Below, piece by piece: positions 1-64,000 of a stretch of 64,000 nucleotides of DNA (position 1 is the first letter of the stretch; each line of letters starts with the position of its first letter). The stretch spans positions 138,321 to 202,320 of the forward strand of contig JAEUQT010000002.1 in the NCBI GenBank assembly GCA_016789445.1. Reading direction: 5' to 3'. This DNA is from a bacterium. GTDB lineage: Bacteria; Patescibacteriota; Minisyncoccia; Phycocordibacterales; UBA2100. A program made the translations under genes and the position numbers. The notes beneath the pieces were generated by a model. The model worked only from the letters and a program-made list of their open reading frames with translations. It was not told where the DNA came from and made no database searches.

Positions 1-3000
1 GCGTCGGCGATATCCTCTATGCTGACTCGACGGGCTCACTGGCGAAGCTCCCGATCGGCGGCGCAGGAACGGTCCTCAAAGTGCAGGGAGGTCTCCCGTC
101 ATGGCAGACGGACCTCACCTCGGGCGGCGGTGGCGGTGCGACGGCATGGTCGACGACGACCGATTCCTTGGCAATCTATCCGACCGACACGACCGATGTT
201 CTCATCGTCGGCTCCAATGCGACTGCTACAACTAATAGCATCTTTGAGGTCTTCGGCCGCTCGTACTTCTCCAACAACGTTGGCATTGGAACCACTTCTC
301 CGGGCTCGATGCTCGCCGTTTCCGGCAACATCCTCGCGAATCGCATTACTGGTGCATTCTTCACCGCGACATCCACGACCGCATCCGTCTTCCCATACGC
401 ATCCACGACGGCACTTAGTGCGACGACACTCTGTCTCGCGTCTGACTGCCGCACCTCGTGGCCGACGGATTCGGAATTCTCCACTACATCCGCAGATTAC
501 TGGAAGACACAGCGTGATTTCTTCAGCACCACCTCCGCCTCATACTTCTCCTCCATCGGCCTCGCGTGGTCCACGACCTCAGCGAACTACTATCTTTCGC
601 AGAACGGCGCGCTCGGCTTCTCAACGACCTCGAATGACTACTGGATGTCGCAGAGGAATTTCTTCTCGACGACGAGTGCGAACTACTGGTCGTCGCTCGG
701 TCTCGGTTTCAGCACCTCGTCTGCAGATGCATGGAAGGACCAGCGGAACTTCTTCTCGACTACGTCCGCCTCATATTTCCTCTCGCAGAATCAGGGTAAC
801 GCGTTTTCGACGACGAGCGCGAACTATTGGGAGACCCAGCAGACCGTACGCACTGCAGACGATCTCACCAACAACTCGATCGAAGACCTGCAGGACGTTG
901 CCGCCATGACCGAGAACTACGGCGATCTCCTCTATTGGAATGGTTCCAGCTGGGCTGATATCGCGACATCGTCGCTCGGACTCCCGACATTCTCCGATCT
1001 CTCGTCGAATCTCGCCAACTACCTCACGCTCGCAGCGTGGTACGCCACCACCACCGATGGCCTCGATGAAGGCGCCACGAATCTTTACTTCACGAATACT
1101 CGAGTACAAACCTACCTCGATACCATCGGCAAGGGATACTTCTTCTCCACGACCAGCGCTGACGCATGGAAGGATCAAAGGAATTTCTTCTCGACGACAT
1201 CGGCGGCGTACTTCACGCACAGCTCGACCACGATCGCGAAGACCTACACGGCAAATGCCTTCACTGCACTCCAGACGTTCACGAACGCTTCGTCCACGCT
1301 TTTCTCCAGCGTCTATGCGTCATCGACTGTGGCAAACATCGGCACGCTTAACCTCGGTTCAGCACTTACGGTATCGAACGGTGGTACGGGTTCGACGACA
1401 CTCACCGGCCTCCTCAAAGGCAACGGTACCGGAGCGATTCAGACGGCAATTCCAGGTGTCGATTACCTCAACTCGACCGCAGGCGACTGGACCGGCACCT
1501 TCGACGGCCAGGAGGGAAGCTACTACCTCGCGAACTCGTTCTCCACATCGAGCGCCAACTACTGGCAGACTACGCGTGACTTCTTCTCCACGACGTCAGC
1601 TATCTACTTCGCACACTCGTCGACGACGATTCCGAAGACCTACACCGCCAATGTCTTCACGGCACTGCAGAACTTCGCAAACGCATCTTCAACGCTCTTC
1701 AGTGCGTCATATGCATCCACCACCAATCTCTTCGCAAACACGGCGTCTACGTCTAACCTCACCATCTCAGCTCTGCAGAATGGACTCTTGAAAGTGAGCG
1801 CCTCCGGCGTCGTCTCGCTCGCAGTTGCGGGGACTGACTACCAGAATTTCGCGTATCCGTTCCCGTCGAATGCAACGTCGACACTTATCAGCTTCAACGG
1901 AGGTCTCACCGCATATGCCTCTTCCACCGTCGGCAACGGCACGCAGACGGGAGGTCTCACCATTTCCGGCGGTGCCACCACGACGGGAAATGCGTACTTC
2001 GCGGGGAATGTGTCCACGGCGATGATACGCGATGGTTCGAACGTCAGTGCAGTGGATGTAGCTAACAGGAGATTGCTCAGTGCCAGCACGGTGAATGCGG
2101 TGGATTTCAGCTCTGCTTCAGCCATAAAGCTTTCCCAATACACGACGAACGGTTTCCTTACGGCTTCGGGTGGCAACGGAACATTGGCTGTCGATACGAC
2201 CCTCTCGACATCCGGTGGTAACCTCGGCGTCGGCACTTCTTCGCCGTATGCCAAGCTTTCCGTCGCAGGAGAAGTAGTAGGCGCGAACTTCACGGCGACC
2301 ACCACCGCAGTCAACACCTTCCCGACGCTTATGAGTACGAACGCATCGACGACGAACTTCGGCATTACGGGCGTCACGAGCGCGCTTCTCGCCACCGACG
2401 CGAACGGTCGCGTGTATGCGACGACCTCCATTTCCTCTGGTCTTCTCAACACCACCGGCGACTGGACCGGCACCTTCGATGGTCAGGAGGGAAGCTACTA
2501 CCTCGCGAACTCGTTCTCAACGACCAGCACGAACTACTGGCAGACGACGCGCAATTTCTTCTCGACGACCTCCGCTGATTACTGGGAGACGCAGCAGACC
2601 GCGCGTACCGCAGACGATCTAACGAACAACTCGATCGAAGACCTGCAGGATGTCGCAGCGATGACCGAGAACTACGGTGACCTCCTCGGATGGAACGGAA
2701 GTACGTGGACTGATTTTGCGACCTCATCACTCGGCATTGCGATCGGGGACACCACCGGAACGCTCAGCGTCTCGCGCGGCGGCACCGGCGCGACATCATT
2801 CACGTCCGGCTCTCTTATCTATGGTTCTGGCACTGGTGCACTTCAGAGTGTTGCAACTACAACAGCAACCATCGGCGGCTCGCTCACATACTCTGGCACC
2901 TTCGGGGCACTCGTCGGCGGTTCATCCGGTACGCTCTCGCTCAACCTCGGCAATGCGAATACGTGGACTGCACTGCAGCAGTTCGGTGCAGGCGCATCTT

Positions 3001-6000
3001 CAACGGCACTCTCCGCATACAACACGATCTCCGTCGGCCGCACCTCAACGACGACCATCCGTGGTGACAACCAGGCAAGCACGTTGCCATACGCATCCAC
3101 GACCGCAATCACTGCAACGACCGCAAGCACGACGAACCTCATCATCTCCGGCCTCAACAATGGTCTCTTGAAGGTGGGTAGCGATGGCACGGTCTCACTT
3201 GCGGTAGTGGGCACCGACTACTCAAATTTCGCCTATCCGTTCCCGTCAAATGCAACGTCGACACTCTTGAGCTTCAACGGTGGCCTTATTGCAAATGCGT
3301 CGTCGAGCATCAATGCGCTCTCATCCGTCATTTCGACTTCGACGAACGCTACGTCGACGACACTCTTCGCAACTGGCTCTCGATTCATCAATGCAACCAC
3401 GACGTCGCTCGGAATCAATAGCGAGACCTTCACCGACCTCACCGGCACCGGTCTTCAGAACGTCGGTGGCGCACTCACGCTCAACGCGACGGGCGACTGG
3501 ACCGGCACCTTCGACGGTCAGGAGGGAAGTTACTACCTCGCGAACTCGTTCTCCACGACATCGGCAGATTACTGGAAGACGCAGCGCGACTTCTTCTCCA
3601 CGACTTCAGCAGTCTACTTCGTCCATTCCTCGACAACAATTCCAAAGACCTACACGGCAAATGCATTCACGGCGCTCCAGAACTTCGCGAACGCATCCTC
3701 CACGCTCTTTAGCGCATCGTACGCATCCACGACTGCGCTCTTCGCCAACACTGCCTCAACCTCCAACCTCACCATCTCCGCACTCCAGAATGGTCTCTTG
3801 AAGGTGAATGCGTCTGGCGTCGTCTCGCTCGCTGTTGCGGGGACTGACTACCAGACCTTCGGGTATCTCTTCCCGAACAATGCAACATCAACATTGCTCG
3901 CATTTAACGGTGGTCTCACCACGACGAACGCAACATCTACAAACGCTACCTCCACTAACGCGCTCTTTGCAAATGTCGGTGCCTTCTCCGTCGCTCGTTT
4001 CGGTGCCACCGCCACTTCCTCATTCGCCTCCAACGGCGCACTCACGCTTGCAACCGCGCTCACCGTCCCGAACGGCGGTACGGGTGCAACTTCTTTCACC
4101 TCCGGCTCGCTCGTGTACGGCTCTGGCACCGGCGCACTGCAGAGTGTCGCGACGACAACAGCAACCCTCGGCGGCAGCCTCTCGTACACCGGCACCTTCG
4201 GCGCGCTCGTCGGTGGTTCGTCCGGCACGCTCTCACTCAACATGGGCAATGCGAACACCTGGACTGCACTCCAGACCTTCGCAAACGCATCCTCGACGCT
4301 CTTCTCCTCGAGCTACGCATCGACGACGAACCTCTTCGCTTTCAACGCATCTACGTCTAACCTCACCATTTCAAGCGTCTCGAATGCGCTCCTCAAGACG
4401 AATGCATCGGGCCAGGTCGCTGCAGCAGTCCTTGGCACCGACTACCAGAACTTCGCGTATCCATTCGGCCTCACCGGCAACGCTACTTCAAGTCTCACAC
4501 AGTTCAACGGCGGCCTCACGGCGTATGCATCATCGACGATCGGTGCAGGTGGCCAGACGACTGGTCTCACCATCTCCGGTGGCGCAACGACAACCGGCTA
4601 CCTCAAGGTACTCAGCACGGCAACTTCAAGCTTCGCCGGCCCGCTTGCTATCACCTCATCCGGCACCTCGACGTTCGCGAACGGCATTCAGCTCTCTGCA
4701 GGCTGCTTCCGCGATGTGAACGGCAACTGTATCGGCAATCAGGACCTCTCCGCATACGTAGACGGGGCAGGCAGCGGATCGACGAATCGCGTCGCCTACT
4801 GGAGCGACAGTAATACGCTGACCTCCGATGCCGACTTCTCATTCGATGGCACGACCGTAACGGCGCGTGATCTTCTCATCCAGCACACGGCGCCGATCCT
4901 CTCCTTGAACGATAGCGATACGACGGGAACCGACTTCCGTCTCGACGTTGCCGATGGTACGGCGACCTTCAAGGCCGATGTTTCGGCAGCGTTATCAAAC
5001 GAATACTTCGCCTGGACGACCAACAACAATGAGAAGATGCGCCTCATCGAATCCGGTAATCTCGGGATCGGCGCCACAGGTCCGCGCGGCCCGCTCGATG
5101 TCATGAAGAATGGCTTCGACGTGCTTGGTACGGGAGACTGGATGGAAGTCGGTCGTTTCGTTGATGCCTCAGAGCTGAAGGGTATCAGCCTCGGGTATGA
5201 CAACAATAACGATGTCTCGCTCATCGCCTCGCATACTGGCGGTGGTGGAGAGAACGGTCTCGCGTTCTGGACATACGGCGGCGGCTGGGGTGAGCGAATG
5301 CGCTTGAGCAATACCGGCAACCTCGGCATCGGCACGACGACGCCGCAGCACAAACTCTCGATTACCGATGCGTCTGCGCCCCAGCTCTCCCTCTCCGCCG
5401 GAGCAGGCATCGCTCAGTGGACCCAGCGCAACGCAGGAGGGAACTTGTACTTCTCGACGACGACCGTCGCGGGTACGGCAACAACGACCATCGCTGCACT
5501 CGAGATCTCCGGCTCAGGATTCGGCACCACCACCGTCCGCGGCCTCAACATCAATGGTCAGGCAACCTCGACATCGAATGTCGGCTTCAACCTCACCGCC
5601 GGCTGCTATGCGATCAATGGGATGTGTATCACCGGCGGTTCGGGCAGCTCGTTCGCGTATCCGTTCAGTCTCACCGGCAACGCGACCTCGACCCTGACTC
5701 AGTTCAATGGCGGATTGACGGCGTACGCATCCACTACTATCGGCGCGGGTGGCCAGACTACAGGCCTCACCATCTCCGGCGGCGCGACGACGACCGGTAA
5801 TGCGTACTTTGCGGGCAATGTCGGCATCAACGTCACCAATCCTTCCGACCGTTTGGAGGTAGAAGGCAATATCAACCTCCGCGACGGTTACCTGACGTTC
5901 CAGAATCAGGGCTATGGTCTCTTCGGGCTCTCGACACCAAGCCTGCTCTTCTACAACGACAGCATCCGCTTCGTGAATAGCGGCAATAATCTCATGCGCG

Positions 6001-9000
6001 TCACGAGCGGCGGCAGCGTCGGCATCGGCACCACCTCCCCGTATGCAAAGCTCTCCGTCGTCGGTGATGTGGTCGGCGCGCGCTTCATCGCTACCACCTC
6101 CACGGCAAGCATCTTCCCGTATGCATCCACGACGGCACTCTCAGCGGCAACACTCTGCCTCACGGGTGATTCCTGCATCGCAGCGTGGCCGACCGGAGGT
6201 GGTGCAGCGTATCCGTTCAGTCTCACCGGTAACGCCACCTCGACCCTGACTCAGTTCAACGGCGGTCTTACCGCATATGCTTCCTCGACAATCGGCGACG
6301 GTACGCAGACCGGAGGACTTATGATTTCTGGAGGTGCAACGACGACCGGAAATTCTTATACGGGGGGTGATGCATATTTCGCAACGAAAGTCGGAATCGG
6401 GACATCTGATCCCGATCTCGTTACTTCAAATCTGACCATAGTCGGGTCGTCTGTATCGCAGAAAATCATCGATAATACCTCGGATTTCATCGCGTTATCG
6501 AAATTAAACCTTGTTGCAGGAGAGACTTTGCCCGTTGATCTAATAATTGCAGCGCAGCGCAGCGCAGCATTTCCCACCTTGGAGTTTGGTGTAATTGGTA
6601 CGCTCTCGAATCATAATCTCGTGTTTGCAACAAATGACGTAGGTCGACTTACAGTTACTGCTGGTGGCAATGTGGGTATTGGTACGACATCGCCGTCTTC
6701 ATTGCTTACTGTATTTTCCACCACATCGCCACAGCTCTCTCTCTCGGCGGGTGGAGGAATCGCCCAATGGACTCAGCGCAACGCGGGTGGCAACCTCTAC
6801 TTTTCTACAACGACACTAGACGGCCTTGCTACCACTTCCCTTGCGGCTCTCTCTATTCGAGGTGCGACAGGTAATGTGGGCGTAGGAACTTCGTCACCGG
6901 GCACGCTCTTCTCGATCGGTAATACCAACGGCGTTAACTTCACTACAGCTACCACAACCTTCGGTGGTACGGGCGGCATTGATTTGCGCAATGGCGGATG
7001 CTTCGCTATCAACGGCACCTGCATCGGCGCAGGTGGAGCAGGAGATGGTGTCGGCAACTGGTTCACCGGCACGACGAACTTCAATGCGGTTGCCAGCGCA
7101 ACGACGACACCGATCTGGCTCCAGAGTGGCGCGAATCTCTTCGCATCATCGACAGTGCGCTTCGGTAACGCCGGTGTCAGTGAGTTCTTCTACAACTCGT
7201 CCATCGGCAACCTCGGTCTTGGCACCACCACGCCGTTTGCCACGCTCCAGATCGCAACGACGACTGGCAAGAATCTCATTCTTTCTGACAGCGGCGCAGG
7301 CATCAACTTGAAGCATTGGCTCTTCTCCTCACGAGGTGGCAATTTCTACATCGGCACCACAACCGATCTCTATGCATCTTCCACCATTGCAGCGCTCACG
7401 CTCAACACCAATGGCAACCTTGGTGTCGGTACCACGACACCGTATGCGAAGCTCTCCGTCGTTGGTGGCGTCGCTGCACAGTACTTCAACTCAGACAGCT
7501 CGACGGCGACCTCCACGTTTGCGGGAGGCCTCAACGTCGGGAATGGTGCGCTTAAATATGATTACTCTGCAGGTCTCACAACCATCCAGAATCTTGCCAT
7601 CGGTGCCATCAATTTCGACGCTGACGGTGGCATTCTCTCGTGGGTAGACATGCCGGTGACTTCGAGCGCAGCCGTGGGAACCGTTGAGAGCTACTCGGCA
7701 CAGATCGATGGTACTTCCATCCTCACCGTCTACAGCGAATCGGACGGTATCGGTGGCATCAAGGCGACCAGCACCAAGATCGGTATCGGTACGACGACGC
7801 CGTTTGCAAAGCTCGCGATCCAGGCTTCCGACGTGCAGACCGCTCCACTTTTCGAGATCGCTTCTACTTCGAGTGCCACGAAGTTCCTCTCGGTTTCGGG
7901 TACCGGCTTCGGCACCACCACCCTCTCGGGCCTCAACATCTCCGGCAGCGCAACCTCCACCTCGAACGTCGGCTTCAACATCACGGCGGGGTGCTATGCG
8001 ATCAATGGGACATGTATTACTGGCGGCGGAGGCGGGGGCTCCGGCGGGGGCTCGTGGTCCACGACAACCTCGCCAGTCTCTGGCCAATTGGTGAATTATC
8101 CGAACAATGCCACGGATGTCGTTGCGATTGGCTCCAACTCGACGACGACCGCAGAATACTGGTTCGATCCGAATGCGGGCATTTCATATCTTTCTGGAAA
8201 TGTTGGTATTGGTACACTGAATCCTGTATCTTCACTTGATTTGGGTCCCGCTGCGAATGGTCGGGGTATCGCATGGGGAGGTTCTTCCGGTAACGCGAAC
8301 TACAGCAATATTTTTTCTTCTTACAGCGCAGCCGCTCTAGTACTTGCCACTGGACTTCGTGCATCAACGACCGCGGATGTTTATGAGTCCAGTTACGGGT
8401 CTTCCATCTCACGCACCGCAATCCGCTTGAACCCGTACGGTTCAAACGCGGCTGGCTCAATTCAATTCTTTACTGACAGCGCTTCTACCGTAGCCGTTGG
8501 GACTGCGATCACTCCCACGGAGCGCGTACGTATTACTTCGAATGGTAGTGTCGGGATCGGAACAAGCACGCCGTATTCTGGAGACAAACTCAGTATCTAT
8601 GGTGGCAATTTGTTCCTAGCGAATACTGCGTCCCCGCAAATCGTTCTCAAGGATGGAGCTCAATCTAACAATAATCTAGGGTTCCGCTCGGTTTCGGGCG
8701 TCGGTCACATTGGACGATTCAATGATAACGGTACTCTTTCCAGCTTTATACAGACCTTCGATCTGTCGACTGGCAATGTCGGCATAGGTTCGACGACCCC
8801 ATGGGCGAAACTCTCTATCGTCGGTAACCATGGCGTGCCGCAGTTCATCATCGCGACGACGTCTGATCCGAGCGGCGACGGTCAGCATCCGCTCTTCATC
8901 GTCCAGTCGACGACCACCGGTAAGCTCAACTACCAGCGTATCGGTATGGGTACGACGACGCAGTGGGGCAATGCAGGCCTGCGCGATCAGCTCGTCGTCG

Positions 9001-10778
9001 ATGGCCGTATCTACTCAACGTGGCGCTATGCAGGATGTGATTTCGTCGGTGGACATTTGATCGCTGCACTTACCGCAGATACCGCGAACATTTGTGGACC
9101 ATTTTCTCTCGACGTTCAAGGAACAGTGACGGGTGCGCTGGGTAGCGCGTATCCGGGCTACTATGAAATTCGCTCAGGAACGGTACCTGCTGCGAATACC
9201 GGTACGACATTCCGCACGTGGAGTCATGTTGCTTCAGCAACCACTAGCCCGGTCATGGAGGCGATGGTGCAAATCGGATCCGCCGGTACCGCAACGACAA
9301 CGCCACTTTTCCTGGTCGGTTTCTACGGATCTGCCTCAGCGACGACTACGCCAGGTACGTTACCGGCCAATGGTGCGTACTTCGTGGCAACTTCGACAAA
9401 TACGTGGCGACTCGTTACGCGTAAAACCAATGTAGAGACCATAACTGAAACGAATATCGCAACCTCATCGACCTCATTCCAGCGATTGCGTGTCGAATTG
9501 ACCGATCAGGAGGCAACGTTCTTAATCAACGGTAATGTTGTTGGTCGCCATACGACGAATATTCCAGTAACGTACCTATCTCCTGCTGCGATTTCCGCTA
9601 TCGCAGGCGGTGCGACTTCGGGCACATCGGGCGCGTACCGCGCCCTCCGTATCTCGATGTTCCGTCTTTGGGTGGATGATCCGCCAGGAGGAATACCGAT
9701 TGCTGGAACAGAAACAGAAGATCTCTATAACCCAATAGAAGGTGCCGACATAGCAGAAGCGTATCTTGCAGACGATCCTATCAAGATGATCGAAGGCAGT
9801 ATCGTTTCGAACGCAACGACCACCGAAAAACATATTGCACGTTCGAGCGGACGTTACGATTCCCAGATCATGGGCGTTATCGCAACGTCGCCAAAGATGG
9901 TGCTTGGTGATGAAGCTTCGACCACTGTACGCGTCGGCATGGTCGGTCGCGTGCCGGTCATCGTTTCCCTCGAAAACGGCGCTATCAAGAAGGGTGATCC
10001 GATCACTTCATCGAGCCTGACAGGTATCGGTATGAAGGCTCGCCGCCCAGGTGCTATCGTCGGCAAGACGCTCGCAGGATTCGACCCGGAGAATAATGTC
10101 GGCTTCTGCGATGCTGAACTTAAGCAGCAGCTCACCGACCTGGGCGTACCGGTCACCTCAGATGGCTGCTACGGCCGCGTGCTCGTCGTCCTCGACGCCG
10201 ACTTCGACATGGGCATCGGCGAGATCGTCCAAGACGCGATGACGAGCGTTACCAACTTCGGCGCGGCGATGGACGAGCTCATGAATACTGCCTTCGAGAA
10301 GGGCGCTGAGCTCACCAAGTTCGTCGTCGGCAACATTGTCGCGAAGATCGCCATCATCGAGAAGCTCTTCGTCAGGGAGACCCACACCCAGACGCTCTGC
10401 ATCGCAGATGGCAACGGCTCGGAAACCTGCATTACCAAGGCGCAGCTCGACGCGCTCCTGGCGAATGTCGGCGTCGCTGCCGCTCCGCAGCCCCAGTCGG
10501 AACCAGAAACGCAGCCGGACGGAAACGCATCCTCGACGCCACCGACCGATTCTGGAAATGGTAATGCAAGCTCAACCCCGCCTGTCGCTGAAGGCGGTTC
10601 GGGCTCCGACGGCTCGTCCGAAGCGCCAGAAGAGACACCTCCTGCAGAAGAAGCTCCTGCCGAGGAACCGCCTACCGAAGCAGAGCCTGAGCCGACCCCT
10701 CAGCCGGAACCCGAACCAGCCCCGGCTCCTGAAGAGCCAGCAGGAGAGACCGCAGCCGCCCCTGAAGATGCTTCATAG
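1..10778 (+). CDS. giant repetitive cell-surface protein, 5'-partial (frame open to window edge; >3,590 aa)
   Basis: The frame is open from nt 3, and the ORF-track start at 81 is an internal GTG. The protein is S/T/G/A-rich with hierarchical repeats. FSTTSA(D/N)YW(K/E)TQR(D/N)FFSTTSA units occur many times. GDWTGTFDGQEGSYYLANSFSTTS occurs at ~1480, ~2450 and ~3490, giving a 1-kb period. FAYPF(P/S)..NATSTL..FNGGLTAYASSTIG occurs at ~1850, 4450, 5650 and 6210, and GIGTTSPYAKLSVVG units recur. A non-repetitive C-terminal domain (~9650-10480) is followed by a Pro/Glu-rich tail. Confidence 0.8.
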   Translation, partial: VGDILYADSTGSLAKLPIGGAGTVLKVQGGLPSWQTDLTSGGGGGATAWSTTTDSLAIYPTDTTDVLIVGSNATATTNSIFEVFGRSYFSNNVGIGTTSPGSMLAVSGNILANRITGAFFTATSTTASVFPYASTTALSATTLCLASDCRTSWPTDSEFSTTSADYWKTQRDFFSTTSASYFSSIGLAWSTTSANYYLSQNGALGFSTTSNDYWMSQRNFFSTTSANYWSSLGLGFSTSSADAWKDQRNFFSTTSASYFLSQNQGNAFSTTSANYWETQQTVRTADDLTNNSIEDLQDVAAMTENYGDLLYWNGSSWADIATSSLGLPTFSDLSSNLANYLTLAAWYATTTDGLDEGATNLYFTNTRVQTYLDTIGKGYFFSTTSADAWKDQRNFFSTTSAAYFTHSSTTIAKTYTANAFTALQTFTNASSTLFSSVYASSTVANIGTLNLGSALTVSNGGTGSTTLTGLLKGNGTGAIQTAIPGVDYLNSTAGDWTGTFDGQEGSYYLANSFSTSSANYWQTTRDFFSTTSAIYFAHSSTTIPKTYTANVFTALQNFANASSTLFSASYASTTNLFANTASTSNLTISALQNGLLKVSASGVVSLAVAGTDYQNFAYPFPSNATSTLISFNGGLTAYASSTVGNGTQTGGLTISGGATTTGNAYFAGNVSTAMIRDGSNVSAVDVANRRLLSASTVNAVDFSSASAIKLSQYTTNGFLTASGGNGTLAVDTTLSTSGGNLGVGTSSPYAKLSVAGEVVGANFTATTTAVNTFPTLMSTNASTTNFGITGVTSALLATDANGRVYATTSISSGLLNTTGDWTGTFDGQEGSYYLANSFSTTSTNYWQTTRNFFSTTSADYWETQQTARTADDLTNNSIEDLQDVAAMTENYGDLLGWNGSTWTDFATSSLGIAIGDTTGTLSVSRGGTGATSFTSGSLIYGSGTGALQSVATTTATIGGSLTYSGTFGALVGGSSGTLSLNLGNANTWTALQQFGAGASSTALSAYNTISVGRTSTTTIRGDNQASTLPYASTTAITATTASTTNLIISGLNNGLLKVGSDGTVSLAVVGTDYSNFAYPFPSNATSTLLSFNGGLIANASSSINALSSVISTSTNATSTTLFATGSRFINATTTSLGINSETFTDLTGTGLQNVGGALTLNATGDWTGTFDGQEGSYYLANSFSTTSADYWKTQRDFFSTTSAVYFVHSSTTIPKTYTANAFTALQNFANASSTLFSASYASTTALFANTASTSNLTISALQNGLLKVNASGVVSLAVAGTDYQTFGYLFPNNATSTLLAFNGGLTTTNATSTNATSTNALFANVGAFSVARFGATATSSFASNGALTLATALTVPNGGTGATSFTSGSLVYGSGTGALQSVATTTATLGGSLSYTGTFGALVGGSSGTLSLNMGNANTWTALQTFANASSTLFSSSYASTTNLFAFNASTSNLTISSVSNALLKTNASGQVAAAVLGTDYQNFAYPFGLTGNATSSLTQFNGGLTAYASSTIGAGGQTTGLTISGGATTTGYLKVLSTATSSFAGPLAITSSGTSTFANGIQLSAGCFRDVNGNCIGNQDLSAYVDGAGSGSTNRVAYWSDSNTLTSDADFSFDGTTVTARDLLIQHTAPILSLNDSDTTGTDFRLDVADGTATFKADVSAALSNEYFAWTTNNNEKMRLIESGNLGIGATGPRGPLDVMKNGFDVLGTGDWMEVGRFVDASELKGISLGYDNNNDVSLIASHTGGGGENGLAFWTYGGGWGERMRLSNTGNLGIGTTTPQHKLSITDASAPQLSLSAGAGIAQWTQRNAGGNLYFSTTTVAGTATTTIAALEISGSGFGTTTVRGLNINGQATSTSNVGFNLTAGCYAINGMCITGGSGSSFAYPFSLTGNATSTLTQFNGGLTAYASTTIGAGGQTTGLTISGGATTTGNAYFAGNVGINVTNPSDRLEVEGNINLRDGYLTFQNQGYGLFGLSTPSLLFYNDSIRFVNSGNNLMRVTSGGSVGIGTTSPYAKLSVVGDVVGARFIATTSTASIFPYASTTALSAATLCLTGDSCIAAWPTGGGAAYPFSLTGNATSTLTQFNGGLTAYASSTIGDGTQTGGLMISGGATTTGNSYTGGDAYFATKVGIGTSDPDLVTSNLTIVGSSVSQKIIDNTSDFIALSKLNLVAGETLPVDLIIAAQRSAAFPTLEFGVIGTLSNHNLVFATNDVGRLTVTAGGNVGIGTTSPSSLLTVFSTTSPQLSLSAGGGIAQWTQRNAGGNLYFSTTTLDGLATTSLAALSIRGATGNVGVGTSSPGTLFSIGNTNGVNFTTATTTFGGTGGIDLRNGGCFAINGTCIGAGGAGDGVGNWFTGTTNFNAVASATTTPIWLQSGANLFASSTVRFGNAGVSEFFYNSSIGNLGLGTTTPFATLQIATTTGKNLILSDSGAGINLKHWLFSSRGGNFYIGTTTDLYASSTIAALTLNTNGNLGVGTTTPYAKLSVVGGVAAQYFNSDSSTATSTFAGGLNVGNGALKYDYSAGLTTIQNLAIGAINFDADGGILSWVDMPVTSSAAVGTVESYSAQIDGTSILTVYSESDGIGGIKATSTKIGIGTTTPFAKLAIQASDVQTAPLFEIASTSSATKFLSVSGTGFGTTTLSGLNISGSATSTSNVGFNITAGCYAINGTCITGGGGGGSGGGSWSTTTSPVSGQLVNYPNNATDVVAIGSNSTTTAEYWFDPNAGISYLSGNVGIGTLNPVSSLDLGPAANGRGIAWGGSSGNANYSNIFSSYSAAALVLATGLRASTTADVYESSYGSSISRTAIRLNPYGSNAAGSIQFFTDSASTVAVGTAITPTERVRITSNGSVGIGTSTPYSGDKLSIYGGNLFLANTASPQIVLKDGAQSNNNLGFRSVSGVGHIGRFNDNGTLSSFIQTFDLSTGNVGIGSTTPWAKLSIVGNHGVPQFIIATTSDPSGDGQHPLFIVQSTTTGKLNYQRIGMGTTTQWGNAGLRDQLVVDGRIYSTWRYAGCDFVGGHLIAALTADTANICGPFSLDVQGTVTGALGSAYPGYYEIRSGTVPAANTGTTFRTWSHVASATTSPVMEAMVQIGSAGTATTTPLFLVGFYGSASATTTPGTLPANGAYFVATSTNTWRLVTRKTNVETITETNIATSSTSFQRLRVELTDQEATFLINGNVVGRHTTNIPVTYLSPAAISAIAGGATSGTSGAYRALRISMFRLWVDDPPGGIPIAGTETEDLYNPIEGADIAEAYLADDPIKMIEGSIVSNATTTEKHIARSSGRYDSQIMGVIATSPKMVLGDEASTTVRVGMVGRVPVIVSLENGAIKKGDPITSSSLTGIGMKARRPGAIVGKTLAGFDPENNVGFCDAELKQQLTDLGVPVTSDGCYGRVLVVLDADFDMGIGEIVQDAMTSVTNFGAAMDELMNTAFEKGAELTKFVVGNIVAKIAIIEKLFVRETHTQTLCIADGNGSETCITKAQLDALLANVGVAAAPQPQSEPETQPDGNASSTPPTDSGNGNASSTPPVAEGGSGSDGSSEAPEETPPAEEAPAEEPPTEAEPEPTPQPEPEPAPAPEEPAGETAAAPEDAS

Positions 10779-10802
10779 AGAATAGTCGAGTAGAATAGCG
10801 CC

Positions 10803-11789
10803 ATGTCCGTCCGTGCGACGACGAAATGGTGGGTTGTATTGGGTATTTTTGTGTTCGGTTTCGGTGTGGGGTATCTCGTCCGCTACGCATTACCGCACGG
10901 CCACGCTGTTTCGCGCATCGGAGAAATCCGCGAGCGCAGCGGCGGCACGCTTACGAACCCGCTTCTCGAATGCACCGAATTACCGGAAAGCATCTCGGTA
11001 GGAGAACGACGTGATCTCGAGAGCAGGGTACAACGCATGATCGATGCGAAGAAGCAGGACGGCACGCTCACCGAAGCCGCTGTCTATTACCGCGATCTCA
11101 ATAACGGCCCGTGGTTCGGTATCCGCGAGGATGTGAAGTTTTCGCCTGCCTCGCTCCTTAAGGTGCCACTCGCCATGTGGTACTACTCGAAGGCAGACGA
11201 GGATCCCAGCATTCTCGAACAAGCCATCGAATTCAAAGGGCCGCGCGGCGTAAGCTACGTCAATTTCCCCCCGAGGATGCAACTTGAAGAAGGGAAGACG
11301 TATACCATCGAGGCGCTTATCCAGTACATGTTGCAGGAGAGCGATAATGACGCGGCGAACATCCTCGATGAATTCGGCGGCAGAGAGAAATCTGCCGATG
11401 TGTACCGTGATTTCGGCATCCAGCCATCCAACACGAGCGACGCATACGTCATCGACGTGCACACATACGCGTCATTCTTCCGTATCCTCTACAACGCCAC
11501 GTACATCGGCCGCGCACATTCCGAGCATCTTCTGGAAATCCTCAGTCGGTCGTCATTCACCCAGGGCCTACGCGCAGGTGTCCCGGAGAACGTCGTCGTG
11601 GCGCATAAATTCGGAGAAAAAGTGCTTGATGCGGAAACGAACACCTACCAGCTCCATGATTGCGGTATTGTCTATACAGGGAATACGCCGTATTCTCTTT
11701 GCGTCATGACGCAGGGGAAGGACATCGCCCAGCTTGCCAGCTTCATCAAAGACGTCTCCGCTCTCGTCTTTAGCGAGGTGACCCGATAA
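10803..11789 (+). CDS. beta-lactamase-fold (class A-like) serine hydrolase, membrane-anchored
   Basis: N-terminal TM helix. SxxK motif (SLLK), SDN motif (ESDNDAANIL), a KTG-like HKFGE, and HDCGIVY are present. Confidence 0.65.
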   Translation: MSVRATTKWWVVLGIFVFGFGVGYLVRYALPHGHAVSRIGEIRERSGGTLTNPLLECTELPESISVGERRDLESRVQRMIDAKKQDGTLTEAAVYYRDLNNGPWFGIREDVKFSPASLLKVPLAMWYYSKADEDPSILEQAIEFKGPRGVSYVNFPPRMQLEEGKTYTIEALIQYMLQESDNDAANILDEFGGREKSADVYRDFGIQPSNTSDAYVIDVHTYASFFRILYNATYIGRAHSEHLLEILSRSSFTQGLRAGVPENVVVAHKFGEKVLDAETNTYQLHDCGIVYTGNTPYSLCVMTQGKDIAQLASFIKDVSALVFSEVTR

Positions 11790-11792
11790 ACC

Positions 11793-12788
11793 ATGCGCTT
11801 TTTTACCAAGACTCCGGTCAGTGCCGTGCTAACCGCGAGTGCGCTTGTCGGCGTCGGCATCGCTATCGGATTCTGGGTTATTCCGCATGGTTCTCACGAG
11901 GCGAAACGTTTTTTCGCAGATGTACGAAATGCGGAGAATGAAGGACGTCTCACCAATCAGCTTCTGGAATGCACCGAGCTGCCAGAGGGGATTTCCATCG
12001 GTGGGCGCATAAATCTGGAACAGCAGATCCAGGAGAAGGTGGATGTGCTGAAGCGTGAGGGGAAACTGACCGAAGCTGCCGTCTACTATCGCGACCTCAA
12101 CAACGGCCCGTGGTTCGGCATCAACGAAGATGTTCCGTATTACCCGGCCTCACTCCTGAAAGTCCCGCTCGCCATAGCCTTCTATCGCCGTGATCAGGAG
12201 GGTCCCGGATTCCTCCAGACGAGAGCCGTGTTTGAAAGTACCGGCCAGGATTTCGAGGCGGGGCAAGCGTTCGGTTCGGCGAAGCGTTTGGAGGGCGGGG
12301 CGGAATATTCGCTCGAAGATTTGATTGCGATCATGCTGCAGGATTCGAGCAACGAAGCAGCGCTCCTCTTGACGCAGATAGCCGGAGAGGAGAATGTACT
12401 CGATGTGTATGAGGATATCGGCATCCCCGCACCGCAATTCGGCAAGGACTACCAGATCAATGTGCACACCTTCGGCTCATTCTTCCGCATCCTCTTCAAT
12501 GCCACCTATCTCGATCGCGCACATTCGGAACGGATCCTCTCTATCCTCACAAAATCCAGCTTCACGCAGGGAATCCAGGCAGGACTCCCCGAAGGCACGC
12601 TGGCTGCACACAAGTTCGGCACGCGCGAAGTCGGCGACGTTCGTCAGCTCCATGACTGCGGCATCGTCTATGCGCCCGGTAAGCCGTATATCCTCTGTGT
12701 CATGACGCAGGGAACGGACTTTGACATGCTCGCGGACTTCATCAAAGAAGTCTCTGGTACCATTTACTCGGCGGTTGCCACCCAGTGA
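11793..12788 (+). CDS. beta-lactamase-fold serine hydrolase, tandem paralogue
   Basis: Collinear with the previous gene: YYRDLNNGPWFGI..ASLLKVPLA, SSN replacing SDN, HKFGTRE, HDCGIVYAPG. N-terminal TM helix. Confidence 0.65.
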   Translation: MRFFTKTPVSAVLTASALVGVGIAIGFWVIPHGSHEAKRFFADVRNAENEGRLTNQLLECTELPEGISIGGRINLEQQIQEKVDVLKREGKLTEAAVYYRDLNNGPWFGINEDVPYYPASLLKVPLAIAFYRRDQEGPGFLQTRAVFESTGQDFEAGQAFGSAKRLEGGAEYSLEDLIAIMLQDSSNEAALLLTQIAGEENVLDVYEDIGIPAPQFGKDYQINVHTFGSFFRILFNATYLDRAHSERILSILTKSSFTQGIQAGLPEGTLAAHKFGTREVGDVRQLHDCGIVYAPGKPYILCVMTQGTDFDMLADFIKEVSGTIYSAVATQ

Positions 12789-12800
12789 TACAATTAAAGA

Positions 12801-13343
12801 ATGCGTAGTGTGCGCTTGAAATACGTCATTCCGGCGATACTTCTTGTGCTGCTTCTATGCGCAGTAGCGGGGTATTTCAAGCTCCAGGAGAATGGGGCTA
12901 TGAATGCCGCGGCAGCTGCGCCGTATATCGTCCCGCCGATCCAGGATACGTATACGAATACCACTCTCGGCTTCTCACTCGGCTTGCCCGACGGCTTCGC
13001 CGTGCAAGAATTTGAAGAAGAGGGTGGTGTGAGGACGGTCGTATTGCAGGATCCACAAGGGAACGGCATTCAGATCCTGGCGACACCGCTGAAGGAAGAC
13101 ATCCCGCACCTTTCTATTGAAATGGTGAAGCGGGACATTCCCGACATGAAGGTGAGCGATGTGCGGCTGGTCGAAATCGGTGAAGGCCGTACCGGTGTCG
13201 CATTCAAGAGTGACAACGAAGCATTCGGTGGTGCGTCGCGCGAGGTGTGGTTCGTCTTCCGCGGACACATCTACCAGATTTCCACCTACGCGCGGCTCGA
13301 TGAATTGCTACAATCAATGTTCACCACGTGGCAGTTCATATGA
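12801..13343 (+). CDS. hypothetical membrane-anchored protein
   Basis: Good ORF with an N-terminal hydrophobic helix (IPAILLVLLLCAVAG). No recognisable motif. Confidence 0.45.
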   Translation: MRSVRLKYVIPAILLVLLLCAVAGYFKLQENGAMNAAAAAPYIVPPIQDTYTNTTLGFSLGLPDGFAVQEFEEEGGVRTVVLQDPQGNGIQILATPLKEDIPHLSIEMVKRDIPDMKVSDVRLVEIGEGRTGVAFKSDNEAFGGASREVWFVFRGHIYQISTYARLDELLQSMFTTWQFI

Positions 13344-15733
13344 AAAATAAAATTTTTTCTTTCATTCAGATTCTTTCTCTTATTGGAGTGACTCTGCCGC
13401 TTGCGTTCATAAGTGCGCCCCCCAAAGTGGGTGCTGCAACTCAAAAGGTTATTTTTCTGACTTCAGGAACCTCATGGACCGTTCCGTCTGATTGGAATGA
13501 TAACAATAATTCCATTGAAGTGATTGGCGGCGGCGGCGGCGGCCTTACTCAAACAGCTTCAAATTATGGGGGCGGCGGCGGAGGCGGGGGATACAGTAAG
13601 ATCGAAAATGCATCTTTATCACGAGGGGCGACGATCACTATACAGATCGGTGTCGGCGGGGGTGCGGGGGTTGCTGGAGGAGATACTTATCTATGCAACA
13701 ATATTTCCAACTGTGACTCGATCGGAGGCTCTGCGGTTCTGGTCGGCGCTCAAGGGGGGGGTGTGGCAACGAACAACGGAGTGACCGGTGGTTTGGGAGG
13801 GTTGGCTAGCAACGGTGTTGGTTCAGTACGGTATTCCGGCGGAAATGGCGGCAGCGGCAGTGGATCGTTTGCATCCGGTGGCGGTGGCGGTGGCGGGAGT
13901 GCCGGACCGAATGGAGACGGGGCTGCTGGTGGAGCAGCGGCCTCTGAGGCTTCAGGTGGAGGAGGAGGCGGAGGTGCGAACGGTGGTTCGGGGGGTGTAG
14001 CCGGTTCGGGCGCGAATGGTTCTCTGGGCGGAAATAATCGCACTACCGCGGGCGGTGGCGCCGCCGGAAGTCCGGATGGCGGTCTGGGCTCAGACGGTGG
14101 TGGTGGTGGGGGGGGAGATGGTCTGACGAATCCGGGTGGAAATGGTGGATCTGGCGGCGTTGACCTGCTCTGGATCCAAACATCAAACTCTCTGACCGCG
14201 GGGCCCGCTGGAGGTGGAGGTGGAGGTGGACGGGGGGCTGGGAGTAGTTCTGGAGGCTCAGGTGGTTCTGGAGGAGTGTATGGTGGTGGGGGCGGTGGAG
14301 GTGGATATAGCGACGGCACGCTGGGTGTTGGCGGCGCTGGTGGTGGAGGTCTTGTAATCATTACATACTCTCCGATTGAGCGTTTCTTAATCGCGAGACC
14401 GCATAATAGGCTTGGGCTTGTCGGCTACTGGAGCTTCGATGAAGGCGCGGGCACTGTCGCAACCGATTTTTCAGGGCAAGGCAAGCATGGAGCATTGGAC
14501 GCTGATGCCACATGGGCAACTGGTAAGCGCGGCACGGCGATCACGCTGGACGGCACGCTCGATAATGTCGACATTCCTACGATCGATGCAGGCACGGTGA
14601 ACTCGGCGTCATTATGGGTCGATTTTCGAGATAGTGGTGACGCGGTTTTGCTGGGGAGAGGTGGGAATAGCGGCAACGGTCTCGGGTATTTCTTTTATGT
14701 CGATCAGACTGATGTGTATTACAGTCCTGTCGCGGGAACCTTCGCACAGGTAGCGCACGGTGGCCTCGCTCCCGGTCAATGGAATCATCTGGCGGTAGTT
14801 CGTATCGGAACCTCAGTGACCTTCTATAAGAATGGTGTACAGCTCGGATCTCCCCAGACCTTGGCTAATAACAGCGCTTTGGATGGAGTAGTGAGCATTG
14901 GATCTTACGGCGACACCACCCTTGCGCTCGATGGTCGTCTTGATGAGGTGCGTATCTACACACGTGCCCTGAGTGCGTCGGAGGTTGCCGTGCTCTACGG
15001 CAGCGGCGCGGTGAAGTTCACTACATCGTCGGTCGAACTCACGCGCGGCACTTCGCTCGCGAACGGACTCGTCGCACATTGGACTTTCGACGGACCAGAT
15101 GTCACGACGACCATCAGGGACCGGTCTGGTAACGGCCATAATGCCTATTTTATCGGAGGAGCGACATCGAGTGCGAAGACGATCGGTAAGCTCGGGCAGG
15201 CTCTGAATTTCGATGGTGTGGATGATTATGCATCATCAACGAATATCACTGCTCTCAATAATATTCCTCAGATGACGATTTCTGCATGGACCAAGGCAGA
15301 TGTCATGCCGGGACCCTCTACGTGGCAGATCATCGTATCGAAAATGTCCGCCAGCCCGAGCTGGTATTTTGGATTTGTTGATGTCGGTGGTCCGTTGGCC
15401 TATTTCGTTCATGATAATAGTGCGGGTACAGCAGTTACGGCCGACATTAGTTCAATACATAAGACCGGCGTGTGGGAGCACTGGGTTGCGGTATACAATG
15501 GCCCGCAAAGCACGGCATCTATATATCTGAACGGGGTAGAAATTACAAATTCAGACCCGGGAGGCTTGGGTACGGTGCGTTCGAACTCCGACCCCGTCAG
15601 GATCGGAGTGCTTTCTCCAGGGGCATATCATTTCGATGGCTCGCTTGACGACGTACGTCTCTATAACCGCGCGCTTTCTGCCTCGGAGGTAAAGCAGCTC
15701 TACAACCTCGGCGCTGCCCGTATCGTGCAGTAG
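13328..15733 (+). CDS. secreted Gly-rich protein with two LamG (concanavalin A-like lectin) domains
   Basis: Signal peptide, then a poly-Gly low-complexity region (13500-14350). Two copies of the LamG_3-like signature occur: LDGRLDEVRIYTRALSASEVAVLYG and FDGSLDDVRLYNRALSASEVKQLYN. Confidence 0.6.
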   Translation: MAVHMKNKIFSFIQILSLIGVTLPLAFISAPPKVGAATQKVIFLTSGTSWTVPSDWNDNNNSIEVIGGGGGGLTQTASNYGGGGGGGGYSKIENASLSRGATITIQIGVGGGAGVAGGDTYLCNNISNCDSIGGSAVLVGAQGGGVATNNGVTGGLGGLASNGVGSVRYSGGNGGSGSGSFASGGGGGGGSAGPNGDGAAGGAAASEASGGGGGGGANGGSGGVAGSGANGSLGGNNRTTAGGGAAGSPDGGLGSDGGGGGGGDGLTNPGGNGGSGGVDLLWIQTSNSLTAGPAGGGGGGGRGAGSSSGGSGGSGGVYGGGGGGGGYSDGTLGVGGAGGGGLVIITYSPIERFLIARPHNRLGLVGYWSFDEGAGTVATDFSGQGKHGALDADATWATGKRGTAITLDGTLDNVDIPTIDAGTVNSASLWVDFRDSGDAVLLGRGGNSGNGLGYFFYVDQTDVYYSPVAGTFAQVAHGGLAPGQWNHLAVVRIGTSVTFYKNGVQLGSPQTLANNSALDGVVSIGSYGDTTLALDGRLDEVRIYTRALSASEVAVLYGSGAVKFTTSSVELTRGTSLANGLVAHWTFDGPDVTTTIRDRSGNGHNAYFIGGATSSAKTIGKLGQALNFDGVDDYASSTNITALNNIPQMTISAWTKADVMPGPSTWQIIVSKMSASPSWYFGFVDVGGPLAYFVHDNSAGTAVTADISSIHKTGVWEHWVAVYNGPQSTASIYLNGVEITNSDPGGLGTVRSNSDPVRIGVLSPGAYHFDGSLDDVRLYNRALSASEVKQLYNLGAARIVQ

Positions 15734-15816
15734 CGCTGTGGACAGCCGGTATTTCAGCGTATTTCAGGTGCTATCCTCCTAACATCCGGCTTCATGCCGA
15801 GTAATCTATAATCTAT

Positions 15817-17256
15817 ATGCGAAAAGGGATCGCGTTCGTACTTGGTGTCATTGTGCTCATACCAGCAGCAACACAGGCGCAGAGCGTGAAATTTTCGGTC
15901 AGTTTCCCGAAGGTGTATGACGAATGGATGCGTGATGAACCGAAGCATGTCAACCACCTCACGGTCAATGCATTCCAGGGCAGTGTCGAATACAAGGCCC
16001 GCGTCGTGAATGCTGATACCGGCCAGGTGGTAGCTTCAGGTTCGACGGTGCCGCAGGGAACCAAGCTCAAGTTCGAGTTCCTGCCTGAGACGATGTCATG
16101 GCATACGAGCGGCTCCGTCTACGATACGCCGTATGCGTACTGGACTCAGAATATGCCTCCTGCACCAGTGTGCGCTACCGCGGACAGGATCATCAACGAG
16201 ACGGGTAAGACATTCAGGGGTAAAGTCAGCGGAAAGAATATCTTTTCACCTGTGTATGCGGTTCCTCCGGCAAAATCGGCGCAGAATGCATCCGCTCTCG
16301 GCACCTGCACCACACCCGCGGATGGCGATATTACCTGCACGGCAAGTGTCGTGGGCACGCACACTGTTACTTTCAATTTCAATGCGAGTAAGGCCTATCA
16401 CTATCTCCGCATCTACAATATGGATGTTTCGCGCGATTCTTCGCCAGCAAGCCGATGGCCGCGCGTTAATAAATGCGAACCACTCGGTATCCTGAGCGGT
16501 ATCCGTGATTTCTCAGGTGGAGCGACGAACGAGCCGCGCAGCACGGTCACGCTTCCTGCGAAATCCATCCCGTTCACGGTGAAAGTGGCAGAAGGAGTCC
16601 CGCCGACCGAAGGGCCGCAGACGCCGATGGTTTCTGCGGCTGGTGGGCGCTGCACCATTGACGTTCCGCATACGATTTCTATGACCGCAAGTCACACTGA
16701 AAATAAAAATATCCGCTATCTGATCGATTGGAACAATGACGGCTCAACGGACCAGACGATTCCTGCAAGCGGGTATGTCGCTGCGGGCTCATCGCAATCA
16801 GTCAGCCGTACGTACACCGTGGTTGGTCGCAAGGATATCGCGGTGCGTGCTCAGGATGAAGACGGCGCTCTCTCGCCGTGGGCTGCATTCTCGTTCACCT
16901 GCGATCATTCTTCCTCTTCCGATACCGCAGGTCTCTCAGGCGAAGATACTGCCGGTCTCGGAAATGACGGTGTTCCTCCTGCGCCAAGCGTAAACGATCT
17001 CTCGTTACGTGCCCTTCCGTCGCTCGTGCGCCTCGGAGGTACGACCAAGGTGCACTGGTCCTCGCAGAACATGTCGTCATGCACCGTTACCGGCTCGAAT
17101 GACGACAGCTGGAGTGGGCTCAACTCTCCCGCAGGCGGTGAAGGCAGTGGTGCAATCAACGGCCTCGTCACATACACCCTGACCTGCCGCGTTGGCGGTG
17201 AGACGTTCACCAAGACGGCAACCGTGAATGTGCTGCCGAGTTGGGTGGAAAAATAA
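15817..17256 (+). CDS. secreted protein with PKD-like domain and conserved C-terminal Ig-like domain
   Basis: Signal peptide. PKD-like segment IRYLIDWNNDGSTDQ...FSFTC. C-terminal 85 aa (LSLRALPSLVRLGGTTKVHWSSQNMSSCTVTG...TATVNVLPSWVEK) shared with the 18781 gene. TATAAT lies 4 nt upstream of the ATG. Confidence 0.6.
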   Translation: MRKGIAFVLGVIVLIPAATQAQSVKFSVSFPKVYDEWMRDEPKHVNHLTVNAFQGSVEYKARVVNADTGQVVASGSTVPQGTKLKFEFLPETMSWHTSGSVYDTPYAYWTQNMPPAPVCATADRIINETGKTFRGKVSGKNIFSPVYAVPPAKSAQNASALGTCTTPADGDITCTASVVGTHTVTFNFNASKAYHYLRIYNMDVSRDSSPASRWPRVNKCEPLGILSGIRDFSGGATNEPRSTVTLPAKSIPFTVKVAEGVPPTEGPQTPMVSAAGGRCTIDVPHTISMTASHTENKNIRYLIDWNNDGSTDQTIPASGYVAAGSSQSVSRTYTVVGRKDIAVRAQDEDGALSPWAAFSFTCDHSSSSDTAGLSGEDTAGLGNDGVPPAPSVNDLSLRALPSLVRLGGTTKVHWSSQNMSSCTVTGSNDDSWSGLNSPAGGEGSGAINGLVTYTLTCRVGGETFTKTATVNVLPSWVEK

Positions 17257-17288
17257 GCACTTATTTTATTAGGTATCAATCGCAATTT

Positions 17289-18749
17289 ATGAATCTCACA
17301 TCGCGCAATCCGTTCGTAGTATTACTCGCCTCCTTCATGCTCGCAGTGCTTTTTTCGTCACCGAGCCTCGCGCTCGCTCAGGCTGAAATGGTTCGGTATG
17401 ACGAGGAGAACCCGCTTCCGCCTGAAATGCTCGAGCTTGAGGAGGGGGTTTTGGACGGGGAAACTGAAACGCCAGCTCCTGCGGGGACAGTCTCGTGCTT
17501 TGATCACTACACATTCGGCTCCGTGCAAGCGCAGCTGACCCCGTCGGTCGCAAATACGGTTTCCGGCACAGCGGTCACGTTCTCCGGCTCCGTCATAAAC
17601 GACAATCCGTATCCGATCGTCGACGGCGCGCTCTATGTGAAGGTCTTCAAGTCGCGTGGAAGCGAGAACGACGGCAACGGTCCTGATGTCGTCGACCAGT
17701 TCTTCGCAAAGGGAGACATCGTCATCCCTGCGAAGGGTAGCGCCCCGATCTCGTTCCAGTGGCGCGTCCCGAGCTATGCGCTCTCCGGTGAGTACGAACT
17801 CGCGACATACTTCGTCTCTTCACGAAAGTTCAATCTCCTCGGACTCTCGTTCACTGATGACGTCGTGGGGAATACCATCCCATTCACCGTCTCCGGTGAA
17901 ATGACCACCGGCGTCAAGTTTGATAAGGCGGGAGTCACGATCAATGGTGAAGACTACTACTTCGCTGCGTTTCCTCCGCGTGTGAGCGCGACGTCTTCAG
18001 GCGTCGTATCAGCGACGCTCCGCAATACCACCAACACGACCCAGGCGGTAACGGTGCAGTGGACGGTCTATCAGTGGGACGGACTCCTGCGTGAGAACGT
18101 GGTGCAGGAGGAATCCCGCACCGTCACGGTTCCGGCGAATTCGTCCGCACAGGCGACGATTACCGTCACCGATACCAAGTATCCGGTCTACTACGTCGTC
18201 GGTACCGCGAAGTGGAAGGATACGCAGTCGGTGATCGGCGCTCGCTTCATACGAGAAGGCGTTGATCGAACCCGTATCAACTTCCCGGGTGTCTCATCGT
18301 TCCCGCTCAAGGCCGGGGAGATGAATACGCTCTTCTCGTGCTTGCACAATTCAGGCGAAGCTGCTGTCGTCTCCGGTGGCAGTCTCGATCTCACGATCCT
18401 CGATAGGGACGGTAACCCGATCCATCAGTACACATATAAAGGAGATGTGACCGGAGATATGATGGGTGTCGCATCAGCGTTCACGCCGACGAAGAATTAC
18501 GATTACTTCACCATTTCAGCGCGTCTCTTCCAGGGAGATCAATTCGTCGACGAAGCGAACTTGGTCTATGACTGTCAGGCGATCGATCCATCGCTCTGCT
18601 TGCCGGCCGCTGCGGCAGGTAGCGGTATGCTCGGCTCGATGCAATCCCTTGCGGTCATCGCGCTCGGCATCATCGTCCTCATCGGTGCTATCTGGATCTA
18701 TCGTCGCGTAAGCCGTACGCCGAACACCACCCAGCTCCCGCCGATGTAA
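17289..18749 (+). CDS. hypothetical secreted protein with C-terminal TM anchor
   Basis: The ORF-track start at 17241 overlaps the upstream gene, so ATG 17289 (MNLTSRNPFVVLLASFMLAVLF) is preferred. Signal peptide present. The C-terminus is ..CLPAAAAGSGMLG, then a hydrophobic helix, then YRRVSR. Confidence 0.5.
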   Translation: MNLTSRNPFVVLLASFMLAVLFSSPSLALAQAEMVRYDEENPLPPEMLELEEGVLDGETETPAPAGTVSCFDHYTFGSVQAQLTPSVANTVSGTAVTFSGSVINDNPYPIVDGALYVKVFKSRGSENDGNGPDVVDQFFAKGDIVIPAKGSAPISFQWRVPSYALSGEYELATYFVSSRKFNLLGLSFTDDVVGNTIPFTVSGEMTTGVKFDKAGVTINGEDYYFAAFPPRVSATSSGVVSATLRNTTNTTQAVTVQWTVYQWDGLLRENVVQEESRTVTVPANSSAQATITVTDTKYPVYYVVGTAKWKDTQSVIGARFIREGVDRTRINFPGVSSFPLKAGEMNTLFSCLHNSGEAAVVSGGSLDLTILDRDGNPIHQYTYKGDVTGDMMGVASAFTPTKNYDYFTISARLFQGDQFVDEANLVYDCQAIDPSLCLPAAAAGSGMLGSMQSLAVIALGIIVLIGAIWIYRRVSRTPNTTQLPPM

Positions 18750-18780
18750 GTACGGCTTAGGTCTCGATACATAACAATTT

Positions 18781-20214
18781 ATGGCAGGTGCATTCAAGAA
18801 GGGTGTCACGATCTATGTGATCGGGATGATAATCGTCCTTGCCCTACCGGTGATTGCAGCTGCAGATACCTACGCCCTCAAATGGACCGGCTCACAGCCG
18901 AAGTTGGATTTCACTACCGCGGGAGGGAAATTCGATGGAACGCTCAGTGGTGCCATGGTAACAGTCCACTATCGTGTGAAGGTGCAAGAAGTGGATACGG
19001 CCGGCAAGGTCGTCCGGGAGCTGTCATGCGGCGATACCGTACCGGAAGGAACTCGGGTGCGGTATTCGTTTGATACGCACAAATATACGGACATTTCATG
19101 GTTCGGCAGCGGAAGCTCCAATGACTCTCCGTACGGCATGTGGTCTCCGTATGGTACGCAACCGAGTCCGGCGAAGCGCTGCGAAGAAGATAATCTTTAC
19201 AAGAAAGGAGCACATAAGGCGAACCTCTACGCCGAACTCACTATCGAGCAGCCTGACAAGAGGGTGACAACGAATATGCCGGGCTGTGCAGAGGGTTCAG
19301 GTGATGCCAAGACCTGCGTCGCTGGTGTCGGTACCTACAACGCGACCTACACCTTCGCCGCTACGCGAGGTAATTTCTGGGGAGGTTGGAGACACACGAA
19401 TGAGGAATCCAGTCACACAAATGACGATCAATGCTATGCGCCAAGCCGCAATTATCGCGGTGTCGACCAGACGGCGATGCGGAATAGCGGTTCTGTCCAT
19501 ATCGTTGCGGTTCCGCAGAAGACATTCGGTTGCCAGATCATCGGCGTCGCTGGTCCGGAAGAACCTACTCAGCCGCCCGTGCGGCCGAATCTCACGGTTG
19601 CTGCGGGAGCATGTGTCATTGGCCAACCATTCGATGTATCGATCACTTCAAATGATCCGGATGGCGACAAGATCCGTTACGAAGTCGATTGGACGAACGA
19701 TGGGGCGATCGAGGAAACCATCCCGACAAGTGGCTACCTTGCATCAGGCACGTCTCGCAACGTAACCCGCACCTTCGCGACAGGCGGCAGTAAAACCATT
19801 CGCGCACGTGCTCAAGATGAGCATGGGGCGCGCTCGCCGTGGGCAACGATATCATTCAACTGTACGGAAAACGGCACTGACACCACGGTAGATCTGGACG
19901 GTGAGAATGAGCCCGTCCTCACAGACGATTCCGAGCCGACGCCGACCTTGAATGACTTTTCACTTCGAGCGCTCCCTTCGCTTGTGCGCATGGGGCAGAC
20001 GACGAAAGTCCATTGGAGCTCCCAGAATATGACAAGCTGTACGGTCACCGGTACCAATGGCGATAGTTGGAACGGTCTCAATTCGCCCGTGAGCGGGGAA
20101 GTCAGCGCCGCGATCAAGAGCTTGGTAACCTATACGCTCACGTGCCAAGCAGGCGGCCAGACGTTCACTAAGACCGCAACGGTGAACGTCCTGCCGAGCT
20201 GGGTGGAGAAATAG
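18781..20214 (+). CDS. secreted PKD-domain protein, paralogue of 15817 gene
   Basis: Signal peptide. IRYEVDWTNDGAIEE...SFNC. C-terminal domain ~80% identical to that of the 15817..17256 product. Confidence 0.6.
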   Translation: MAGAFKKGVTIYVIGMIIVLALPVIAAADTYALKWTGSQPKLDFTTAGGKFDGTLSGAMVTVHYRVKVQEVDTAGKVVRELSCGDTVPEGTRVRYSFDTHKYTDISWFGSGSSNDSPYGMWSPYGTQPSPAKRCEEDNLYKKGAHKANLYAELTIEQPDKRVTTNMPGCAEGSGDAKTCVAGVGTYNATYTFAATRGNFWGGWRHTNEESSHTNDDQCYAPSRNYRGVDQTAMRNSGSVHIVAVPQKTFGCQIIGVAGPEEPTQPPVRPNLTVAAGACVIGQPFDVSITSNDPDGDKIRYEVDWTNDGAIEETIPTSGYLASGTSRNVTRTFATGGSKTIRARAQDEHGARSPWATISFNCTENGTDTTVDLDGENEPVLTDDSEPTPTLNDFSLRALPSLVRMGQTTKVHWSSQNMTSCTVTGTNGDSWNGLNSPVSGEVSAAIKSLVTYTLTCQAGGQTFTKTATVNVLPSWVEK

Positions 20215-20247
20215 CCGTTTACTCAAGCGACGGTATATAATGCTCGT

Positions 20248-21264
20248 ATGACACGAGTTGCAATCAACGGTTTTGGCCGCATCGGCCGCTGCTTCCTTCG
20301 TGCGGCGATCCGCGACGGGGCACAGGGGAGGGATTTCCAGATCGTCGCGCTTAATGATCTCGGTACGATCGAAAGTCTCGCCTATCTCCTTAAATACGAC
20401 ACCGTCTACGGGAAGGCTGACTTTGAAGTGACACACGACGAGAAGAACCTTATCGTCGGCGGCAAGCCGATCGCATTCGTACAGGAGAAGGAACTCGCGA
20501 AACTCCCGTGGAAGGATATGCAGATCGACATCGTAGTGGAGTCAACCGGCGTATTCACCGATCCGGCAAAAGCCAAGGGGCACATCGATGCGGGTGCGAA
20601 ACGTGTCGTCATCTCAGCTCCCGCAAAAGGTGATGGCGCGGAGACCGTCCTCATCGGAGCCAACGACGACAAGATCAAAGGCTGTCAGATCACTTCCAAC
20701 GCATCGTGCACCACGAACGCCGCTTCTCCCTTGATCGGCATCCTCGACGAGGTGATCGGTGTCGAGAAAGCACTTCTCAATACGACGCACGCATACACGG
20801 CATCCCAGGCGCTCGTTGATGCCCCAAATGCAAAAGATCTCCGTGAAGGCCGCGCTGCCGCGCAGAATCTCGTCCCTGCTTCTACCGGTGCCGCAAAGGC
20901 GACCGCGCTTGCGTATCCGCAGGTGAAAGATAAATTCGACGGTATCTCCGTGCGCGTACCGGTGCCGGCAGGATCGATGGCAGATGTCACGTTCATCGCG
21001 AAGCGTGCAACGACAGTCGAAGAGGTCAATGCCGCGCTCAAGGCCGCAGCACAGAGTGTGCGCTGGAAGCGTGTCTTCGCGGTAACGGAAGAGCCGCTTG
21101 TTTCTTCCGACATTCTCGGCCTTCCATACGGCTCAATCGCAGATCTCGCACTAACGCGCGTCGTTGGCGGCAATCTCGTCAAAGTAATGGCATGGTACGA
21201 CAACGAGGCGGGCTATGCCCACACGCTCGTCGAGCACGTGAAGGAAGCAGGTAAAAGCGTATGA
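20248..21264 (+). CDS. gap: glyceraldehyde-3-phosphate dehydrogenase
   Basis: VAINGFGRIGR Rossmann motif. Catalytic SNASCTTN. Full-length alignment to GAPDH. TATAAT 5 nt upstream of ATG. Confidence 0.9.
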   Translation: MTRVAINGFGRIGRCFLRAAIRDGAQGRDFQIVALNDLGTIESLAYLLKYDTVYGKADFEVTHDEKNLIVGGKPIAFVQEKELAKLPWKDMQIDIVVESTGVFTDPAKAKGHIDAGAKRVVISAPAKGDGAETVLIGANDDKIKGCQITSNASCTTNAASPLIGILDEVIGVEKALLNTTHAYTASQALVDAPNAKDLREGRAAAQNLVPASTGAAKATALAYPQVKDKFDGISVRVPVPAGSMADVTFIAKRATTVEEVNAALKAAAQSVRWKRVFAVTEEPLVSSDILGLPYGSIADLALTRVVGGNLVKVMAWYDNEAGYAHTLVEHVKEAGKSV

Positions 21265-21716
21265 AGATCGTCCTCGCCGCCGATCATCGTGGAATGAAAC
21301 TGAAAGACGCCCTGAAGGCGCATCTGCAATCGACGGGACACGAAGTCGAAGACGTAGGAGCACATACAGAGAATCCGACCGATGACTATCCGGATTTCGG
21401 CTATCCCGCAGCGCAGATGGTCGCTGCCGCTCCCGGCTCTCGTGGTATTTTCATCTGCGGTTCCGGCATGGGGATGGATATCGTCGCGAATAAGGTGAAG
21501 GGCATCCGTGCGACCGTCGCGTACTCGAAGGATGGCGCGATGCATGGCGCATCGCATGACGGCGTCAACGTCATCACGCTTGCTGCGGACGTCGTCGGCA
21601 TAGAGGAGGCGAAGGGGATCGTGGATACATTCCTCGCCACGCCGTTAGTACGCGATGAGAAATACGTCCGTCGTATACAGAAGATCGCGACGATCGAAGA
21701 TCAGCATTTCCGCTAG
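21261..21716 (+). CDS. rpiB: ribose-5-phosphate isomerase B
   Basis: MKIVLAADHRG..GIFICGSGMGMDIVANK is the RpiB/LacAB family signature. ATGA overlap with gap. Confidence 0.85.
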   Translation: MKIVLAADHRGMKLKDALKAHLQSTGHEVEDVGAHTENPTDDYPDFGYPAAQMVAAAPGSRGIFICGSGMGMDIVANKVKGIRATVAYSKDGAMHGASHDGVNVITLAADVVGIEEAKGIVDTFLATPLVRDEKYVRRIQKIATIEDQHFR

Positions 21717-21719
21717 GGC

Positions 21720-22379
21720 ATGAAGGAGATCATTCCGACCATAGTTCCTGCTTCCTTCGACGATCTCGCGGTCGGCTTGAATGTGGTGCGCGGATTCGCT
21801 CGCTCGCTCCATATCGACGCAGTAGACGGGAAGTTCGCACCTAATCTGACCTGGCTTCCGCAGGCAGGCGAACGAATACCAGGCCTCAATGCGCTTCTTA
21901 TCGAAGTGCATCTCATGGTTTCTGAGCCACTTGAAGTCGGGTCCGCGTTCGTAAAGGCAGGAGCTTCGCGCGTCATCGCGCATCGCGAAGCGTTTGCCGA
22001 CATGGCCACTATCAGTGCCGCCTTCGATGCGTGGAAGATGGCAGGTGCCCAGGAGGTCGGGCTCGCGCTCAAGATGGATACGGCTCCGGAAGCGGTCGCA
22101 GAAATCGCGACTCGATGTGATTCCATCACACTCATGTGCATCGCGCAGATAGGCCAACAAGGCGCAACATTTGAGTCGTCCAGCGTCGCTCGTGTCCGCG
22201 ATTTCCACCAACGTTTTCCTCAGCTGACGATCGCCGTCGATGGCGGCGTCTCGGAAGCCAATATCGTCGAGCTGGCACACGCAGGAGCATCGCGCTTCTG
22301 CGTCGGCTCAGCGCTTTCTTCATCGAGCGATCCGGCGGCTGTTTACAAGCGTCTCCACGAGCTGGTCGACGCGGTATGA
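21720..22379 (+). CDS. rpe: ribulose-phosphate 3-epimerase
   Basis: IPTIVPASFDDL..IHIDAVDGKF..VDGG. Length and motifs match Rpe. Confidence 0.8.
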   Translation: MKEIIPTIVPASFDDLAVGLNVVRGFARSLHIDAVDGKFAPNLTWLPQAGERIPGLNALLIEVHLMVSEPLEVGSAFVKAGASRVIAHREAFADMATISAAFDAWKMAGAQEVGLALKMDTAPEAVAEIATRCDSITLMCIAQIGQQGATFESSSVARVRDFHQRFPQLTIAVDGGVSEANIVELAHAGASRFCVGSALSSSSDPAAVYKRLHELVDAV

Positions 22380-23092
22380 TTTCCCCTATGACACGCGCTG
22401 CCGCCGGCATAACTGCTATCCTCATGCTCTTCGCGCCCGTAGCGGTAGCGGCGCAGCAGGTAACCATCGACGCGAGCCTCCTGCAGCAACTCCAGCAACT
22501 GCTCCCGCAGCAATCGAATACGGTCAGCACCCAGCTCCAGCAGCAGCTCCTGAATTTCATGCCGGTAGCCCAGTCGTACCTCCAATCGCTTACGCCTGGG
22601 GATACGGAAGCAATCATCCAGCGCTTACAGGCCTCGCTCGTAGGTCCGGTCTTCTACGCGAACATCCCGCTCGCATCCTCGACAGGCACCTCCACCAATC
22701 AGGCGCTTATCACGGCGTTGCTCGCTCAGGTATCCGTGCTCCAGCAGCAGATCAATGCCATTCTTGCTTCAACAACGGCCACAACTACCGCAACCACGAC
22801 TACCGGTTTTCTGCAGGAGCTCCCTGAGCCGACCCTCATCGCATGTCCGGCAATCACGCGCGTCTTGCAGTTCGGCATGAATGGAACCGATGTGAGCACT
22901 CTCCAGTCGTTCCTCATCTCAGAAGGTCTTCTCGCGTCCGATTCGGCAACGGGCTTCTTCGGCAAGCTCACGGAAGCGGCAGTACAGGCATGGCAGAAAG
23001 CGAAAGCGATCGTGATGGAGGGAGATCCGGCGACGACCGGATTCGGTGCCGTCGGCCCTAAGACACGCGTTGCGCTTCAGAATTGCCGTTAG
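22376..23092 (+). CDS. secreted protein with C-terminal peptidoglycan-binding (PG_binding_1-like) domain
   Basis: Signal peptide. Gln-rich coiled segment. C-terminal GMNGTDVSTLQSFLISEGLL...GFFGKLTEAAVQAWQ. Confidence 0.5.
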   Translation: MISPMTRAAAGITAILMLFAPVAVAAQQVTIDASLLQQLQQLLPQQSNTVSTQLQQQLLNFMPVAQSYLQSLTPGDTEAIIQRLQASLVGPVFYANIPLASSTGTSTNQALITALLAQVSVLQQQINAILASTTATTTATTTTGFLQELPEPTLIACPAITRVLQFGMNGTDVSTLQSFLISEGLLASDSATGFFGKLTEAAVQAWQKAKAIVMEGDPATTGFGAVGPKTRVALQNCR

Positions 23093-23114
23093 CGAGCAGG
23101 GTATAATGAATCGA

Positions 23115-23975
23115 ATGGAACCCCTGACTGATTCAGAGGTACAAGCTCTCGTCGCGAAAGCAAACGCGATACGCCAGACCATTATCGAGATGTTGCTTGC
23201 GGCAGGCTCGGGGCATACCGCAGGACCCTTGGGTATGACGGACATCTTTACGGCGCTGTATTTCCACGTCCTTACGCACGATCCGAAGAATCCTGCATGG
23301 GACGAGCGCGACCGCCTCTTCCTCTCGAACGGCCACATCGTGCCGGTGCGTTATGCGACCATGGCGCATGCCGGCTATTTTCCGCTAGAAGAATGTCTCA
23401 CGCTCCGCAAATTCGGCTCTCGCTTGCAAGGTCACCCTGAGCGAGAAAAGCTCCCGGGTGTCGAATCGACTTCAGGCCCTCTGGGCAGCGGCCTCTCACA
23501 GGCATCCGGCTACGCCTACGCCGCGCGCATGGATGGGAAGAGATACCGCATCTATTGCGCGCTCTCCGATGGGGAACATCAGGAGGGAAATATCTGGGAA
23601 GCGATGATGTTCGCGGGGAAGAACCGCCTCTCGAATATCACCGCCATCATCGACCGCAACAATATCCAGATCGACGGCATGACGGAAAACATAATGCCGC
23701 TCGAGCCTTTGCGCGAGAAATACGAATCGTTCAACTGGCATGTGTTGGAAGTAGATGGTCACAACATCCCGCAATTCATCGCCGCATGCGAAGAAGCCAA
23801 AGCCATTTACGAGAAGCCGACGGTGATCATCGCGCATACCATCCCTGGCAAGGGCGTGAAAGAAATCGAATTCGATTACAAATGGCACGGCAAGCCGCCA
23901 TCCAAGGAAGAAGCCGCAAAATTCTTGAGCGAACTCCGTACGCTTCAAGGAAAGGTCTCTAGTGAACATCAATAG
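23115..23975 (+). CDS. transketolase, N-terminal subunit (split tkt)
   Basis: SGHTAGPLGMTD TPP-binding motif. GDG..EG..WE. The ORF-track start at 23046 overlaps the upstream gene. ATG 23106 overlaps the -10 box, so ATG 23115 is the likely start. Confidence 0.8.
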   Translation: MEPLTDSEVQALVAKANAIRQTIIEMLLAAGSGHTAGPLGMTDIFTALYFHVLTHDPKNPAWDERDRLFLSNGHIVPVRYATMAHAGYFPLEECLTLRKFGSRLQGHPEREKLPGVESTSGPLGSGLSQASGYAYAARMDGKRYRIYCALSDGEHQEGNIWEAMMFAGKNRLSNITAIIDRNNIQIDGMTENIMPLEPLREKYESFNWHVLEVDGHNIPQFIAACEEAKAIYEKPTVIIAHTIPGKGVKEIEFDYKWHGKPPSKEEAAKFLSELRTLQGKVSSEHQ

Positions 23976-24966
23976 TATGCTCAATCCCGACGCAAGACTT
24001 GCAGCAAATATCTTCGACACGCCCGAAACGGCGCCGACGCGTGATGGTTTCGGCAAAGGCGCGGCAGAAGTGGGTAAAGCCGACGAACGCGTCGTCGTAC
24101 TTTCTGCCGATCTCACCGAATCCACCCGTGCTGAATGGTTCGTGAAAGAATTTCCGCAGCGATTCATCGAGATAGGCGTCGCCGAGCAGAATATGGCGAC
24201 GGTCGCTGCAGGTATGGCGAACTACGGCAAGATTCCGTTCTTTACTTCGTACGCGGCATTTTCTCCCGGCCGCAACTGGGAACAGATCCGTACCACCATC
24301 GCGCTCAACAATGTGCCGGCTATCGTCTGCGGCATGCATGCGGGCGTCTCTGTCGGTCCTGACGGCGCGACGCATCAGATGCTCGAAGACATCGCGCTCA
24401 TGCGCGCCATGCCGAATATGATCGTGATTTCTCCTTCCGATTCAGAAGAAGGCCGTAAGGCGACTATCGCCGCAGCAAAAGCAGGTAAGCCGGTCTATCT
24501 CCGCTTTGCTCGTGACAAATCACCCATCATGACGACGCCTGATACGCCATTCGAGATAGGGAAGGCGAATGTTCTCTGGAAATCAGATGCACCGAAAGTT
24601 GTCATCATCGCGACGGGGCCGCTCGTCCATAACGCGCTTCTCGCAGCAAAAGAATTAGAGAACGAAATCCAAACGACGGTCATCAACGTCCACACGATCA
24701 AACCGCTCGACGAAGCGACGATCCTTTCTGCAGTCCAGAACGTATCGGCCGTTGTCACCGTCGAAGAGCATCAAGTGAATGGGGGACTAGGAAGCGCGAT
24801 CGCGGAACTTCTCGCAAAAAACAATCCGAAGGCGATCGAATTCATCGGCGTCCAGAATACTTTTGGCCAATCAGGCGAGCCCAAAGAGCTCATCGAGCAT
24901 TACGGCATGGGAGTGAGAAGTATCAGTGAAGCGGTCAAAAAAGCGCTGAGTAGAGCCGTAAAATAG
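23962..24966 (+). CDS. transketolase, C-terminal subunit (split tkt)
   Basis: Transketolase pyrimidine-binding and C-terminal domains (FIEIGVAEQNM, HAGVSVGPDGATHQ). The start is either GTG 23962 or ATG 23977. Confidence 0.8.
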   Translation: MNINSMLNPDARLAANIFDTPETAPTRDGFGKGAAEVGKADERVVVLSADLTESTRAEWFVKEFPQRFIEIGVAEQNMATVAAGMANYGKIPFFTSYAAFSPGRNWEQIRTTIALNNVPAIVCGMHAGVSVGPDGATHQMLEDIALMRAMPNMIVISPSDSEEGRKATIAAAKAGKPVYLRFARDKSPIMTTPDTPFEIGKANVLWKSDAPKVVIIATGPLVHNALLAAKELENEIQTTVINVHTIKPLDEATILSAVQNVSAVVTVEEHQVNGGLGSAIAELLAKNNPKAIEFIGVQNTFGQSGEPKELIEHYGMGVRSISEAVKKALSRAVK

Positions 24967-25027
24967 GCTGGACTTTTGTAACAAAAGTGGTATAATTATA
25001 TCAGTCTCAAGCAGAAGGGTATAGCTG

Positions 25028-25693
25028 ATGGTCAACAAGCTGACTACGCTCGCCATCCTTATCGCGTCGATCTTCCTCGTGTGGATGATCGGTTCGATAC
25101 TCGGGGTCGACTTCGTGGCGCGTCTTCAAACGATCATGACCTCGAAAGAGGTTCAGGAGAAGATGACGCTGGATGAGAGCGATCAAGTATGTCTTGCGCT
25201 CGAGATGTGGCACGGAGCTGAGAAAGGTGTCGCCGGTAAGCGCGTCATGCGCCTTATCGGTGTCGCGGCACTCAACTACAAGCTGACTGCGCCGAAGCAG
25301 GAAAACATGTGTGTGATCTTCGAGAAGGCCCGCTTGCTTCTCTCGAAGGCACATCCGGCGGAGTCCTTGCGAGGAGCTTCGTTGTTTCCGATTCGGAAGG
25401 TCGGCTGGGTGCTCTCTGAAGCTTCAGGCACGACCGGAAGTGCGACATACACGGAAGCGCGTGCGGTTGCACGAGAGCTCCTTGATGCCGTCGCTGACGG
25501 GAAGCCTCCTGCAAGCGTCCTGCCGGCAGAAATGTCAGACTACGGATGCGCGATCAAGTTCATCCGCAGTTATGGCGGTCTGCTCGATAACAGGATTCCC
25601 GGTGGGTTCAAAACCATCCAGGAAGATTTCCTGAAAGAAGGGCTGATCGCGAAGCAGCCCATCGATCAGACACAGTTCTTCTGTGCATCGTGA
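25028..25693 (+). CDS. hypothetical membrane-anchored protein
   Basis: N-terminal TM helix. No recognisable motif. Confidence 0.4.
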   Translation: MVNKLTTLAILIASIFLVWMIGSILGVDFVARLQTIMTSKEVQEKMTLDESDQVCLALEMWHGAEKGVAGKRVMRLIGVAALNYKLTAPKQENMCVIFEKARLLLSKAHPAESLRGASLFPIRKVGWVLSEASGTTGSATYTEARAVARELLDAVADGKPPASVLPAEMSDYGCAIKFIRSYGGLLDNRIPGGFKTIQEDFLKEGLIAKQPIDQTQFFCAS

Positions 25694-25716
25694 TGCCACG
25701 ACTACGCGCCGCCAGG

Positions 25717-26487
25717 TCATTCCCTGGCGGCGTTCTTCTTTTGTAGATTCTTCTTGAGGAATTCGATCAGTATCCTTTCTTCTTCCTTGTGTTCGGGGCG
25801 GAAGAAGAGCGCGTGACGGCCGCCGGAGAGCACATGGGATTCGTCGGCGGCATTCCCGTTACCGGCCACGATGCGCGCACCGCTCTCCGGTGCTGCCAGA
25901 GGGTCGCCGGCAGTATGTAAGGTAAGAATCGGGCTTTTGATCTCCGGCAGCGCGGAAGTGAGACGACGATTCCCCTCCTGTATCAGCGAAAGCGAGCGTC
26001 CCGGGAAATCACGATAATAGAAGAGTCCTTTGCGGATGCGCAGATCCTCGGCAGTCAGGTACTTCCTCCAGAAACTACGCATGCCAAGGATGGCCGACAT
26101 GCCCGGAAGACGGAACGGCAAACGCAATCGGTATGGGGTGAGTGCGATCGCGAGCGCATCCGGTTTGAACTCTTGGGCAAGGAGCGCTGCGATGTATCCG
26201 CCGAAACTGTATCCGATGAATGCGGTCGGTTTACTGCCTTCGGTCAGCGTGCGTGCGAAATACCGCGTCGCCGAAAGGAACTCGTCGAACGAATGATTGA
26301 GCAAGTGGTGCTGCTCGGTGCCGTGTCCCGGCAGGAGCGGTGCAAGCACGTGCGCATCAAGTTCGTGTGCCAATCTCTCGGCTGTTCCTGCAAACGCGTC
26401 AGGAGAACCGGTATATCCATGAATCCAAAGGATGCGCCGCGATGCGTCGCGCCGTCCTATATCGAATCCTCGATGCCGTTCGGTCAT
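25717..26487 (-). CDS. alpha/beta-hydrolase (esterase/lipase family)
   Basis: GYSFGG nucleophile elbow (GxSxG). HG oxyanion motif (WIHGYTG). Confidence 0.7.
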   Translation of the reverse strand: MTERHRGFDIGRRDASRRILWIHGYTGSPDAFAGTAERLAHELDAHVLAPLLPGHGTEQHHLLNHSFDEFLSATRYFARTLTEGSKPTAFIGYSFGGYIAALLAQEFKPDALAIALTPYRLRLPFRLPGMSAILGMRSFWRKYLTAEDLRIRKGLFYYRDFPGRSLSLIQEGNRRLTSALPEIKSPILTLHTAGDPLAAPESGARIVAGNGNAADESHVLSGGRHALFFRPEHKEEERILIEFLKKNLQKKNAARE

Positions 26488-26564
26488 AGATAACGACGCA
26501 TTTTACCATTGCGTGCTCTCGCGCGGTTTCGTGGTATGGTGCCGGTAGGAGAAAGGAGGAAGCC

Positions 26565-26828
26565 ATGCGGATCGCACTCCTCGCATTCGCGATACTGTTC
26601 ACGACCTCGGCGCATGCATCCCACTATCCGTTGGGAGGCGCTATCGAGTCCGAAATGAGATCGTTCGACCCGAAGAAGTACGCGCCGGCAGATGTATACA
26701 GTTTCGTGAAGTACATGATGGAGCAGCAAGAACTCCACGACGTCGGCCTGCATTTCGACGATTTCGAGATCATGCTCTTCGATCTTCCGGTCCCGCCGGA
26801 TCCCCAATCTAAAAAGGCGCCTCAGTGA
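26565..26828 (+). CDS. small hypothetical secreted protein
   Basis: Signal-peptide-like N-terminus (MRIALLAFAILFTTSAHA). An SD-like sequence lies upstream. Confidence 0.4.
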   Translation: MRIALLAFAILFTTSAHASHYPLGGAIESEMRSFDPKKYAPADVYSFVKYMMEQQELHDVGLHFDDFEIMLFDLPVPPDPQSKKAPQ

Positions 26829-26839
26829 GGCGCCTTCGT

Positions 26840-27826
26840 TTATATCTCCATGGGTGTGAATTCCGGCGGTCGTTTTGCGAATGCGGCTTCAAGTTCGTCG
26901 AGCTTGAGGAGTCCGGTCTGTGCACCGACTTTCTGCACCACGAAGGCGGAATTCACCATGCCGCGCATGAGGGCTTCGGGAGCGGAAAGTCCCTTGATGA
27001 GGAAGGCGACGGTCGTCGAGGCGGTCGCATCCCCTGCGCCGGTACGCGAAATCGGCGGTGCCGGATCAGGATACATCGGGATGTGCCAGGCTTTCCCGTC
27101 CTGCATGATGTAGGAGCCGTTTCGGCCATCGGTGATGACCGGAATCTTCGGGCCCAAGGCTTTCACGCCTTCCAGAAGCTTCTTCACATCGTGTTCCTGG
27201 TTGCCCAGGATCATCTGTGCCTCTTCCTTGTTGCAGAAGAAGACTTCCGAAGCCTCATAGATCTCTTTCAATTTCTCCTTGCCGAGCTGCAACTGGAACG
27301 TGCCCGGCTGGAACGCGATCTTCACGTTGTTCGCTTTCGCATAGCGCGCGATCTCCAGTTGGTATTCGAGTGTCTCAAGCGGCAGCGAGGTGAGATAGAA
27401 CCACGCCGGTGCTTCTGCGAATTGCGGCAGTGCGTAGGGGAATTGCTCGTGCTTCACGAGGATGGTGCGCTCCGCCTCGTACTGGAGGACGTAGTGGTAG
27501 TTCGTCTTAATGCCATCGTGCTTGCGGATGAATTCAGTATTCATTCCCTCCTTGGCAAGCGTCGCGATGCAATCATCGCCATTGCGATCGTTGCCGACGT
27601 TCGCGACGACGGTCGATGCGAGGCCCAATCGCACCGCGGCGGTCGCTGCGTTCGGGCCGTTACCCACGGCGAAGACTTCCTGGACGCTCTCGAACGGGAT
27701 CTTCTGTCCGAATTTGACGCAGAGCATGCAGTTCTCATCATTAATATCGCAATTGACGCGGGCGTCTTTCAAACGGATAAATGCGTCGATCACGATATCC
27801 CCGAATGCCACGAAATCGTATTTCAT
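26840..27826 (-). CDS. PfkB-family carbohydrate kinase (ribokinase-like)
   Basis: C-terminal GAGDA anion-hole motif (TGAGDATAS). An N-terminal GG motif. Ribokinase-like fold length. Confidence 0.75.
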   Translation of the reverse strand: MKYDFVAFGDIVIDAFIRLKDARVNCDINDENCMLCVKFGQKIPFESVQEVFAVGNGPNAATAAVRLGLASTVVANVGNDRNGDDCIATLAKEGMNTEFIRKHDGIKTNYHYVLQYEAERTILVKHEQFPYALPQFAEAPAWFYLTSLPLETLEYQLEIARYAKANNVKIAFQPGTFQLQLGKEKLKEIYEASEVFFCNKEEAQMILGNQEHDVKKLLEGVKALGPKIPVITDGRNGSYIMQDGKAWHIPMYPDPAPPISRTGAGDATASTTVAFLIKGLSAPEALMRGMVNSAFVVQKVGAQTGLLKLDELEAAFAKRPPEFTPMEI

Positions 27827-27866
27827 ATCGGGATTCTATCACGCACGAAGATGCTATGATTCCCGC

Positions 27867-28718
27867 ATGAGAACACTTCGCGAGGTGATTATGGACGCGC
27901 GGGGGCGCAAGGTAGCAGTGGGGCATTTTAATATCTCTGATTCGACACAGCTCAACGCGATCGCGGAAGCAGCGCGGGAATTGAATCTGCCGGTCATGAT
28001 CGGCGCATCGGAAGGCGAGCGAAAGTTCATCGGCACCCGTCAGGCGGCCGCGTTGGTGAAAGCGCTCCGCGATCAAGGGCAGGAGATCTATATGAATGCC
28101 GATCACACCAAGACGATCGAAGGCATCAAGGAGGCGATTGATGCAGGCTACGACGAAGTCCTCTTCGATGGCAGCGAACTCCCTCTCGAGGAAAACATTG
28201 AGAAGGCGAAGGAGGCGGTTGCCTATGCGCGTGCATCCGGCCGCGATGTCCTCGTCGAAGGTGAGCTCGGCTACATCGGCCGCTCAAGTGCCCTCCTTGA
28301 TTCCATTCCGGAAGGCGCCGGCCTTGATAAGACCGATCCGGAAGTCGCGAAGCGATTCGTCACCGAATCAGGAATCGATATGCTCGCACCGTCAGTCGGT
28401 AATATCCACGGCATGCTCAAGAATTCTCCGGAGCCCGCACTCGACATCGAGCGCATCGGCGGCATCAGTCAGGCAACCAGCATCCCGCTCGTACTCCACG
28501 GCGGTTCGGGCAATTCCGAGGCTGACTTCCGTGCGGCCATCAAGAACGGCATGGGGGTCGTACACATCAATACGGAAATCCGCGTCGCGTACCGAAAGGG
28601 AATCGAAGCCGGCCTCGCAGCCTCCGATGATGTCGCGCCGTACAAATACCTTGCCTCCGGTGCCGCTCAATTAAAGGAGGTGGTCAAAGCCAAGCTCCAG
28701 CTGTTTGCGAATCCCTAG
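27867..28718 (+). CDS. fba: class II fructose/tagatose-bisphosphate aldolase
   Basis: FNISDSTQL..HGGSG..VHINTE class II aldolase motifs. The track ORF start at 27510 overlaps the convergent pfkB gene, so ATG 27867 is the plausible start. Confidence 0.8.
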   Translation: MRTLREVIMDARGRKVAVGHFNISDSTQLNAIAEAARELNLPVMIGASEGERKFIGTRQAAALVKALRDQGQEIYMNADHTKTIEGIKEAIDAGYDEVLFDGSELPLEENIEKAKEAVAYARASGRDVLVEGELGYIGRSSALLDSIPEGAGLDKTDPEVAKRFVTESGIDMLAPSVGNIHGMLKNSPEPALDIERIGGISQATSIPLVLHGGSGNSEADFRAAIKNGMGVVHINTEIRVAYRKGIEAGLAASDDVAPYKYLASGAAQLKEVVKAKLQLFANP

Positions 28719-28778
28719 TAGACATACTTCCTGAATAATTGTATTGTTTTTTCAGTAACTGGCTGAAGGAGGAAGACA

Positions 28779-28985
28779 GTGCTCTATGATCGGAAGAAGT
28801 GGGACCGCGAGCCGTGGAATGAATGGCCATACTATCGTCGTGATCTGTCACTGGAGGGATTCGCCTTCTGGATGGCCTGTCTTATCAGCGGCTGCGTCGC
28901 GGCGATGCTTTGGATCCTGCCTGTGCTGATGGGCATGCAGGAATCGCTCCCGTACCTGTATCGGTTCTTCGAGAACCTTCGATAA
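28779..28985 (+). CDS. small hypothetical membrane protein
   Basis: 68 aa with one TM helix. A strong SD (GAAGGAGGA) lies 7 nt upstream. Confidence 0.4.
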   Translation: MLYDRKKWDREPWNEWPYYRRDLSLEGFAFWMACLISGCVAAMLWILPVLMGMQESLPYLYRFFENLR

Positions 28986-29061
28986 GCCACAAGGGCGCCT
29001 CTGAGGCGCCCTTCTCAATAAACCTTGCAAAATAGCCCCCAATCCGTATACTGCGCGCACT

Positions 29062-29691
29062 ATGTTAGAGCTTGAAATCAAGCCGCGTGACTCGAAAGAG
29101 TCTGCAGAAACCCTCCGCGCCCAGGGCGTCCTTCCGGCTGTCATCTATGGCCCGAAGGAGGAAGCGACCGCCATTACGATCAATCAGAAGGAGTTCGAGC
29201 GCCTCTTCAAGCAGGCAGGAGAGACCACGATCATCAAGCTGAAGGGTATCGGTGATGAAAAGGACAGTCTCGTCCACGACATCCAGCGACACCCGGTGAC
29301 CGACACCGTCCTCCATGCGGACTTCTATGTCTTGGAGAAGGGTAAGAAGGTTACCCTCAACATTCCGCTCGAATTCGTCGGTGAAGCGCCGGCAGAAAAG
29401 CAGGGCCACATCCTCACGAAGGTCCTCCACGAAGTCGAGATCGAAGTCGCTCCGGCAGAATTGCCGCAGCACCTCGAAGTCGATCTCTCGAAGCTCGAGA
29501 ATGTCGGCGATCACGTCCTCGCATCCGACATCAAGCTCCCGAAGAGTGCTGAGCTCAAGATCTCTCCGGAAGAAATCGTCGTTTCCGTCACGGCATTCGT
29601 CGAAGAGAAGATCGAAGCTCCGGCTCCAGCAGAAGGCGCTCCGGCAGAAGGTGCTGCAGCGGCAGCTCCCGAAGGAGAGGCAAAAGAGTAA
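29062..29691 (+). CDS. rplY: 50S ribosomal protein L25 / general stress protein Ctc
   Basis: The N-terminus (LELEIKPRDSKESAETLRAQGVLPAVIYG) is L25-like. Ctc-type C-terminal extension. Confidence 0.8.
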   Translation: MLELEIKPRDSKESAETLRAQGVLPAVIYGPKEEATAITINQKEFERLFKQAGETTIIKLKGIGDEKDSLVHDIQRHPVTDTVLHADFYVLEKGKKVTLNIPLEFVGEAPAEKQGHILTKVLHEVEIEVAPAELPQHLEVDLSKLENVGDHVLASDIKLPKSAELKISPEEIVVSVTAFVEEKIEAPAPAEGAPAEGAAAAAPEGEAKE

Positions 29692-29773
29692 TTTTCCTGA
29701 AATACCAATCAGAAAGGCGGCCTCCGGCCGCCTTTTCTTGTGTTCATTTCAGATACGCTATAATCATCAGGTC

Positions 29774-31099
29774 ATGAAGTTCTCGCGATTGCTGGTCTTT
29801 TTTGTGCTGCTTGCCCTGCCGCTTTCCGCTTCCGCGGCGCTTACTCCCGAGGAGCGCGCGGAACTCGAGAAGCAGCTCGCCGAAGTCGAGCAGCAGATCG
29901 CGGCCAATAAGACCGAGCTCGAAAAGAAGCAGGGTGAACGCCAATCTCTGGAACGCGATGTGGCGATACTCGATGGACAGATACGCGAGACGCAGCTCGC
30001 GATCAAACAGCGTGACCTTGCCGTCCGCAAGCTCACCGACGGCATCACCGACAAGGAGGCCGCCATCAAGGTGCTCGATGGGAAAGTCGCCGAAGGGCAG
30101 GAGTCGGTGGCGCAGATGATCCGCCGCACGCACGAGATCGACGGCATCTCCATCGCAGAGCTCGCGCTCGGCGGTTCCATCACCGACCTCTTCACCGAGA
30201 TCGACAACTACCAGATCGTGCAGCAGGCGCTTGATGACGCATTCAAGGAGATGGCGATCGCCCGCTCCGATCTCGCGGCACGACGCGAAGCACTGCAGAG
30301 CCAGCAGGAAGAGGAACAATCGATCCTCCAGCTGCAGAAGCTCGAACGTGAGCAGCTCCAGAGATCAGAGCGTGAGAAATCCCAACTCGTTTCGGCGGCG
30401 AAAGGCCAGGAAGCCAATTACCAGAAGATCATCGCCGAGCGTCAGCAGACGGCGACACAGATCCGGGCACGTCTCTTCCAGCTCGCCGATTCCAGCGAGG
30501 TCTCGTTCGGTGTGGCATACGATCTTGCCAAGAAGGCGAGTGAGGCTACCGGTGTCCGTCCCGCGTTCATCCTCGGCATCCTCAAGAACGAGAGCGACCT
30601 CGGCCGCAATGTCGGTCAGTGCCTCCTGACGAACGAACCGGCCAAAGGCAACGGCAAGGGTGCGAATACCGGCACCGCGTTCCCGAAAGTGATGCACCCG
30701 ACACGCGACGTCGATCCCTTCCTGGAGATCACCGCGGAACTCGGCATCGACTGGAAATCGCAGCGCGTGTCGTGTCCGCAATCGGTCGGATACGGCGGCG
30801 CTATGGGTCCATCGCAGTTCATCGCTTCGACGTGGATGATGTACAAGGATCGCATCGCGTCGGCCACCGGCCAGAATCCGCCGAACCCTTGGGACAATCG
30901 GGCCGCATTCACCGCATCCGCGATCTTCCTCTCCGACATCGGCGCGGCGCGTGGCACGCGCGAAGGGGAGCGGGAAGCGGCACTCCGCTACTTCGCCGGC
31001 GGCAACTGGAAGAACCCGGCATTCGCCTCCTACGGCACCCGCGTTCTCGGATTCGCCGATGAGTTCCAGGCCCAGATCGACGTCCTTGAGGGACGTTGA
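29774..31099 (+). CDS. secreted coiled-coil protein with C-terminal MltB-like lytic transglycosylase domain
   Basis: Signal peptide (MKFSRLLVFFVLLALPLSASA). A ~300-aa coiled coil. The C-terminal GAMGPSQFIASTW motif matches the AMGPMQF(I/M)PSTW signature of MltB-type transglycosylases. The track ORF start at 29315 is an in-frame readthrough of the rplY 3' end. Confidence 0.65.
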   Translation: MKFSRLLVFFVLLALPLSASAALTPEERAELEKQLAEVEQQIAANKTELEKKQGERQSLERDVAILDGQIRETQLAIKQRDLAVRKLTDGITDKEAAIKVLDGKVAEGQESVAQMIRRTHEIDGISIAELALGGSITDLFTEIDNYQIVQQALDDAFKEMAIARSDLAARREALQSQQEEEQSILQLQKLEREQLQRSEREKSQLVSAAKGQEANYQKIIAERQQTATQIRARLFQLADSSEVSFGVAYDLAKKASEATGVRPAFILGILKNESDLGRNVGQCLLTNEPAKGNGKGANTGTAFPKVMHPTRDVDPFLEITAELGIDWKSQRVSCPQSVGYGGAMGPSQFIASTWMMYKDRIASATGQNPPNPWDNRAAFTASAIFLSDIGAARGTREGEREAALRYFAGGNWKNPAFASYGTRVLGFADEFQAQIDVLEGR

Positions 31100-31124
31100 G
31101 CACCGCGAGACGTTTCTCAAGGTG

Positions 31125-31222
31125 GAAGGTGAGACGGGGGTGGGGCCCCGTCGCAAGGCCGGACCGGGCGTAGGCGAGGGAGGCGGGGTCGCGCAATTCG
31201 CCAGCAGGCGAATATGCGTGAC
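31125..31222 (+). repeat. conserved intergenic structured element, family 1, copy A
   Basis: GGTGAGACGGGGGTGGGGCCCCGTCGCAAGGCCGGACCGGGCGTAGGCGAGGGAGGCGGGGTCGCGCAA is followed by a bulged hairpin at 31192-31218 (loop AGCAG) and then TGAC. Near-identical blocks occur at 34496 and 48806, with compensatory stem changes. Confidence 0.7.
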
Positions 31223-31235
31223 GGTAGACCCTTCC

Positions 31236-31264
31236 TTGCGGAAACAGTGCGTTTTTTGTATAGT
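31236..31264 (+). promoter_or_regulatory. sigma70-like promoter for rpmE (TTGCGG-17-TATAGT), 8 nt from ATG
   Basis: The -35 box is at 31236-31241 and the -10 box at 31259-31264. A T-run lies just upstream. Confidence 0.45.
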
Positions 31265-31272
31265 ACGCCGAC

Positions 31273-31530
31273 ATGAAAAAGGACCTGCACCCGGATACCT
31301 ATCGCGACGTGATCTTCGAGGATGTCTCCTCGGGGGCTCGTTTTCTCATTGGTTCCACCATCCGCACGGAAAAGACCGACAAATGGGAGGATGGTAAGGA
31401 ATACCCGGTCTTCCAGGTTGAAATCTCCTCTGCATCGCATCCGTTCTACACCGGCCAGTCGAAGACCATCGACACCGCCGGCCGCGTCGAGAAGTTCAAG
31501 GCTCGCGCAGCAAAGACCTCCAAGAAGTAA
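31273..31530 (+). CDS. rpmE: 50S ribosomal protein L31
   Basis: [10 protein letters not shown]...HPFYTGQ. Typical L31. Confidence 0.85.
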
Positions 31531-31587
31531 CGACCCTGCCGAACAAAACCCCGCTACAAGCGGGGTTTGGCGTATACTTATCGCACC

Positions 31588-32580
31588 ATGGCCCAGGAAC
31601 CGATTTTGAACCCCGAAGACTACGCCGATGATCACCGCGTGGCGTTTTTGGTTACCGAATGGAAGCGCCTCCTGCAGGCTGAAAAGGATGCGCAGGAACT
31701 CCTCGAAGTCGATCCCTCGATGAAGGAGCTCGCTGAAAAGGAAGTCGAAGAGATCGACCAGCAGAAAGAGCAGCTGATGAAGCAGATGGTGCAGATCGTG
31801 GGGGACCCGAACGAGCGCGAATGGCCGAATGAGATCGTACTCGAAGTACGCGCCGGTGTCGGCGGTGAAGAAGCATCGCTCTTCGCTGAGGAGCTGGCCT
31901 CCATGTATCTCAAGTATGCGCAGATCAAGGGCTGGAAGACGAAGACCATAGAAGAGAGCCGTGCTGAACTCGGGGGCATCAAGGAGATCCAGGTCGAAGT
32001 GAAGGGTGAAAACGTCTATCGCGAATTGCAGTACGAGACCGGCGTGCATCGCGTGCAGCGCGTGCCGGCGACCGAGAAGCAGGGCCGCATCCACACCTCC
32101 ACCGCATCAGTTGCCATCATGCCGATCTACAAGCGCATCAAGATCCAGATCAATCCCGCGGACATCGAGCGCGAGACATCACGCTCCGGCGGCGCGGGCG
32201 GACAGAACGTCAACAAGGTTGAGACCGCCGTGCGGCTCATCCACAAGCCGACGGGTATCGACGTCCGATGCACCTCGGAACGCTCACAGGCAGCCAATCA
32301 GGAGCGCGCGATGAAGCTCCTTGAATCGAAGCTCCAGCAGCTTCAGGACGAAACGGACGACCGCAAGCGTGCCGCAGACCGCAAATCCCAGGTGGGTACC
32401 GGCGATCGTTCGGAGAAGATCCGTACCTACAACTTCCCGCAGGACCGCATCACCGACCATCGCCTCAAGGAGTCGTGGTCCAATGTCGAAGCCATCATGG
32501 GTGGCCGTTTGGGTCCTATCATGGAAGCCCTTGAAAAGGGGGGTGGCGGGGAAGCTTCAGACGTTGCGGAAGACGAATAA
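31588..32580 (+). CDS. prfA: peptide chain release factor 1
   Basis: GGQ motif ([20 protein letters not shown]). PAT tripeptide ([17 protein letters not shown]), which indicates RF1 rather than RF2. The track start at 31567 is TTG, so ATG 31588 is preferred. TATACT lies 9 nt upstream. Confidence 0.85.
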
Positions 32581-32603
32581 TCCTGCTAGAATCCGCGCCA
32601 CAT

Positions 32604-33308
32604 ATGGTTACTACCTCAGCCGCAGATATGAAGACGCTCTACGACGCAGGGGCGCACGTGGGCTATGCCCGCACCCGCCGCCACCCGACGTCGGCACCGT
32701 ACCTCTACTCGACCAAGGACCGCACCGACATCTTCAATCTCGAGGAGACTGAAAAGCGCCTCTCGACTGCGGCTGAATTCGCTGCATCCCTCGCTCAGGC
32801 AGGCAAGACCCTCCTTTTCGTCGGTGGCAAGCACGAAGCAGCAAGCTCGGTCCGTTCCGGCGCTGAAGCAGCCGGCCTTCCATTCGTCGCTGGTCGCTGG
32901 ATCGGCGGTACCCTCACCAACTTCCGCAACATCCGCAAGCGCATCGACCGCATGGAGAAGCTCATGAAGGATCGCGAATCCGGCGAGCTCGAGAAGTACA
33001 CCAAGAAGGAGCGCCTCATGATCGATCGCGAGATCGAGGAATTGCAGGGCCGCTTCGGTGGCATCACCAATCTCCGCGACCTCCCGGCAGCACTCTTCGT
33101 CGTCGACTCCCGTCACGAGAAGACCGCAGTTCAGGAAGCAAACCAGATGCGCATCCCGGTCATCTCGCTCGCATCCTCCGACTGCGACTTCTCCAAGGTC
33201 CAGTTCCCGATCCCTGCAAACGATACGTCGGTGAAGTCGATCGCACTCATCGTCGATGCGATCGCAGGTGCATATTCCGCAGGGAAGCGCGCTCCCGCGG
33301 CGAAGTAA
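32604..33308 (+). CDS. rpsB: 30S ribosomal protein S2
   Basis: LYDAGAHVGYARTRRHP... Full-length S2 similarity. Confidence 0.85.
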   Translation: MVTTSAADMKTLYDAGAHVGYARTRRHPTSAPYLYSTKDRTDIFNLEETEKRLSTAAEFAASLAQAGKTLLFVGGKHEAASSVRSGAEAAGLPFVAGRWIGGTLTNFRNIRKRIDRMEKLMKDRESGELEKYTKKERLMIDREIEELQGRFGGITNLRDLPAALFVVDSRHEKTAVQEANQMRIPVISLASSDCDFSKVQFPIPANDTSVKSIALIVDAIAGAYSAGKRAPAAK

Positions 33309-33367
33309 CTTCATCCTGCGGGGTGTGGTAAGCTATACATTAAATCGTTTTCCTAAGTCTTTTTGAT

Positions 33368-33949
33368 ATGGCAACTACTGAAGAGATCAAGCAGCTTCGC
33401 GATGCGACCGGTGTCTCGGTCATGCAGTGCAAGAAGGCCCTCGAAGAAGCAGGAGGGGATCTTGAGAAGGCAATCGTCATCCTCCGCAAGATCGCCGCTG
33501 CCGGCGCAGGCAAGAAGGCCGACCGCGAACTCGCTGCAGGTGTCGCCGCAGCGTATACCCACGCCGGCGGTCAGGTCGTCGGCGCTATCGTGCTCGCCTG
33601 CGAGACCGACTTCGTCTCCCGCAATCCGGAATTCCAACAGATCGCGTACGACATCGCGATGCACGTCGCCGCAATGCGTCCTGAATTCATCACGAAGGAG
33701 CAGGTAAAGGAGGAGGATATCGCCAAGGCGCGCGAAGTTTTCACGCAGGAAGCAGCAAGCGTCAAAGAAGAGATGCGTGCGAAGGTGATCGACGGAAAGC
33801 TCGAATCATTCATCAAGGAGAAGGTCCTTCTCGACCAGCCGTTCGTAAAGAACGGGGACATCACCATCCGTCAGCTCATCGAGAGCGGTGTCCAGAAGTT
33901 CGGCGAGAAGATCGAGGTCGTCCGCATGGAACGCCTCGCCGTGAAGTAG
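33368..33949 (+). CDS. tsf: elongation factor Ts (short form)
   Basis: MATTEEIKQLRDATGVSVMQCKKALEEAGGDLEKAI is the UBA-like N-terminus of EF-Ts. Canonical rpsB-tsf gene order. Confidence 0.85.
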   Translation: MATTEEIKQLRDATGVSVMQCKKALEEAGGDLEKAIVILRKIAAAGAGKKADRELAAGVAAAYTHAGGQVVGAIVLACETDFVSRNPEFQQIAYDIAMHVAAMRPEFITKEQVKEEDIAKAREVFTQEAASVKEEMRAKVIDGKLESFIKEKVLLDQPFVKNGDITIRQLIESGVQKFGEKIEVVRMERLAVK

Positions 33950-33953
33950 TTCC

Positions 33954-34352
33954 ATGATGATCGCCGCGCTCAGTGTCCTCGGGTTCTCGATCGTCGGCAT
34001 TCTCCTCTTGTTCGCCATTAAGAAATACGAACTCTCGCGCGGCGTCCTCATCGGCGGCTCGTTCCGTGACGATGCGGATCTCTTCGCGATGCGCGTGAAG
34101 TGGATCTTCCTCGTCATCGAATGGTACCTCTCGCGCTTGCCGGATTTCCTGTTTCTTCTCACGCGCTACGGTATCCGTATCGGTGCACTCTACACGGCAC
34201 GCCTCGCGCGTCGCGCCGAAGCGCAGGCGCACAACGTCGCGGATTTCGTCTCGCATAAGCGTAATTTCGAACGTCGTGAGACGAAGTCCCAGTACCTGAA
34301 GCAGGTCAGCGACAAGAGTGATAACGGGCACGGACCGGTAGCGACAGTCTAG
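33954..34352 (+). CDS. hypothetical membrane protein
   Basis: N-terminal TM helix. No recognisable motif. Confidence 0.4.
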   Translation: MMIAALSVLGFSIVGILLLFAIKKYELSRGVLIGGSFRDDADLFAMRVKWIFLVIEWYLSRLPDFLFLLTRYGIRIGALYTARLARRAEAQAHNVADFVSHKRNFERRETKSQYLKQVSDKSDNGHGPVATV

Positions 34353-34390
34353 CCGGTCGGGTATAGTTCTTTCACCGCGGTGTGTACTAA

Positions 34391-34462
34391 GCCGCCTTAG
34401 CTCAGCGGTAGAGCAACTCTTTTGTAAAGAGAAGGTCCCCGGTTCAAATCCGGGAGGCGGCT
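34391..34462 (+). tRNA. tRNA-Thr (anticodon TGT)
   Basis: Cloverleaf folded by hand. Acceptor GCCGCCT/AGGCGGC. D-stem GCTC/GAGC. Anticodon loop TT-TGT-AA. T-arm CCCGG-TTCAAAT-CCGGG. CCA is not encoded. Confidence 0.8.
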
Positions 34463-34495
34463 CACGAACGAAGTGAGGGAGACGACTCCGGGAGG

Positions 34496-34590
34496 GGTGA
34501 GACGGGGTTGGGGCCCCGTCGCAAGGTCGGACCGAGCGTAGGCGAGGGAGGCGGGGTCGCGCAACATCGCAGCAGCGATGTATGCGTGAC
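34496..34590 (+). repeat. conserved intergenic structured element, family 1, copy B
   Basis: Same ~65-nt core as copy A with 3 substitutions. The hairpin at 34560-34586 has a conserved AGCAG loop and a compensated stem (CATCGC/GCGATG versus TTCGCC/GGCGAA in copy A). A further perfect 10-bp hairpin follows at 34591-34613. Confidence 0.7.
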
Positions 34591-34805
34591 CGGGAAAACA
34601 TGCTGTTTTCCCGTGTCTGAGAGCAGGGTGCCGAGCGAAGCGCAGGCATCCGTTGAGAACCGAGGGTTCTCAAGGTATCCGGGTGGCGGCTCCCGTAACT
34701 TTGTTTCTAGAATCTGCGTCGGTCTCGTTTTTCATATATAAGACTACATCACACATCAATCAGGCCAAAAAACCGTTTGAATGCTATCCTAATCCCTAAG
34801 CCACC

Positions 34806-36422
34806 ATGCTTCCCAAGGAATACTGGTATCTCCACATAGCCCGGGCAACCGATCTCACGGGCACTGATCGGCGCATCTACCGCGCCTTCGAGATCCTTCC
34901 CGCGGTCCTCTCGATCGGTACCTTGGCTGCGTTCGTCGCGCTCTCATTCCTGAAGCCGGTCTGGGCGGCGTATCTCACCATCGTCTTCGCCGCGTACTGG
35001 CTCTTCAAGACGGCCTATCTTTCGATGCACTTGCGCTACAACTTCAAGCGCATCCGCTACAACCTCAGCGTCAACTGGCGTGAGAAGCTCCACGATCTTC
35101 CGCATGTTCCGGCGCGCGCCGAGCCGCATCTGGTACACATGATCCTTCTGCCGTTCTACGACGAACCATACGAAGTCCTGAAGGAATCGATCGACGCGAT
35201 CGCGCATGCGGATTGGGATCCGCAGGGGATCATCATCGTACTTGCCGCAGAAGCCCGCGCAGGGAGCGAACATCATGCGGTCGCTGAGCGCCTGAAAGAG
35301 GAATACCGTGAACGTTTCCTGGATTTCCTCGTTACCATCCATCCGGCCGATCTTCCGGGGGATATCCCGGGCAAGGGATCGAATCTTTCCTATGCTGCCG
35401 AAGAGGCGCGCGTGAAAGTGCTCGATGAGCGCAAGATCCCGTACGAGCATGTGGTCGTCTCCGCATTCGATTCAGACACGGTCGTGTATCCGCAGTATTT
35501 CGCCTGCCTCACGTGGCATGTGCTTTCAGCGGAAGATCCCGAACGCACGTCATTCCAGCCGGTGCCGCTCTACCACAACAACATCTGGGACGCGCCGCTT
35601 ATCTCGCGCGTGATCGCGTATTCCTCTTCGTTCTGGCAGATGATCCAGCAGGAACGTCCGGAGAAACTTGCGACGTTCAGTTCGCACGCGGTCGTTTTCA
35701 AATCACTCTACGAGGCCGGGTACTGGCAGCGCAATGTCGTCTCCGAGGACTCGCGCATCTTCTGGAACATGTTCGCGCGCTACGACGGCGATTATCGCGT
35801 CGTCCCGATGGCGTATCCGGTTTCCATGGATGCGAACGTCGCGCCGTCGTTCTGGGGGACCATGCGCAACATCTACAAGCAGCATCGTCGTTGGACGTAT
35901 GGCGTCGAGAACGTGCCCTACATCCTCTGGATAAGTCTCAAGAACAAGAGGATACCGGCAGGTAAGAAATGGCGCGCGATCGGCGTGCAGGTCGAGGGGT
36001 TCTGGTCGCTCGCGACGCATCCCTTGATCCTCTTCAGCGTCGGTTGGTTGCCGCTTCTGGTCGGCGGTGCGGCTTTCAACGCGACCGTCCTTTCGTATAA
36101 CCTTCCGCTCGTCGCGCGTTCGTTCCTCACGCTCGCGATGTTCGGTCTCATGGTCTCCGCGGCGATCTGTATGTATCTCTTGCCGGAGCGCCCTGCGCAC
36201 GTGCCCCGTCATCGCAATTTCTTCATGGTGCTGCAGTGGATCCTCGTGCCGATGACGATGGTGGTCTTCAGCTCGATCCCCGGCCTCGAATCGCAGATCC
36301 GTCTCGCGATCGGCCGCTACCTCGGTTTCTGGGTGACGCCGAAGGCGCGCGCGGGAGCAGTCGAAGCGGAGCCGCTCGCGGAAGTCACCACCTCCTCCGT
36401 CGAAGAGGGAAAGAAGGATTAG
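34806..36422 (+). CDS. family-2 processive beta-glycosyltransferase (cellulose/chitin/hyaluronan synthase-like), integral membrane
   Basis: D, D, D and QxxRW signature. DSD at ..SAFDSDTVVYP.. and QHRRW at ..YKQHRRWTYG... Multiple TM helices at both ends. Confidence 0.7.
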   Translation: MLPKEYWYLHIARATDLTGTDRRIYRAFEILPAVLSIGTLAAFVALSFLKPVWAAYLTIVFAAYWLFKTAYLSMHLRYNFKRIRYNLSVNWREKLHDLPHVPARAEPHLVHMILLPFYDEPYEVLKESIDAIAHADWDPQGIIIVLAAEARAGSEHHAVAERLKEEYRERFLDFLVTIHPADLPGDIPGKGSNLSYAAEEARVKVLDERKIPYEHVVVSAFDSDTVVYPQYFACLTWHVLSAEDPERTSFQPVPLYHNNIWDAPLISRVIAYSSSFWQMIQQERPEKLATFSSHAVVFKSLYEAGYWQRNVVSEDSRIFWNMFARYDGDYRVVPMAYPVSMDANVAPSFWGTMRNIYKQHRRWTYGVENVPYILWISLKNKRIPAGKKWRAIGVQVEGFWSLATHPLILFSVGWLPLLVGGAAFNATVLSYNLPLVARSFLTLAMFGLMVSAAICMYLLPERPAHVPRHRNFFMVLQWILVPMTMVVFSSIPGLESQIRLAIGRYLGFWVTPKARAGAVEAEPLAEVTTSSVEEGKKD

Positions 36423-36431
36423 AATATCTGT

Positions 36432-37265
36432 ATGGAACCGTTTCCGGCCTATCGCAGGCGCATCTATTTCGCACTCTTCGTGGTCCTTTTCCTCGTCCTT
36501 CTGCCGGCGATCATCCTCTATGCTGACGGTTGGCGATTCAAACAGGGATTCGGCTTCGTGCGCACCGGTGGTGTCTATGTCTCCGTGCCGTATTCCGACG
36601 CGACCGTGACGCTCAATGGCGAAGTGGTGGGGCATAGCGGATTCCTCCAGCGCGAGTTCTACATCGGCGATCTCGCTCCTGCAGCATATTCGCTGCGCAT
36701 CGAAGCGCCTGATCGCCGCACCTGGAGCCGTCTTCTCGTCGTCGAGCCGCAGCTCGTGACCGATGCGCGCGCGGTCCTTCTACCGGATGACATTACGCTT
36801 TCGCGCCTCATCATCTCGGGTTCGGCGACCAGCACGAAGACTGTTTCTCGTACGACGTATGACGGCTATCTCGCGGCTTTCGCCACCACCACCCGTGCGA
36901 TCGCATCTTCCACGGTTCCCGTCGATGAGCAGGACGGCATTTCGCTCTTTATCATTGATGGTGATGTCGTCGCGCGCTGGATGCGCAACGAGCGCAAGCC
37001 GTCGGCATTCTGCGGAAGCCCGTCGCTCTGCGAAGAGGAGATGTCGGTGAAGCGCATCGGTGGAGACGCGACGGATGCGTACTTCTATCGCGGCGGCGTA
37101 GTGTATCGCACCGAAGAGGGCGGCATCTATTTCGCAGAGATCGATATCCGTCCGACACCGATGGCAGCGCAGCTCTATGCGGCAACAGGGGCTGATATGC
37201 GCCTCCTCGACGATACGCTCGTCATCAAGTCGGGAGACATGCTTTACGAAGTGGAGGGTTTGTAG
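36432..37265 (+). CDS. hypothetical membrane-anchored protein (possible PEGA-like beta-sandwich), likely partner of upstream GT2
   Basis: N-terminal TM helix. Translationally coupled, 9 nt after the GT2 stop. The PEGA assignment is weak. Confidence 0.4.
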   Translation: MEPFPAYRRRIYFALFVVLFLVLLPAIILYADGWRFKQGFGFVRTGGVYVSVPYSDATVTLNGEVVGHSGFLQREFYIGDLAPAAYSLRIEAPDRRTWSRLLVVEPQLVTDARAVLLPDDITLSRLIISGSATSTKTVSRTTYDGYLAAFATTTRAIASSTVPVDEQDGISLFIIDGDVVARWMRNERKPSAFCGSPSLCEEEMSVKRIGGDATDAYFYRGGVVYRTEEGGIYFAEIDIRPTPMAAQLYAATGADMRLLDDTLVIKSGDMLYEVEGL

Positions 37266-37269
37266 CCGA

Positions 37270-37378
37270 GGTGGATGCGGAAAATGCTTCTCTCGGGTAA
37301 ACCCGTCTTCCCAGCTGGGAAAACGGGCTGATCCTCGCCAGCTGCGGGGCCCCTCGCGAAGCATTTTCCGCATCCACC
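37270..37378 (+). repeat. conserved intergenic structured element, family 2, copy D
   Basis: A perfect 21-bp stem (GGTGGATGCGGAAAATGCTTC / GAAGCATTTTCCGCATCCACC) clamps a 67-nt core. The core is ~90% identical to the core at 55532-55600. Confidence 0.75.
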
Positions 37379-37418
37379 CGGTGTTGGTGGGGAGGTTAGG
37401 AAAGGCTATACTCCCACC

Positions 37419-38150
37419 ATGCAGCGGGGCCACATCCACCCAATTTCGAGCCTCATTCGCGAGGCCAACGCCATCTTCAGTAAGATGGGCTTTGCGTTCG
37501 CCGAAGGACCTCTCGTTGAGGACGAGTGGCACAATTTCGATGCCTTGAACGTCCCGAAGGATCATCCGGCCCGCGACATGCAGGACACCTTCTTCCTCAA
37601 AGATGAGAAGGAGACCGTGCTCCGTACGCACACCTCGCCGGTCCAGATCCGCTATATGAAATCGCAGATGGAGAAAGGGATCCTTCCTCCGTATCGCGTC
37701 ATCGCGCCGGGCAAAGTCTTCCGCAACGAAGCCACCGACATGACGCATGAGGCGGAATTCTTCCAGATCGAAGGGTTTGCCGTCGGTGAAGACATCACAC
37801 TCGCCAACCTCAAAGGCACGCTCGAAAGATTCTTCAAGGAACTCTTCAAGGGCGCTTCGGTTGAGATCCGTTTCCGTCCGAGCTTCTTCCCGTTCACCGA
37901 ACCATCGGTGGAAGTCGATATGCGACTCGTAGGTGAAGGCGTGCCGGAGAAACTCAAAGACCGATGGATCGAGATGATGGGTGCAGGCATGATCCATCCG
38001 AATGTCCTGAAAAACGCGGGCATCGATCCGGCAAAGTATCGTGGTTTCGCATTCGGTATGGGATTAGACCGTCTCGCCTTGCTGCGTTGGGGCATCGACG
38101 ACGTGCGCCACATGCACTCGGCAGACCTCCGGTTTATCAACCAGTTCTAG
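37419..38150 (+). CDS. pheS: phenylalanine--tRNA ligase alpha subunit (short, core-only form)
   Basis: Class II motifs (FRPSFFPFTEPS, GAGMIHPNVL). 243 aa with no N-terminal extension. Confidence 0.85.
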   Translation: MQRGHIHPISSLIREANAIFSKMGFAFAEGPLVEDEWHNFDALNVPKDHPARDMQDTFFLKDEKETVLRTHTSPVQIRYMKSQMEKGILPPYRVIAPGKVFRNEATDMTHEAEFFQIEGFAVGEDITLANLKGTLERFFKELFKGASVEIRFRPSFFPFTEPSVEVDMRLVGEGVPEKLKDRWIEMMGAGMIHPNVLKNAGIDPAKYRGFAFGMGLDRLALLRWGIDDVRHMHSADLRFINQF

Positions 38151-38151
38151 T

Positions 38152-39939
38152 ATGAAAATCTCACGCGACTGGCTCCAGAAATATTTCCATGCACCTTTGC
38201 CATCGGCGCAGGAATTGGCTGACGCCCTCACGTTCCATGCGTTCGAGATCGAGAGCGTCGAAGGCGACATGCTCGATGTGAAGATCACCGCGAATCGCGG
38301 ACACGATTGCCTCTCGTATCGCGGCATCGCGAAGGAGATCTCAGCGATCCTGAAGCTTCCGCTTGCAAGCGATCCCTTGAAAGAAGAGGTGAGGCTCGAG
38401 CCGGTCACCGATGCCGTTTCGGTTCTCATAGAAGATATCGAACTCTCGCCGCGCTACATCGCCGCTGTCATGAAGGGAGTGAAAGTGGGCCCATCGCCGG
38501 AGTGGTTGGTGAAGCGTCTCGAAGCGATGGGGCAGAAAAGCATCAACAACGTCGTCGATGCGACGAATTTCGTCATGTTCAATATCGGTCAGCCGCTCCA
38601 TGCATTCGATGCGGGCAAGTTGAAGCAAAAGGAGGGGAAATTCGCAATCGAAGTGCGCAAAGCCGTCGCGGGTGAAAAACTTCACGCGCTCGATGAGAAG
38701 GAATACGCTCTCAAGCCGGGCATGTTGGTCATTGCTGATAAGAACGCCGGAACCCCTATCGGCATCGCGGGTGTGAAGGGCGGCTCTCCCGCCGGTATCA
38801 CGGAATCGACGACGGACATCATCATCGAAAGCGCGAATTTCAACGGTGCATCAGTCCGGAAGACCGCAAAGCGTCTTAATCTCCGTACCGATGCCTCACA
38901 GCGCTTCGAGCAGGTCCTCTCTCCAGAACTCGCTGCATTCGGTATGCGCGCCGCAGCGGATCTCATCCATAAGCTCGCCGGTGGAGAGATCGTCGGCTAC
39001 GCCGACGCGTATGCGAAGCCGCATGTCCCGATTCCGGTCTCGTTGCCAGCCGATCTTCCCACGAAAGTTCTCGGGATAGAAATAACCAAGGAGAAGATCC
39101 GTGACGCATTCACTCGTCTTGGGTTTATGTTCGAGGAGAAGGAAGACCTGTTCGTCGTGACGCCGCCGTTCGAACGACGGGATCTCGTGATTCCGGAAGA
39201 TCTTATCGAAGAGATCGTCCGTATCGAAGGGTTCGATACGATCCCTGCGCTCGAACTCCCCGAGGCTACGGCGCCGGAAGTGAATCAGAATTTCTATGCG
39301 AGCGAATGGGTGCGCGAGCACCTCGTCTCCGAGGGGTATTCCGAAGTCTTCACGTCGGTTTTCGCTGATAAAGGGGAGCGCGGAGTACTGAATAAAGTCG
39401 ATAGCGTGCGCCCGAAGCTCCGCTCGACGCTCGTCGATGGTTTGAACGACGCGCTGAAGAAGAACGTCCAGAACAAGGACCTTCTCGGTCTCAAGGAGGT
39501 GAAGCTCTTCGAGATCGGCACGGTCTGGAAGGACGGCAAGGAAACCGTGATGGCGGGAATCGTGACTGAGAAAGAAAAAGCGAAGGAAGATCCACTCAGT
39601 GTTTTCCTGAAAGAAGCCTCTTCATACGACGTGCTTCCGCTTTCCGCTACGGAACGCTACCAGCCGTACTCGCGCTACCCGTCCATCACCCGCGATATCG
39701 CGATGTGGGTACCTGCGGAGACTTCTGCGACGGATGTCGAATCCACGCTCAAGGAGCATGCGGGGAAGCTGTGTGTCCGCATCGGGCTCTTTGATGAGTT
39801 CAAGAAAGAAAACCAGATCTCCTATGCGTTCAGATTGGTCTTCCAATCCGATGAAAAGACCCTCACTGACGACGAGGTGATGGGCTTCATGCAGGCAGTC
39901 TACGACGTAGTTGACAAGAAGGGCTGGAAAGTGCGTTAA
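38152..39939 (+). CDS. pheT: phenylalanine--tRNA ligase beta subunit (short form)
   Basis: The MKISRDWLQKYF N-terminus and B3/4 and B5 domain similarity. 595 aa, against ~800 aa typical, so it probably lacks the N-terminal tRNA-binding domain. Confidence 0.8.
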   Translation: MKISRDWLQKYFHAPLPSAQELADALTFHAFEIESVEGDMLDVKITANRGHDCLSYRGIAKEISAILKLPLASDPLKEEVRLEPVTDAVSVLIEDIELSPRYIAAVMKGVKVGPSPEWLVKRLEAMGQKSINNVVDATNFVMFNIGQPLHAFDAGKLKQKEGKFAIEVRKAVAGEKLHALDEKEYALKPGMLVIADKNAGTPIGIAGVKGGSPAGITESTTDIIIESANFNGASVRKTAKRLNLRTDASQRFEQVLSPELAAFGMRAAADLIHKLAGGEIVGYADAYAKPHVPIPVSLPADLPTKVLGIEITKEKIRDAFTRLGFMFEEKEDLFVVTPPFERRDLVIPEDLIEEIVRIEGFDTIPALELPEATAPEVNQNFYASEWVREHLVSEGYSEVFTSVFADKGERGVLNKVDSVRPKLRSTLVDGLNDALKKNVQNKDLLGLKEVKLFEIGTVWKDGKETVMAGIVTEKEKAKEDPLSVFLKEASSYDVLPLSATERYQPYSRYPSITRDIAMWVPAETSATDVESTLKEHAGKLCVRIGLFDEFKKENQISYAFRLVFQSDEKTLTDDEVMGFMQAVYDVVDKKGWKVR

Positions 39940-40017
39940 ATTGGCTCTGTTGAGCCGTTAAAGCGGGGATAACTGGTTAGGAAACCGGTCAGGAATTTGG
40001 TATAATTTCCGTAACCT

Positions 40018-42039
40018 ATGGCTGAAAAGAAAAGCTCCTACGGAGCCGCTGATATTACTGTCTTGGAAGGTCTGGAAGCGGTCCGTCGCCGACCGGGTAT
40101 GTACATCGGTACGACCGGTCTCGACGGCCTCCACCACCTCATCTGGGAGATTTTCGACAACTCACGCGACGAAGCGATGGGTGGATTCGCCAATGATATC
40201 GAAGTCGCGCTCCTTCCCGACAATGTCATCCGTGTCGTGGACAACGGCCGCGGTATTCCGGTCGATATCCATCCGAAGACGAAGGTCTCCGCGCTCGATA
40301 CCATCATGACCACGCTCCATGCAGGCGGTAAGTTCGGCGGTGAAGGATACAAGGTGTCCGGCGGTCTCCACGGTGTCGGCGCATCGGTGGTGAACGCGCT
40401 TTCGACCTATGCACGCGTGGAAGTCCACCGTGAGGGCGGACAGCACGTCCAGGAATACAAGAACGGTGGTAAGGCGGTGGGTAAGGTGAAGAAGATCGGC
40501 AGCTCGAAGCGCACCGGTACCATCACGCTTTTCCGTGCCGATCCTTCGATCTTCCCGGTCATCGAATACAGCTATGATCGCATCGTCGGTCACTTGCGCC
40601 AGCAGGCGTATCTCGTGAAGGGTCTGCGCATCACGATACTCGATTTGCGCGATAAGAAGGAAGTCGATCATGAGTCGGCGTACTACCTACGCGAGCTCGG
40701 TCTCGATGCGCCATCCACCACCTTCTACTTCGAAGGAGGTCTCAAGTCGCTGGTCTCATTCCAGAATCGTCACCAGACGGCAGTCCACAAGAATGTCTTC
40801 TATGTCGAGAAAGAGCAGGATGATGTGAACGTGGAAGTCTCGCTCCAGTATGTGGACGATATCTCCTCGCGCATCACCGCATTCGCGAACAATATCTATA
40901 ACGCGGAAGGCGGTACGCACATCACCGGTTTCAAGACCGCACTCACGCGAACCCTGAACAACGCTTCGAAGGGCGGCGGAGGTAAGGAAGGTGAATCGTT
41001 CACGGGCGACGATGTCTTGGAAGGTCTCACGGCCGTGGTCTCGGTGAAGCTCCGCGAGATCCAGTTCGAAGGCCAGACCAAGGGCAAGCTCGGTTCCGTC
41101 GAGGCACGTGGTGCGACCGAAACCGTTTTCGCGGAAGCATTCGCGCAGTTCTTGGAAGAGCATCCGGACGACATGCGTGCCATCCTCGGCAAGGCGACGC
41201 TCGCGATGAAGGCACGTAAGGCTGCTAAGGCCGCGAAGGAATCCGTGCTGCGTAAAGGTGCGCTCGAAGGCCTCTCGCTCCCGGGCAAGCTTGCCGACTG
41301 TCAGGTGCGCAATCCTGAAGAAGCAGAACTCTTCGTCGTCGAGGGAGATTCGGCAGGTGGTACGGCCAAGATGGGTCGTGATCGCCGCACACAGGCCATC
41401 CTCCCGCTCCGCGGCAAGATCCTCAACGTCGAACGCGCGCGTCTCGATAAGATGCTCGTCTCCGAACAGATCCGCAATCTCGTGATCGCGCTCGGTACGG
41501 CGATCGGAGATGTCTTCGATGTCTCGAAGCTCCGCTACCACAAGCTCATCATCGCGACCGATGCAGACGTCGACGGCGCGCACATCCGCACGCTGCTCCT
41601 CACGCTCCTGTATCGTCATTTCCGTCCGGTCGTCGATGGCGGCTTCCTCTATATCGCCCAGCCGCCGCTCTACAAGATCAAGAAAGGGAAGGAGGTTTTC
41701 TATGCATACACCGAGGAGGAGAAGATCGACATCGCCGGCAAGGATGCGCAGCTCGAGACGGAAGACGAGGTCGTAGAAGAAGGCGAAGAAGAAGCGCCTG
41801 AGGTAAAGGCGAAACGTGCAACGAAGATCTCCGTCCAGCGCTACAAGGGTCTCGGCGAGATGAATGCGGAGGAATTGTGGGAGACCACGATGGATCCGGC
41901 TCGTCGTGTCTTGAAGCTCGTCACCATCGAGGATGCCACCGATGCCGACCGCACCTTCGATATCCTCATGGGTACCGACGTCCCGTCACGCAAGACTTTT
42001 ATCCAGTCGCACGCCAAGGAAGCGACGTTGGACATCTAG
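40018..42039 (+). CDS. gyrB: DNA gyrase subunit B
   Basis: GHKL ATPase motifs (LHHLIWEIFDNSRDEA, GLHGVGASVVNALS). Toprim (EGDSAGG). C-terminal ..KTFIQSHAKEATLDI. TATAAT 11 nt upstream. Confidence 0.85.
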   Translation: MAEKKSSYGAADITVLEGLEAVRRRPGMYIGTTGLDGLHHLIWEIFDNSRDEAMGGFANDIEVALLPDNVIRVVDNGRGIPVDIHPKTKVSALDTIMTTLHAGGKFGGEGYKVSGGLHGVGASVVNALSTYARVEVHREGGQHVQEYKNGGKAVGKVKKIGSSKRTGTITLFRADPSIFPVIEYSYDRIVGHLRQQAYLVKGLRITILDLRDKKEVDHESAYYLRELGLDAPSTTFYFEGGLKSLVSFQNRHQTAVHKNVFYVEKEQDDVNVEVSLQYVDDISSRITAFANNIYNAEGGTHITGFKTALTRTLNNASKGGGGKEGESFTGDDVLEGLTAVVSVKLREIQFEGQTKGKLGSVEARGATETVFAEAFAQFLEEHPDDMRAILGKATLAMKARKAAKAAKESVLRKGALEGLSLPGKLADCQVRNPEEAELFVVEGDSAGGTAKMGRDRRTQAILPLRGKILNVERARLDKMLVSEQIRNLVIALGTAIGDVFDVSKLRYHKLIIATDADVDGAHIRTLLLTLLYRHFRPVVDGGFLYIAQPPLYKIKKGKEVFYAYTEEEKIDIAGKDAQLETEDEVVEEGEEEAPEVKAKRATKISVQRYKGLGEMNAEELWETTMDPARRVLKLVTIEDATDADRTFDILMGTDVPSRKTFIQSHAKEATLDI

Positions 42040-42059
42040 GCACGGTATAATTCCTTCTC

Positions 42060-43247
42060 ATGGAAGGATACCGTCGGCGCGAATTTCGCAAAGAACCGGC
42101 AAGAAAGCCGGAGAAATTCGGTGGGCGCCAGAACTTCACGCGCGCGATGCTGCTTGCCGCGCTCGCCGCTTTCAATGCTCCTGAGACGGCAGACGCCCAG
42201 CAGATGCCACCCGGCACGAAGCGTGCGATCGAGCGTATTGATGAACGTTCTCACCGCAAAGCAGCACGTCATATCGAATCGACGGTGCCGCGAGCTGAAG
42301 AGCTCGCCGAGAACATCGAACTCATCGAAGCCAAGCTTGGTCCGGGGGGCGAATGGGCATCGTTACTCGAGGATCCCGCTACGCCGCGCGCGAAAGTCGA
42401 TGCGATCTTCCGTTATATCAATAAGGTGAATACGCATATCGACGTGATGCAGGTGATGCCGGAGGCGTTCAAGGATCAGCCTGCAGCACACGAGCGTATC
42501 GCGCCGCGCCGCGAACTCTTCCACGGCAGCGATCATCGGTCATTCAAGGCGTTTGATGCAGAAGGAAAACCGTATGAGAAGGTTTGTAACGGATATCATG
42601 TCGCTACCGGTGGCGCGAGATTCTTCGTCACCGCCAAACACTGCATCACCGGCACTGCACTTGAGGGAAGCTTCGCTGTTCCCGACGGGCATGCGAACGA
42701 TATTGCTGTGAAATATTTGCCGGGAGATCATGGCCCCGCTATGCAGCTCGATGGCCGTACCGATCGCGACTTTCAGGGGCGCATGGCGGTCATTCGCGGC
42801 ATCGACCGCTTCGGCAGGGATTTCCTTCGCACCTCGTTTCTTATCAAGATGTCACCGGCGCTACAGGAGAAGCTGTATGGCGTCGGCGATCGGCAGGTGG
42901 GTAATTTCGATCTCCGGGATCAGTTCATGCTGCTTGCGCAGCCCGGCGATGCGACTCTCATGCACGATCGTATGCTCTCAGCAAGCGGAGTTTCGGGAAC
43001 GGGTATCAAGGCGTGGATAGATGGAGGGTACCGCGCGCTAGGTCCGCAATCCTCGGGCCGCGTCTTTACGCCAGAACAGAGCGCATCCATTCCCCCTGAC
43101 CAGCAAATCGGTCTCAATTCACCGATGTTTTTCGTTGAAGGTCTCGATGTACTCAAGGAACTCTGCGAACGTGCGCGCCAGCAACATGAGCAACCAAAAC
43201 GCCCCCCAAAGGAGGCGTCTGGATTCATGCAGAGAATTGGAAACTAG
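42060..43247 (+). CDS. putative secreted trypsin-like (S1-fold) peptidase with atypical Ser motif
   Basis: Signal-peptide-like N-terminus. His motif TAKHC and Asp motif NDIAV, like chymotrypsin-fold proteases. The candidate nucleophile is in SGVSGTG instead of GDSGGP. Confidence 0.4.
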   Translation: MEGYRRREFRKEPARKPEKFGGRQNFTRAMLLAALAAFNAPETADAQQMPPGTKRAIERIDERSHRKAARHIESTVPRAEELAENIELIEAKLGPGGEWASLLEDPATPRAKVDAIFRYINKVNTHIDVMQVMPEAFKDQPAAHERIAPRRELFHGSDHRSFKAFDAEGKPYEKVCNGYHVATGGARFFVTAKHCITGTALEGSFAVPDGHANDIAVKYLPGDHGPAMQLDGRTDRDFQGRMAVIRGIDRFGRDFLRTSFLIKMSPALQEKLYGVGDRQVGNFDLRDQFMLLAQPGDATLMHDRMLSASGVSGTGIKAWIDGGYRALGPQSSGRVFTPEQSASIPPDQQIGLNSPMFFVEGLDVLKELCERARQQHEQPKRPPKEASGFMQRIGN

Positions 43248-44227
43248 TACACGTACGGCGCGTAGTAGCCGGTCCAGCTCGGGCCGTTTACGAACATCGC
43301 TGCCGTGTTATTGCCTTCGTTCGTTTCGCTGACCGCGTAGCCGTTGTCGACGCTGACCGTGATTGTCCCGCCGCCTGCCATGAGTGGCTTGAAGCGCAAG
43401 GTATTGAGGACGTGCGAGCCCGGAGTCAGGTTCGCTTGCACTGGCGACTGGTAGAGATAGCCGCCCTGCATCGGGAGGTTCACCGAGAACGAATAGTTGC
43501 CGGTGGAGCCGGTGCCGGTGTTCGCGATGTCGAACTGGACCGCGGCGATCTCTTCAGGACCGACTGGGTAGCGGTTCTCGAAGTTACCTGTCATTGGATT
43601 GATGACGCCGACCGCCACGATGCGCACGCTGAGATCAGGTGTTCCCGCCGGACGTGGTGCAGTCGGAGTCGTTGCCGCCGGAGCAGTCGGTGTAGTTGCG
43701 GTTGGTGTCGAAGTCGCACCTGTCTTCGCAAGGACGCGGACGGTTGCCGTGCCCTGTGGGCGCGTAGTGTTTTCCGTCGAGGTTGCCGCAGGGATGAAGA
43801 CGATCGAGACCGGCACATCCATCGTGGTGGTGCCCGCAAGAACCGGAACGAGGGAGAGGGAAGTGGAAGTGCCGACGGTGTAGGCGCTACCGCATGGGAT
43901 CGCGCTTGCACGGCCGTTCGCGCTCGCCATATCGAAGCGGAAGCCGGTCTTGCACTGATAGAGGAACGAATATGCGCCCGCTTCCTTGGCGTTGTACTTC
44001 CACGAGATCGGGAATGCAGTGCCCGACTGTGTCTCTTTCGGCAAGGTGATAGCGATCGAATCCCCGCCGCCGAAGCGCGAGAACAGCGATGTTACTCCCG
44101 AGCCGGTAAGGCGAAGAAGGTGATACGCTCCCCAGACGATCACGATGATAAGGATGATAAAGCCGGCGACCGCGAGTATGTTCGCGAGGATCCCCGGATT
44201 CTGCTGCCCCTGAGGTGAATCGCTCAT
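43244..44227 (-). CDS. hypothetical type-II membrane / surface protein with Thr-Pro linker
   Basis: N-terminal TM helix. TTPTAPAATTPTAPRPAGTP linker. Beta-rich C-terminal domain. Confidence 0.5.
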   Translation of the reverse strand: MSDSPQGQQNPGILANILAVAGFIILIIVIVWGAYHLLRLTGSGVTSLFSRFGGGDSIAITLPKETQSGTAFPISWKYNAKEAGAYSFLYQCKTGFRFDMASANGRASAIPCGSAYTVGTSTSLSLVPVLAGTTTMDVPVSIVFIPAATSTENTTRPQGTATVRVLAKTGATSTPTATTPTAPAATTPTAPRPAGTPDLSVRIVAVGVINPMTGNFENRYPVGPEEIAAVQFDIANTGTGSTGNYSFSVNLPMQGGYLYQSPVQANLTPGSHVLNTLRFKPLMAGGGTITVSVDNGYAVSETNEGNNTAAMFVNGPSWTGYYAPYVY

Positions 44228-44293
44228 AGTGTCCGAGGTATACCACGAATACTGTCGTTTGACAATACCTCGTTTGTGGGGCAGAATATTTGA

Positions 44294-44578
44294 GTGAATC
44301 CCGTTAGAGATGACGGTAGTTGGTATACGTACGTGCTCCGTAGTCTAAGAGATGGAGAAACATACACCGGCTTCACCAACGATTTGCGGAAGCGCTTCAA
44401 GCAGCATAACGACGGGCTCACGTCTTCAACCAAGGGACGTCGTCCCTTTGAGCTGATATATTACGAAATGTGTAGAAACGAGAGTGACGCACGGTCGAGA
44501 GAATTATTTCTAAAATCTGGCATGGGTAAACGCTATTTGCGAAATCGCTTGAAGCGCTTCCTATCTCTAACGGGATGA
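44294..44578 (+). CDS. small GIY-YIG nuclease-family protein (YhbQ/UPF0213-like)
   Basis: WYTYVLRS..GETYTGFTNDLRKRFKQHN...G..R.FELIYYE. GTG start inside the left TIR. The TGA stop overlaps the sortase ATG (ATGA). Confidence 0.7.
   Translation: MNPVRDDGSWYTYVLRSLRDGETYTGFTNDLRKRFKQHNDGLTSSTKGRRPFELIYYEMCRNESDARSRELFLKSGMGKRYLRNRLKRFLSLTG
44298..44576 (+). mobile_element. TIR-bounded GIY-YIG mini-element (candidate autonomous copy)
   Basis: A perfect 14-bp inverted repeat, ATCCCGTTAGAGAT (44298-44311) and ATCTCTAACGGGAT (44563-44576), exactly brackets a 94-aa GIY-YIG ORF. Related TIR pairs without an ORF occur at 61114/61219 and 63872/63941. Confidence 0.55.
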
Positions 44579-45219
44579 AAACCGCACATTCCAAGCCTCC
44601 GATGAGTGTCTTTCTGGCGGCGACCGTCGTCATCTTCTTCCTCGCGCTCTCCGCAGCCGACTCCGTCGGCTTCGTTCCGTATTACATCGACGGCACACCG
44701 CCGCGACCGAAGGTTACGGTCGAAAGTCTTGCGGAAATCCCGCAGGAGGAAGTCGCTCTTCCCGAAGAAGAGGAAGTCGGTGTCGCGCCGACGCGCATCC
44801 GTATCCCGGCGATCGATCTCGATCTTCCGGTACTCAATCCGCAGACCCGCGACATCGCGGCGCTCGATGCGGTACTCAAAGACGGCCCTGCACGCTACAT
44901 GGATTCCGCCCTGCTTGGCGAGAAGGGCAATGTCTTGATCTTCGGTCATTCTTCGCATCTGCCGGTCGTACACAACCAGATGTACAAGGCGTTCAACCGT
45001 GTGCCGGACCTCAAAGAGGGCGACACCATCGAAGTCGAGGGTGGCGGAAAGGTCTACACGTACCGCGTCCTCGGCGTGAAGGGCGTCGATGCGGAAGAAG
45101 GCATCATCGATCTTTCCCGAGAGGGGAATCGCCTCACGATCGTCACCTGCGACACGCTCACCGCCAAGACCGCCCGCTTCGTCCTCGACGCCGAACTCAT
45201 CGGTTCCTACGATCTCTAA
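44575..45219 (+). CDS. sortase-family transpeptidase
   Basis: N-terminal TM helix. Catalytic His context LIFGHS, Cys in LTIVTCD (the TLxTC motif), and a downstream Arg (TARFVLDAEL). Confidence 0.75.
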   Translation: MKTAHSKPPMSVFLAATVVIFFLALSAADSVGFVPYYIDGTPPRPKVTVESLAEIPQEEVALPEEEEVGVAPTRIRIPAIDLDLPVLNPQTRDIAALDAVLKDGPARYMDSALLGEKGNVLIFGHSSHLPVVHNQMYKAFNRVPDLKEGDTIEVEGGGKVYTYRVLGVKGVDAEEGIIDLSREGNRLTIVTCDTLTAKTARFVLDAELIGSYDL

Positions 45220-45295
45220 CGTTCTTGACGCCTTCATAGGTGCGGAGCATAGTTGCGGCGGCTCAGTTCTCGGGCCTCAACGAAGGAGGAAATAC

Positions 45296-45730
45296 ATGCG
45301 TGTAAGCGCATCACTCATCCGATATCTCAGTCCGCTCATCCTCGGCGCGCTTCTGGGTCTCATGTTCTGGCTCGCGCCGGATATCACGCCGCAAAAGATG
45401 GGGGCTGAGACCCCAGACCAGGCGGTCGTCCTCATGGGCGGGTTCTTCGTCATCTTCTGGATCTATCTTCAGATCCAGGGATATCCGATCTCGCATGGCG
45501 ATATCGGGACGGCGAGCTCGCACACGATCGACAACATCATGTCGTTCATCCCGGCGCTGACGGCGCTCTTCGGCCTTGCGCTCACGATGTTCAATTTCTG
45601 GGAGCTTTCCCAGCTCAACATCGCGCTGGCTGTCATGACGCTCGGCATCGTCTGGATCGATTTGTGGATCTACGGCGGGTCGGCTTCGAAGATCAACCGG
45701 CTGACTGACGAGATCAAAGCGGAACGGTAG
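45296..45730 (+). CDS. hypothetical polytopic membrane protein
   Basis: Four predicted TM helices. SD AAGGAGGA 6 nt upstream. The track ORF start at 45089 overlaps the sortase gene. Confidence 0.5.
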   Translation: MRVSASLIRYLSPLILGALLGLMFWLAPDITPQKMGAETPDQAVVLMGGFFVIFWIYLQIQGYPISHGDIGTASSHTIDNIMSFIPALTALFGLALTMFNFWELSQLNIALAVMTLGIVWIDLWIYGGSASKINRLTDEIKAER

Positions 45731-45902
45731 GGGAATCGGATCTAAGAAAGAGGCGGGCAGCCATTGTCCGCCTCTTGACTTTTGGTCAAAATGTGATAGC
45801 ATATCTCCCAGAGGGTCCTGAATGCCGATTTGGGCGCTTAAACAGTCCCTAAATCGGCCTTCGGGACAATCCGAACTGGTCTTTAACTTAACCGGAGGGA
45901 GA

Positions 45903-46427
45903 ATGAGAAAACCCCCCGAAGAAATCGTCTATACGGAAGGAAACGGCTTTGAACCAATTCGGGACAATGTCGTTGTCTTCCCAAAACGACCGAAAGGAGA
46001 CGAAAGCATGAGTGATGATCATGGAAAAGGACATGGTCACGATCATGGCGGTCACGGAAAAAAGGAGGCAGGACTAATGCCAGACCTTAAAAAAGTTGGT
46101 CTCGGAGTATTAGCGGCGATTCTCGGCTTGTATGCAATCAGATTTATCATCATTCCGATGATAGGCGGTATTGCATGTGATCTGACGGGTAACGTCGGTT
46201 GCCAAGTAGCGGCGAAAATGAATGAGCAGCAAACTATGTCTGCGGATTCATCGGCCCCTTTCTCGGTAAATCGCGAAATCCGTCGTCGAGAGGGCGGTCC
46301 AGTAGGACCTGCCCGCCGTCAGCAAGGACGGCAAGGGCTGATGCCAAGCGTCGACTGTGCCGCGATGGGGGGTATCCGGACGACAAATCCGAATACCGGA
46401 ATGCCATCGTGCTTCGTTCCCAACTGA
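45903..46427 (+). CDS. His-rich membrane protein with conserved C-terminal Cys module
   Basis: HGKGHGHDHGGHGKK, then a TM helix, then C-terminal MPSVDCAAMGGIRTTNPNTGMPSCFVPN. This C-terminus is shared with the 46557 product. The start is uncertain (45822, 45903 or 46009). 45903 and 46009 both have an SD. Confidence 0.5.
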   Translation: MRKPPEEIVYTEGNGFEPIRDNVVVFPKRPKGDESMSDDHGKGHGHDHGGHGKKEAGLMPDLKKVGLGVLAAILGLYAIRFIIIPMIGGIACDLTGNVGCQVAAKMNEQQTMSADSSAPFSVNREIRRREGGPVGPARRQQGRQGLMPSVDCAAMGGIRTTNPNTGMPSCFVPN

Positions 46428-46430
46428 CTA

Positions 46431-46465
46431 TTCCGGAAGCGTTGCATAACGCATCGCTTCCGGAA
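46431..46465 (+). terminator. hairpin, possible terminator
   Basis: Perfect 11-bp stem TTCCGGAAGCG/CGCTTCCGGAA with a 13-nt loop. The downstream T-tract is weak. Confidence 0.35.
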
Positions 46466-46556
46466 ACTTCTTCTTACGAGTACCTGCCTCTGTTCGAGAT
46501 TTCGCACACGGACAGGTCTTCATAAGACCACTGATCATTCAAAAGGAGGACTTCCG

Positions 46557-46961
46557 ATGAGGAAGATTCTGATCGCTCTCGTCGCGTTCATGTCGCTGCC
46601 GGTCGCTCAGGCCACGGCAGAGTCCATTTACTATGGACGTCAGAGTCCGGATCAAATACGCGTTCGCGTAGGCAGTCCGGAGCACAGCGTGAGGGTAAGC
46701 GTGCCTTTCCCTCACATCAGCCACAACAACGGCTGCCGTGGACCTCGCTGCGGATATCCGCGGCGACATGTCCATGGTCCTGGTTGCGGTCACTCGATTC
46801 GTCGAGCGTCCTGCGGCCAAGGAGGAGGTTGTGCGCAAGCTCGTCCGATCGCGCGTCCGGTGCAAGGCTATATGCCGACCATCGACTGCGAGAAGGCGGG
46901 CGGCATCCGTACGGTCAATCCGAATACGGGTGCGCCGACATGTTTCGTGCCGAATCAGTGA
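46557..46961 (+). CDS. secreted His/Cys-rich protein with conserved C-terminal Cys module
   Basis: Signal peptide. Cys/His-rich middle (CRGPRCGYPRRHVHGPGCGH). C-terminal MPTIDCEKAGGIRTVNPNTGAPTCFVPNQ. Confidence 0.55.
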   Translation: MRKILIALVAFMSLPVAQATAESIYYGRQSPDQIRVRVGSPEHSVRVSVPFPHISHNNGCRGPRCGYPRRHVHGPGCGHSIRRASCGQGGGCAQARPIARPVQGYMPTIDCEKAGGIRTVNPNTGAPTCFVPNQ

Positions 46962-46967
46962 GCAAAA

Positions 46968-47008
46968 GGGCGGGTTCAGTCTCAAGACTGACCCGCCCTT
47001 ACTTTTTA
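46968..47008 (+). terminator. Rho-independent terminator
   Basis: GGGCGGGTTCAGTCT-CAAG-ACTGACCCGCCC followed by TTACTTTTTA. Confidence 0.6.
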
Positions 47009-47078
47009 GAGGTATTGACAAGCGATTAATAGTGTGATACACTATATCCAGTCAAGCTCATTGATTAGGAGAAAGCCA

Positions 47079-47345
47079 ATGAAGGCAATTTCTAAAATCC
47101 TCGCAGTTGCTCTGCTCGCAGCGTCCGCTTCTTCGGCCTCGGCCTTCGTCAAGCACGACCCTGGTGTCACGTATGAGGACATCAAGGCCTGCCTCGAGAA
47201 CATCGGTCTGGAAGAAGGAACTCATTTTCGCAAGAAGAAGGGTTCCGATGACACGATCGAATTGAATCGTGGCCAGGTCGCCGGCGACAGCTACGACTTT
47301 AAACAGGTCGATGGCTGCTGGAAGAAGCAGACGGTGTCCAAGTAG
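47079..47345 (+). CDS. small secreted protein (2 Cys)
   Basis: Signal peptide (MKAISKILAVALLAASASSASA). SD AGGAGAAAG upstream. The track ORF start at 47034 is in-frame upstream. Confidence 0.5.
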   Translation: MKAISKILAVALLAASASSASAFVKHDPGVTYEDIKACLENIGLEEGTHFRKKKGSDDTIELNRGQVAGDSYDFKQVDGCWKKQTVSK

Positions 47346-47362
47346 GACAAATAACGGGGTAA

Positions 47363-47396
47363 TGGGGCGGTCTCTCAACGAGAGCCGCCCCTTTTC
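47363..47396 (+). terminator. Rho-independent terminator
   Basis: GGGGCGGTCTC-TCAACGA-GAGCCGCCCC followed by TTTTCT. Confidence 0.6.
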
Positions 47397-47402
47397 TATG
47401 CT

Positions 47403-47431
47403 CTTGACTTTTTGACAAAGGGAGGTTATAA
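47403..47431 (+). promoter_or_regulatory. sigma70-like promoter TTGACT-17-TATAAT
   Basis: Near-consensus hexamers with 17-nt spacing. It drives the 47498 gene with a ~60-nt leader. Confidence 0.55.
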
Positions 47432-47497
47432 TGTTCCAAGCAATTAGATCTCCTTATTAACCGGCATTTATTGGCTTACTAAAAGAAAAAATAACTT

Positions 47498-48805
47498 ATG
47501 AACTCGACTTCAACGCGTTCGCAGATCGTTCTCGGTCTTCTCGTTGGTTTCGTTGTGTTCGCAGGTCCGTCTGCGGTCCAGGCTGCCGATCTTGGTGGCT
47601 GGGGCTGGAGCGATTACGGTTCCTACGACAGTTGGTCTGATTACGGCTCGTACGATACGTGGAGCGACTATGGTTCGTATGATACCTGGTCTGATTACGG
47701 TTCTTACGACACGTGGTCTGACTACGGTTCGTATGGCTCCGGCACGTACTACGACGACGGGTATTACTACGACGATGTAGCTGGTACGTACTATGACGAT
47801 GTCTATGGTACTTACTACGACGATTCGTACGGCACCTATTACGATGATTCGTACGGTTCATACTACGATGACTCGTATTACTACGGTGGTGGTTCCTACG
47901 ACTACGGTTGTGGTTCCTCGTGCGGCGGCTCGTGGTACACGCCTTCGTACTCGACTGGTTGCGGTTCGTGGTGCGGCACCGGCGGCGGACAGTATGTCAC
48001 CCCCCGCTTCACGGCTCCGAGCTCTTCGTACACGAACATCGTGACGAACAATGTCGACAACTCGCAGGACAACGACAACTACAACTACATCACGAACATC
48101 GACAACTCGATCCGTGACAGCTTCAACAACTACAATAGCGGCAACACCTCTATCGTAGTCACTGCTCCTCAGACGCCGGTTCACACGACTCCTGCTCCGT
48201 ACTGCACGATCACGCATGCACAGTACGGTGGCTATGGTTCGGGTGCGTATCTCTCGTGGACTTCCACGAACGCATCGAGCGCATACCTCTCGAACGTCGG
48301 TTCTGTCGCAGTCTCGGGTTCCCAGACCGTCTACGCGCATGGCTCGCAGACGTACACGCTCACGGTCTACGGTTACAACGGTCAGACGGCAACGTGCGCA
48401 ACCTCGGTCTACGGCCAGGTCTACGTTCCTCCGACCTATAACCCTCCGTACGTGTCCCTTACGCAGATCCCGTACACTGGTTTCGACTTCGGTCCTATCG
48501 GTAACGCGATGTACTGGGTCTCGCTTCTTGGATTCGCAGCAGCAGGTGCCTACCTCATGATCTACTATCGTGGTGGTGCGCTTGCCTTCGCAACCGCAAT
48601 GGTTCCGGCACGTAAGTTCGCTCCGGTCGTTGCTCCGAAGGCTCCGATCCTCGTTGAGCGTGAAGCACTTGCGCTCTCGCACGATGAAGTGAAGGTCCAG
48701 CCGATCGTTGCATCTCTTCGCAAGGCAGCCGGTACTCTCGATACGATGGCAATCGTTTCCTCGAAAGATGGTTCGATGCCGCGCATCGTGATCCAGCGTG
48801 CTTAA
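47498..48805 (+). CDS. secreted Tyr/Asp-rich tandem-repeat surface protein with C-terminal IPYTG + TM segment
   Basis: Signal peptide. Five 27-nt SDYGSYDTW repeats and YYDDSYG(T/S) repeats (47611-47900). Beta-rich domain shared with the 49032 product. LTQIPYTGFD, then a hydrophobic helix, then YYRGG, then an ~80-aa tail. Confidence 0.65.
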   Translation: MNSTSTRSQIVLGLLVGFVVFAGPSAVQAADLGGWGWSDYGSYDSWSDYGSYDTWSDYGSYDTWSDYGSYDTWSDYGSYGSGTYYDDGYYYDDVAGTYYDDVYGTYYDDSYGTYYDDSYGSYYDDSYYYGGGSYDYGCGSSCGGSWYTPSYSTGCGSWCGTGGGQYVTPRFTAPSSSYTNIVTNNVDNSQDNDNYNYITNIDNSIRDSFNNYNSGNTSIVVTAPQTPVHTTPAPYCTITHAQYGGYGSGAYLSWTSTNASSAYLSNVGSVAVSGSQTVYAHGSQTYTLTVYGYNGQTATCATSVYGQVYVPPTYNPPYVSLTQIPYTGFDFGPIGNAMYWVSLLGFAAAGAYLMIYYRGGALAFATAMVPARKFAPVVAPKAPILVEREALALSHDEVKVQPIVASLRKAAGTLDTMAIVSSKDGSMPRIVIQRA

Positions 48806-48893
48806 ACGGGGGTGGGCCCCGTTTAAGAGCCGGACTGAGCGAAGGCGAAGGAGGCGGGGTCGCGCAATTTGCCAGCAGGCAAATATGGGTGAC
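48806..48893 (+). repeat. conserved intergenic structured element, family 1, copy C
   Basis: GGGGGTGGGCCCCG...GGAGGCGGGGTCGCGCAA, then a hairpin at 48863-48889 (TTTGCC/GGCAAA, AGCAG loop), then TGAC. More diverged than copies A and B. Confidence 0.6.
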
Positions 48894-49031
48894 TAAGGAG
48901 AGTGCTAAGGAAGGACGGGCAAAGCTCCAAAAGTGAACCGCATGGCCCGTCGCGAATAGCGATGGGCCATGCTGGTAGAGGGGAGGGAAATGTACTATAA
49001 AGCTGATACGTTAACCGATTACTAAATCTAT

Positions 49032-49907
49032 ATGCAGAACGCAAAAAATTCTGTTTCCAAGCTCTTTGTGGGTCTCGCGCTTTTCAGTGTCGTTCTCTCC
49101 GGCGTGCCGGCAGTCGCCGCTGCAAGCCACTCGAACTACGATGAGGAGGCTTCGTGCTGGATCTCGGCATCTCCGAGCTCGGTCTACGAAGGCGGTTCGA
49201 CAACCCTCACGTGGGGATCGCGCAACGCGGATGACGCGTGGATCGATGATATCGGCGATGTAGGAACCCACGGTTCCCGCATTATTTACGGTATCGATGA
49301 GGACACGACGTTCAAGCTTACTGTGGAGAATGACGAGGGCACCGCGACCTGTGAGACGGATGTCGAGGTCCGTTCCTACAACCACCACTCCGGTTCGACG
49401 AAGGCTCCGGGCTGCACCATCTATCGTCAGGAGACGAATGGTTCTGCAGTCGTCCTCCGCTGGAATTCGACGGACGCATCGTCTGCGTACCTCTCGGGCG
49501 TTGGCTCGGTATCGACCTTCGGTCAGTACACGGTCTACCCGACGTATGACACGACCTACACGCTCACGGTCTACGGCAACGGAAAGTCCGAGAGCTGTGA
49601 GATCGAAATCGACCGCGGCTACAGCACGTACTATCCGCAGAACTACAATCACTACAACAACTACGGCAACCAGTACGGTTATAACTACAACTATCCGTAC
49701 ATCTCACTGACCCAGATCCCGTACACGGGTTTTGATCTCGGTGTCGTCGGCACTGCGGTGTACTTCCTCGCGCTCGCACTCTTCGCGATCGCAGGTGCGT
49801 ATCTTCTCGCGTACTACCAGGGTGGCGTCCTTCGCTTCTCGTTCGCACAGGAAGTGAAGCTTGCTGCTCGCAATCAGGTTCGCGCAATCCGTAACTTCTT
49901 CAATTAA
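49032..49907 (+). CDS. secreted surface protein, paralogue of 47498 product, C-terminal IPYTG + TM
   Basis: Signal peptide. The shared domain is ...ASSAYLSGVGSV...YTLTVYG.... The C-terminus is ISLTQIPYTGFDLG, then a hydrophobic helix, then YYQGG, then a basic tail. Confidence 0.65.
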   Translation: MQNAKNSVSKLFVGLALFSVVLSGVPAVAAASHSNYDEEASCWISASPSSVYEGGSTTLTWGSRNADDAWIDDIGDVGTHGSRIIYGIDEDTTFKLTVENDEGTATCETDVEVRSYNHHSGSTKAPGCTIYRQETNGSAVVLRWNSTDASSAYLSGVGSVSTFGQYTVYPTYDTTYTLTVYGNGKSESCEIEIDRGYSTYYPQNYNHYNNYGNQYGYNYNYPYISLTQIPYTGFDLGVVGTAVYFLALALFAIAGAYLLAYYQGGVLRFSFAQEVKLAARNQVRAIRNFFN

Positions 49908-49954
49908 CGAAAGGGAAGTTCAAACAAAACGACCTCGTACGAGGTCGTTTTGTT

Positions 49955-51724
49955 TTAGGCGCGGTCTTTGATTTCTTCGAGAAGGGAGGATTTGAATTCC
50001 TCAAACGGCTGTGCACCGATCTTTCCTTTATCGCGGCTCTCCACGGCGACGGTTCCCGCGTCGACTTCCGCATCGCCCATGACGAGTACGTAGGGGACTT
50101 TCTCGGTCTTCGCGTTGCGGATCTTCTTGCCGAGCGATTCGTTCGCCGCGTCGACTTCGACGCGCACGCCTGCCTCGCGCAATTCAGCAGAGATCTTCTC
50201 CGCGTATTCGACATGCTTCTCAGAGATAGGAAGGACTTTCACCTGAACGGGTGAAAGCCAGGTAGGGAAGGCGCCGCCGAAATGCTCGATCATCACGCCC
50301 ATAAAGCGTTCAAGCGATCCAGAGATCGCTCGATGGATAACAACAGGACGCTCTTTTTCACCTTTATCATTGATGAATGAGAGATCAAATCTCTCCGGGA
50401 GGTTGAAGTCGCATTGTATGGTTGCCAACTGCCACTCACGACCGATTGCATCTTTAAACATAAAATCCAATTTCGGACCATAGAAGGCAGCCTCTCCCTC
50501 CACACGAGTGTAGGGAAGATTATTCTTTTTTGCTGCATTCTCTAATGCTTCCTCGGCTCTGTTCCAGATATCATCGCTGCCGAGATATTGGCCTTCTGGG
50601 CCCCGAACGGAGAAGCGCACCCAATATCCTTCAATCATGCGCATGGTGGAGTAGAAATCGCGGATGATACCGACGATCGTGGAGACCTCTTCGTCTATCT
50701 GCGATATGCGGCAAAAAAGATGACCGTCATCTTGAGTGATCGCGCGTACGCGAGTCAGGCCCGCCAATTGACCAGTCTTCTCATCGCGATATACGGTCGC
50801 TGGTTCAAAGTAACGCACAGGCATATCGCGGTAGGAGAACTGATTATCAGCAAAAATCTGCATGTGATGCGGGCAGTTCATGGGCTTCAGGAAGAATTTC
50901 TCATCCTTACCGTTTACTCTAAACAACTCATCTCCGAATTTCGCCGCATGTCCTGAAGTCACATACAGATCTTCTTTTGCGAGATGGGGTGTCCAGACAC
51001 GTGAATAGCCCTTCTTTGCGTGAAGCTCCCACAGATATTCCTCCAGTTCGCGACGGATAATGGCACCGTTTGGCATGAGGAGGGGGAGACCGGAGCCGAC
51101 AAGGGGAGAAAGCGTGAAAATCTTGAGGGCGGGACCGAGTTTCTTGTGGTCGCGTTTCTCAGCCTCGGCTTGCTGAGCGAGATATGCATCAAGCTCTTCC
51201 TTGGTGTCGAAAGCTAGACCGTAGATGCGGGTGAGCATCGGATTATTCTCGCTGCCGCGCCAATAGGCGCCTGCAATCCTTTCAAGCTTGAAGGAATCAG
51301 CGTCGATATCTTCTGCAGGATTATCGGCGTGTCCGCCGCGACACAAATCAGTGAATCCGCCGCAGGAATACAACGTTATCGGTTCGCCGCGGGCTTTGAT
51401 CTCCTTTATCAGTTCCGCTTTGTACGGATTGGTACCGTTCGGTCCCGAGAAATGACCGTACGCTTCGTCAGCCGCGACTGTTTTGTGCGAGAAGGAGGTC
51501 CACTTCTTCAGATTCTCCTTCATTCGGTCCTCGATTTCCTGCAGGTCCTGGCTCGACGGCTTCCGGTCTCCACCGAAATCGATGTCGTAATAGAACCCAT
51601 TATCGATCGCAGGTCCTATCGCCAAAAGCGGCTGCGCACCGTCTTTGCCATATATTTCAAGCACTGCCTGTGCGAGAAGGTGAGCAAGGGTATGCCGAAT
51701 ATGTTCAATGTTCTTGAGCGACAT
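49955..51724 (-). CDS. thrS: threonine--tRNA ligase (lacks N-terminal TGS domain)
   Basis: The second N-terminal domain begins at IRHTLAHLLAQAV..GPAIDNGFYYD. Class II core (FRVNGKDEKFFLKPMNCPHH). C-terminal anticodon-binding domain. The track ORF extends to 52144, but that extension has no similarity and overlaps a + strand ORF with an SD, so ATG 51724 is the preferred start. Confidence 0.75.
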   Translation of the reverse strand: MSLKNIEHIRHTLAHLLAQAVLEIYGKDGAQPLLAIGPAIDNGFYYDIDFGGDRKPSSQDLQEIEDRMKENLKKWTSFSHKTVAADEAYGHFSGPNGTNPYKAELIKEIKARGEPITLYSCGGFTDLCRGGHADNPAEDIDADSFKLERIAGAYWRGSENNPMLTRIYGLAFDTKEELDAYLAQQAEAEKRDHKKLGPALKIFTLSPLVGSGLPLLMPNGAIIRRELEEYLWELHAKKGYSRVWTPHLAKEDLYVTSGHAAKFGDELFRVNGKDEKFFLKPMNCPHHMQIFADNQFSYRDMPVRYFEPATVYRDEKTGQLAGLTRVRAITQDDGHLFCRISQIDEEVSTIVGIIRDFYSTMRMIEGYWVRFSVRGPEGQYLGSDDIWNRAEEALENAAKKNNLPYTRVEGEAAFYGPKLDFMFKDAIGREWQLATIQCDFNLPERFDLSFINDKGEKERPVVIHRAISGSLERFMGVMIEHFGGAFPTWLSPVQVKVLPISEKHVEYAEKISAELREAGVRVEVDAANESLGKKIRNAKTEKVPYVLVMGDAEVDAGTVAVESRDKGKIGAQPFEEFKSSLLEEIKDRA

Positions 51725-51853
51725 TTCACGAATAGTACAGTTATGTTGGCTTTGAGCAAAGCTACAACAGGGAATTGACAAATAAACATATTTGTCACAG
51801 AGTAATTTTAGGAGGCGAATTCCTCGCTTCTGGAAGGTAAAGGAAGAAAGTGC

Positions 51854-52285
51854 ATGAGTTCTTTTCAACAGGTCCGCGGAGCGGATTTTAAGCCGGTCGT
51901 GAACGATGCTGCGCTGCAGTATCACAACGACAGCGTCGTTGCTCGCCTCGTTGAGCATGACGGCCTCACTCCTGATGAGGCAAGGGTTCTTTTTAAGGAC
52001 ACCTTGAAATTTCTGGCACTCACCGATAGTGGCGTGAAGTTGGCCCCGCCGGCAAAGATCGATCTCGGGTGGCACAACTTCATCCTCCACACCCGCGACT
52101 ATGCTGATTTCTGTCAGCAATGTTTCGGCCACTTCATCCATCATGAGCCCGGCAGCGGACTCACGTATACCGGCCCCAAGCTGGACGTTGAAGGCACTGT
52201 CGCTTTCGCAAAGAAGGCATACGGTGAGCTATCGTCCAACTGGGACAACACGCGCGGCTTGACCTGCGGCTCGAACGGCTGCTAA
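51854..52285 (+). CDS. hypothetical protein
   Basis: 143-aa ORF. SD AAAGGAAG 8 nt upstream. Terminator-like hairpin downstream. No motif. Confidence 0.45.
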   Translation: MSSFQQVRGADFKPVVNDAALQYHNDSVVARLVEHDGLTPDEARVLFKDTLKFLALTDSGVKLAPPAKIDLGWHNFILHTRDYADFCQQCFGHFIHHEPGSGLTYTGPKLDVEGTVAFAKKAYGELSSNWDNTRGLTCGSNGC

Positions 52286-52304
52286 ACGCCCGTTGAGTAC
52301 TTAT

Positions 52305-52336
52305 AAACAGCCATCGCTCTGCGGTGGCTGTTTTCT
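52305..52336. terminator. bidirectional hairpin terminator between convergent genes
   Basis: AAACAGCCATCGC-TCTG-CGGTGGCTGTTTT. Flanked by A- and T-runs on both strands. Confidence 0.5.
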
Positions 52337-55300
52337 ATAGCGCCTTCGCTTTCTCGACGACGAAACTCGCTTCGCCGTTGCGGTCGGAGAATTTTCCTTT
52401 GACCGCGATGCACTTTCCAGGGACGAACACGGTGGGGTATTCGGCGAGCGTTTTCGGGAAGACGACGATCTCAGTAGAGCCGACATAGTCCGATAATTTG
52501 CCGAAGAGCATCTTCTCGCCCTTTTTGGTGAGGATCTGATTGGTGGTCTCCAGGAATCCGCCGACGACAGCTTCGAGACCGCGCGGATAGGATTCTTTGA
52601 ATTGCTTGATATTCATCTTCTGCTTCTCAAGGACCGCGCGATGCTTATCCAAGGGATGCCCGGAGACATAAAATCCGAGCAGTTCTTTCTCCCAGCCGAG
52701 CTTTTCATCTTGCGTCGCCGGGCGTTCGGTAGGGAGCTTAAGCTCGGCTTGCCGAGATACGTCTGCGGCTCCAAAAAGGGAAGTGAGGCCCTGCGGTGCG
52801 CTTTGGAGCTCTTTGCGGTACTCCAAGAGCTTCTCTATGTGGGTCAGCAAGGTGTAGCGCTCGCCAAGGTCGTCCAACGAACCTGACATGATCAATGCTT
52901 CAAGAGATTTCTTATTGAGATTCTTGTCCCCTACGCGCGACAAGAAGTCCGCGATCGAGAAAAACTTCCCTCCTCGTTCCCGTTCCGCGATAATCGCATC
53001 CGCGATGCCTTCGCCGAAGTTCTTGACGCTATAGAGGCCGAAGCGGATGGTTGCCTCGTCGATCACCGTGAATGTCCCACGGCTCTCGTTGACCGAGGGT
53101 GGCAGGATCTGGATGTTCATGCGCTTACACTCGTTCACGACTTCCGCGATCTTCTCGACGTCTCCCGCATCCGACGTAAGCACCGCCGCCATGTAGTCCA
53201 CCGGATAGTTCGCTTTCATGTACGCGGTCTTGTACGCAAGGTTGCCGTACGATGCCGCGTGCGCTTTGTTGAAGCCGTACGCCGCGAAGGTCTCGATCTG
53301 CTCCCAGAGCTTCTGGACCACCTCCGGCTTCATGCCGCGCTCCAAGCAGCCCTTCTGGAACTTGTCCTTCTGGGCGGCCATTTCTTCGGGAATCTTCTTC
53401 CCCATCGCTTTTCGGAATTTGTCGGCCTCGAGCCAGCTGTAGCCGGCGAGCTGGATCGCGATCTGGAGGACGTCGTCCTGGTACGTGATGACGCCGTACG
53501 AGTTCTCAAGGATCGGCTTCATGCGCGGGTCGAGATACACGACCTTGCGTGGATCGCGCTTGCGCTCGATGTACTGCGGGATGAAGTTCATCGGGCCCGG
53601 ACGATACAGGGCCACCATAGCGTTGATGTCGTGGATCACGCTCGGCTTCAGTTCGACGAGGTACTGCGTCATGCCGGTACCTGAGAGCTGGAAGACGCCG
53701 AGCGTCTCTCCGCGCGAGAGCATCTCATACGTCTTCGTGTCGTCGAGCGGGACGCGATCGAAATCGATATCGACGCCCAGACGTGTCTTCACGCGATCAT
53801 GCGCGTCGGCCAGAGTCGAAAGGTTGGTGAGTCCGAGGAAGTCGAACTTGAGAAGGCCTGCGTCTTCGACGGCGTGCATATCGTACTGCGTGATGATCTT
53901 GCCGCCCTTAGGATCGAGTTGGACGGGGCAGAAATCAGTCACCAGCGTCGGCGCGATGACGACGCCTGCGGCGTGGACACCGACGTGGCGCGCGTTCCCT
54001 TCCACTTTCATTGCCATGTCGAGGATCTCGCGGGCGTCCGGGTCTTTCTTGTAGGCTTCTTTCAATTCCGGCACCTCGTCGAGTGATCCTTGGATAGTGA
54101 CCGTGAATCCTTGTTTACCGAAGGGGATCATCTTCGCGATACGATCGCCGGTGCCGTATGAGTGGCCGAGTGCGCGGGAGACGTCGCGTACCGCGGCGCG
54201 TGCGAGCATGGTCCCGAAGGTACCGATCTGCGCAACATGGTCGTCCCCATACTTTGAGCGGGCATACGCGATCATCTCATCGCGTCGGTTATCGGCGTAG
54301 TCCATATCGATATCCGGCGCTGAAGGGCGCTCCGGATTCAAAAAGCGTTCGAAGGGAAGTCCGTACTCGATCGGATTCACGTTCGTAATTCCTGAAAGGA
54401 AGGTCACCAAGGAGCCAGCGACCGAGCCGCGGATGTTCGTGAGGATGCCGTTCTCACGGGCGTGGCGAAGGAGATCGGAGACCACGAGGAAGTACGGCGA
54501 GTAGCCTTTCTTCGCGATGACGGAGAGCTCGTAGTCCGTTCTCTCGCGCAGCTCCGGAGTCTCTTCAAGGTCTCGCATCTTGAAGCCTTTGTAGGCGAGC
54601 TCCCGCAAGGCCTCGTCGTAGCCCTTTTCGACTTTGATGTCAGGGAAGACCCACTTCCCTAGTTCCAATTCGATAGTGCAGCTATCCACGATCTTCCCGA
54701 TGTTCTCAAGTGCCTCGGGGAAATCCGCGAAATACTTCCCTGCCTGTTCCTTGGAAATGAATGAGAAGTCCGACGAATTAACACCGAACTCACGGTCCAA
54801 CGTGCCGCCGGTGCGGATTTTGTTGACCATCTCACGGGCGAGGGAATCCTCCTTCTTCAAATAGTAGGTGTCGTGCGCGGCGACGAGCGGTAAGGAATGT
54901 TTCTTCGCAAGGGAGATTATTCTCTCCTGATTCTCCATGTGTCCCTCGATCTCCGGATGGTGGGTGATCTCGATGTAGAGGTTCTCGCCGTACGTCTTCT
55001 GGTACCACTGCATCGCCTCATCGGCTTTGTCGGTCATGTCATCTTTCAGGTGTTTTGCATGCTCTCCGCTGAACGAAGGAAGGATCGCGATGATGCCTTC
55101 CTTGTGTGCTTCGAGAAGCTCGCGATCCACGCGCGGGCGGTAATAGAACCCCTCGAGGAAGGATTTCGAGACGAGGACGATGAGGTTGCGATAGCCATGG
55201 ATATCCTTCGCGAGAAGCACTAAGCGGAAGTGGCGGTCATCGACGCGATGTTCCTTATCGTGGCGTGTGCGAGGGGCTACGAAGAAGTCGACACCGATGA

Positions 55301-55496
55301 TGGGCTTGATGCCGGCTTTGTGTGCCGCCTTATAGAACTCGATCGCGGCATACATGTTGCCGTTGTCGGTAATGGCGAGCGCTTCCTGACCATCGGCCTT
55401 CGCGGCATCGATGAGATCATCTATCTTCGGGAGGGCTTCGAGGAGGGAATAGTGGGAGTGGGTATGCAAATGACAAAAACGCTGCGCACTACTCAT
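52335..55496 (-). CDS. dnaE: DNA polymerase III alpha subunit
   Basis: PHP domain (HLHTHSHYSLLEAL). Pol III alpha palm, finger and OB domains across ~1050 aa. The track ORF extends 26 codons into repeat copy E, so ATG 55496 is preferred. It has TATAAT 6 nt upstream on the minus strand. Confidence 0.85.
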   Translation of the reverse strand: MSSAQRFCHLHTHSHYSLLEALPKIDDLIDAAKADGQEALAITDNGNMYAAIEFYKAAHKAGIKPIIGVDFFVAPRTRHDKEHRVDDRHFRLVLLAKDIHGYRNLIVLVSKSFLEGFYYRPRVDRELLEAHKEGIIAILPSFSGEHAKHLKDDMTDKADEAMQWYQKTYGENLYIEITHHPEIEGHMENQERIISLAKKHSLPLVAAHDTYYLKKEDSLAREMVNKIRTGGTLDREFGVNSSDFSFISKEQAGKYFADFPEALENIGKIVDSCTIELELGKWVFPDIKVEKGYDEALRELAYKGFKMRDLEETPELRERTDYELSVIAKKGYSPYFLVVSDLLRHARENGILTNIRGSVAGSLVTFLSGITNVNPIEYGLPFERFLNPERPSAPDIDMDYADNRRDEMIAYARSKYGDDHVAQIGTFGTMLARAAVRDVSRALGHSYGTGDRIAKMIPFGKQGFTVTIQGSLDEVPELKEAYKKDPDAREILDMAMKVEGNARHVGVHAAGVVIAPTLVTDFCPVQLDPKGGKIITQYDMHAVEDAGLLKFDFLGLTNLSTLADAHDRVKTRLGVDIDFDRVPLDDTKTYEMLSRGETLGVFQLSGTGMTQYLVELKPSVIHDINAMVALYRPGPMNFIPQYIERKRDPRKVVYLDPRMKPILENSYGVITYQDDVLQIAIQLAGYSWLEADKFRKAMGKKIPEEMAAQKDKFQKGCLERGMKPEVVQKLWEQIETFAAYGFNKAHAASYGNLAYKTAYMKANYPVDYMAAVLTSDAGDVEKIAEVVNECKRMNIQILPPSVNESRGTFTVIDEATIRFGLYSVKNFGEGIADAIIAERERGGKFFSIADFLSRVGDKNLNKKSLEALIMSGSLDDLGERYTLLTHIEKLLEYRKELQSAPQGLTSLFGAADVSRQAELKLPTERPATQDEKLGWEKELLGFYVSGHPLDKHRAVLEKQKMNIKQFKESYPRGLEAVVGGFLETTNQILTKKGEKMLFGKLSDYVGSTEIVVFPKTLAEYPTVFVPGKCIAVKGKFSDRNGEASFVVEKAKAL

Positions 55497-55508
55497 CCCG
55501 ACATTATA

Positions 55509-55623
55509 CCGGAGCGGTGCCGCACATGCTCTCTCCGGGTAAACCCGTTTTTCCTGCTGGAAAAACGGGCTCATCCTCGCCAGCTGCGGGGCCCCTCCGT
55601 GAGCATGTGCGGCACCGCTCCGG
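55509..55623 (+). repeat. conserved intergenic structured element, family 2, copy E
   Basis: A perfect 23-bp stem (CCGGAGCGGTGCCGCACATGCTC / GAGCATGTGCGGCACCGCTCCGG) clamps a 69-nt core nearly identical to the copy D core. It fills the dnaE/rnhB divergent intergenic region. Confidence 0.75.
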
Positions 55624-55675
55624 CTGCGCTGTGGATTTCATGCTTTATTCCTCATTTGCTGGGTAAGATGAAAGG

Positions 55676-56278
55676 GTGCAATGGCTGATTGGAGTAGACG
55701 AGGCTGGGCGAGGTGCGCTCGCCGGACCCGTCTGTGTCGGAGCCGTCCTCTATCCCTCGGATTTCGATTGGCGCGAAATTTTTACGCTCATCACCAAGCG
55801 CGGCGAGCCGAAGCTGCGGGATTCCAAGCAGCTTTCCGCGCAGCAACGCGAGATCCTCTATGCGGCTATTACTGCACACGGTCGACTGAGGCATGCGAGC
55901 GCACTCGTGGAAGCCGAAGTCATCGATTCGATCGGTATCTCCAATGCAGCGAGAGAAGCTGCTGCGATAGCGGTGCAGCGTCTCGGTATCGGTCCCTCGC
56001 GCGTGAAGGTACTGCTCGATGCAGGCCTTTCGGTCTCCTCCGAATGGGATCAGGAATCCTTCGTACGCGGCGACGAGACGATCCCTGCCATCTCTTTCGC
56101 CTCGATGATCGCCAAGGTCACCCGCGACACCCACATGGAAGAGCTTGCGGGTACGCATGATCGGTACGGATTCGCCCAGCACAAGGGCTACGGGACGGCA
56201 GCGCACACCTTGGCCATCCGCCAACACGGGCTTGTGCCCCTCATCCACCGCAAGACCTTCTTGACAGCCTACGCTTGA
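55676..56278 (+). CDS. rnhB: ribonuclease HII
   Basis: IGVDEAGRGALAGPV active-site motif. ~200 aa. GTG start. Confidence 0.85.
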   Translation: MQWLIGVDEAGRGALAGPVCVGAVLYPSDFDWREIFTLITKRGEPKLRDSKQLSAQQREILYAAITAHGRLRHASALVEAEVIDSIGISNAAREAAAIAVQRLGIGPSRVKVLLDAGLSVSSEWDQESFVRGDETIPAISFASMIAKVTRDTHMEELAGTHDRYGFAQHKGYGTAAHTLAIRQHGLVPLIHRKTFLTAYA

Positions 56279-56348
56279 TTGTCGGCTGATACGGGTGTAG
56301 GGTGTTCCAAGCGCCTTATGTTGAGGCGGAAGAGCGAAAGAGGGGATA

Positions 56349-56630
56349 ATGAGTAATCGTCTAACTGCAGCCGCAGAAGATCGGGCCTATTTCGAACGGC
56401 ATCTTTCCCCGGAGTACAAGACTGCGGAGAATGTGCAGAAGTGCATGTGCGTCGGATGCGATCATTTCGATCAGCATAAATTCGGCGCTCGACGCTGTTC
56501 GCGAAGGGCAGAATGCGAGCGGCTGCGGTCTCAAGGTAAAGACGGCTGCTATAAGCGACGTCAGAGAGGCCACACGCTGGTCCTCAAATCTGACATAATT
56601 CCTCACGTTCAAAGCGGTGTAGTCCTCTAA
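56349..56630 (+). CDS. hypothetical small Cys-rich protein
   Basis: SD AAGAGGGG upstream. CMCVGCDHFDQH...C..C cluster. No family assigned. Confidence 0.35.
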   Translation: MSNRLTAAAEDRAYFERHLSPEYKTAENVQKCMCVGCDHFDQHKFGARRCSRRAECERLRSQGKDGCYKRRQRGHTLVLKSDIIPHVQSGVVL

Positions 56631-56708
56631 CTGCACCTTCCAGAGCGACCGGACCCCCGGTCGCTCCTTTCTTTGCTTTTTTCCGGGAAATACGTATACT
56701 AGCCGCCT

Positions 56709-56975
56709 ATGGTAGTTCGAATGCGGAGGAACCGCTCACAGACAGCAAAGCGCCGGAGCCATCATGCTCTGAAGGCGGTCCGTGCCACCCGCTGCGAATG
56801 CGGGGCACTCCGCCTGCCGCACACCGCCTGCGCGTCCTGCGGTAAGTACAACGGCAAGGTCGTTATCGACGTCGTCGGCCGTGCTGCCCGCACCGCCCGC
56901 CGCGACAAGCGCCGCGAGAAGGAGCTCATGGCGAGCGGCCAGAAGGTTGATACAAAAGAAGAAGCAGCGAAGTAA
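56709..56975 (+). CDS. rpmF: 50S ribosomal protein L32 (with C-terminal basic extension)
   Basis: RRSHHAL. Zn-ribbon CxxG..CxxCG. KYNGKVVIDV matches the L32 signature. Confidence 0.7.
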   Translation: MVVRMRRNRSQTAKRRSHHALKAVRATRCECGALRLPHTACASCGKYNGKVVIDVVGRAARTARRDKRREKELMASGQKVDTKEEAAK

Positions 56976-57125
56976 TTCGCAACTCCCCACGAAACGGCGC
57001 GCCGATGGCGCGCCGTTTCTTTTTCTGTCCACAGTCCGAAAGAAAGGTCGATTTCGGTTGCTCATGCTGCTGAGGTATACTTTCTCCATGAGTTGCTCTT
57101 TCCGTCGCGGGACAGTGCTATAAGT

Positions 57126-58052
57126 ATGGCGAACCGACACCTAGCTCGTTCCGTCGTACTCCAGGTCCTCTTCGAAAGAGATGCATCCAACAATGCGATG
57201 ACGCTTGAAGAAGGCGTCTCCCGTCTCCAGAGCTACGCGGGCGAATTCGGAGCGCGCGAATCCGACCAGCCGTTCATGAAGCAGCTGCTCGGCATGGTGA
57301 TCGCGAAACAGAAAGAGATCGATACCGTCATCGAGAAGGCTGCTCCGGAATGGCCGCTCGATAAGATCGCCGCGATCGATCGCAACATCCTGCGCCTCGG
57401 CCTCTGCGAACTCATCTTCGCCGATCGTACGCAGGTGCCGGCGAAGGTCGCCATCAATGAGGCGATCGAGCTCGCGAAGAATTTCGGCTCCAATTCTTCC
57501 GGAAGATTCGTAAACGGCGTCATGGGCGCTGTCTATGTCGAACTCGGCGAGCCGGGCAAGAACGAAGGCACGGCACGTAAGCAGGCTGGCGGCGGCCAGA
57601 ACATCGGTAAGATGCCGGTCGAGCTTCTTGCGGGTGCCGTCGTCTTCGCGAAACACGAAGGAGAGACGTATCTCGCATTCGTACACGACATCTTCGGCCA
57701 TTGGACCATCTCGAAAGGGAAGATCCGCGAAGGAGAAACCCTTGAAGAGGGGACGAAGCGCGCGATCAAGGAAGAATTGAATCTCGATGTTGAAATCCGA
57801 CAGGAACTCGGCGTCAATGAATACACCGCCAACGATCCCGACGTGAAAGGCGGCAAGAAGCGCAAGCGCGTCACCTACTTCCTTGCGGAATCGCCGTTTA
57901 ATGACATCACGCTCGGCTCTTCCGGCGGTCTCGATGACGCGCAGTGGTTCCCGCTCTCGCAGGTCGGCAGCCTCAACTTCTACGACGATACGCTGAAGAT
58001 CATCATTCCGGCGATCAACGTCCTCGCCCAGAAAGTCAAAAAGGCAGAGTAG
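57126..58052 (+). CDS. nusB: NusB antitermination factor fused to C-terminal Nudix-like hydrolase domain
   Basis: N-terminal ~145 aa: VPAKVAINEAIELAKNFGSNSSGRFVNGVMGAV closely matches the NusB C-terminal helix signature. C-terminal ~160 aa: near-canonical Nudix box GKIREGETLEEGTKRAIKEELNL. An alternative start is ATG 57093. Confidence 0.7.
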   Translation: MANRHLARSVVLQVLFERDASNNAMTLEEGVSRLQSYAGEFGARESDQPFMKQLLGMVIAKQKEIDTVIEKAAPEWPLDKIAAIDRNILRLGLCELIFADRTQVPAKVAINEAIELAKNFGSNSSGRFVNGVMGAVYVELGEPGKNEGTARKQAGGGQNIGKMPVELLAGAVVFAKHEGETYLAFVHDIFGHWTISKGKIREGETLEEGTKRAIKEELNLDVEIRQELGVNEYTANDPDVKGGKKRKRVTYFLAESPFNDITLGSSGGLDDAQWFPLSQVGSLNFYDDTLKIIIPAINVLAQKVKKAE

Positions 58053-58090
58053 CATTTTGGCCGCACTCGTGGGCATGCTACTGTACCGGC

Positions 58091-58777
58091 ATGGATTTTG
58101 CGCCCTTCGAGGCAAAGATAGGATTCACGTTCACCGACAAACGCCTTATCGAGGCGGCATTCACGCACCGTTCCTATCTCAACGAGAACCGTGCAAGCGC
58201 GCGCGAGCACAATGAACGCCTGGAATTCCTTGGTGATGCGGTCTTAGAACTCGTCGTCACCGAATTCCTCTATAAGAAGTACCCGGAAAAGCCGGAAGGG
58301 GAATTGACCGCGTATCGTGCGGCACTCGTGAATACGAACTCGATCGCTGATGCTGCCGCGAAACTCGGCATGAATGACTTCCTTCTTCTCTCACGCGGCG
58401 AAGCGAAGGATACCGGCCGTGCGCGCGGCATCATCCTTGCGAATGCATTCGAGGCGATCATCGGTGCGATCTATCTCGATGCGGGATACGATGCGTCGTA
58501 CAAGTTCATCGAGGCGCAGCTTTTCCATAAGACCGATGATGTCGTCGAGAAACGCTTGTGGCAGGACGCGAAGAGCCGCCTGCAGGAAATCGCGCAGGAG
58601 AAAGTCTCCGTCACGCCGACCTATGAATTGGTGAATCAGTCGGGTCCCGATCACGATAAGCGTTTCGTGGTCGCAGTTTTTCTCGGCTCAACGAAGACCG
58701 CGCTCGGCGAAGGTCGCTCCAAGCAGGAAGCAGAGCAGGATGCGGCAGGGAAGGCGCTGACCGCGCGGGGCTGGTAG
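58091..58777 (+). CDS. rnc: ribonuclease III
   Basis: RNase III signature ERLEFLGDAVLELVV. C-terminal dsRBD. The track ORF start at 57944 overlaps nusB, so ATG 58091 is preferred. Confidence 0.85.
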   Translation: MDFAPFEAKIGFTFTDKRLIEAAFTHRSYLNENRASAREHNERLEFLGDAVLELVVTEFLYKKYPEKPEGELTAYRAALVNTNSIADAAAKLGMNDFLLLSRGEAKDTGRARGIILANAFEAIIGAIYLDAGYDASYKFIEAQLFHKTDDVVEKRLWQDAKSRLQEIAQEKVSVTPTYELVNQSGPDHDKRFVVAVFLGSTKTALGEGRSKQEAEQDAAGKALTARGW

Positions 58778-58867
58778 ATGAAGCGCGAGTATTGACAATA
58801 TTAGAAATCGGCGTAGAATGATATCACTGACATAGAACGTCAGTGTTCTAGATGAGGAGCCGTTTAA

Positions 58868-59104
58868 ATGTGGCTACTGTTCAAAAAGCGTGAAGTTGGT
58901 ACGCTCAAGTTCTACAACGTGCAAAAAGGCTTTGGCTTCGCTTCGTGCCCCAACGGACCGGACATCCGATTGACGAGGAAGACCTTTAAGGGTCGCGTCG
59001 ACAAGACCGAGTTCGCCAAGGGTGCCAAGATAAGCTTCAAGGCCTCGGCCAAAGTGCCCAAGGGCAAGACCGCCCGAGATGCCGCGACGTGGAGCATGGC
59101 ATAA
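58868..59104 (+). CDS. cold-shock domain protein (divergent)
   Basis: GTLKFYNVQKGFGFA matches the RNP1 motif K/RGFGFI. The RNP2 region is diverged. Confidence 0.5.
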   Translation: MWLLFKKREVGTLKFYNVQKGFGFASCPNGPDIRLTRKTFKGRVDKTEFAKGAKISFKASAKVPKGKTARDAATWSMA

Positions 59105-59220
59105 CACCTTCAGCTCTGACTCATCAAAAACGGGGACCGCGTTCGCGCGGTCCCTATTTTATTTTGCATGTACACACATATTTTCTCGACATCATCTCCC
59201 AAGGCGCGGATACTACGGGT

Positions 59221-60747
59221 ATGTCAGATGAGGGTTTTATGTACCGGAGGCTTAACCGGCCGAAGAAAAACCATTCTCCCAACGATGGGTTGCGGGAGGC
59301 TCTCGCAAAGATACGTGCGGAATCCACGACACCTCCGCCGCTTCCGCATGCGGACGTCATTCCTCCACCGTTACCGAAACGAAGAATCGAGAAAGGAATC
59401 ACTGATCAGGACCGTGAGCGGGCGCGCGATGCGTGGCATCGCGAAGCATCGCGTGGAGCGTTGCTTTCGCGTGTGAAAGCTCATGCGGTTGGTGCGAAGT
59501 ATGTCCCGCCGATCCTGCCGAATGCGCATCATCAACCTCCGCCGCTTAAGGGATGGGAAGAGCGGATGGAATTAGAGAAGACAAACTTTAAGACGACAGA
59601 GCTCGACCTCAAAGCGACATTCCAGAAGACATTCATGCCGAAGCCGCTCAGCGCAGAAGAACTGCGGGAGAATGAAGCTGCGCGCTTGGTTGCACATAAG
59701 TTCGCCGCGAAAACTGAGCCTGAGCGTGTTGAGCCGCAGTCCGACATGATCAAACGGCTCGATGCGTGGATTCGTGGAGAAAAAGAGCGTGCACCGCGTC
59801 GGAAGCTTGAAGAGCGGCTTTTGCGTAATTTCCCGGCGATGAAAGCTGAGATAACCGGATTCGCTGATGCATCCTCTCGTGCACTGGAGCAGCTCGGAGA
59901 GGAGATCGTGCGCGACGCGCGCCGTCACGGTATCGATCGACGCCAGAAATTCATATCTGCGTGGATGCGGGAGAGATTCGATGCTGCGAACAAGACCTAC
60001 ATCACTAAGTTGATGATTCCGATGTGGTCAGGAATCGACCGGATGACCAGTTCACGGACACTTAGATATGCGCTTCCAGCATTTGGTGCGCTGGTGTTGG
60101 CGTTTGCGGGCAAGAATGTTCACGATTACCTTCAGGCGCACGCCGACATAGGGGCATCAGTTCCGATGCCGGCAGACGTACTTCCGTCTGAATCGATATC
60201 TGCTCCCGCGCAAGGAGTGCATGAGAGCATCGCGTCGCCACCGGTAACGATGGTGAACTCACCGCCACATGAAGTGCCGGATTTCATCCCACAGGATCAA
60301 TTCTCTGCACCCGATGCAGTAACGCCTGAGGTCGTTGATCATGGGCGCGAGTCAGGTTCGATTGCTGAGCCGATTGAAGTGCAGGGAAATGTAAGCGTCT
60401 GGAGCTCTCTCTTGGATGGTCTCGGCGAAAAGGGGATCGATCTGAGCAGTCAGGGCGAGCAGGCGTTTGCCGAAGCGGTGCAGCGCGCCATCGAGGACAC
60501 CGGTACGCAATCGGCATTCATCGAATACAAAGGCGAAGGTCTTACTGATGTCGCGTGGGACAAGATTCCAGACGGCGCAACGATCCATTTCGATCTGTTG
60601 TTCGGGAACCAGGAATTCCTTGATCGATTGAAAGAACTGTTGGAATCATCCGAATACAAGACCTTGGGTAAAGAAATACGGTCCCTTGGCGGCGCGGAAT
60701 TGTTCATAAGCGATATCCAAGACGCCTTCGGTGTCCAATACCTATGA
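59221..60747 (+). CDS. hypothetical protein (central TM segment)
   Basis: Long ORF with no family motif. The start is uncertain (59089 overlaps csp). Confidence 0.4.
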   Translation: MSDEGFMYRRLNRPKKNHSPNDGLREALAKIRAESTTPPPLPHADVIPPPLPKRRIEKGITDQDRERARDAWHREASRGALLSRVKAHAVGAKYVPPILPNAHHQPPPLKGWEERMELEKTNFKTTELDLKATFQKTFMPKPLSAEELRENEAARLVAHKFAAKTEPERVEPQSDMIKRLDAWIRGEKERAPRRKLEERLLRNFPAMKAEITGFADASSRALEQLGEEIVRDARRHGIDRRQKFISAWMRERFDAANKTYITKLMIPMWSGIDRMTSSRTLRYALPAFGALVLAFAGKNVHDYLQAHADIGASVPMPADVLPSESISAPAQGVHESIASPPVTMVNSPPHEVPDFIPQDQFSAPDAVTPEVVDHGRESGSIAEPIEVQGNVSVWSSLLDGLGEKGIDLSSQGEQAFAEAVQRAIEDTGTQSAFIEYKGEGLTDVAWDKIPDGATIHFDLLFGNQEFLDRLKELLESSEYKTLGKEIRSLGGAELFISDIQDAFGVQYL

Positions 60748-61085
60748 AATACGACCGCGCAACACTCTATCGTTTCCTCGGTGACGAGACGGTCGATCAT
60801 ATCGTGAAGGAACTGAAGATCGACAAGGATCCGATCGAAGTCCAGACAGAGCTCGTCGACATGCTCAACGAATACATCTTAGATAAGGTCTCGCTGGAGG
60901 TCCTGAAAGCCCTGTCGAAGAAGGACCATCAGGCATTCGAGGATTTCATAGGGAGAGGGGACTTGGACGGTCTGCGGGCGTTTTTGGAGGAGCGTATTCC
61001 GAATATCGATCGTCTTATCGAGCATGCCGCGACGACCGCCTATGACTCCGTGCGTAGCCGCGCTCAGGAGATCGCTGGTTCCTAG
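60744..61085 (+). CDS. hypothetical protein
   Basis: ATGA-coupled to the upstream gene. Acidic and helical. No motif. Confidence 0.4.
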   Translation: MKYDRATLYRFLGDETVDHIVKELKIDKDPIEVQTELVDMLNEYILDKVSLEVLKALSKKDHQAFEDFIGRGDLDGLRAFLEERIPNIDRLIEHAATTAYDSVRSRAQEIAGS

Positions 61086-61113
61086 CCATTCCTTGCTACA
61101 ATAGCTCTCGTGT

Positions 61114-61232
61114 ATCCCGTTAGAAATCGCGGACGCACGAACTTCATGTTGCATTCAAAGGTCGGGCTTTATCCCTATAGCAAAGTACGGTGCGGAGACT
61201 CGAACGTGTCCGCGTCCTATTTCTAACGGGAT
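61114..61232 (+). mobile_element. ORF-less miniature element with GIY-YIG-element-type TIRs (MITE-like)
   Basis: ATCCCGTTAGAAAT (61114-61127) and ATTTCTAACGGGAT (61219-61232) form a perfect 14-bp IR. The last two bases provide the A and T of the smc ATG start codon. Confidence 0.55.
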
Positions 61233-63435
61233 GTACCTCAGATCGATCGAGCTCAGCGGTTTCAAGTCATTCGGCAAGAAGACCGAGCTGGTGTTCGGTT
61301 CCCGCATCGCCGCGATCGTGGGGCCGAATGGTTCCGGTAAATCGAACGTCGCCGACGGCTTCCGCTTCGTCCTTGGCGAGCAGTCGATGAAATCGATGCG
61401 CGGCAAGCGCGGCGAAGACATGATCTGGGGAGGTTCCCCTGCGCTTCCGCGCATGAATCGCGCGGCGGTGAAGCTCGTCTTTGATAATTCCAAACGTCTG
61501 CTCGACATCGATTTCTCCGACGTCATCATCGAGCGCGTCGTGCATCGTGATGGCGCGAATGAGTATCTCCTCAATGGTTCGGTAGTGCGCCTCAAGGATG
61601 TCATCCGGCTCCTCGCCGGTGCTAACATCGGTGGCTCGGGCTACCAGATCATTTCCCAGGGCGAAGCAGATCGCATTCTCAATGCATCTCCCAAAGAGCG
61701 ACGCGAGATGGTGGAGGATGCGCTTGGGCTGAAGCTGTACCAGCACAAGAAAGCAGAATCGGAGCGTAAATTGGCCGAGACCGCGGTGAATATCGATAAG
61801 ACGAAATCTCTCCGCAGGGAACTCGCGCCACACCTAAAATTCTTGCAGACCCAGGTCGAGAAGATCGAGAAAGCTCGCGAGATGAAGGCTGACCTCGCGT
61901 ATAAACTCTCTGATTACCTCGCGCGTGAGAATGCCTATCTCGCGATGGAGGCGACAAGGCTTACCGACGAATCAAAGGAACGCGAACACGAGATCAAACA
62001 GCTGGAGCATCGTCTGAAAGATGCTCGTGCGGTGAAGGGGGATGGTCCGCAAGAGAATCGCTCGCTCCCGCTTCTGCAGAAGTTGGAATCGCTCCAGAAT
62101 GAACTAAGTAACGCTCGCCGGAAGCGCGAGGAGATCGTGCGCGAGCTTGGCCGCGCCGAGGGTGCGCTTGAAGCGGTTGCCATCACCGTCGAGACAGGCA
62201 TACCGGCACCGCAGGTGCGTGAATTCGTACGCGAGATCACGGATTCCATCGAACGCGCCGAAGCGCAGGATGATATCGCCGGAATCCGCGCGCTTCTCTC
62301 GCAGCTCCGTGGACGTATCCATGCGTTCATTGACGGTCTCTCTGGTGCGGCACCTGTCACTCATGAAGAAACAAGGCGGGAAGTCGAGCGTCTAACCGAG
62401 TCCCTTTCCAAGGCCGAAGCGGAAGAATCGCGTCTCGCAAAAGAAATGGAGCACGTGCGCAGCGAGATCACCAAAGCGCGTGAGGCGTCATTTGCCGCAG
62501 AGCGCGAAGAGGTGCGTGTCGAAGCGCAACTGCGCGAATCGCAATCCAAGATGATGGCGCTGCGCAGCGAGTTCGAGCATTCCAAGGATCTGAAACGTCG
62601 TTTCGAGGAAGAGGTTCGTGAAGGTATAGCCCTCTTGGGTACGGCGTTCGAGGGATGGAATACGCACGAGGTCCCGCAGGGCGCTCTTTCGGAAGATCGC
62701 CGCGAGCAGGAGAAACGCCGCCGTGAGATCGAGCGATTGAAGATCAAGATCGAGGAAGCGGGTGTCGGTGGTGGTGATGCGGTCGTGCGTGAATACAACC
62801 AGACGATCGAACGCGATGCATTCCTTCTCAAGGAACTCGACGATCTCGAGAAGTCTGCTCGTGCGCTGCAGGATCTCATCGCGGAATTGGAGAAGACCAT
62901 CGACGCTCGATTCACCGAAGGCTTGAAGCACATCAATGAGGCGCTCAAGCTCTTCTTCGCGAAGCTTTTCGGCGGCGGCGAAGCGAAGCTCGAGGTGGAA
63001 GAGCCGAAGCGTGTCCGACGCGCTCGCGGTGAAGAGATCGACGAGGAAGAAGCGGTCGTCGACGAAGAGGAGGAGCTCTACGCAGGCCTCTCGATCGCGG
63101 TCTCGCTTCCGCGCAAGAAGGTGCGCGGATTGGAAGTGCTCTCCGGTGGTGAGCGCGCACTCACCTCGATCGCACTCATCTTTTCCATGTCGCAGGTGAA
63201 TCCGCCGCCCTTCCTGATCCTCGACGAGACCGATGCCGCCCTTGATGAGGCCAATTCCAAGCGCTACGCGGACATGATCATGGAGCTGGGGAAGAAGAGC
63301 CAGCTCATCGTCATCACCCACAACCGCTCGACCATGTCGGCGGCAGGGGAGCTCTACGGGGTCACCATGAGCCAGGACGGGGTGTCCAAGATCCTCTCCG
63401 TGAAGCTCGAGGAGGCCGAGCGGGTGGCAAAATAG
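61231..63435 (+). CDS. smc: SMC-family chromosome-associated ATPase, short hinge-less form
   Basis: The N-terminus (SIELSGFKSFGKKTELVFGSRIAAIVGPNGSGKSNV) is classic for SMC. C-terminal signature LSGGERALTSIAL..LILDETDAALD. Only 734 aa, with no recognisable hinge. Confidence 0.6.
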   Translation: MYLRSIELSGFKSFGKKTELVFGSRIAAIVGPNGSGKSNVADGFRFVLGEQSMKSMRGKRGEDMIWGGSPALPRMNRAAVKLVFDNSKRLLDIDFSDVIIERVVHRDGANEYLLNGSVVRLKDVIRLLAGANIGGSGYQIISQGEADRILNASPKERREMVEDALGLKLYQHKKAESERKLAETAVNIDKTKSLRRELAPHLKFLQTQVEKIEKAREMKADLAYKLSDYLARENAYLAMEATRLTDESKEREHEIKQLEHRLKDARAVKGDGPQENRSLPLLQKLESLQNELSNARRKREEIVRELGRAEGALEAVAITVETGIPAPQVREFVREITDSIERAEAQDDIAGIRALLSQLRGRIHAFIDGLSGAAPVTHEETRREVERLTESLSKAEAEESRLAKEMEHVRSEITKAREASFAAEREEVRVEAQLRESQSKMMALRSEFEHSKDLKRRFEEEVREGIALLGTAFEGWNTHEVPQGALSEDRREQEKRRREIERLKIKIEEAGVGGGDAVVREYNQTIERDAFLLKELDDLEKSARALQDLIAELEKTIDARFTEGLKHINEALKLFFAKLFGGGEAKLEVEEPKRVRRARGEEIDEEEAVVDEEEELYAGLSIAVSLPRKKVRGLEVLSGGERALTSIALIFSMSQVNPPPFLILDETDAALDEANSKRYADMIMELGKKSQLIVITHNRSTMSAAGELYGVTMSQDGVSKILSVKLEEAERVAK

Positions 63436-63479
63436 GGCTCAGTTGACCCGGAACGTATTTGTTGGTAGAGTGCCCCGAC

Positions 63480-63866
63480 ATGTTAAAGATCCGATTACAG
63501 CGCACCGGCCGCACCAACAACCCGTCCTATCGCGTGGTGGTTACTGAGCACACGAATGGCCCGAAGTCCGGTCGTGCTACCGAGATCCTCGGCTCCTACA
63601 ATCCTAAGACCAAGGAGCGCACACTCAACGAGGACCGCATCAAGCACTGGCTCAAGAACGGTGCACAGGCTTCCGGCACCATGCACAACATGCTTGTCTC
63701 CGTCGGCATCATCGCCGGCAAGAAGATCAACGTCCTCCCGAAGAAGACGGCTCCGAAGAAGGAAGAGCCTGTTGCTGAAGCTCCGGCTGCACCTGTAGCA
63801 GAAGCGCCAGCAGCTGAAGAAGCAGCTCCTGAAGCGGCAGCAGAAGAGACTCCTGCACAGGCGTAG
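63480..63866 (+). CDS. rpsP: 30S ribosomal protein S16 with Ala/Pro/Glu-rich C-terminal extension
   Basis: MLKIRLQRTGRTNNPSYRVVVTE. The track ORF start at 63459 is in-frame upstream, so ATG 63480 is preferred. Confidence 0.8.
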   Translation: MLKIRLQRTGRTNNPSYRVVVTEHTNGPKSGRATEILGSYNPKTKERTLNEDRIKHWLKNGAQASGTMHNMLVSVGIIAGKKINVLPKKTAPKKEEPVAEAPAAPVAEAPAAEEAAPEAAAEETPAQA

Positions 63867-63871
63867 TATTG

Positions 63872-63954
63872 ACCCCGTTAGAGAGTGCGTCGGCAGAGCT
63901 TGCTGTTCATTAATGAATCGCGATATCCGGATGAGATATTCTCTCTAACGGGGT
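63872..63954 (+). mobile_element. ORF-less miniature element with GIY-YIG-element-type TIRs (MITE-like)
   Basis: ACCCCGTTAGAGAG (63872-63885) and CTCTCTAACGGGGT (63941-63954) form a perfect 14-bp IR. It lies 6 nt after the rpsP stop. Confidence 0.5.
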
Positions 63955-64000
63955 TGACGCTATGGTGCGAAGGACGCACCATATACTGAATTACCGGTTA

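What the first reader, a model, noticed from the sequence alone, without database searches (positions are those of the whole stretch)
1..10778. 5'-truncated >3,500-aa surface protein with nested repeat hierarchy and compositionally distinct cassettes
One ORF fills 10.8 kb and continues beyond the window edge. Short STT-rich units sit inside ~1-kb super-repeats, and 55-aa FAYPF..TGNATSTL..FNGGLTAYASSTIG units recur four times. Two internal segments (~6330-6700 and ~8100-8800) are visibly more AT-rich than the rest and are not repeats. This suggests cassette-like mosaicism within an adhesin. A non-repetitive C-terminal domain and a Pro/Glu-rich tail end the protein. In a reduced genome, a protein this large is a candidate host-attachment or surface-layer fibre.
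Basis: partly seen in the sequence, partly recalled or inferred. Interest (0 to 1): 0.5.

Follow-up and report, generated by a model that had tools for sequence, protein, structure and literature searches.

The report
Giant phage-fibre-like surface protein, Patescibacteria
This is the last 3,591 residues of a giant cell-surface fibre of an ultra-small (Patescibacteria/CPR) bacterium, built from phage tail-fibre parts, tipped with a sugar-binding-type head and a phage-type self-cleaving folding domain, and visibly patched together by recombination; it is probably a host-attachment fibre from a large but uncharacterised family.

The parts
3..10778 (+). Giant ORF, 5'-truncated by the window edge: 3,591 codons plus a stop at 10776-10778
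   Evidence: No stop in frame 3 from nt 3. Homologues are 1,600-5,777-aa Patescibacteria proteins.
477..3647 (+). Ser/Thr-rich repeat zone. 15-aa FSTTSAxYW units lie in clusters at aa 159-282, 381-410, 513-542, 838-867 and 1183-1212, inside ~1-kb and 2-kb super-repeats.
   Evidence: Direct-repeat families D1-D9 at 72-82% nt identity, dot plot, unit list.
1848..6371 (+). Span holding the FAYPF..FNGGLTAYASSTIG..GGLTISGGATTTGN units. Full copies start at nt 1848, 4452, 5652 and 6204; degenerate copies start at nt 3228 and 3858.
5061..8834 (+). Zone of beta-helix-type fibre modules, each with a capping-loop motif ([VIL]G[IVL][GN][TSA]xxPxxx[LIVF], e.g. GNVGIGTTSPYAKLSV). Ten of the 12 strict motifs lie here; the other two are at aa 93 and 741.
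   Evidence: 12 motifs against 0.009 expected in shuffles. PDB sequence hit to Bd3182 (8ojn_C), E 0.0026, on this module. PHROG tail-fibre families phrog_9942 (1.5e-19) and phrog_18345 at aa ~2763-2954. ~30% identity to cyanophage tail fibres.
6264..6896 (+). Low-GC3 cassette 1 (aa 2088-2298), GC3 0.43
   Evidence: Change-point analysis; z = -8.7 to -9.3 after correcting for amino-acid content. The left junction lies inside FAYPF copy 6. The core is a rare module with only weak homologues.
8181..8834 (+). Low-GC3 cassette 2: the deepest dip is nt 8181-8366 (GC3 0.27), followed by 0.53. It starts at a GNVGIGT motif.
   Evidence: Few and weak homologues.
8835..9722 (+). Concanavalin-A-like jelly-roll head (aa 2945-3240), the probable glycan-binding (or glycan-cleaving) tip
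9747..9758 (+). DIAE motif (D3249-E3252): putative autocleavage site, predicted between A3248 and D3249
   Evidence: The family HMM aligns it to phi29 gp12 S691|D692-F-A-E695. 22.9 bits against 10.7 for the best of 2,000 shuffles. D, A and E are 92, 92 and 89% conserved in 302 family domains.
9723..10208 (+). Beta-tulip domain (aa 3241-3402), phi29 gp12 C-terminal intramolecular-chaperone type
10209..10499 (+). Long helix (aa ~3405-3455; probably a coiled coil, low confidence as a monomer) and a two-Cys beta-hairpin LCIADGNGSETCITKAQLDALL (aa ~3461-3490). Largely coincides with the high-GC3 (0.87) segment at nt 10122-10499.
   Evidence: The same hairpin ends many homologues.
10500..10775 (+). 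Pro/Glu/Ala-rich, probably disordered tail (aa 3500-3591), with no sortase or TM signal
   Evidence: Homologues carry similar tails, some followed by an Ig-like DUF5011 domain.
10803..12788 (+). Two tandem, N-terminally membrane-anchored class-A beta-lactamase-like genes (PF13354), 51% identical to each other. They are syntenic neighbours of the giant gene.
   Evidence: Synteny in L001-L003, L005-L008, L011 and L013. Paralogy.

Best explanation
The window holds the C-terminal 3,591 residues of a chromosomal Patescibacteria gene for a giant extracellular fibre, probably ~5,000 aa in full.

Shown:
- The fibre is a chain of phage-tail-fibre-type modules. These are Ser/Thr-rich repeat units, then beta-helix modules carrying the capping-loop motif of S74 phage fibres and Bdellovibrio MAT fibres.
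- It ends in a ConA-like jelly-roll head, a beta-tulip domain of the phi29 gp12 C-terminal chaperone type, a long helix, a two-Cys hairpin and a Pro/Glu tail.
- Codon usage is a mosaic.

Inferred:
- The missing N-terminus is a cytoplasmic HTH-like domain plus one transmembrane helix, as in the closest relative. This would anchor the fibre in the cell membrane.
- The chains trimerise from the C-terminus under the control of the gp12-like domain. That domain then cuts itself off between A3248 and D3249, using the conserved D-x-A-E motif.
- Cleavage leaves the ConA-like head as the distal tip, which binds a surface glycan of the host cell.
- The gene diversifies as phage fibre genes do. Conserved motifs (GNVGIGT, FNGGL) act as recombination joints, so modules are duplicated, shuffled and imported from related lineages of different GC content. 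This would retarget or lengthen the fibre.
For: Chromosomal and cellular context:
- The neighbouring genes are GAPDH, RpiB, RPE, split transketolase, FBA, RF, PheT, GyrB, ThrRS, DnaE, NusB and SMC.
- 13 related loci are all in Patescibacteria MAGs. The order giant gene -> beta-lactamase-like gene(s) is kept in 9 of them (a tenth, L013, has the bla-like pair but a different adjoining ORF), with GAPDH further downstream in 5 loci.

Family:
- 340 homologues have E <= 1e-10, and the listed ones are 1,648-5,076 aa.
- Only the last ~640-740 aa are collinear between loci.
- Each ~100-aa module has its best match (70-90%) in a different protein at a different position.

Fibre nature:
- PHROG tail-fibre hits.
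- Sequence hit to Bd3182 (8ojn_C) on the capping-loop module. Bd3182 is a trimeric beta-helix with capping loops R656-H669 (PMC10769870).
- 12 such motifs against 0.009 expected.

Chaperone:
- HMM alignment of A|DIAE to S691|DFAE695.
- Motif conservation of ~90%.
- Mature gp12* ends at residue 691 (PMC6542822), and its chaperone domain is absent from virions (PMC9863714).
- A transitive sequence link to Pfam PF11962 through P0040, P0098 and P0139.

Anchor:
- 61 of 120 homologues start with an HTH-like domain. 56 of the 60 in which it is N-terminal have a hydrophobic helix after it.
- The closest relative's gene, L001 (65% identical in the chaperone region), has such an N-terminal piece, P0037, giving ~5,200 aa in all.

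Mosaic:
- GC3 segments with z down to -9.
- A junction inside FAYPF copy 6: about 18 nearly identical codons, then a run of synonymous changes with GC3 falling from 0.75 to 0.42.
- Related lineages have giant genes with GC3 of 0.45-0.76, so lower-GC donors exist.
Against: - No experiment or expression data exist for this protein or family. Trimerisation, cleavage, surface exposure and host binding are all inferred.
- The window lacks the N-terminus, so the HTH/TM anchor is extrapolated. Other homologues instead have a signal peptide plus a GVPxILNYQGRL domain.
- Pfam Peptidase_G2 does not hit the window protein directly.
- Some homologues carry an Ig-like DUF5011 domain after the Pro-rich tail. 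Some have the beta-tulip domain in the middle of the protein. Both fit poorly with a simple 'cleave and discard' chaperone.
- The ConA-like head could be an enzyme (GH16- or PL7-like) rather than a lectin. No catalytic motif was established either way.
- No donor was found for cassette 1: the best hit is 69% over 36% of it.
- A chimeric metagenome assembly across a shared repeat could imitate the recombination junction.
Confidence: 0.65

Rival explanations
1. It is a structural surface-layer or sheath component, a passive coat or spacer, and not a host-binding adhesin. The lectin-like head would bind the cell's own wall polymers.
For: Very high Thr/Ser/Gly/Ala content (50%) and long repeats. 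Conserved chromosomal position next to envelope-type genes. No direct evidence of host binding.
Against: The architecture is that of receptor-binding fibres: a variable distal head, a phage-type chaperone and tail-fibre modules. The fibre part is not collinear even between related genomes, which fits diversifying rather than structural constraint. Half of the homologues are anchored by a single N-terminal TM helix rather than forming a lattice.
Confidence: 0.15
2. It is a phage tail-fibre gene belonging to a prophage or a misbinned viral contig.
For: PHROG tail-fibre hits, a gp12-like chaperone and many viral structural matches.
Against: No phage genes flank it. The neighbours are housekeeping genes across the whole 64 kb. 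The locus is syntenic in at least 10 Patescibacteria genomes. No relative of the C-terminal module was found in IMG/VR, and the chaperone region has no match in cultured-phage records. At more than 3,591 aa, with a TM anchor in relatives, it is unlike virion fibres.
Confidence: 0.03
3. The compositional 'cassettes' are not biological. They are chimeric joins made by a metagenome assembler between co-occurring strains or species at shared repeat motifs.
For: The junction lies in a repeat unit. Related loci nearly always end inside this gene, and L001 has frame breaks, showing that assemblers struggle here. Relatives with GC3 of ~0.45-0.5 exist.
Against: The frame stays open across all six change points over 10.8 kb. 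The intragenic repeats are only 72-82% identical, so long exact k-mers are scarce. Other surface-protein genes in the window also have deviant GC3: 13328-15733 at 0.51 and 45822-46427 at 0.47.
Confidence: 0.15
4. The C-terminal beta-tulip domain is a permanent trimerisation or binding cap, like phage decoration proteins, and is not a self-cleaving chaperone. The mature tip would be the whole C-terminus, including the Pro/Glu tail.
Against: The best structural match is the gp12 chaperone itself. The D-x-A-E cleavage motif aligns with gp12 and is ~90% conserved at the domain's first residues.
Confidence: 0.3

Closest known systems
Bdellovibrio bacteriovorus MAT (mosaic adhesive trimer) fibre proteins, e.g. 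Bd3182, Bd2133 (Caulton et al. 2024, PMC10769870)
   Same: Both are cellular, not viral. Both are phage-tail-fibre-like fibres built of beta-helix modules with the same capping-loop motif: Bd3182 has RVGVGTTAPTSALH and the window protein has GNVGIGTTSPYAKLSV. Both have exchangeable C-terminal tip domains (beta-sandwich or lectin types), are used by a bacterium that lives on other bacteria, and have a mosaic 'tip-swapping' architecture.
   Different: MAT proteins are ~1,000 aa, with a signal peptide and a conserved ~130-aa N-terminal domain. They end either in an S74 chaperone or in a tip with no chaperone. The window protein is more than 3,591 aa. It has long Ser/Thr-rich repeat arrays, a ConA-like head followed by a gp12 (G2)-type chaperone, and relatives anchored by HTH plus a TM helix. 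Sequence similarity is weak (E 0.0026, one module).
Bacteriophage phi29 gp12 pre-neck appendage (tail spike) and its C-terminal autocleaving intramolecular chaperone (MEROPS/Pfam Peptidase_G2, PF11962; PDB 3GQH)
   Different: No direct Pfam hit. Here the domain is followed by ~190 further residues (helix, Cys hairpin, Pro/Glu tail). It is preceded by a jelly-roll head rather than a beta-helix depolymerase. It is a cellular protein of giant size. Cleavage is untested.
S74 (endosialidase-type) intramolecular chaperone fibres: K1F endosialidase, T5 pb1, and many of this protein's own homologues (PF13884)
   Same: The same overall logic of a C-terminal chaperone on a trimeric fibre. The capping-loop modules are shared, and many homologues of the fibre part do end in S74.
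   Different: This protein has no S74 domain or SDxxxK motif. A different, G2-type domain takes that position.
Giant surface proteins reported for CPR bacteria (e.g. Vampirococcus lugosii, PMC8080830)
   Same: Multi-thousand-residue, membrane-associated proteins in reduced-genome epibionts, proposed to mediate host recognition and attachment.
   Different: Those reports list WD40, TPR, PKD and similar domains. In the papers found here they do not describe a tail-fibre or gp12-chaperone architecture.
MyRF, the eukaryotic membrane-bound transcription factor with a phage-derived intramolecular chaperone (PMC8326128)
   Same: As in the HTH/TM-type relatives, one polypeptide combines a DNA-binding domain, a membrane span and a phage tailspike-type trimerising, self-cleaving module.
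   Different: MyRF uses S74, and its cleavage releases the DNA-binding domain on the same side of the membrane. Here the chaperone is at the far extracellular end. The HTH part is not in the window, and nothing shows that it is ever released.

Membership tests
Peptidase_S74 / endosialidase-type intramolecular chaperone (PF13884) | Sequence match to the S74 profile, with the catalytic Ser-Lys (SDxxxK) motif at the C-terminus | tested here: not met
   No Pfam hit at E <= 0.1 on the whole protein or at E <= 1 on aa 3240-3491. The structural best match is a different fold family.
Peptidase_G2 / phi29 gp12 C-terminal intramolecular chaperone (PF11962) | Fold of the gp12 C-terminal fragment (beta-tulip barrel) | tested here: met
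Peptidase_G2 / phi29 gp12 C-terminal intramolecular chaperone (PF11962) | Cleavage-site motif at the domain start (gp12 S691|D692-x-x-E695) | tested here: met
   A3248|D3249-I-A-E3252 aligns to S|DFAE. 22.9 bits against at most 10.7 in 2,000 shuffles. D, A and E are ~90% conserved in 302 domains. That D692 and E695 are the catalytic residues is from my memory of Xiang et al. 2009 and was not verified here. That mature gp12* ends at 691 is from PMC6542822.
Peptidase_G2 / phi29 gp12 C-terminal intramolecular chaperone (PF11962) | Significant match to the Pfam profile | tested here: not met
   No direct hit. There is only a transitive link: the homologous domains of P0040, P0098 and P0139 reach 27-30 bits (cut-off 25) and BLAST-align to the window domain.
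Peptidase_G2 / phi29 gp12 C-terminal intramolecular chaperone (PF11962) | Actual autoproteolysis and release of the domain after trimer assembly | not testable with these tools
   Needs expression and mass spectrometry.
MAT (mosaic adhesive trimer) superfamily of Bdellovibrio | Beta-helix fibre modules with the capping-loop consensus motif | tested here: met
   phmmer hit to Bd3182 (8ojn_C), E 0.0026, across the motif. 12 strict motifs against 0.009 expected. Motif as described in PMC10769870.
MAT (mosaic adhesive trimer) superfamily of Bdellovibrio | Signal peptide followed by a conserved ~130-aa beta-rich N-terminal domain | not testable with these tools
   The N-terminus lies outside the window. 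Relatives have either HTH plus TM, or a signal peptide plus GVPxILNYQGRL. Whether the latter equals the MAT N-domain was not tested.
MAT (mosaic adhesive trimer) superfamily of Bdellovibrio | Intertwined homotrimer | not testable with these tools
   Only monomer models could be made. The long helix has low confidence as a monomer.
MAT (mosaic adhesive trimer) superfamily of Bdellovibrio | Variable adhesive C-terminal tip domain | tested here: met
   ConA-like jelly-roll head. Homologues of the fibre carry other ends: S74, G2, DUF5011, LVIVD and Gly_rich_2.
Concanavalin A-like lectin/glucanase superfamily | Beta-jelly-roll sandwich fold | tested here: met
Concanavalin A-like lectin/glucanase superfamily | Catalytic motif of an enzyme family (GH16 ExDxxE; PL7 RxEL/QIH/YFKAG in order) | tested here: inconclusive
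   No ExDxxE is seen. PL7-like strings (VQIG, GAYFVAT, RVEL) are present but in the wrong order (reading). No residue-level structural alignment was available.

The most novel reading that the evidence does not exclude
The full-length protein, as in the half of its relatives that start with an HTH_17-like domain and one TM helix, could be a membrane-tethered DNA-binding protein fused to a >1,000-aa (often several-thousand-aa) extracellular phage-type fibre. This would be a bacterial analogue of eukaryotic MyRF. Engagement of the host-binding tip, or assembly and cleavage of the fibre, would be signalled across the membrane to gene expression in an ultra-small epibiont. In parallel, cassette exchange between Patescibacteria lineages would retarget host range, as it does in phages.
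Probability: 0.08. Interest if true: 0.85.

Novelty: new variant of a known kind. Interest (0 to 1): 0.5.

Why it matters
How ultra-small Patescibacteria recognise and hold on to their hosts is largely unknown. Type IV pili and unnamed 'adhesins' are the current candidates (PMC11665869, PMC10633639). This gene belongs to a very large family: 8,011 cluster representatives share its C-terminal cap. I found no description of that family in the searchable literature. It appears to reuse the phage receptor-binding tool-kit of modular trimeric fibre, swappable head and self-cleaving chaperone, at five times the size of the Bdellovibrio MAT fibres. If that is right, it gives concrete, testable candidates for host-range determinants in CPR bacteria, with a defined cleavage site and head domain to express. 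It would also explain why these genomes assemble so badly at this locus.

Tried and rejected
- Pfam, NCBIfam and PDB sequence searches on the whole protein or its C-terminus gave nothing. The N-terminal half gave only a chance CheY hit.
- I first took the terminal hairpin for a K1-lyase_C domain, because homologues P0013 and P0006 hit PF24146. Reading those sequences showed that the domain replaces the window's Cys hairpin, so the window does not have it.
- A search for a donor of cassette 1 found only partial hits to flanking motifs.
- An exact 30-mer from the window start was absent from the metagenome contigs. A neighbour protein was not on record. The window's own protein is not in the 5.8-billion-protein set; the best hit is 50% identical. 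The 5' end therefore could not be recovered.
- Patterns from the C-terminal module found no relatives in IMG/VR. tblastn of the chaperone region found nothing in cultured phages.
- The afdb50 fold library was unavailable.
- A first binary-segmentation script under-segmented GC3 and was replaced by an optimal-partition script.
- Tandem Repeats Finder sees almost nothing because the repeats are diverged and interspersed. Recent slippage-type repeat-number variation is therefore not indicated.
- The prophage idea was rejected on context.
Full report
**1. The observation**

Frame 3 is open from nt 3 to the stop at nt 10776-10778. That is 3,591 codons with no stop in the first 80 nt, so the gene runs off the 5' edge of the window. 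The protein is 50% Thr+Gly+Ser+Ala.

A fragment-against-self BLASTP dot plot shows two repeat regimes:
- aa 1-1650 hold super-repeats at 55-88% identity.
- aa 1760-3000 hold weaker (20-60%) module repeats.
- aa ~2945-3591 are unique.

At the DNA level the repeats are only 72-82% identical, with spacings of 975, 1035, 1296, 1755 and 2010 nt. Tandem Repeats Finder sees essentially nothing. There are fifteen 15-aa FSTTSAxYW units in clusters (a sixteenth regex match at aa 2238 is only a chance FSTTS). The ~55-aa FAYPF..FNGGLTAYASSTIG..GGLTISGGATTTGN unit has four full copies (aa 616, 1484, 1884, 2068) and two degenerate ones (aa 1076, 1286).

**2. The AT-rich segments**

The sliding GC profile confirms dips to 0.47 at nt ~6300-6750 and to 0.50-0.53 at nt ~8100-8850. 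When the profile is split by codon position, the dips are almost wholly in GC3. GC3 falls from 0.70 to 0.42, while GC1 and GC2 stay flat.

An optimal-partition change-point analysis on GC3 gives these segments:

| nt range | GC3 |
|---|---|
| 3-6263 | 0.71 |
| 6264-6896 | 0.43 |
| 6897-8180 | 0.69 |
| 8181-8366 | 0.27 |
| 8367-10121 | 0.54 |
| 10122-10499 | 0.87 |
| 10500-10775 | 0.46 |

GC3 expected from each segment's amino-acid content was computed with per-residue codon preferences, taken either from 22 other genes of the window or from aa 1-2087 of the gene itself. On that basis the deviations are z = -9, -7, -4 to -6, and +4. Other genes of the window average GC3 0.67 (sd 0.09 for 100-codon windows). 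Two of them are also low: 13328-15733 and 45822-46427.

The left edge of cassette 1 can be seen directly. FAYPF copy 6 (nt 6204) and copy 5 (nt 5652) are nearly identical for about 18 codons. After that the amino-acid sequence stays conserved but almost every codon differs synonymously, and GC3 falls from 0.75 to 0.42. That is the signature of a recombination joint inside a conserved motif. The right edge of cassette 1 and the left edge of cassette 2 both fall at GNVGIGT motifs, within the ±20-codon resolution of the method.

'Not repeats' is only partly true. The core of cassette 1 is unique in the protein, but its flanks are diverged copies of other modules.

No donor was found. Related lineages do have giant genes with GC3 from 0.45 to 0.76, so lower-GC relatives exist as possible sources. 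A chimeric assembly could imitate this pattern and cannot be excluded without reads. Against it, the frame survives all six change points.

**3. Context**

The remaining 53 kb encode housekeeping functions: GAPDH, RpiB, RPE, a split transketolase, class II FBA, RF, PheT, GyrB, ThrRS, DnaE, NusB and SMC, plus one tRNA-Thr. This is a cellular chromosome with the reduced central metabolism typical of Patescibacteria.

The C-terminal module finds 13 loci in GTDB species genomes, all of them Patescibacteria MAGs. In every one the open frame reaches the start of the contig or of the fetched flank. In L006 and L007 it exceeds 3,724 aa. In 9 loci the giant gene is followed directly by one or two membrane-anchored beta-lactamase-like genes (L013 holds the same pair next to an unrelated ORF), as in the window (nt 10803-12788), and GAPDH lies further downstream in 5 loci. 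It is therefore a conserved chromosomal locus, not a prophage.

**4. The family**

A search with aa 1-2944 returns 340 proteins at E <= 1e-10. The 120 listed are 1,648-5,076 aa and almost all come from Parcubacteria/Paceibacteria-type genomes. They carry varied extra Pfam domains: S74, Peptidase_G2, Gly_rich_2, LVIVD, DUF5011 and HTH_17.

Mapping 120-aa fragments of the window protein onto these homologues shows a patchwork. Each module has its best hit (70-90%) in a different protein at a different position. The two low-GC3 cassettes are rare modules, hit by 2-6 proteins (2-34 across cassette 2) at 40-48%. Between the 13 loci only the last ~640-740 aa are collinear, at 40-51% identity.

Full-length homologues show two kinds of N-terminus:
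- 61 of 120 start with an HTH_17-like domain, and 56 of the 60 in which that domain is N-terminal have a hydrophobic helix after it.
- Most of the others have a signal peptide followed by GVPxILNYQGRL.

In the closest relative, L001 (65% identical in the chaperone region), the gene is broken into three frames. Its N-terminal piece is P0037 (1,792 aa, HTH type), and the pieces add up to ~5,200 aa. The window protein probably lacks about 1,500 residues, but this is extrapolation.

**5. The fibre**

PHROG tail-fibre families hit aa ~2763-2954: phrog_9942 at 1.5e-19 and phrog_18345 at 1.7e-9. tblastn finds ~30% identity to cyanophage tail-fibre and 'chaperone of endosialidase' genes.

A PDB sequence search hits 8ojn_C (E 0.0026) across '...RLTVTAGGNVGIGTTSPSSLLTV...'. 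8OJN is Bd3182, a member of the Bdellovibrio 'mosaic adhesive trimer' (MAT) family. It is an intertwined trimeric beta-helix whose clefts are closed by 'capping loops' (R656-H669, RVGVGTTAPTSALH). This motif is shared with S74 phage fibres and MyRF (PMC10769870). The same pattern occurs 12 times in the window protein (aa 93-2926, ten of them after aa 1687), against 0.009 expected.

The C-terminal half of the fibre is therefore a chain of MAT/S74-type beta-helix modules. The fold of the Ser/Thr-rich N-terminal half remains unassigned.

**6. The C-terminus**

An HMM built from 302 family domains aligns the start of the domain, 'GA-DIAEAY', to gp12 'WS-DFAEYF', that is, to S691|D692..E695. It scores 22.9 bits against 10.7 for the best of 2,000 shuffles. 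Mature gp12* ends at residue 691 (PMC6542822), and its intramolecular chaperone is absent from virions (PMC9863714). In the family, D, A and E of the motif are 92, 92 and 89% conserved.

Pfam PF11962 does not hit the window directly. It does hit the homologous domains of P0040, P0098 and P0139, which BLAST-align to the window domain. It is the gp12 (G2) type, not S74.

After the domain come three elements:
- a ~50-aa helix, low confidence as a monomer, as expected for a coiled coil
- a two-Cys hairpin, LCIADGNGSETCITKAQLDALL, shared with many homologues
- the Pro/Glu tail

An exhaustive HMMER search with aa 3241-3499 finds 8,011 cluster representatives (1,855 at E <= 1e-10). Most hits lie near the C-terminus of proteins of up to 5,777 aa.

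**7. Mechanism**

Shown:
- modular tail-fibre-like composition
- ConA-like head
- gp12-type domain with a conserved cleavage motif
- synonymous-site mosaic
- chromosomal synteny

Inferred:
- The protein is anchored by an N-terminal TM helix and extends outward as a trimer.
- The C-terminal domain nucleates trimer folding and then cleaves at A3248|D3249, exposing the head as the distal tip, which binds a host-surface glycan.
- Conserved motifs serve as recombination joints for module gain, loss and import.

Points that do not fit neatly:
- Some homologues have an Ig-like domain after the tail.
- Some have internal copies of the beta-tulip domain.

Cleavage may therefore not mean disposal, or may not occur in every member.

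**8. Novelty**

Giant surface proteins of CPR bacteria have been noted in general terms (PMC8080830). The giant-gene survey I read deals with other phyla. Searches combining Patescibacteria or CPR with tail fibre, giant proteins, intramolecular chaperone or adhesin found no description of this architecture.

The parts are all known kinds. The combination, the size and the HTH/TM-anchored relatives make it a new variant of the MAT/phage-fibre kind rather than something categorically new. Interest is moderate (0.5). It gives concrete handles on CPR host recognition, but function is inferred and the family is already abundant, unnamed, in the databases.

Noticed in passing
window 10803-12788 (+); also L001-L003, L005-L008, L011, L013: Two tandem paralogues (51% identical) of a membrane-anchored class-A beta-lactamase-like protein (PF13354) lie immediately downstream of the giant gene. 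This adjacency is conserved in at least 9 related Patescibacteria genomes, which suggests a functional link such as cell-wall or host-wall peptidase activity.
   Followed up: partly
homologues P0025, P0027, P0037, P0038, P0043, P0045, P0066, P0077, P0082, P0083, P0138 and others (not in the window): 61 of 120 giant homologues begin with an HTH_17/excisionase-like domain, then a charged helix and one TM helix. P0038 and P0043 have the HTH duplicated. A DNA-binding-type domain on the cytoplasmic end of a giant extracellular fibre is unexplained.
   Followed up: partly
window 13328-15733 (+): An 801-aa secreted protein with two Laminin_G_3 (ConA-like) domains and a Gly-rich N-terminal region. Its GC3 is only 0.51 against ~0.67 for its neighbours, so it is another compositionally deviant surface-protein gene. 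Homologues lie near the giant gene in L005 and L006.
   Followed up: partly
window 15817-20214 (+): Three consecutive genes for ~480-500-aa proteins with signal or TM-like N-termini and no confident Pfam family. The first and third are 39% identical paralogues.
   Followed up: partly
window 57093-58052 (+): One ORF combines a NusB domain (aa 18-147) with a NUDIX hydrolase domain (aa 200-292). This is an unusual fusion if the ORF is real; it has a TTG start.
   Followed up: no
window 23046-24966 (+): Transketolase is encoded as two separate genes, an N-terminal TPP-binding half and a pyrimidine-binding/C-terminal half, that overlap by 14 nt.
   Followed up: no
window 45822-46427 (+) and 49955-52144 (-): A 201-aa ORF of unknown function has GC3 of 0.47 (GC 0.51), and the ThrRS gene has GC3 of 0.58 (GC 0.51). 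Both are well below the window mean, so compositional heterogeneity is not confined to the giant gene.
   Followed up: no
L001 1-11128 (JBBTXY010000003.1): In the closest relative the orthologous giant gene is split into three overlapping frames: P0037 ends near L001:902, then 883-8607, then 8117-11128. This is either assembly frameshifts in repeats or a pseudogene.
   Followed up: partly
window 27510-28718 (+): The class II fructose-bisphosphate aldolase domain starts only at residue 122 of the 402-aa ORF. Either there is an N-terminal extension or the true start is downstream.
   Followed up: no
P0138 C-terminus (homologue, not in the window): One 4,407-aa homologue ends in a sequence that looks like the start of an intein/Hint-type element (…CVTGDTRLRRRR…TANHPFLA…). 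Some family members may therefore carry inteins, or the protein may be truncated at a contig end.
   Followed up: no

Follow-up and report, generated by a model that had tools for sequence, protein, structure and literature searches.

Three short repeats lie within 20 kb of one another on a 64,000-nt stretch of a Patescibacteriota contig (JAEUQT010000002.1; this whole stretch is referred to as the window), raising the question of what kind of element they represent: a structured RNA, a repeat of the REP type or a mobile sequence. The first-pass annotation described a conserved ~65-nt intergenic block followed by a hairpin with compensatory changes, and proposed a candidate novel structured RNA or a REP-like element. 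This observation was confirmed. Three co-linear copies, named A, B and C, are found on the + strand at 31128-31222, 34496-34590 and 48799-48893, and a repeat search placed them in one family (D14). GGAGGCGGGGTCGCGCAA is exact in all three, whereas 0 of 100 shuffles reach three matches even with three mismatches allowed. A covariance-model scan of the window with filters off finds only these three copies. The features of the three sites are as follows, where labels beginning with L or P denote the other loci compared here.

31084..31122 (+), hairpin 5' of copy A: the last codons plus stop of the upstream ORF (CCTTGAGGGACGT) pair with ACGTTTCTCAAGG; this stretch is part of the DNA missing from the empty allele, and its 3' part resembles the hairpin of the second element at 34653-34673.
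31128..31157 (+), 5' module of copy A: GGTGAG, hairpin P1 (GACGGGG/CCCCGTC) and CGCAAG; the same module heads other family members in L068 and L106.
31158..31222 (+), core of copy A: P2 (31158-31184; GCC-GGA-CC..GG-GA-GGC), the GGGG linker and P3 (31188-31222), a bulged hairpin with an AGCA loop, ending GTGAC.
34391..34463 (+), tRNA-Thr(TGT), identified by ARAGORN and Rfam, the gene next to which copy B and older elements accumulated.
34487..34495 (+), partial direct copy (TCCGGGAGG) of the tRNA-Thr 3' part, inside a decayed inverted copy region; in L147 the inverted copy is a perfect 18-mer.
34496..34590 (+), copy B: 5' module 34496-34525 and core 34526-34590, nested inside an older related element.
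34591..34677 (+), second, related element ("member 2"): hairpin CGGGAAAACA/TGTTTTCCCG, a P2-like GGGTGCCGAGCGAAGCGCAGGCATCC and hairpin TTGAGAACC-GAG-GGTTCTCAA; conserved in L147 and partly in L007.
34678..34693 (+), direct repeat of the tRNA-Thr 3' part (TCCGGGTGGCGGCTCC versus TCCGGGAGGCGGCTCA), with a further decayed copy at 34711-34730.
48799..48893 (+), copy C: hairpin P1 (48801-48827) is built from the ORF end and includes stop TAA 48803-48805, and the core is 48829-48893; conserved in a 94.6%-identical strain, L137.
48902..48919 (+), possible displaced copy of the upstream ORF's end (GTGCTAAGGAAGGACGGG versus GTGCTTAAACGGGG), weakly supported by sequence comparison only.

Most details of the earlier description hold. 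Copies A and B differ at 3 positions outside the hairpin tip, and the three stem variants are TTCGCC/GGCGAA, CATCGC/GCGATG and TTTGCC/GGCAAA, around an AGCA loop. Copy A ends 50 nt before the rpmE ATG, just 5' of a TTGCGG-17-TATAGT promoter-like site, while copy B starts 33 nt after tRNA-Thr. However, some points required correction. The tail is TATG(C/G)GTGAC, always with TATG and not T(A/G)TG. Copy C is not purely intergenic, as its first hairpin includes the stop codon of the upstream ORF. The hairpin is also longer than described, as GGTCGCGCAA pairs with TATGCGTGACC, giving a 15-16 bp bulged helix, P3. Finally, the proposed CCCCG/CGGGG pairing across the core is not supported, because CCCCG pairs locally with the upstream ACGGGG to form P1, and P1 covaries (in 9 of 9 pairs across the family) or is absent in other genomes, while GGCGGGG stays invariant.

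When the 18-mer was used as a probe, more than 50 distinct copies were found. Of the 99 stretches matching it in one genome per species, all 23 loci confirmed as real by the covariance model are in CPR MAGs, whereas the other matches, in Streptomyces and similar genomes, do not fit the model; 30 further metagenome loci were then found. The copies come from Saccharibacteria, Kaiserbacteria, Paceibacteria, Taylorbacteria and Parcubacteria assemblies. Regarding other collections, the only Rfam 15 hit in the window at the gathering threshold is tRNA-Thr, and no hit was obtained on 31050-31300 even at E<=10. The 18-mer has no match in IMG/VR, and blastn with distant settings found none in phage and plasmid collections. 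Looser patterns in IMG/VR gave six hits in a phage coding region with no hairpin and no covariance-model match, plus 120 hits to GCCGGAC..GGAGGCGGGG that looked like GC-rich noise. A literature search returned no paper describing such an element in Patescibacteria/CPR and no searchable paper printing the sequence; a paper on group I tRNA introns concerns anticodon-loop introns. The family is apparently undescribed.

The conserved unit is a ~65-nt core, GCCGGAC...GGAGGCGGGGTCGCGCAA-hairpin-TATGNGTGAC, which folds on one strand only, often preceded by the 30-nt module GGTGAG-P1-CGCAAG. P2 has GA-rich internal loops, while P3 has a near-invariant 8-bp base including a G·U pair and a tip that is free to change but always stays perfectly paired. 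The fold is strongly supported: across 49 distinct copies, 97.3% of cells are paired, 22 of 32 pairs change on both sides, 0 of 500 shuffles reach the observed values and slid controls give about 40% pairing. An independent MAFFT/RNAalifold run recovers P2 and P3. Regarding strand specificity, G·U is present at one P3 pair in 48 of 49 copies, and the neighbouring pair is GC in 30 and GU in 14. It should be considered that every copy was found with the exact 18-mer, or with a pattern that includes it, so the apparent invariance of that stretch is partly ascertainment. A similarity of the P3 base to Xer/dif arms is no more than a lead.

Comparison of alleles indicates that the element is also a mobile insertion. 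The site upstream of rpmE is empty in L100 and L105 and filled in the window and L101, the left flank being 100% identical over 2942 nt, and contigs L102-L104 break inside the core. The tRNA-Thr/GT2 spacer is only 35 nt in L149, holds one element in L147, that element plus the nested copy B in the window, and a different arrangement in L146; L147 lacks the 91-nt insert corresponding to copy B, and GTGA is present at both junctions. Nested members also occur in L068 and L106, and three identical 136-nt units are found in one Saccharibacteria MAG, one of them without a full X (the end of the target sequence) on its left. Moreover, one copy is an antisense, in-frame, 34-codon insertion in miaA; a protein search with the translated antisense element found no candidates for other in-frame insertions.

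Concerning the targets, 27 of 55 distinct copies have a same-strand tRNA or tmRNA within 260 nt upstream, and rplL ends and the GH1 5' end are recurrent sites. The usual layout is target end X, hairpin, inverted copy X', core and second direct copy X. Exact direct repeats of 12-21 nt occur in 13 of 55 copies and start at T-loop C56, right after GTGAC, as seen in L029, L072, L111, L120, L127, L128, L121, L004, L073 and L084. In protein genes, L112 repeats the C-terminal peptide TTIEEVLRVITE with its stop and L126 repeats KVELK with its stop, every difference in both being synonymous. The GH1 N-terminus is also duplicated, and the nearest empty orthologues carry the left-copy type. X' matches each tRNA's own T-loop: GGAATCGAA, GGATTCGAA, GACTTGAA or GGATTTGAA. 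In addition, the core AUG is in frame with GH1 in L001, L008, L074, L145 and P0120 (5 of 6 loci), through a 9-nt linker in the three where it was measured.

No enzyme was found to be linked to the element. All-against-all clustering of neighbouring ORFs revealed only housekeeping synteny (smpB-tmRNA, rplJ/rplL and the GH1 operon), and a PHROGs search of 150 ORFs, all but three of them within 3 kb of 45 loci, showed no integration or transposition family, and no integrase or transposase family recurs among them. Two longer intervals between repeats (L039 and L044) have no Pfam recombinase. P1 and P3 are followed by CGCAAG and CGA/CGG rather than T runs, and none of the element hairpins is among the 32 terminator-like sites in the scan of 30900-49100, so they do not fit an intrinsic terminator.

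Taken together, the first-pass interpretation is partly supported. The conserved, structured and covarying element is real, but the core-spanning helix is wrong, and the condition named beforehand as pointing to a MITE instead, many copies with target-site duplications, is largely fulfilled by dozens of copies, presence/absence polymorphism, nested and tandem copies and duplicated target ends. It is therefore a mobile repeat with a selected single-strand fold, be it RNA or single-stranded DNA, and not a single-locus regulatory RNA; nor is it REP-like in the strict sense or a classical MITE. The element ends (GGTGAG.. or GCCGGAC.. versus ..TATGCGTGAC) are not inverted repeats, and the inverted repeats in the flanks are copies of the local target, differing from site to site. 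Likewise, the flanking direct repeats have no fixed length, ranging from about 4 nt (GTGA at copy B) to 21 nt (tRNA) and about 40 nt (gene ends, diverged at synonymous sites in protein genes).

The explanation preferred here, held with moderate confidence, is a small, ORF-less, non-autonomous mobile element family confined to Patescibacteria/CPR. Its anatomy, its presence or absence between near-identical strains, its nesting and tandem arrays, its accumulation immediately 3' of tRNA and tmRNA genes (with the junction in the T-loop) and at the ends of protein genes, and the usual layout were established by the analysis, whereas the mechanism is inferred from architecture only, as no recombinase, transposase or reverse transcriptase was found and no free circular or hairpin form has been seen. 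In this view, the unit (100-240 nt: hairpin/terminator, X', core, X) would move as a tiny circular or hairpin-shaped intermediate carrying a copy of its own attachment site, entering by a single crossover, or by a polymerase template switch (copy choice), within or at the edge of X. This would be Campbell-type integration, as in tRNA-targeting islands or e14 in icd, leaving the host gene intact and duplicating its end. In the tRNA type, X'/X would form a stem reproducing the target duplex, with the core as its structured loop, a folded single-strand attachment site analogous to CTX-phage attP or integron attC. The near-invariant core would be the cis site recognised by a conserved, unidentified trans-acting host or helper machine. 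The element also carries GGAGG and an AUG, which appear to restart translation of a downstream gene when it lands in a gene's 5' end. However, copies with the 5' hairpin module often lack X' (GH1, L112), so the idea that the stem mimics the target does not cover the whole family. The X'/X mismatches show no wobble bias (A·C 13 versus G·T 6), and that stem is therefore not demonstrably selected and may be a by-product. Small hairpins including the tRNA 3' end exist even at the empty site of L149, so part of X' may be a host feature. As for which X copy is carried, the GH1 data and L072 favour the right one, while the copy A allele comparison can be read either way. Moreover, near-invariance of ~60 nt across very distant CPR classes is more than a recombination site usually needs and may point to an RNA function.

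Such a function is the basis of the least doubtful alternative, although still an unlikely one: a host-beneficial cis-acting RNA cassette, transcribed with the upstream tRNA, tmRNA or mRNA as a 3'-end processing, stability or termination signal or as a translation-restart cassette, spread by duplication because it is useful, the flanking repeats being by-products of recombination. Almost all copies are co-oriented with the upstream gene and sit right after stable-RNA or highly expressed genes, the G·U pairs fit RNA, GGAGG and the in-frame AUG are conserved, and extreme conservation is typical of RNAs bound by a conserved protein. Nevertheless, the element is dispensable, as near-identical strains lack copy A and an orthologous tRNA-Thr spacer is empty; antisense copies exist inside miaA and in a terminator loop between minus-strand genes; nested and decayed copies pile up; the hairpins are missing from the terminator scan; and the six P3 tip pairs show 0-1 one-sided (G·U-type) changes each against roughly 90 double changes in total, which is unusual for RNA-level evolution. 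A miniature derivative of a single-strand DNA transposon of the IS200/IS605 or another HUH-enzyme type, cut and pasted as folded single-stranded DNA at the replication fork into hairpin loops, with the flanking palindromes as pre-existing target hairpins, is about as improbable. The strand-specific fold with subterminal hairpins, the copies at the apex of long inverted repeats (L124) and at T-loops, a preferred G-rich left flank GG(G)GTG for copies with the 5' module, GTGA at both junctions of copy B and the perfectly palindromic hairpin tips would agree with it, as would the sense strand being the lagging-strand template if the neighbouring genes are co-oriented with replication, which is an inference. 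On the other hand, P1 and P3 do not resemble each other as the two ends of IS200/IS605 elements do, that family makes no target duplication whereas 12-40-nt direct repeats of the target are common here, no TnpA or TnpB gene was seen near copies, and the palindrome made of tRNA 3' ends is not a natural host hairpin.

An RNA-mediated element, with the core as a ribozyme or intron-like RNA (minimal group-II-like or a new self-cleaving class) copied back into DNA by a reverse transcriptase and X' acting like a primer-binding site, is also unlikely. It is suggested by the 5' GTGAG start, the bulged P3 of domain-V-like size with a conserved G·U, insertion after hairpins, twintron-like nesting, the complementarity of X' to tRNA 3' ends and the right X copy carrying CCA in L004 and L128 although the gene does not encode it. 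However, no group II or ribozyme family was matched in Rfam even at E<=10, joining the flanks at the element's ends does not restore the GH1 reading frame, the miaA copy is antisense and translated through, X' in L147 matches the genomic trailer (TCA) and not the mature CCA end, and no reverse transcriptase was seen near any copy. A published survey found no group II introns in Patescibacteria (PMC13011429). HDV-like, hammerhead and twister topologies did not fit when compared by eye, without a formal test, and a diversity-generating retroelement was rejected for the duplicated gene ends because the differences are not adenine-specific. Least likely of all are scars of larger integrative elements, the core being only the conserved att-proximal end of CPR prophages or islands that integrate into tRNA/tmRNA T-loops, left behind after deletion. 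Direct repeats of tRNA/tmRNA 3' parts starting in the T-loop and synonymous-recoded gene ends are the classic signature of integrase-mediated islands, but the distance from the target gene to the core is only 20-250 nt in more than 50 copies, no integrase is nearby, the IMG/VR, phage and plasmid searches gave no match, identical 136-nt units are repeated within one genome, and copies lie inside a coding gene and inside each other.

Comparing with described systems, tRNA/tmRNA-targeting integrative islands and the integration of e14 and phage 21 into icd share the duplicated target end, the T-loop junction, the intact host gene, copies differing only at synonymous sites in protein-gene targets and the piling up of successive insertions. 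Meanwhile, the present unit is 100-240 nt with no integrase or any ORF, its direct repeats being 100-250 nt apart without kilobases of cargo; it carries an additional inverted copy of the target and an ultra-conserved structured core, and also lands in hairpin loops, coding DNA and other copies. Integron attC and CTX-phage attP(+) have a strand-specific fold with a stem of inverted repeats and a structured apical region, which would explain why an inverted copy of the target sits beside the core. In attC, however, the stem base (R box, GTTRRRY) is conserved and the apex varies, whereas here the apex (core) is conserved and the stem is target-derived; no R''/R' boxes (RYYYAAC/GTTRRRY) occur at the ends of any copy, the neighbours are housekeeping genes, and there is no intI, dif-like target or cassette array. 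REP/BIME elements, Rickettsia palindromic elements (RPE) and bacterial MITEs are the subject of reviews (PMC10969869, PMC2229807). They are likewise short, ORF-less, structured repeats in intergenic DNA, some co-transcribed, and RPEs also insert in frame into genes and into tmRNA. Those families are restricted to a genus or family and recognised by short termini, while this one keeps ~60 nt nearly invariant across CPR classes, without terminal inverted repeats of its own or a fixed short target duplication. REP/BIME in particular are 20-40-nt imperfect palindromes in both orientations, clustered, with a RAYT transposase in the genome; here the core is 65 nt with two different helices plus an optional third, nearly all copies have one orientation relative to neighbouring genes, and no transposase-like family recurs near copies. 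Finally, bacterial class C group II introns and euglenoid group III introns/twintrons share insertion just after hairpins or terminators, same-strand bias, a 5' GTGAG-like start, a 3' bulged hairpin and nesting, but this element is far too small, with no domain I-IV and no Rfam match, its removal does not restore reading frames, and one copy is antisense within a gene.

A bolder possibility, compatible with the data but tentative, is a new class of mobile genetic element: an ORF-less, ~100-200-nt unit carrying both a sense and an antisense copy of its own target, whose ~65-nt core, nearly invariant across the CPR radiation, would be an active nucleic-acid fold, either a ribozyme or a folded single-strand site that hijacks a universal host enzyme, directing site-specific integration next to tRNA, tmRNA and gene ends. 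It would be, in effect, a self-addressed mini-integrating element in the smallest bacterial genomes.

CPR/Patescibacteria have tiny, streamlined genomes in which few mobile elements have been described, and this family is abundant (3 copies in 64 kb here), spans several CPR classes and breaks metagenome assemblies. Its conserved folded core, flanked by direct and inverted copies of the target with no enzyme gene attached, does not fit REP, MITE, attC, intron or island definitions. A covariance model of the family would improve the annotation of CPR MAGs and explain many contig breaks, and the element could provide a marker for strain-level dynamics in uncultivated bacteria. It repeatedly remodels the DNA next to tRNA, tmRNA, rplL and other genes, can sit in frame inside proteins and, as inferred from sequence, may supply start codons, and the machine that recognises the core could represent a new recombination or RNA-processing activity.

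The repeats are present at the three places where the first-pass annotation had put them, and its observation is confirmed:
31128-31222, + strand, copy A
34496-34590, + strand, copy B
48799-48893, + strand, copy C
The 18-mer GGAGGCGGGGTCGCGCAA is exact in all three copies, and no dinucleotide-preserving shuffle gave three matches, even with three mismatches allowed. A covariance model run with filters off found no further copy in the window. Each copy folds in prediction into three hairpins, with z-scores of -4.3 to -5.6 against shuffles. The first of them, P1, is GACGGGG/CCCCGTC in copies A and B, while in copy C it is CTTAAACGGGG/CCCCGTTTAAG and includes the stop codon of the upstream ORF, a 435-codon reading frame that also contains, at 47606-47740, four to five tandem 27-nt repeats encoding WSDYGSYDT. 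P2 is formed by GCC-GGA-CC ... GG-GA-GGC, and P3 by GGTCGCGCAA, a tip hairpin with an AGCA loop, then TATGCGTGACC. The + strand fold is more stable than its complement because of G·U pairs. The hairpin described in the first-pass annotation corresponds to the tip of P3, whereas the CCCCG/CGGGG helix that it proposed across the core is not supported, because CCCCG belongs to P1.

Regarding its distribution, no Rfam match was obtained at the gathering threshold or at E<=10. A scan of one genome per species with the 18-mer returned 99 stretches, of which a covariance model built from the three window copies accepted only those from Patescibacteria/CPR MAGs (Saccharibacteria, Kaiserbacteria, Paceibacteria, Taylorbacteria and Parcubacteria), rejecting the chance hits in GC-rich genomes such as Streptomyces. 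A metagenome scan added 30 loci, giving altogether 55 distinct copies, while nothing was found in IMG/VR, in GenBank phages or in plasmids, and no searchable paper prints the sequence or describes such an element. The window itself carries ordinary housekeeping genes (fructose-bisphosphate aldolase, rpmE, prfA, rpsB, tsf and a GT2 glycosyltransferase), besides one 3565-codon ORF at 81-10778 built from many long internal repeats of 72-300 nt, at 60-82% identity. Its nearest relatives are groundwater and metagenome contigs, and the more distant GT2 homologues are annotated as Kaiserbacteria and Paceibacterota.

As seen in the alignments, the constant part of the family is the ~65-nt core, GCCGGAC(Y) - variable P2 top - (R)GGAGGCGGGGTCGCGCAA - variable P3 tip - TATGNGTGAC, where the P2 top comes in short (GAGCGNAGGCGA) and long (..ATGTGAGCGAAGCGAAC..) versions. 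The 5' module GGTGAG-P1-CGCAAG is optional, and it also heads other, related cores (copy 2 of L068, and L106; L numbers designate the loci and contigs outside the window). Across 49 distinct copies, 97.3% of the cells form standard pairs and 22 of 32 pairs show a change on both sides, values reached by 0 of 500 shuffles, whereas sliding the partners by 1-3 columns gives about 40% pairing. An alignment made independently of the model recovers P2 and P3. All copies were retrieved with the 18-mer or a pattern containing it, and the invariance of that stretch is therefore partly ascertainment, but the invariance of GCCGGAC and TATGNGTGAC is not. One P3 pair is G·U in 48 of 49 copies and its neighbour alternates between G-C and G-U, and the fold therefore belongs to this strand only. 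Moreover, the six tip pairs of P3 show only 0-1 one-sided changes each, against about 90 double changes in total, so that the tip is kept as a perfect palindrome, which is not how RNA helices usually drift.

The element is a mobile insertion. Among the contigs that encode an identical L31 protein, there are two (L100 and L105) in which the stop of the upstream gene is followed within 4 nt by the rpmE promoter, while the window and the contig L101 have 146 extra nt holding copy A; three other contigs end inside the element. Left of the site the alleles are 100% identical over 2942 nt, and right of it they are 91-95% identical. Between both regions, the last five codons of the upstream gene (IDVLEGR*) differ at five synonymous positions between the filled and the empty allele (window 31084-31099 versus L100 2943-2959), so a recombination breakpoint lies exactly at the element. 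In addition, a hairpin just 5' of copy A, GTTGAGCACCG..TTCTCAAGG (window 31095-31122), resembles the 3' hairpin of a second, related element, here called member 2, so the 146-nt insert may be a composite of two elements.

Member 2 is made of a hairpin, a P2-like GAGCGAAGCG motif and a TTGAGAACC-GAG-GGTTCTCAA hairpin, and it is found at window 34591-34677, L147 70-205 and L007 3930-3985. The spacer between tRNA-Thr and the GT2 gene, where it occurs in the window, measures 35 nt in the contig L149 and 249 nt in L147, which holds member 2 alone between a perfect 18-nt inverted copy and a direct copy of the tRNA 3' end. In the window the spacer reaches 342 nt and holds the same member 2 with copy B nested in it and GTGA at both junctions, while the arrangement is different again in L146, whose GT2 protein is 95% identical. 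Downstream of the tRNA-Thr gene of the window there are three progressively decayed copies of its 3' part, suggesting repeated rounds of insertion at this tRNA:
34487-34495, decayed copy of the tRNA-Thr 3' part
34678-34693, decayed copy of the tRNA-Thr 3' part
34711-34730, decayed copy of the tRNA-Thr 3' part

Further arrangements were seen in other genomes. One Saccharibacteria MAG has three 100%-identical 136-nt units at two tRNA-Ser genes, one of the three units having only CGCCA, not a full tRNA end, on its left, and members of the family also nest inside each other. In L115 a copy lies antisense inside miaA and reads through as 34 codons without a stop, and in L124 a copy sits at the apex of a ~30-nt inverted repeat between two minus-strand genes. 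Downstream of a tmRNA gene in L057, another module (GCTTTTCC..GGAAAAGC ACCCGCGCCCGTAGGGCGAG), at 1515-1590 and 1730-1805, sits in the same 'GGGAATCGAAAG ... ATTCC' T-loop palindrome context and alternates with the core element.

Of the 55 distinct copies, 27 have a same-strand tRNA or tmRNA within 260 nt upstream, and several more sit next to truncated or undetected ones. The ends of rplL (L007, L060, L068/L129, L126) and the 5' end of a GH1 beta-glucosidase gene (L001, L008, L069, L074, L145) are also recurrent sites. The typical layout consists of X (the end of the host gene), a hairpin or terminator, X' (an inverted copy of X), the core, and X again. For tRNAs, the second X starts at T-loop C56 immediately after GTGAC and runs to the 3' end, being 12-21 nt exact in 13 copies, whereas X' ends 2-3 nt before GCCGGAC and matches the T-loop of the particular tRNA (GGAATCGAA, GGATTCGAA, GACTTGAA or GGATTTGAA). 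In L004 and L128, just 3' of the core, the displaced copy of the tRNA/tmRNA 3' end carries CCA (CC in L127), although the neighbouring gene does not encode CCA. The 3' strand of the tRNA acceptor stem is regularly the 5' arm of the hairpin that follows the gene (L149 1460-1480, L072 2535-2580, L111 and L029), even at the empty tRNA-Thr site, so it may be a general CPR way of ending tRNA transcripts.

For protein genes, the two X copies encode the same peptide with different codons, as in L112 (TTIEEVLRVITE*), L126 (KVELK*) and the FPxGFxWG region of GH1. Such pairs cannot arise by in-place duplication followed by decay, since both copies must have spent time as working gene ends, and this is the signature of an element that carries a copy of its attachment site from a previous host, as e14 and phage 21 do in icd and as tRNA islands do. 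Regarding GH1, the nearest empty orthologues have the left-copy type of N-terminus (MAEK..FP..), which suggests that the right copy travels with the element, and the L072 unit points the same way. No integrase, transposase or reverse-transcriptase family recurs among 150 neighbouring ORFs.

The analysis itself establishes a structured, strand-specific, ORF-less unit that inserts, nests, forms tandems and duplicates the target end, whereas the way in which it moves is an inference. In the most likely mechanism, the unit would move as a tiny circle or hairpin and enter by one crossover or template switch at X, inserting hairpin-X'-core-X after the resident X and leaving the host gene intact. However, no enzyme and no free form have been found, many copies with the 5' module lack X', the X'/X mismatches show no wobble bias, and small hairpins involving the tRNA 3' end exist even at empty sites. 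A folded single strand in which X'/X forms a duplex copy of the target, capped by the core, would explain the otherwise odd inverted copy, and it has precedents in CTX-phage attP and integron attC. In this view, the core would be the cis site for a conserved trans-acting machine.

The core also carries GGAGG and an AUG that is in frame with GH1 in five of six loci, through a 9-nt linker in the three that were measured, and in copy A the short ORF that starts at this AUG ends in an ATGA overlap with rpmE. This suggests, without showing it, that the element may restart translation when it lands in a 5' end. Promoter-like -10 boxes (TATAGT, TAGAAT, TATAAT) lie only 6-8 nt before the ATG at window 31236-31275 and upstream of GH1 in L001, L008, L069, L074 and L142, and many genes in these organisms may be leaderless.

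Other explanations account for part of these data. A beneficial cis-RNA, acting as a 3'-end or translation cassette, fits the orientation and the conservation, but not the dispensability, the antisense and in-gene copies or the piles of decayed copies. The GTGAG start, the bulged P3, the nesting and the tRNA-complementary X' would suit an intron-like or ribozyme retroelement, although this reading fails against Rfam, the reading-frame test and the antisense miaA copy. Strand specificity and hairpin targets fit a derivative of an IS200/IS605-type single-strand transposon, while the long target duplications and the dissimilar end hairpins do not. That the copies are scars of larger islands is contradicted by the unit size, by the identical short units and by the absence from the viral and plasmid collections.

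When compared with described systems, the family lacks the defining features tested for Rfam families, for MITEs, for REP/BIME, for group II introns, for attC and for intrinsic terminators, and of integrative islands it shows only the duplicated tRNA 3' end. It works most like a miniature, enzyme-less integrative element with a folded attachment site, and is placed among the small non-autonomous mobile elements; that it represents a new class whose core is an active fold is possible but considered unlikely. The interpretation of the first-pass annotation, a candidate structured RNA or REP-like element with a covarying hairpin, is supported only in part. No prior description of the element was found, and it is more than a three-copy repeat, being a CPR-restricted, structured, site-seeking mini-element seen across several CPR classes.

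Follow-up and report, generated by a model that had tools for sequence, protein, structure and literature searches.

The two large hairpins found in the 64,000-nt stretch of DNA analysed here (the window), which we call copies D and E, are tentatively explained as a lineage-restricted dispersed repeat that was inserted at these sites, is constrained in its structure and is recognised as a folded single strand; we hold this reading at somewhat less than even confidence. Three copies are known, and the repeat is best explained as confined to a narrow subset of Candidatus Kaiserbacteria (Paceibacterota, CPR). Copy D is a 109-nt hairpin (37270-37378) with perfect 21-bp arms (37270-37290 and 37358-37378), in the order GGTGGATGCGGAAAATGCTTC, 67-nt core, GAAGCATTTTCCGCATCCACC. 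Copy E is a 115-nt hairpin (55509-55623) with perfect 23-bp arms (55509-55531 and 55601-55623), in the order CCGGAGCGGTGCCGCACATGCTC, 69-nt core, GAGCATGTGCGGCACCGCTCCGG. No strand is assigned to either copy or to the elements within them. A repeat finder and an exact inverted-repeat search agreed on the perfection of the arms, and the sequences, coordinates and stems that the initial annotation had given (21 bp around a 67-nt spacer, 23 bp around a 69-nt spacer) were borne out. A 25-nt block of the core occurs exactly twice in the window, with 0 occurrences expected by chance, and no other occurrence of either arm was found in the window when up to three mismatches were allowed. Relative to shuffled sequences both copies fold strongly on either strand (z-scores of -8.8 to -11.7 as RNA and of -8.7 to -12.0 as DNA). 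In no copy, including the third one described below, is the - strand fold less stable than the + strand fold.

The D and E loci were also recovered, via exact-protein look-ups, from one JGI metagenome and several independent SRA assemblies. D has the same sequence in seven of eight other contigs of the same species from independent assemblies, the eighth (L012) differing by one C>T in the right arm, and E is identical to the window in all three other contigs that span it (L017, L018 and L020). As both copies are the same across independent contigs from other samples, they are not assembly artefacts. The change in L012 lies at the position matching window 37377, one base short of the end of D's right arm, and leaves an uncompensated G·T there; it may reflect a true polymorphism or an error of assembly. 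Two contigs, L019 and L021, begin inside the right arm of E, and the short-read contigs L013, L019 and L021 end inside D or E (at about window position 37326 and at 55612-55613), which probably reflects loss of coverage or graph breaks at a strong hairpin or repeat.

A two-anchor pattern scan of a metagenome collection yielded a single true further copy, F, on a 1.1-kb soil-metagenome contig between divergent yqeY and rmuC genes; the YqeY encoded beside it is Kaiserbacteria-like, and the F hairpin measures 111 nt. When anchored on their cores, D, E and F align without a gap over 97 nt, from TG to CA (alignment A4), and this homologous unit spans 37276-37372 in D, where our covariance model R1 scores 112 bits, and 55518-55614 in E. 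Three blocks, 40 nt in total, are 100% identical in all copies: columns 20-30 (GGGTAAACCCG, invariant block 1, at 37295-37305 in D), columns 49-53 (CGGGC) and columns 57-80 (TCCTCGCCAGCTGCGGGGCCCCTC, invariant block 3, at 37332-37355 in D). The rest of the unit is about 60-65% identical. Pairwise identity is 77/97 between D and E, which share a genome, 79/97 between D and F and 75/97 between E and F, and the fact that D and E are no closer to each other than either is to F fits copies that had already diverged when they were inserted.

The alignment also corrects the earlier description of the two stems as sharing no sequence, which was wrong. Their inner 15 bp are homologous: of 14 scored pairs, 8 do not vary (TG..G.A.A.GCT), and where the copies differ, changes on one arm are matched on the other. 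Homology is missing only from the outer ends, over 6 bp in D, 9 bp in E and 6 bp in F, yet these are perfectly complementary as well. Conservation at the ends of the unit comprises the terminal TG...CA and an inner ATGCT(T)C/GA(A)GCAT, with compensated differences at 5/14 arm pairs. In all three copies the stem comes to about two helical turns (21 bp in D, 23 bp in E and 15+4 bp in F).

We evaluated pairing on a model of four helices, namely the closing stem P1, a 3-bp GGG/CCC helix, P2 and P3. P2 is an 11-bp hairpin with an AGCT loop in D (37302-37327; 55544-55569 in E), and P3 (37333-37349 in D; 55575-55591 in E) lies within invariant block 3. Standard pairs filled 97.1% of the pair cells, compared with 87.9% in shuffled controls and 38-55% when the partners were slid by 1-3 columns. 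Seven pairs are changed on both sides, five of them in P1 and two in P2, and one-sided changes number 0; none of 500 shuffles attained any of the observed covariation measures. The covariation of the inner hairpin between copies, which had been noticed from D and E, was thereby upheld. Coming from only three sequences, the covariation falls short of statistical proof and is suggestive, being consistent for P1 and P2. Neither P3 nor the GGG/CCC helix varies among D, E and F, and hence neither gives a covariation signal. The proposed mutually exclusive pairings, GGG/CCC against CCCG/CGGG, are available by sequence, but the bases involved are all invariant and so provide no evidence of a switch.

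The few irregular pairs are of interest for the molecule that folds. On the + strand P1 and P2 contain just three C·A and not a single G·U; all three C·A read as G·U on the - strand, and one of them is in P2 of D. Together with the more stable - strand folds they are a weak hint of folding on the - strand, as the probability that all would fall on one strand by chance is about 1/4. Across about 95 pair cells of P1 and P2 wobble pairs are nearly absent. Such scarcity fits a constraint at the DNA level or on two strands, or templating of one arm by the other, better than the ordinary evolution of RNA helices, and it places the pairing of P1 and P2 closer to a DNA palindrome or a both-strand constraint than to typical RNA helices.

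Searches of sequence collections did not connect the element to any described family. Rfam gave nothing over the whole window at gathering scores and only chance miRNA and snoRNA matches at the two loci at E<=10, so that the suggestion of a known ribozyme or RNA family, self-cleaving ribozymes, 6S, SRP and Y RNA among them, was not sustained even at this permissive threshold. ARAGORN found no tRNA or tmRNA gene at D or E. A blastn search ('distant' mode) of D against phages and plasmids returned only chance matches, as did a 20-mer scan of 185,579 reference genomes (GTDB species representatives), in which four matches in GC-rich genomes lacked the remainder of the core; three scans of viral contigs gave nothing or chance matches. 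The search for further copies thus succeeded in the metagenome collection, with F, and not in the reference genomes. The R1 covariance search of about 190 kb of non-redundant related loci detected no further or diverged copies. No coding capacity is conserved between the copies, whose frames have different stop codons from copy to copy, and peptides from all open frames of the three cores had no matches among 5.8 billion proteins. Several short flank similarities were within chance and were set aside: between the D arm and the pheS start, between the F arm and GCAG...CTGC of the empty site, and a CATGCT downstream of E. We also disregarded a 24-bp perfect inverted repeat in L015, a fragmented assembly, where it overlaps pheT-like sequence.

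All three copies lie 0-40 nt upstream of -10 boxes. Of 34 curated gene starts, 17 have a TANNNT box 5-9 nt upstream of the start codon, as opposed to 3.2% of all ATG/GTG positions, and the box is often GGTATAAT (examples are the starts at 10803, 12801, 20248, 23115, 36432, 37419, 42060, 55496 and 55676). The box leaves no room for a Shine-Dalgarno leader, and therefore leaderless or near-leaderless transcription appears, from the promoter layout, to be common in this organism. D follows the stop codon of a 277-aa gene and precedes the -10-like box of pheS, a TATACT on the + strand (37407-37412) that is 6 nt before the ATG at 37419. E is located between divergent -10 boxes, as is F. On one side of E the TATAAT of dnaE (55503-55508, - strand) abuts the left arm; the dnaE ATG at 55496 agrees with the 1053-aa gene call of L017. 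On the other side the TAAGAT of rnhB (55664-55669, + strand) is 40 nt past the right arm and 6 nt before the GTG at 55676. F is separated by 18 nt from each -10 box, that of yqeY and that of rmuC. As D is upstream of the TATACT box, it is not in the pheS leader or 5′ UTR, and the placement of D in the leader region of pheS by the initial annotation is unlikely.

Within the copies there is no TANNNT hexamer on either strand in D, E or F, and neither a sigma-70-like promoter nor a U-tract terminator was found at D or E. The window genes that have Pfam results are housekeeping genes or unannotated, and among the scanned or Pfam-annotated genes, which cover about 10.8-64 kb, no mobility gene turned up, whether a reverse transcriptase, a transposase, an integrase or an invertase. 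A 3565-aa repeat ORF at 81-10778, probably a giant surface protein, contains many diverged internal repeats, both FSTTSADYW-type 72-nt units and units of about 200-300 nt with 60-82% identity; tandem 27-nt coding repeats (WSDYGSYDT-like) also occur at 47606-47740, in a 435-aa ORF (47498-48805). An RNase III gene is present at 58091-58777 on the + strand, with the Pfam domains Ribonuclease_3 and dsrm on the matching gene of L018. Downstream of rnhB the strains are polymorphic: some contigs with an identical RnhB carry rpmF (L32) there (L017 6353-7274, and L020), where the window (56278-57100) and L018 have ORFs of 93 and 117 aa. The closest named homologues of PheS and YqeY are in Candidatus Kaiserbacteria/Paceibacterota MAGs.

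Comparison with relatives indicated that the element behaves as an insertion, as orthologous sites have short spacers. In four related species with PheS 88-89% identical (L014, L037, L038 and L039) the spacer between the upstream stop codon and the start annotated for pheS is 12-18 nt, versus 153 nt in the window, and in the two whose spacers were read (L014 and L037) a CATACT box directly follows the stop codon. The element is thus absent from the D site in four of five related species, and the fifth (L035/L036) has a different insert there. At the F site, the yqeY/rmuC spacer is 44 nt in two relatives with YqeY 83-85% identical (L022; L023-L028), with 18 nt between the two -10 boxes, versus 167 nt in F, where 18 nt, the 111-nt hairpin and another 18 nt separate the boxes. 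Neither arm of D or of F occurs at the relatives' empty sites, which leaves the idea of a foldback element that copies its target as an inverted duplication conceivable but unsupported, and no consistent direct repeat flanks the copies. The empty-site relatives, at 83-89% protein identity, are too diverged to define exact insertion junctions and, for the same reason, leave deletion from an ancestrally occupied site as a formal possibility. The element is an insertion or a lineage-specific retention and no conserved regulator of pheS, dnaE or rnhB. A riboswitch or other cis-regulatory leader is accordingly unsupported: the copies are upstream of the -10 boxes and not in a 5′ UTR, E and F are between divergent promoters, and there is no conservation upstream of orthologous pheS genes, four of the five relatives lacking the element at the D site. 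What stands of the structured-RNA pattern seen initially is the conserved centre, a closing helix that is free in sequence and always paired, and the covarying internal hairpin.

Two further observations were made at the pheS loci of relatives. The insert in L035/L036, from a Kaiserbacterium with PheS 89% identical, is unrelated to D, AT-rich and 149 nt long (L036 934-1082, the same as L035 625-773). Its fold is strong (z = -10) and consists of a three-way junction of 95 nt with a long stem and, after it, a perfect hairpin of 17 bp. R1 does not detect the insert, whose opening 10 nt (TGCGGAGAAT) are similar to the start of the D unit (TGCGGAAAAT). In L014 an inserted PemK-family toxin gene (10721-11173) separates pheS from pheT, two genes that adjoin each other in the window.

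The element resembles the REP/REPIN, BIME, ERIC, RUP and Correia repeats in being about 100 nt long, non-coding, intergenic, dispersed and able to form long hairpins, and it shares with REP/REPIN-type repeats a presence that varies between related genomes. Correia elements, too, are found beside promoters, and RNase III cleaves their hairpin RNA. In REP/REPIN-type families, however, the arms or terminal repeats are conserved and the centre varies, whereas this element combines an invariant centre with arms whose changes are compensated, and on this reversed pattern we rejected REP/REPIN as a class. Also unlike those families, the element shows no direct target duplication, has no identified RAYT or transposase partner and apparently has a very low copy number. 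With MITEs it has in common that there are multiple copies, three in two species, with empty sites at both tested loci. A direct target-site duplication of fixed length was not found, the flanks being inverted repeats of 6, 9 and 6 bp, and no direct repeat common to the copies was seen beside the 97-nt unit or the whole hairpin. Covarying helices around an invariant centre are, besides, the classic signature of a functional RNA and not of a MITE.

Integron attC sites offer a different parallel, as their sequence varies while a single-strand hairpin is kept; they are recognised by their structure and span 57-141 nt. They differ in their variable centre and in having RYYYAAC/GTTRRRY sites, a cassette array and an integrase, none of which accompanies the invariant centre found here: the boundaries contain no RYYYAAC/GTTRRRY, and the copies are isolated between housekeeping genes. 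Retron ncRNAs were rejected as well, the downstream genes being pheS, rnhB and rmuC with no adjacent reverse transcriptase, and so were intrinsic terminators, since D and E show no terminator-like site and E and F are at gene 5′ ends. The stems at which RNase III processes 16S and 23S rRNA are like the element in that a long closing stem of about two turns, free in sequence, surrounds a conserved core. The near-perfect stem of about 20 bp expected of an RNase III substrate is present in all copies (21, 23 and 15+4 bp), and the enzyme is encoded in the window (58091-58777). rRNA processing stems usually contain G·U pairs and bulges, though, and the stems here appear to have none and no evident promoter. 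The correction of quasi-palindromes through intrastrand template switching (the Ripley model, with the thyA hotspot of E. coli) would explain both the perfect arms and the spread of complementarity by a variable 6-9 bp into the flanks; it describes how mutations arise and does not define a family of elements, and it would leave the invariant core unexplained.

These observations lead us to favour, with the reserve expressed at the outset, the following account of an inserted, structure-read repeat. The 97-nt TG...CA unit would have been inserted into short intergenic spacers just upstream of -10 boxes, and what is conserved would be the folded single strand, in which P1 encloses a three-way junction with the covarying P2 and the invariant P3. 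Machinery acting in trans may read the invariant blocks within this fold; candidates are a mobilising enzyme that acts on single-stranded DNA and, with less likelihood, a factor that binds or processes RNA, and only copies that keep the fold would persist or spread. From the perfect arms and the complementarity that continues 6-9 bp into non-homologous flanks we infer that one arm templates the other, so that arm perfection would be maintained at the DNA level and not by RNA-level selection alone. The simplest explanation for both the perfection and the variable flank spread (6, 9 and 6 bp) would be intrastrand template switching, or synthesis primed from the hairpin, during insertion or later. 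The equal distances between the copies and their apparently recent insertion suggest a pool of already diverged source copies. Mobility in trans, the strand or molecule that folds and the upkeep of the arms are all inferred from these patterns. Against a mobile repeat, only three copies are known, and activity as a mobile element is thus a proposal drawn from sequence comparison; moreover, the ends are not conserved as transposase-bound ends usually are, and a partner enzyme was not found in the annotated window.

The most serious competitor is a structured small RNA with the three-way-junction core, transcribed most plausibly from the - strand, which we regard as possible but unlikely. RNase III is proposed to release or control it by cutting its 19-23-bp closing stem, and the invariant blocks to bind a protein, a ligand or a target. 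The invariant centre with covarying P1 and P2 is what such an RNA would show, and a stem of about two helical turns in all three copies, an RNase III gene in the window, and the coincidence that all three non-Watson-Crick pairs of P1 and P2 are G·U on the - strand, where the folds are more stable, point the same way. Transcription is harder to account for. D could receive read-through from the upstream 277-aa gene, but the E and F spacers lie between divergent promoters whose transcription moves away from them, no -10-like hexamer is found in the copies or consistently placed beside them on either strand, and there is no terminator. The near absence of G·U pairs from P1 and P2, the lack of the element in the nearest relatives at both tested sites and the lack of a matching Rfam family also weigh against an RNA. 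Somewhat more broadly, the element may belong to a class of structured nucleic acids not yet described from CPR bacteria, a reading that we consider doubtful, in either of two versions. As a small RNA, the invariant three-way-junction core would be excised by RNase III from the perfect two-turn stem; as a single-stranded DNA that folds into a substrate for recombination or transposition, its arms would be re-templated from each other at each move, and this would leave inverted and not direct duplications in the flanks.

The position of every copy 0-40 nt upstream of -10 boxes raises another explanation, that the host has co-opted the element as a cis-acting DNA or RNA module, for example one whose hairpin or cruciform insulates or buffers closely packed promoters or blocks read-through into the following gene without a U-tract. 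A bidirectional block or a cruciform would require a hairpin as perfect on one strand as on the other, which is the case here, and every population sampled carries D and E as fixed features. The other strongly folded insert, at the same spot upstream of pheS in another species, could indicate a position at which a structured module that serves the host is favoured. We nevertheless judge this improbable: it leaves the 40 invariant internal nucleotides unexplained across species, most relatives manage without the element, no terminator-like tail follows the hairpin, and the 67-nt non-palindromic spacer makes cruciform extrusion kinetically unfavourable. An inverton, in which a site-specific recombinase flips a promoter segment between inverted repeats, would suit an intergenic location upstream of genes and perfect inverted repeats with a conserved inner 7 bp. 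It is highly improbable here, as all independent contigs spanning D or E show one and the same orientation, the copies have no internal -10-like hexamer (TANNNT) on either strand, the 67-69-bp spacer is very short for synapsis and no recombinase is found among the window genes with Pfam results.

The window contains other hairpin repeats. One, 'Family 1', is an intergenic repeat of about 95 nt at 31128-31222, 34496-34590 and 48799-48893, with copies 78-86% identical. One of its hairpins covaries as ATTCGCC-AGCA-GGCGAAT, CATCGC-AGCA-GCGATG and ATTTGCC-AGCA-GGCAAAT, and its 5′ hairpin as GACGGGG...CCCCGTC versus TTAAACGGGG...CCCCGTTTAA. It was considered as kin of D and E on account of the common strings GGGGCCCCG and GGCGAGG, which are in reverse orientation; R1 does not detect it, and it was treated as separate. 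Two perfect inverted repeats, at 61114-61232 (91-nt spacer) and 63872-63954 (55-nt spacer), have related 14-nt arms (ATCCCGTTAGAAAT and ACCCCGTTAGAGAG), one immediately upstream of smc and the other immediately downstream of rpsP, and they look like a third hairpin-repeat family, with conserved arms.

The genomes of CPR/Patescibacteria are tiny and tightly packed, and their non-coding elements are little known. The element described here reverses the ordinary pattern of bacterial palindromic repeats, having an invariant centre, compensated arms and complementarity that spreads into the flanks, and its placement corrects the idea of riboswitch-like leaders at pheS and dnaE/rnhB. We supply a three-sequence seed for a covariance model with which a census can be taken. 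If the element is an RNA, it would form a new family with a built-in handle for RNase III. If it is mobile, it would point to propagation that is read from structure and templated by the hairpin, a mode of which we know of no prior description.
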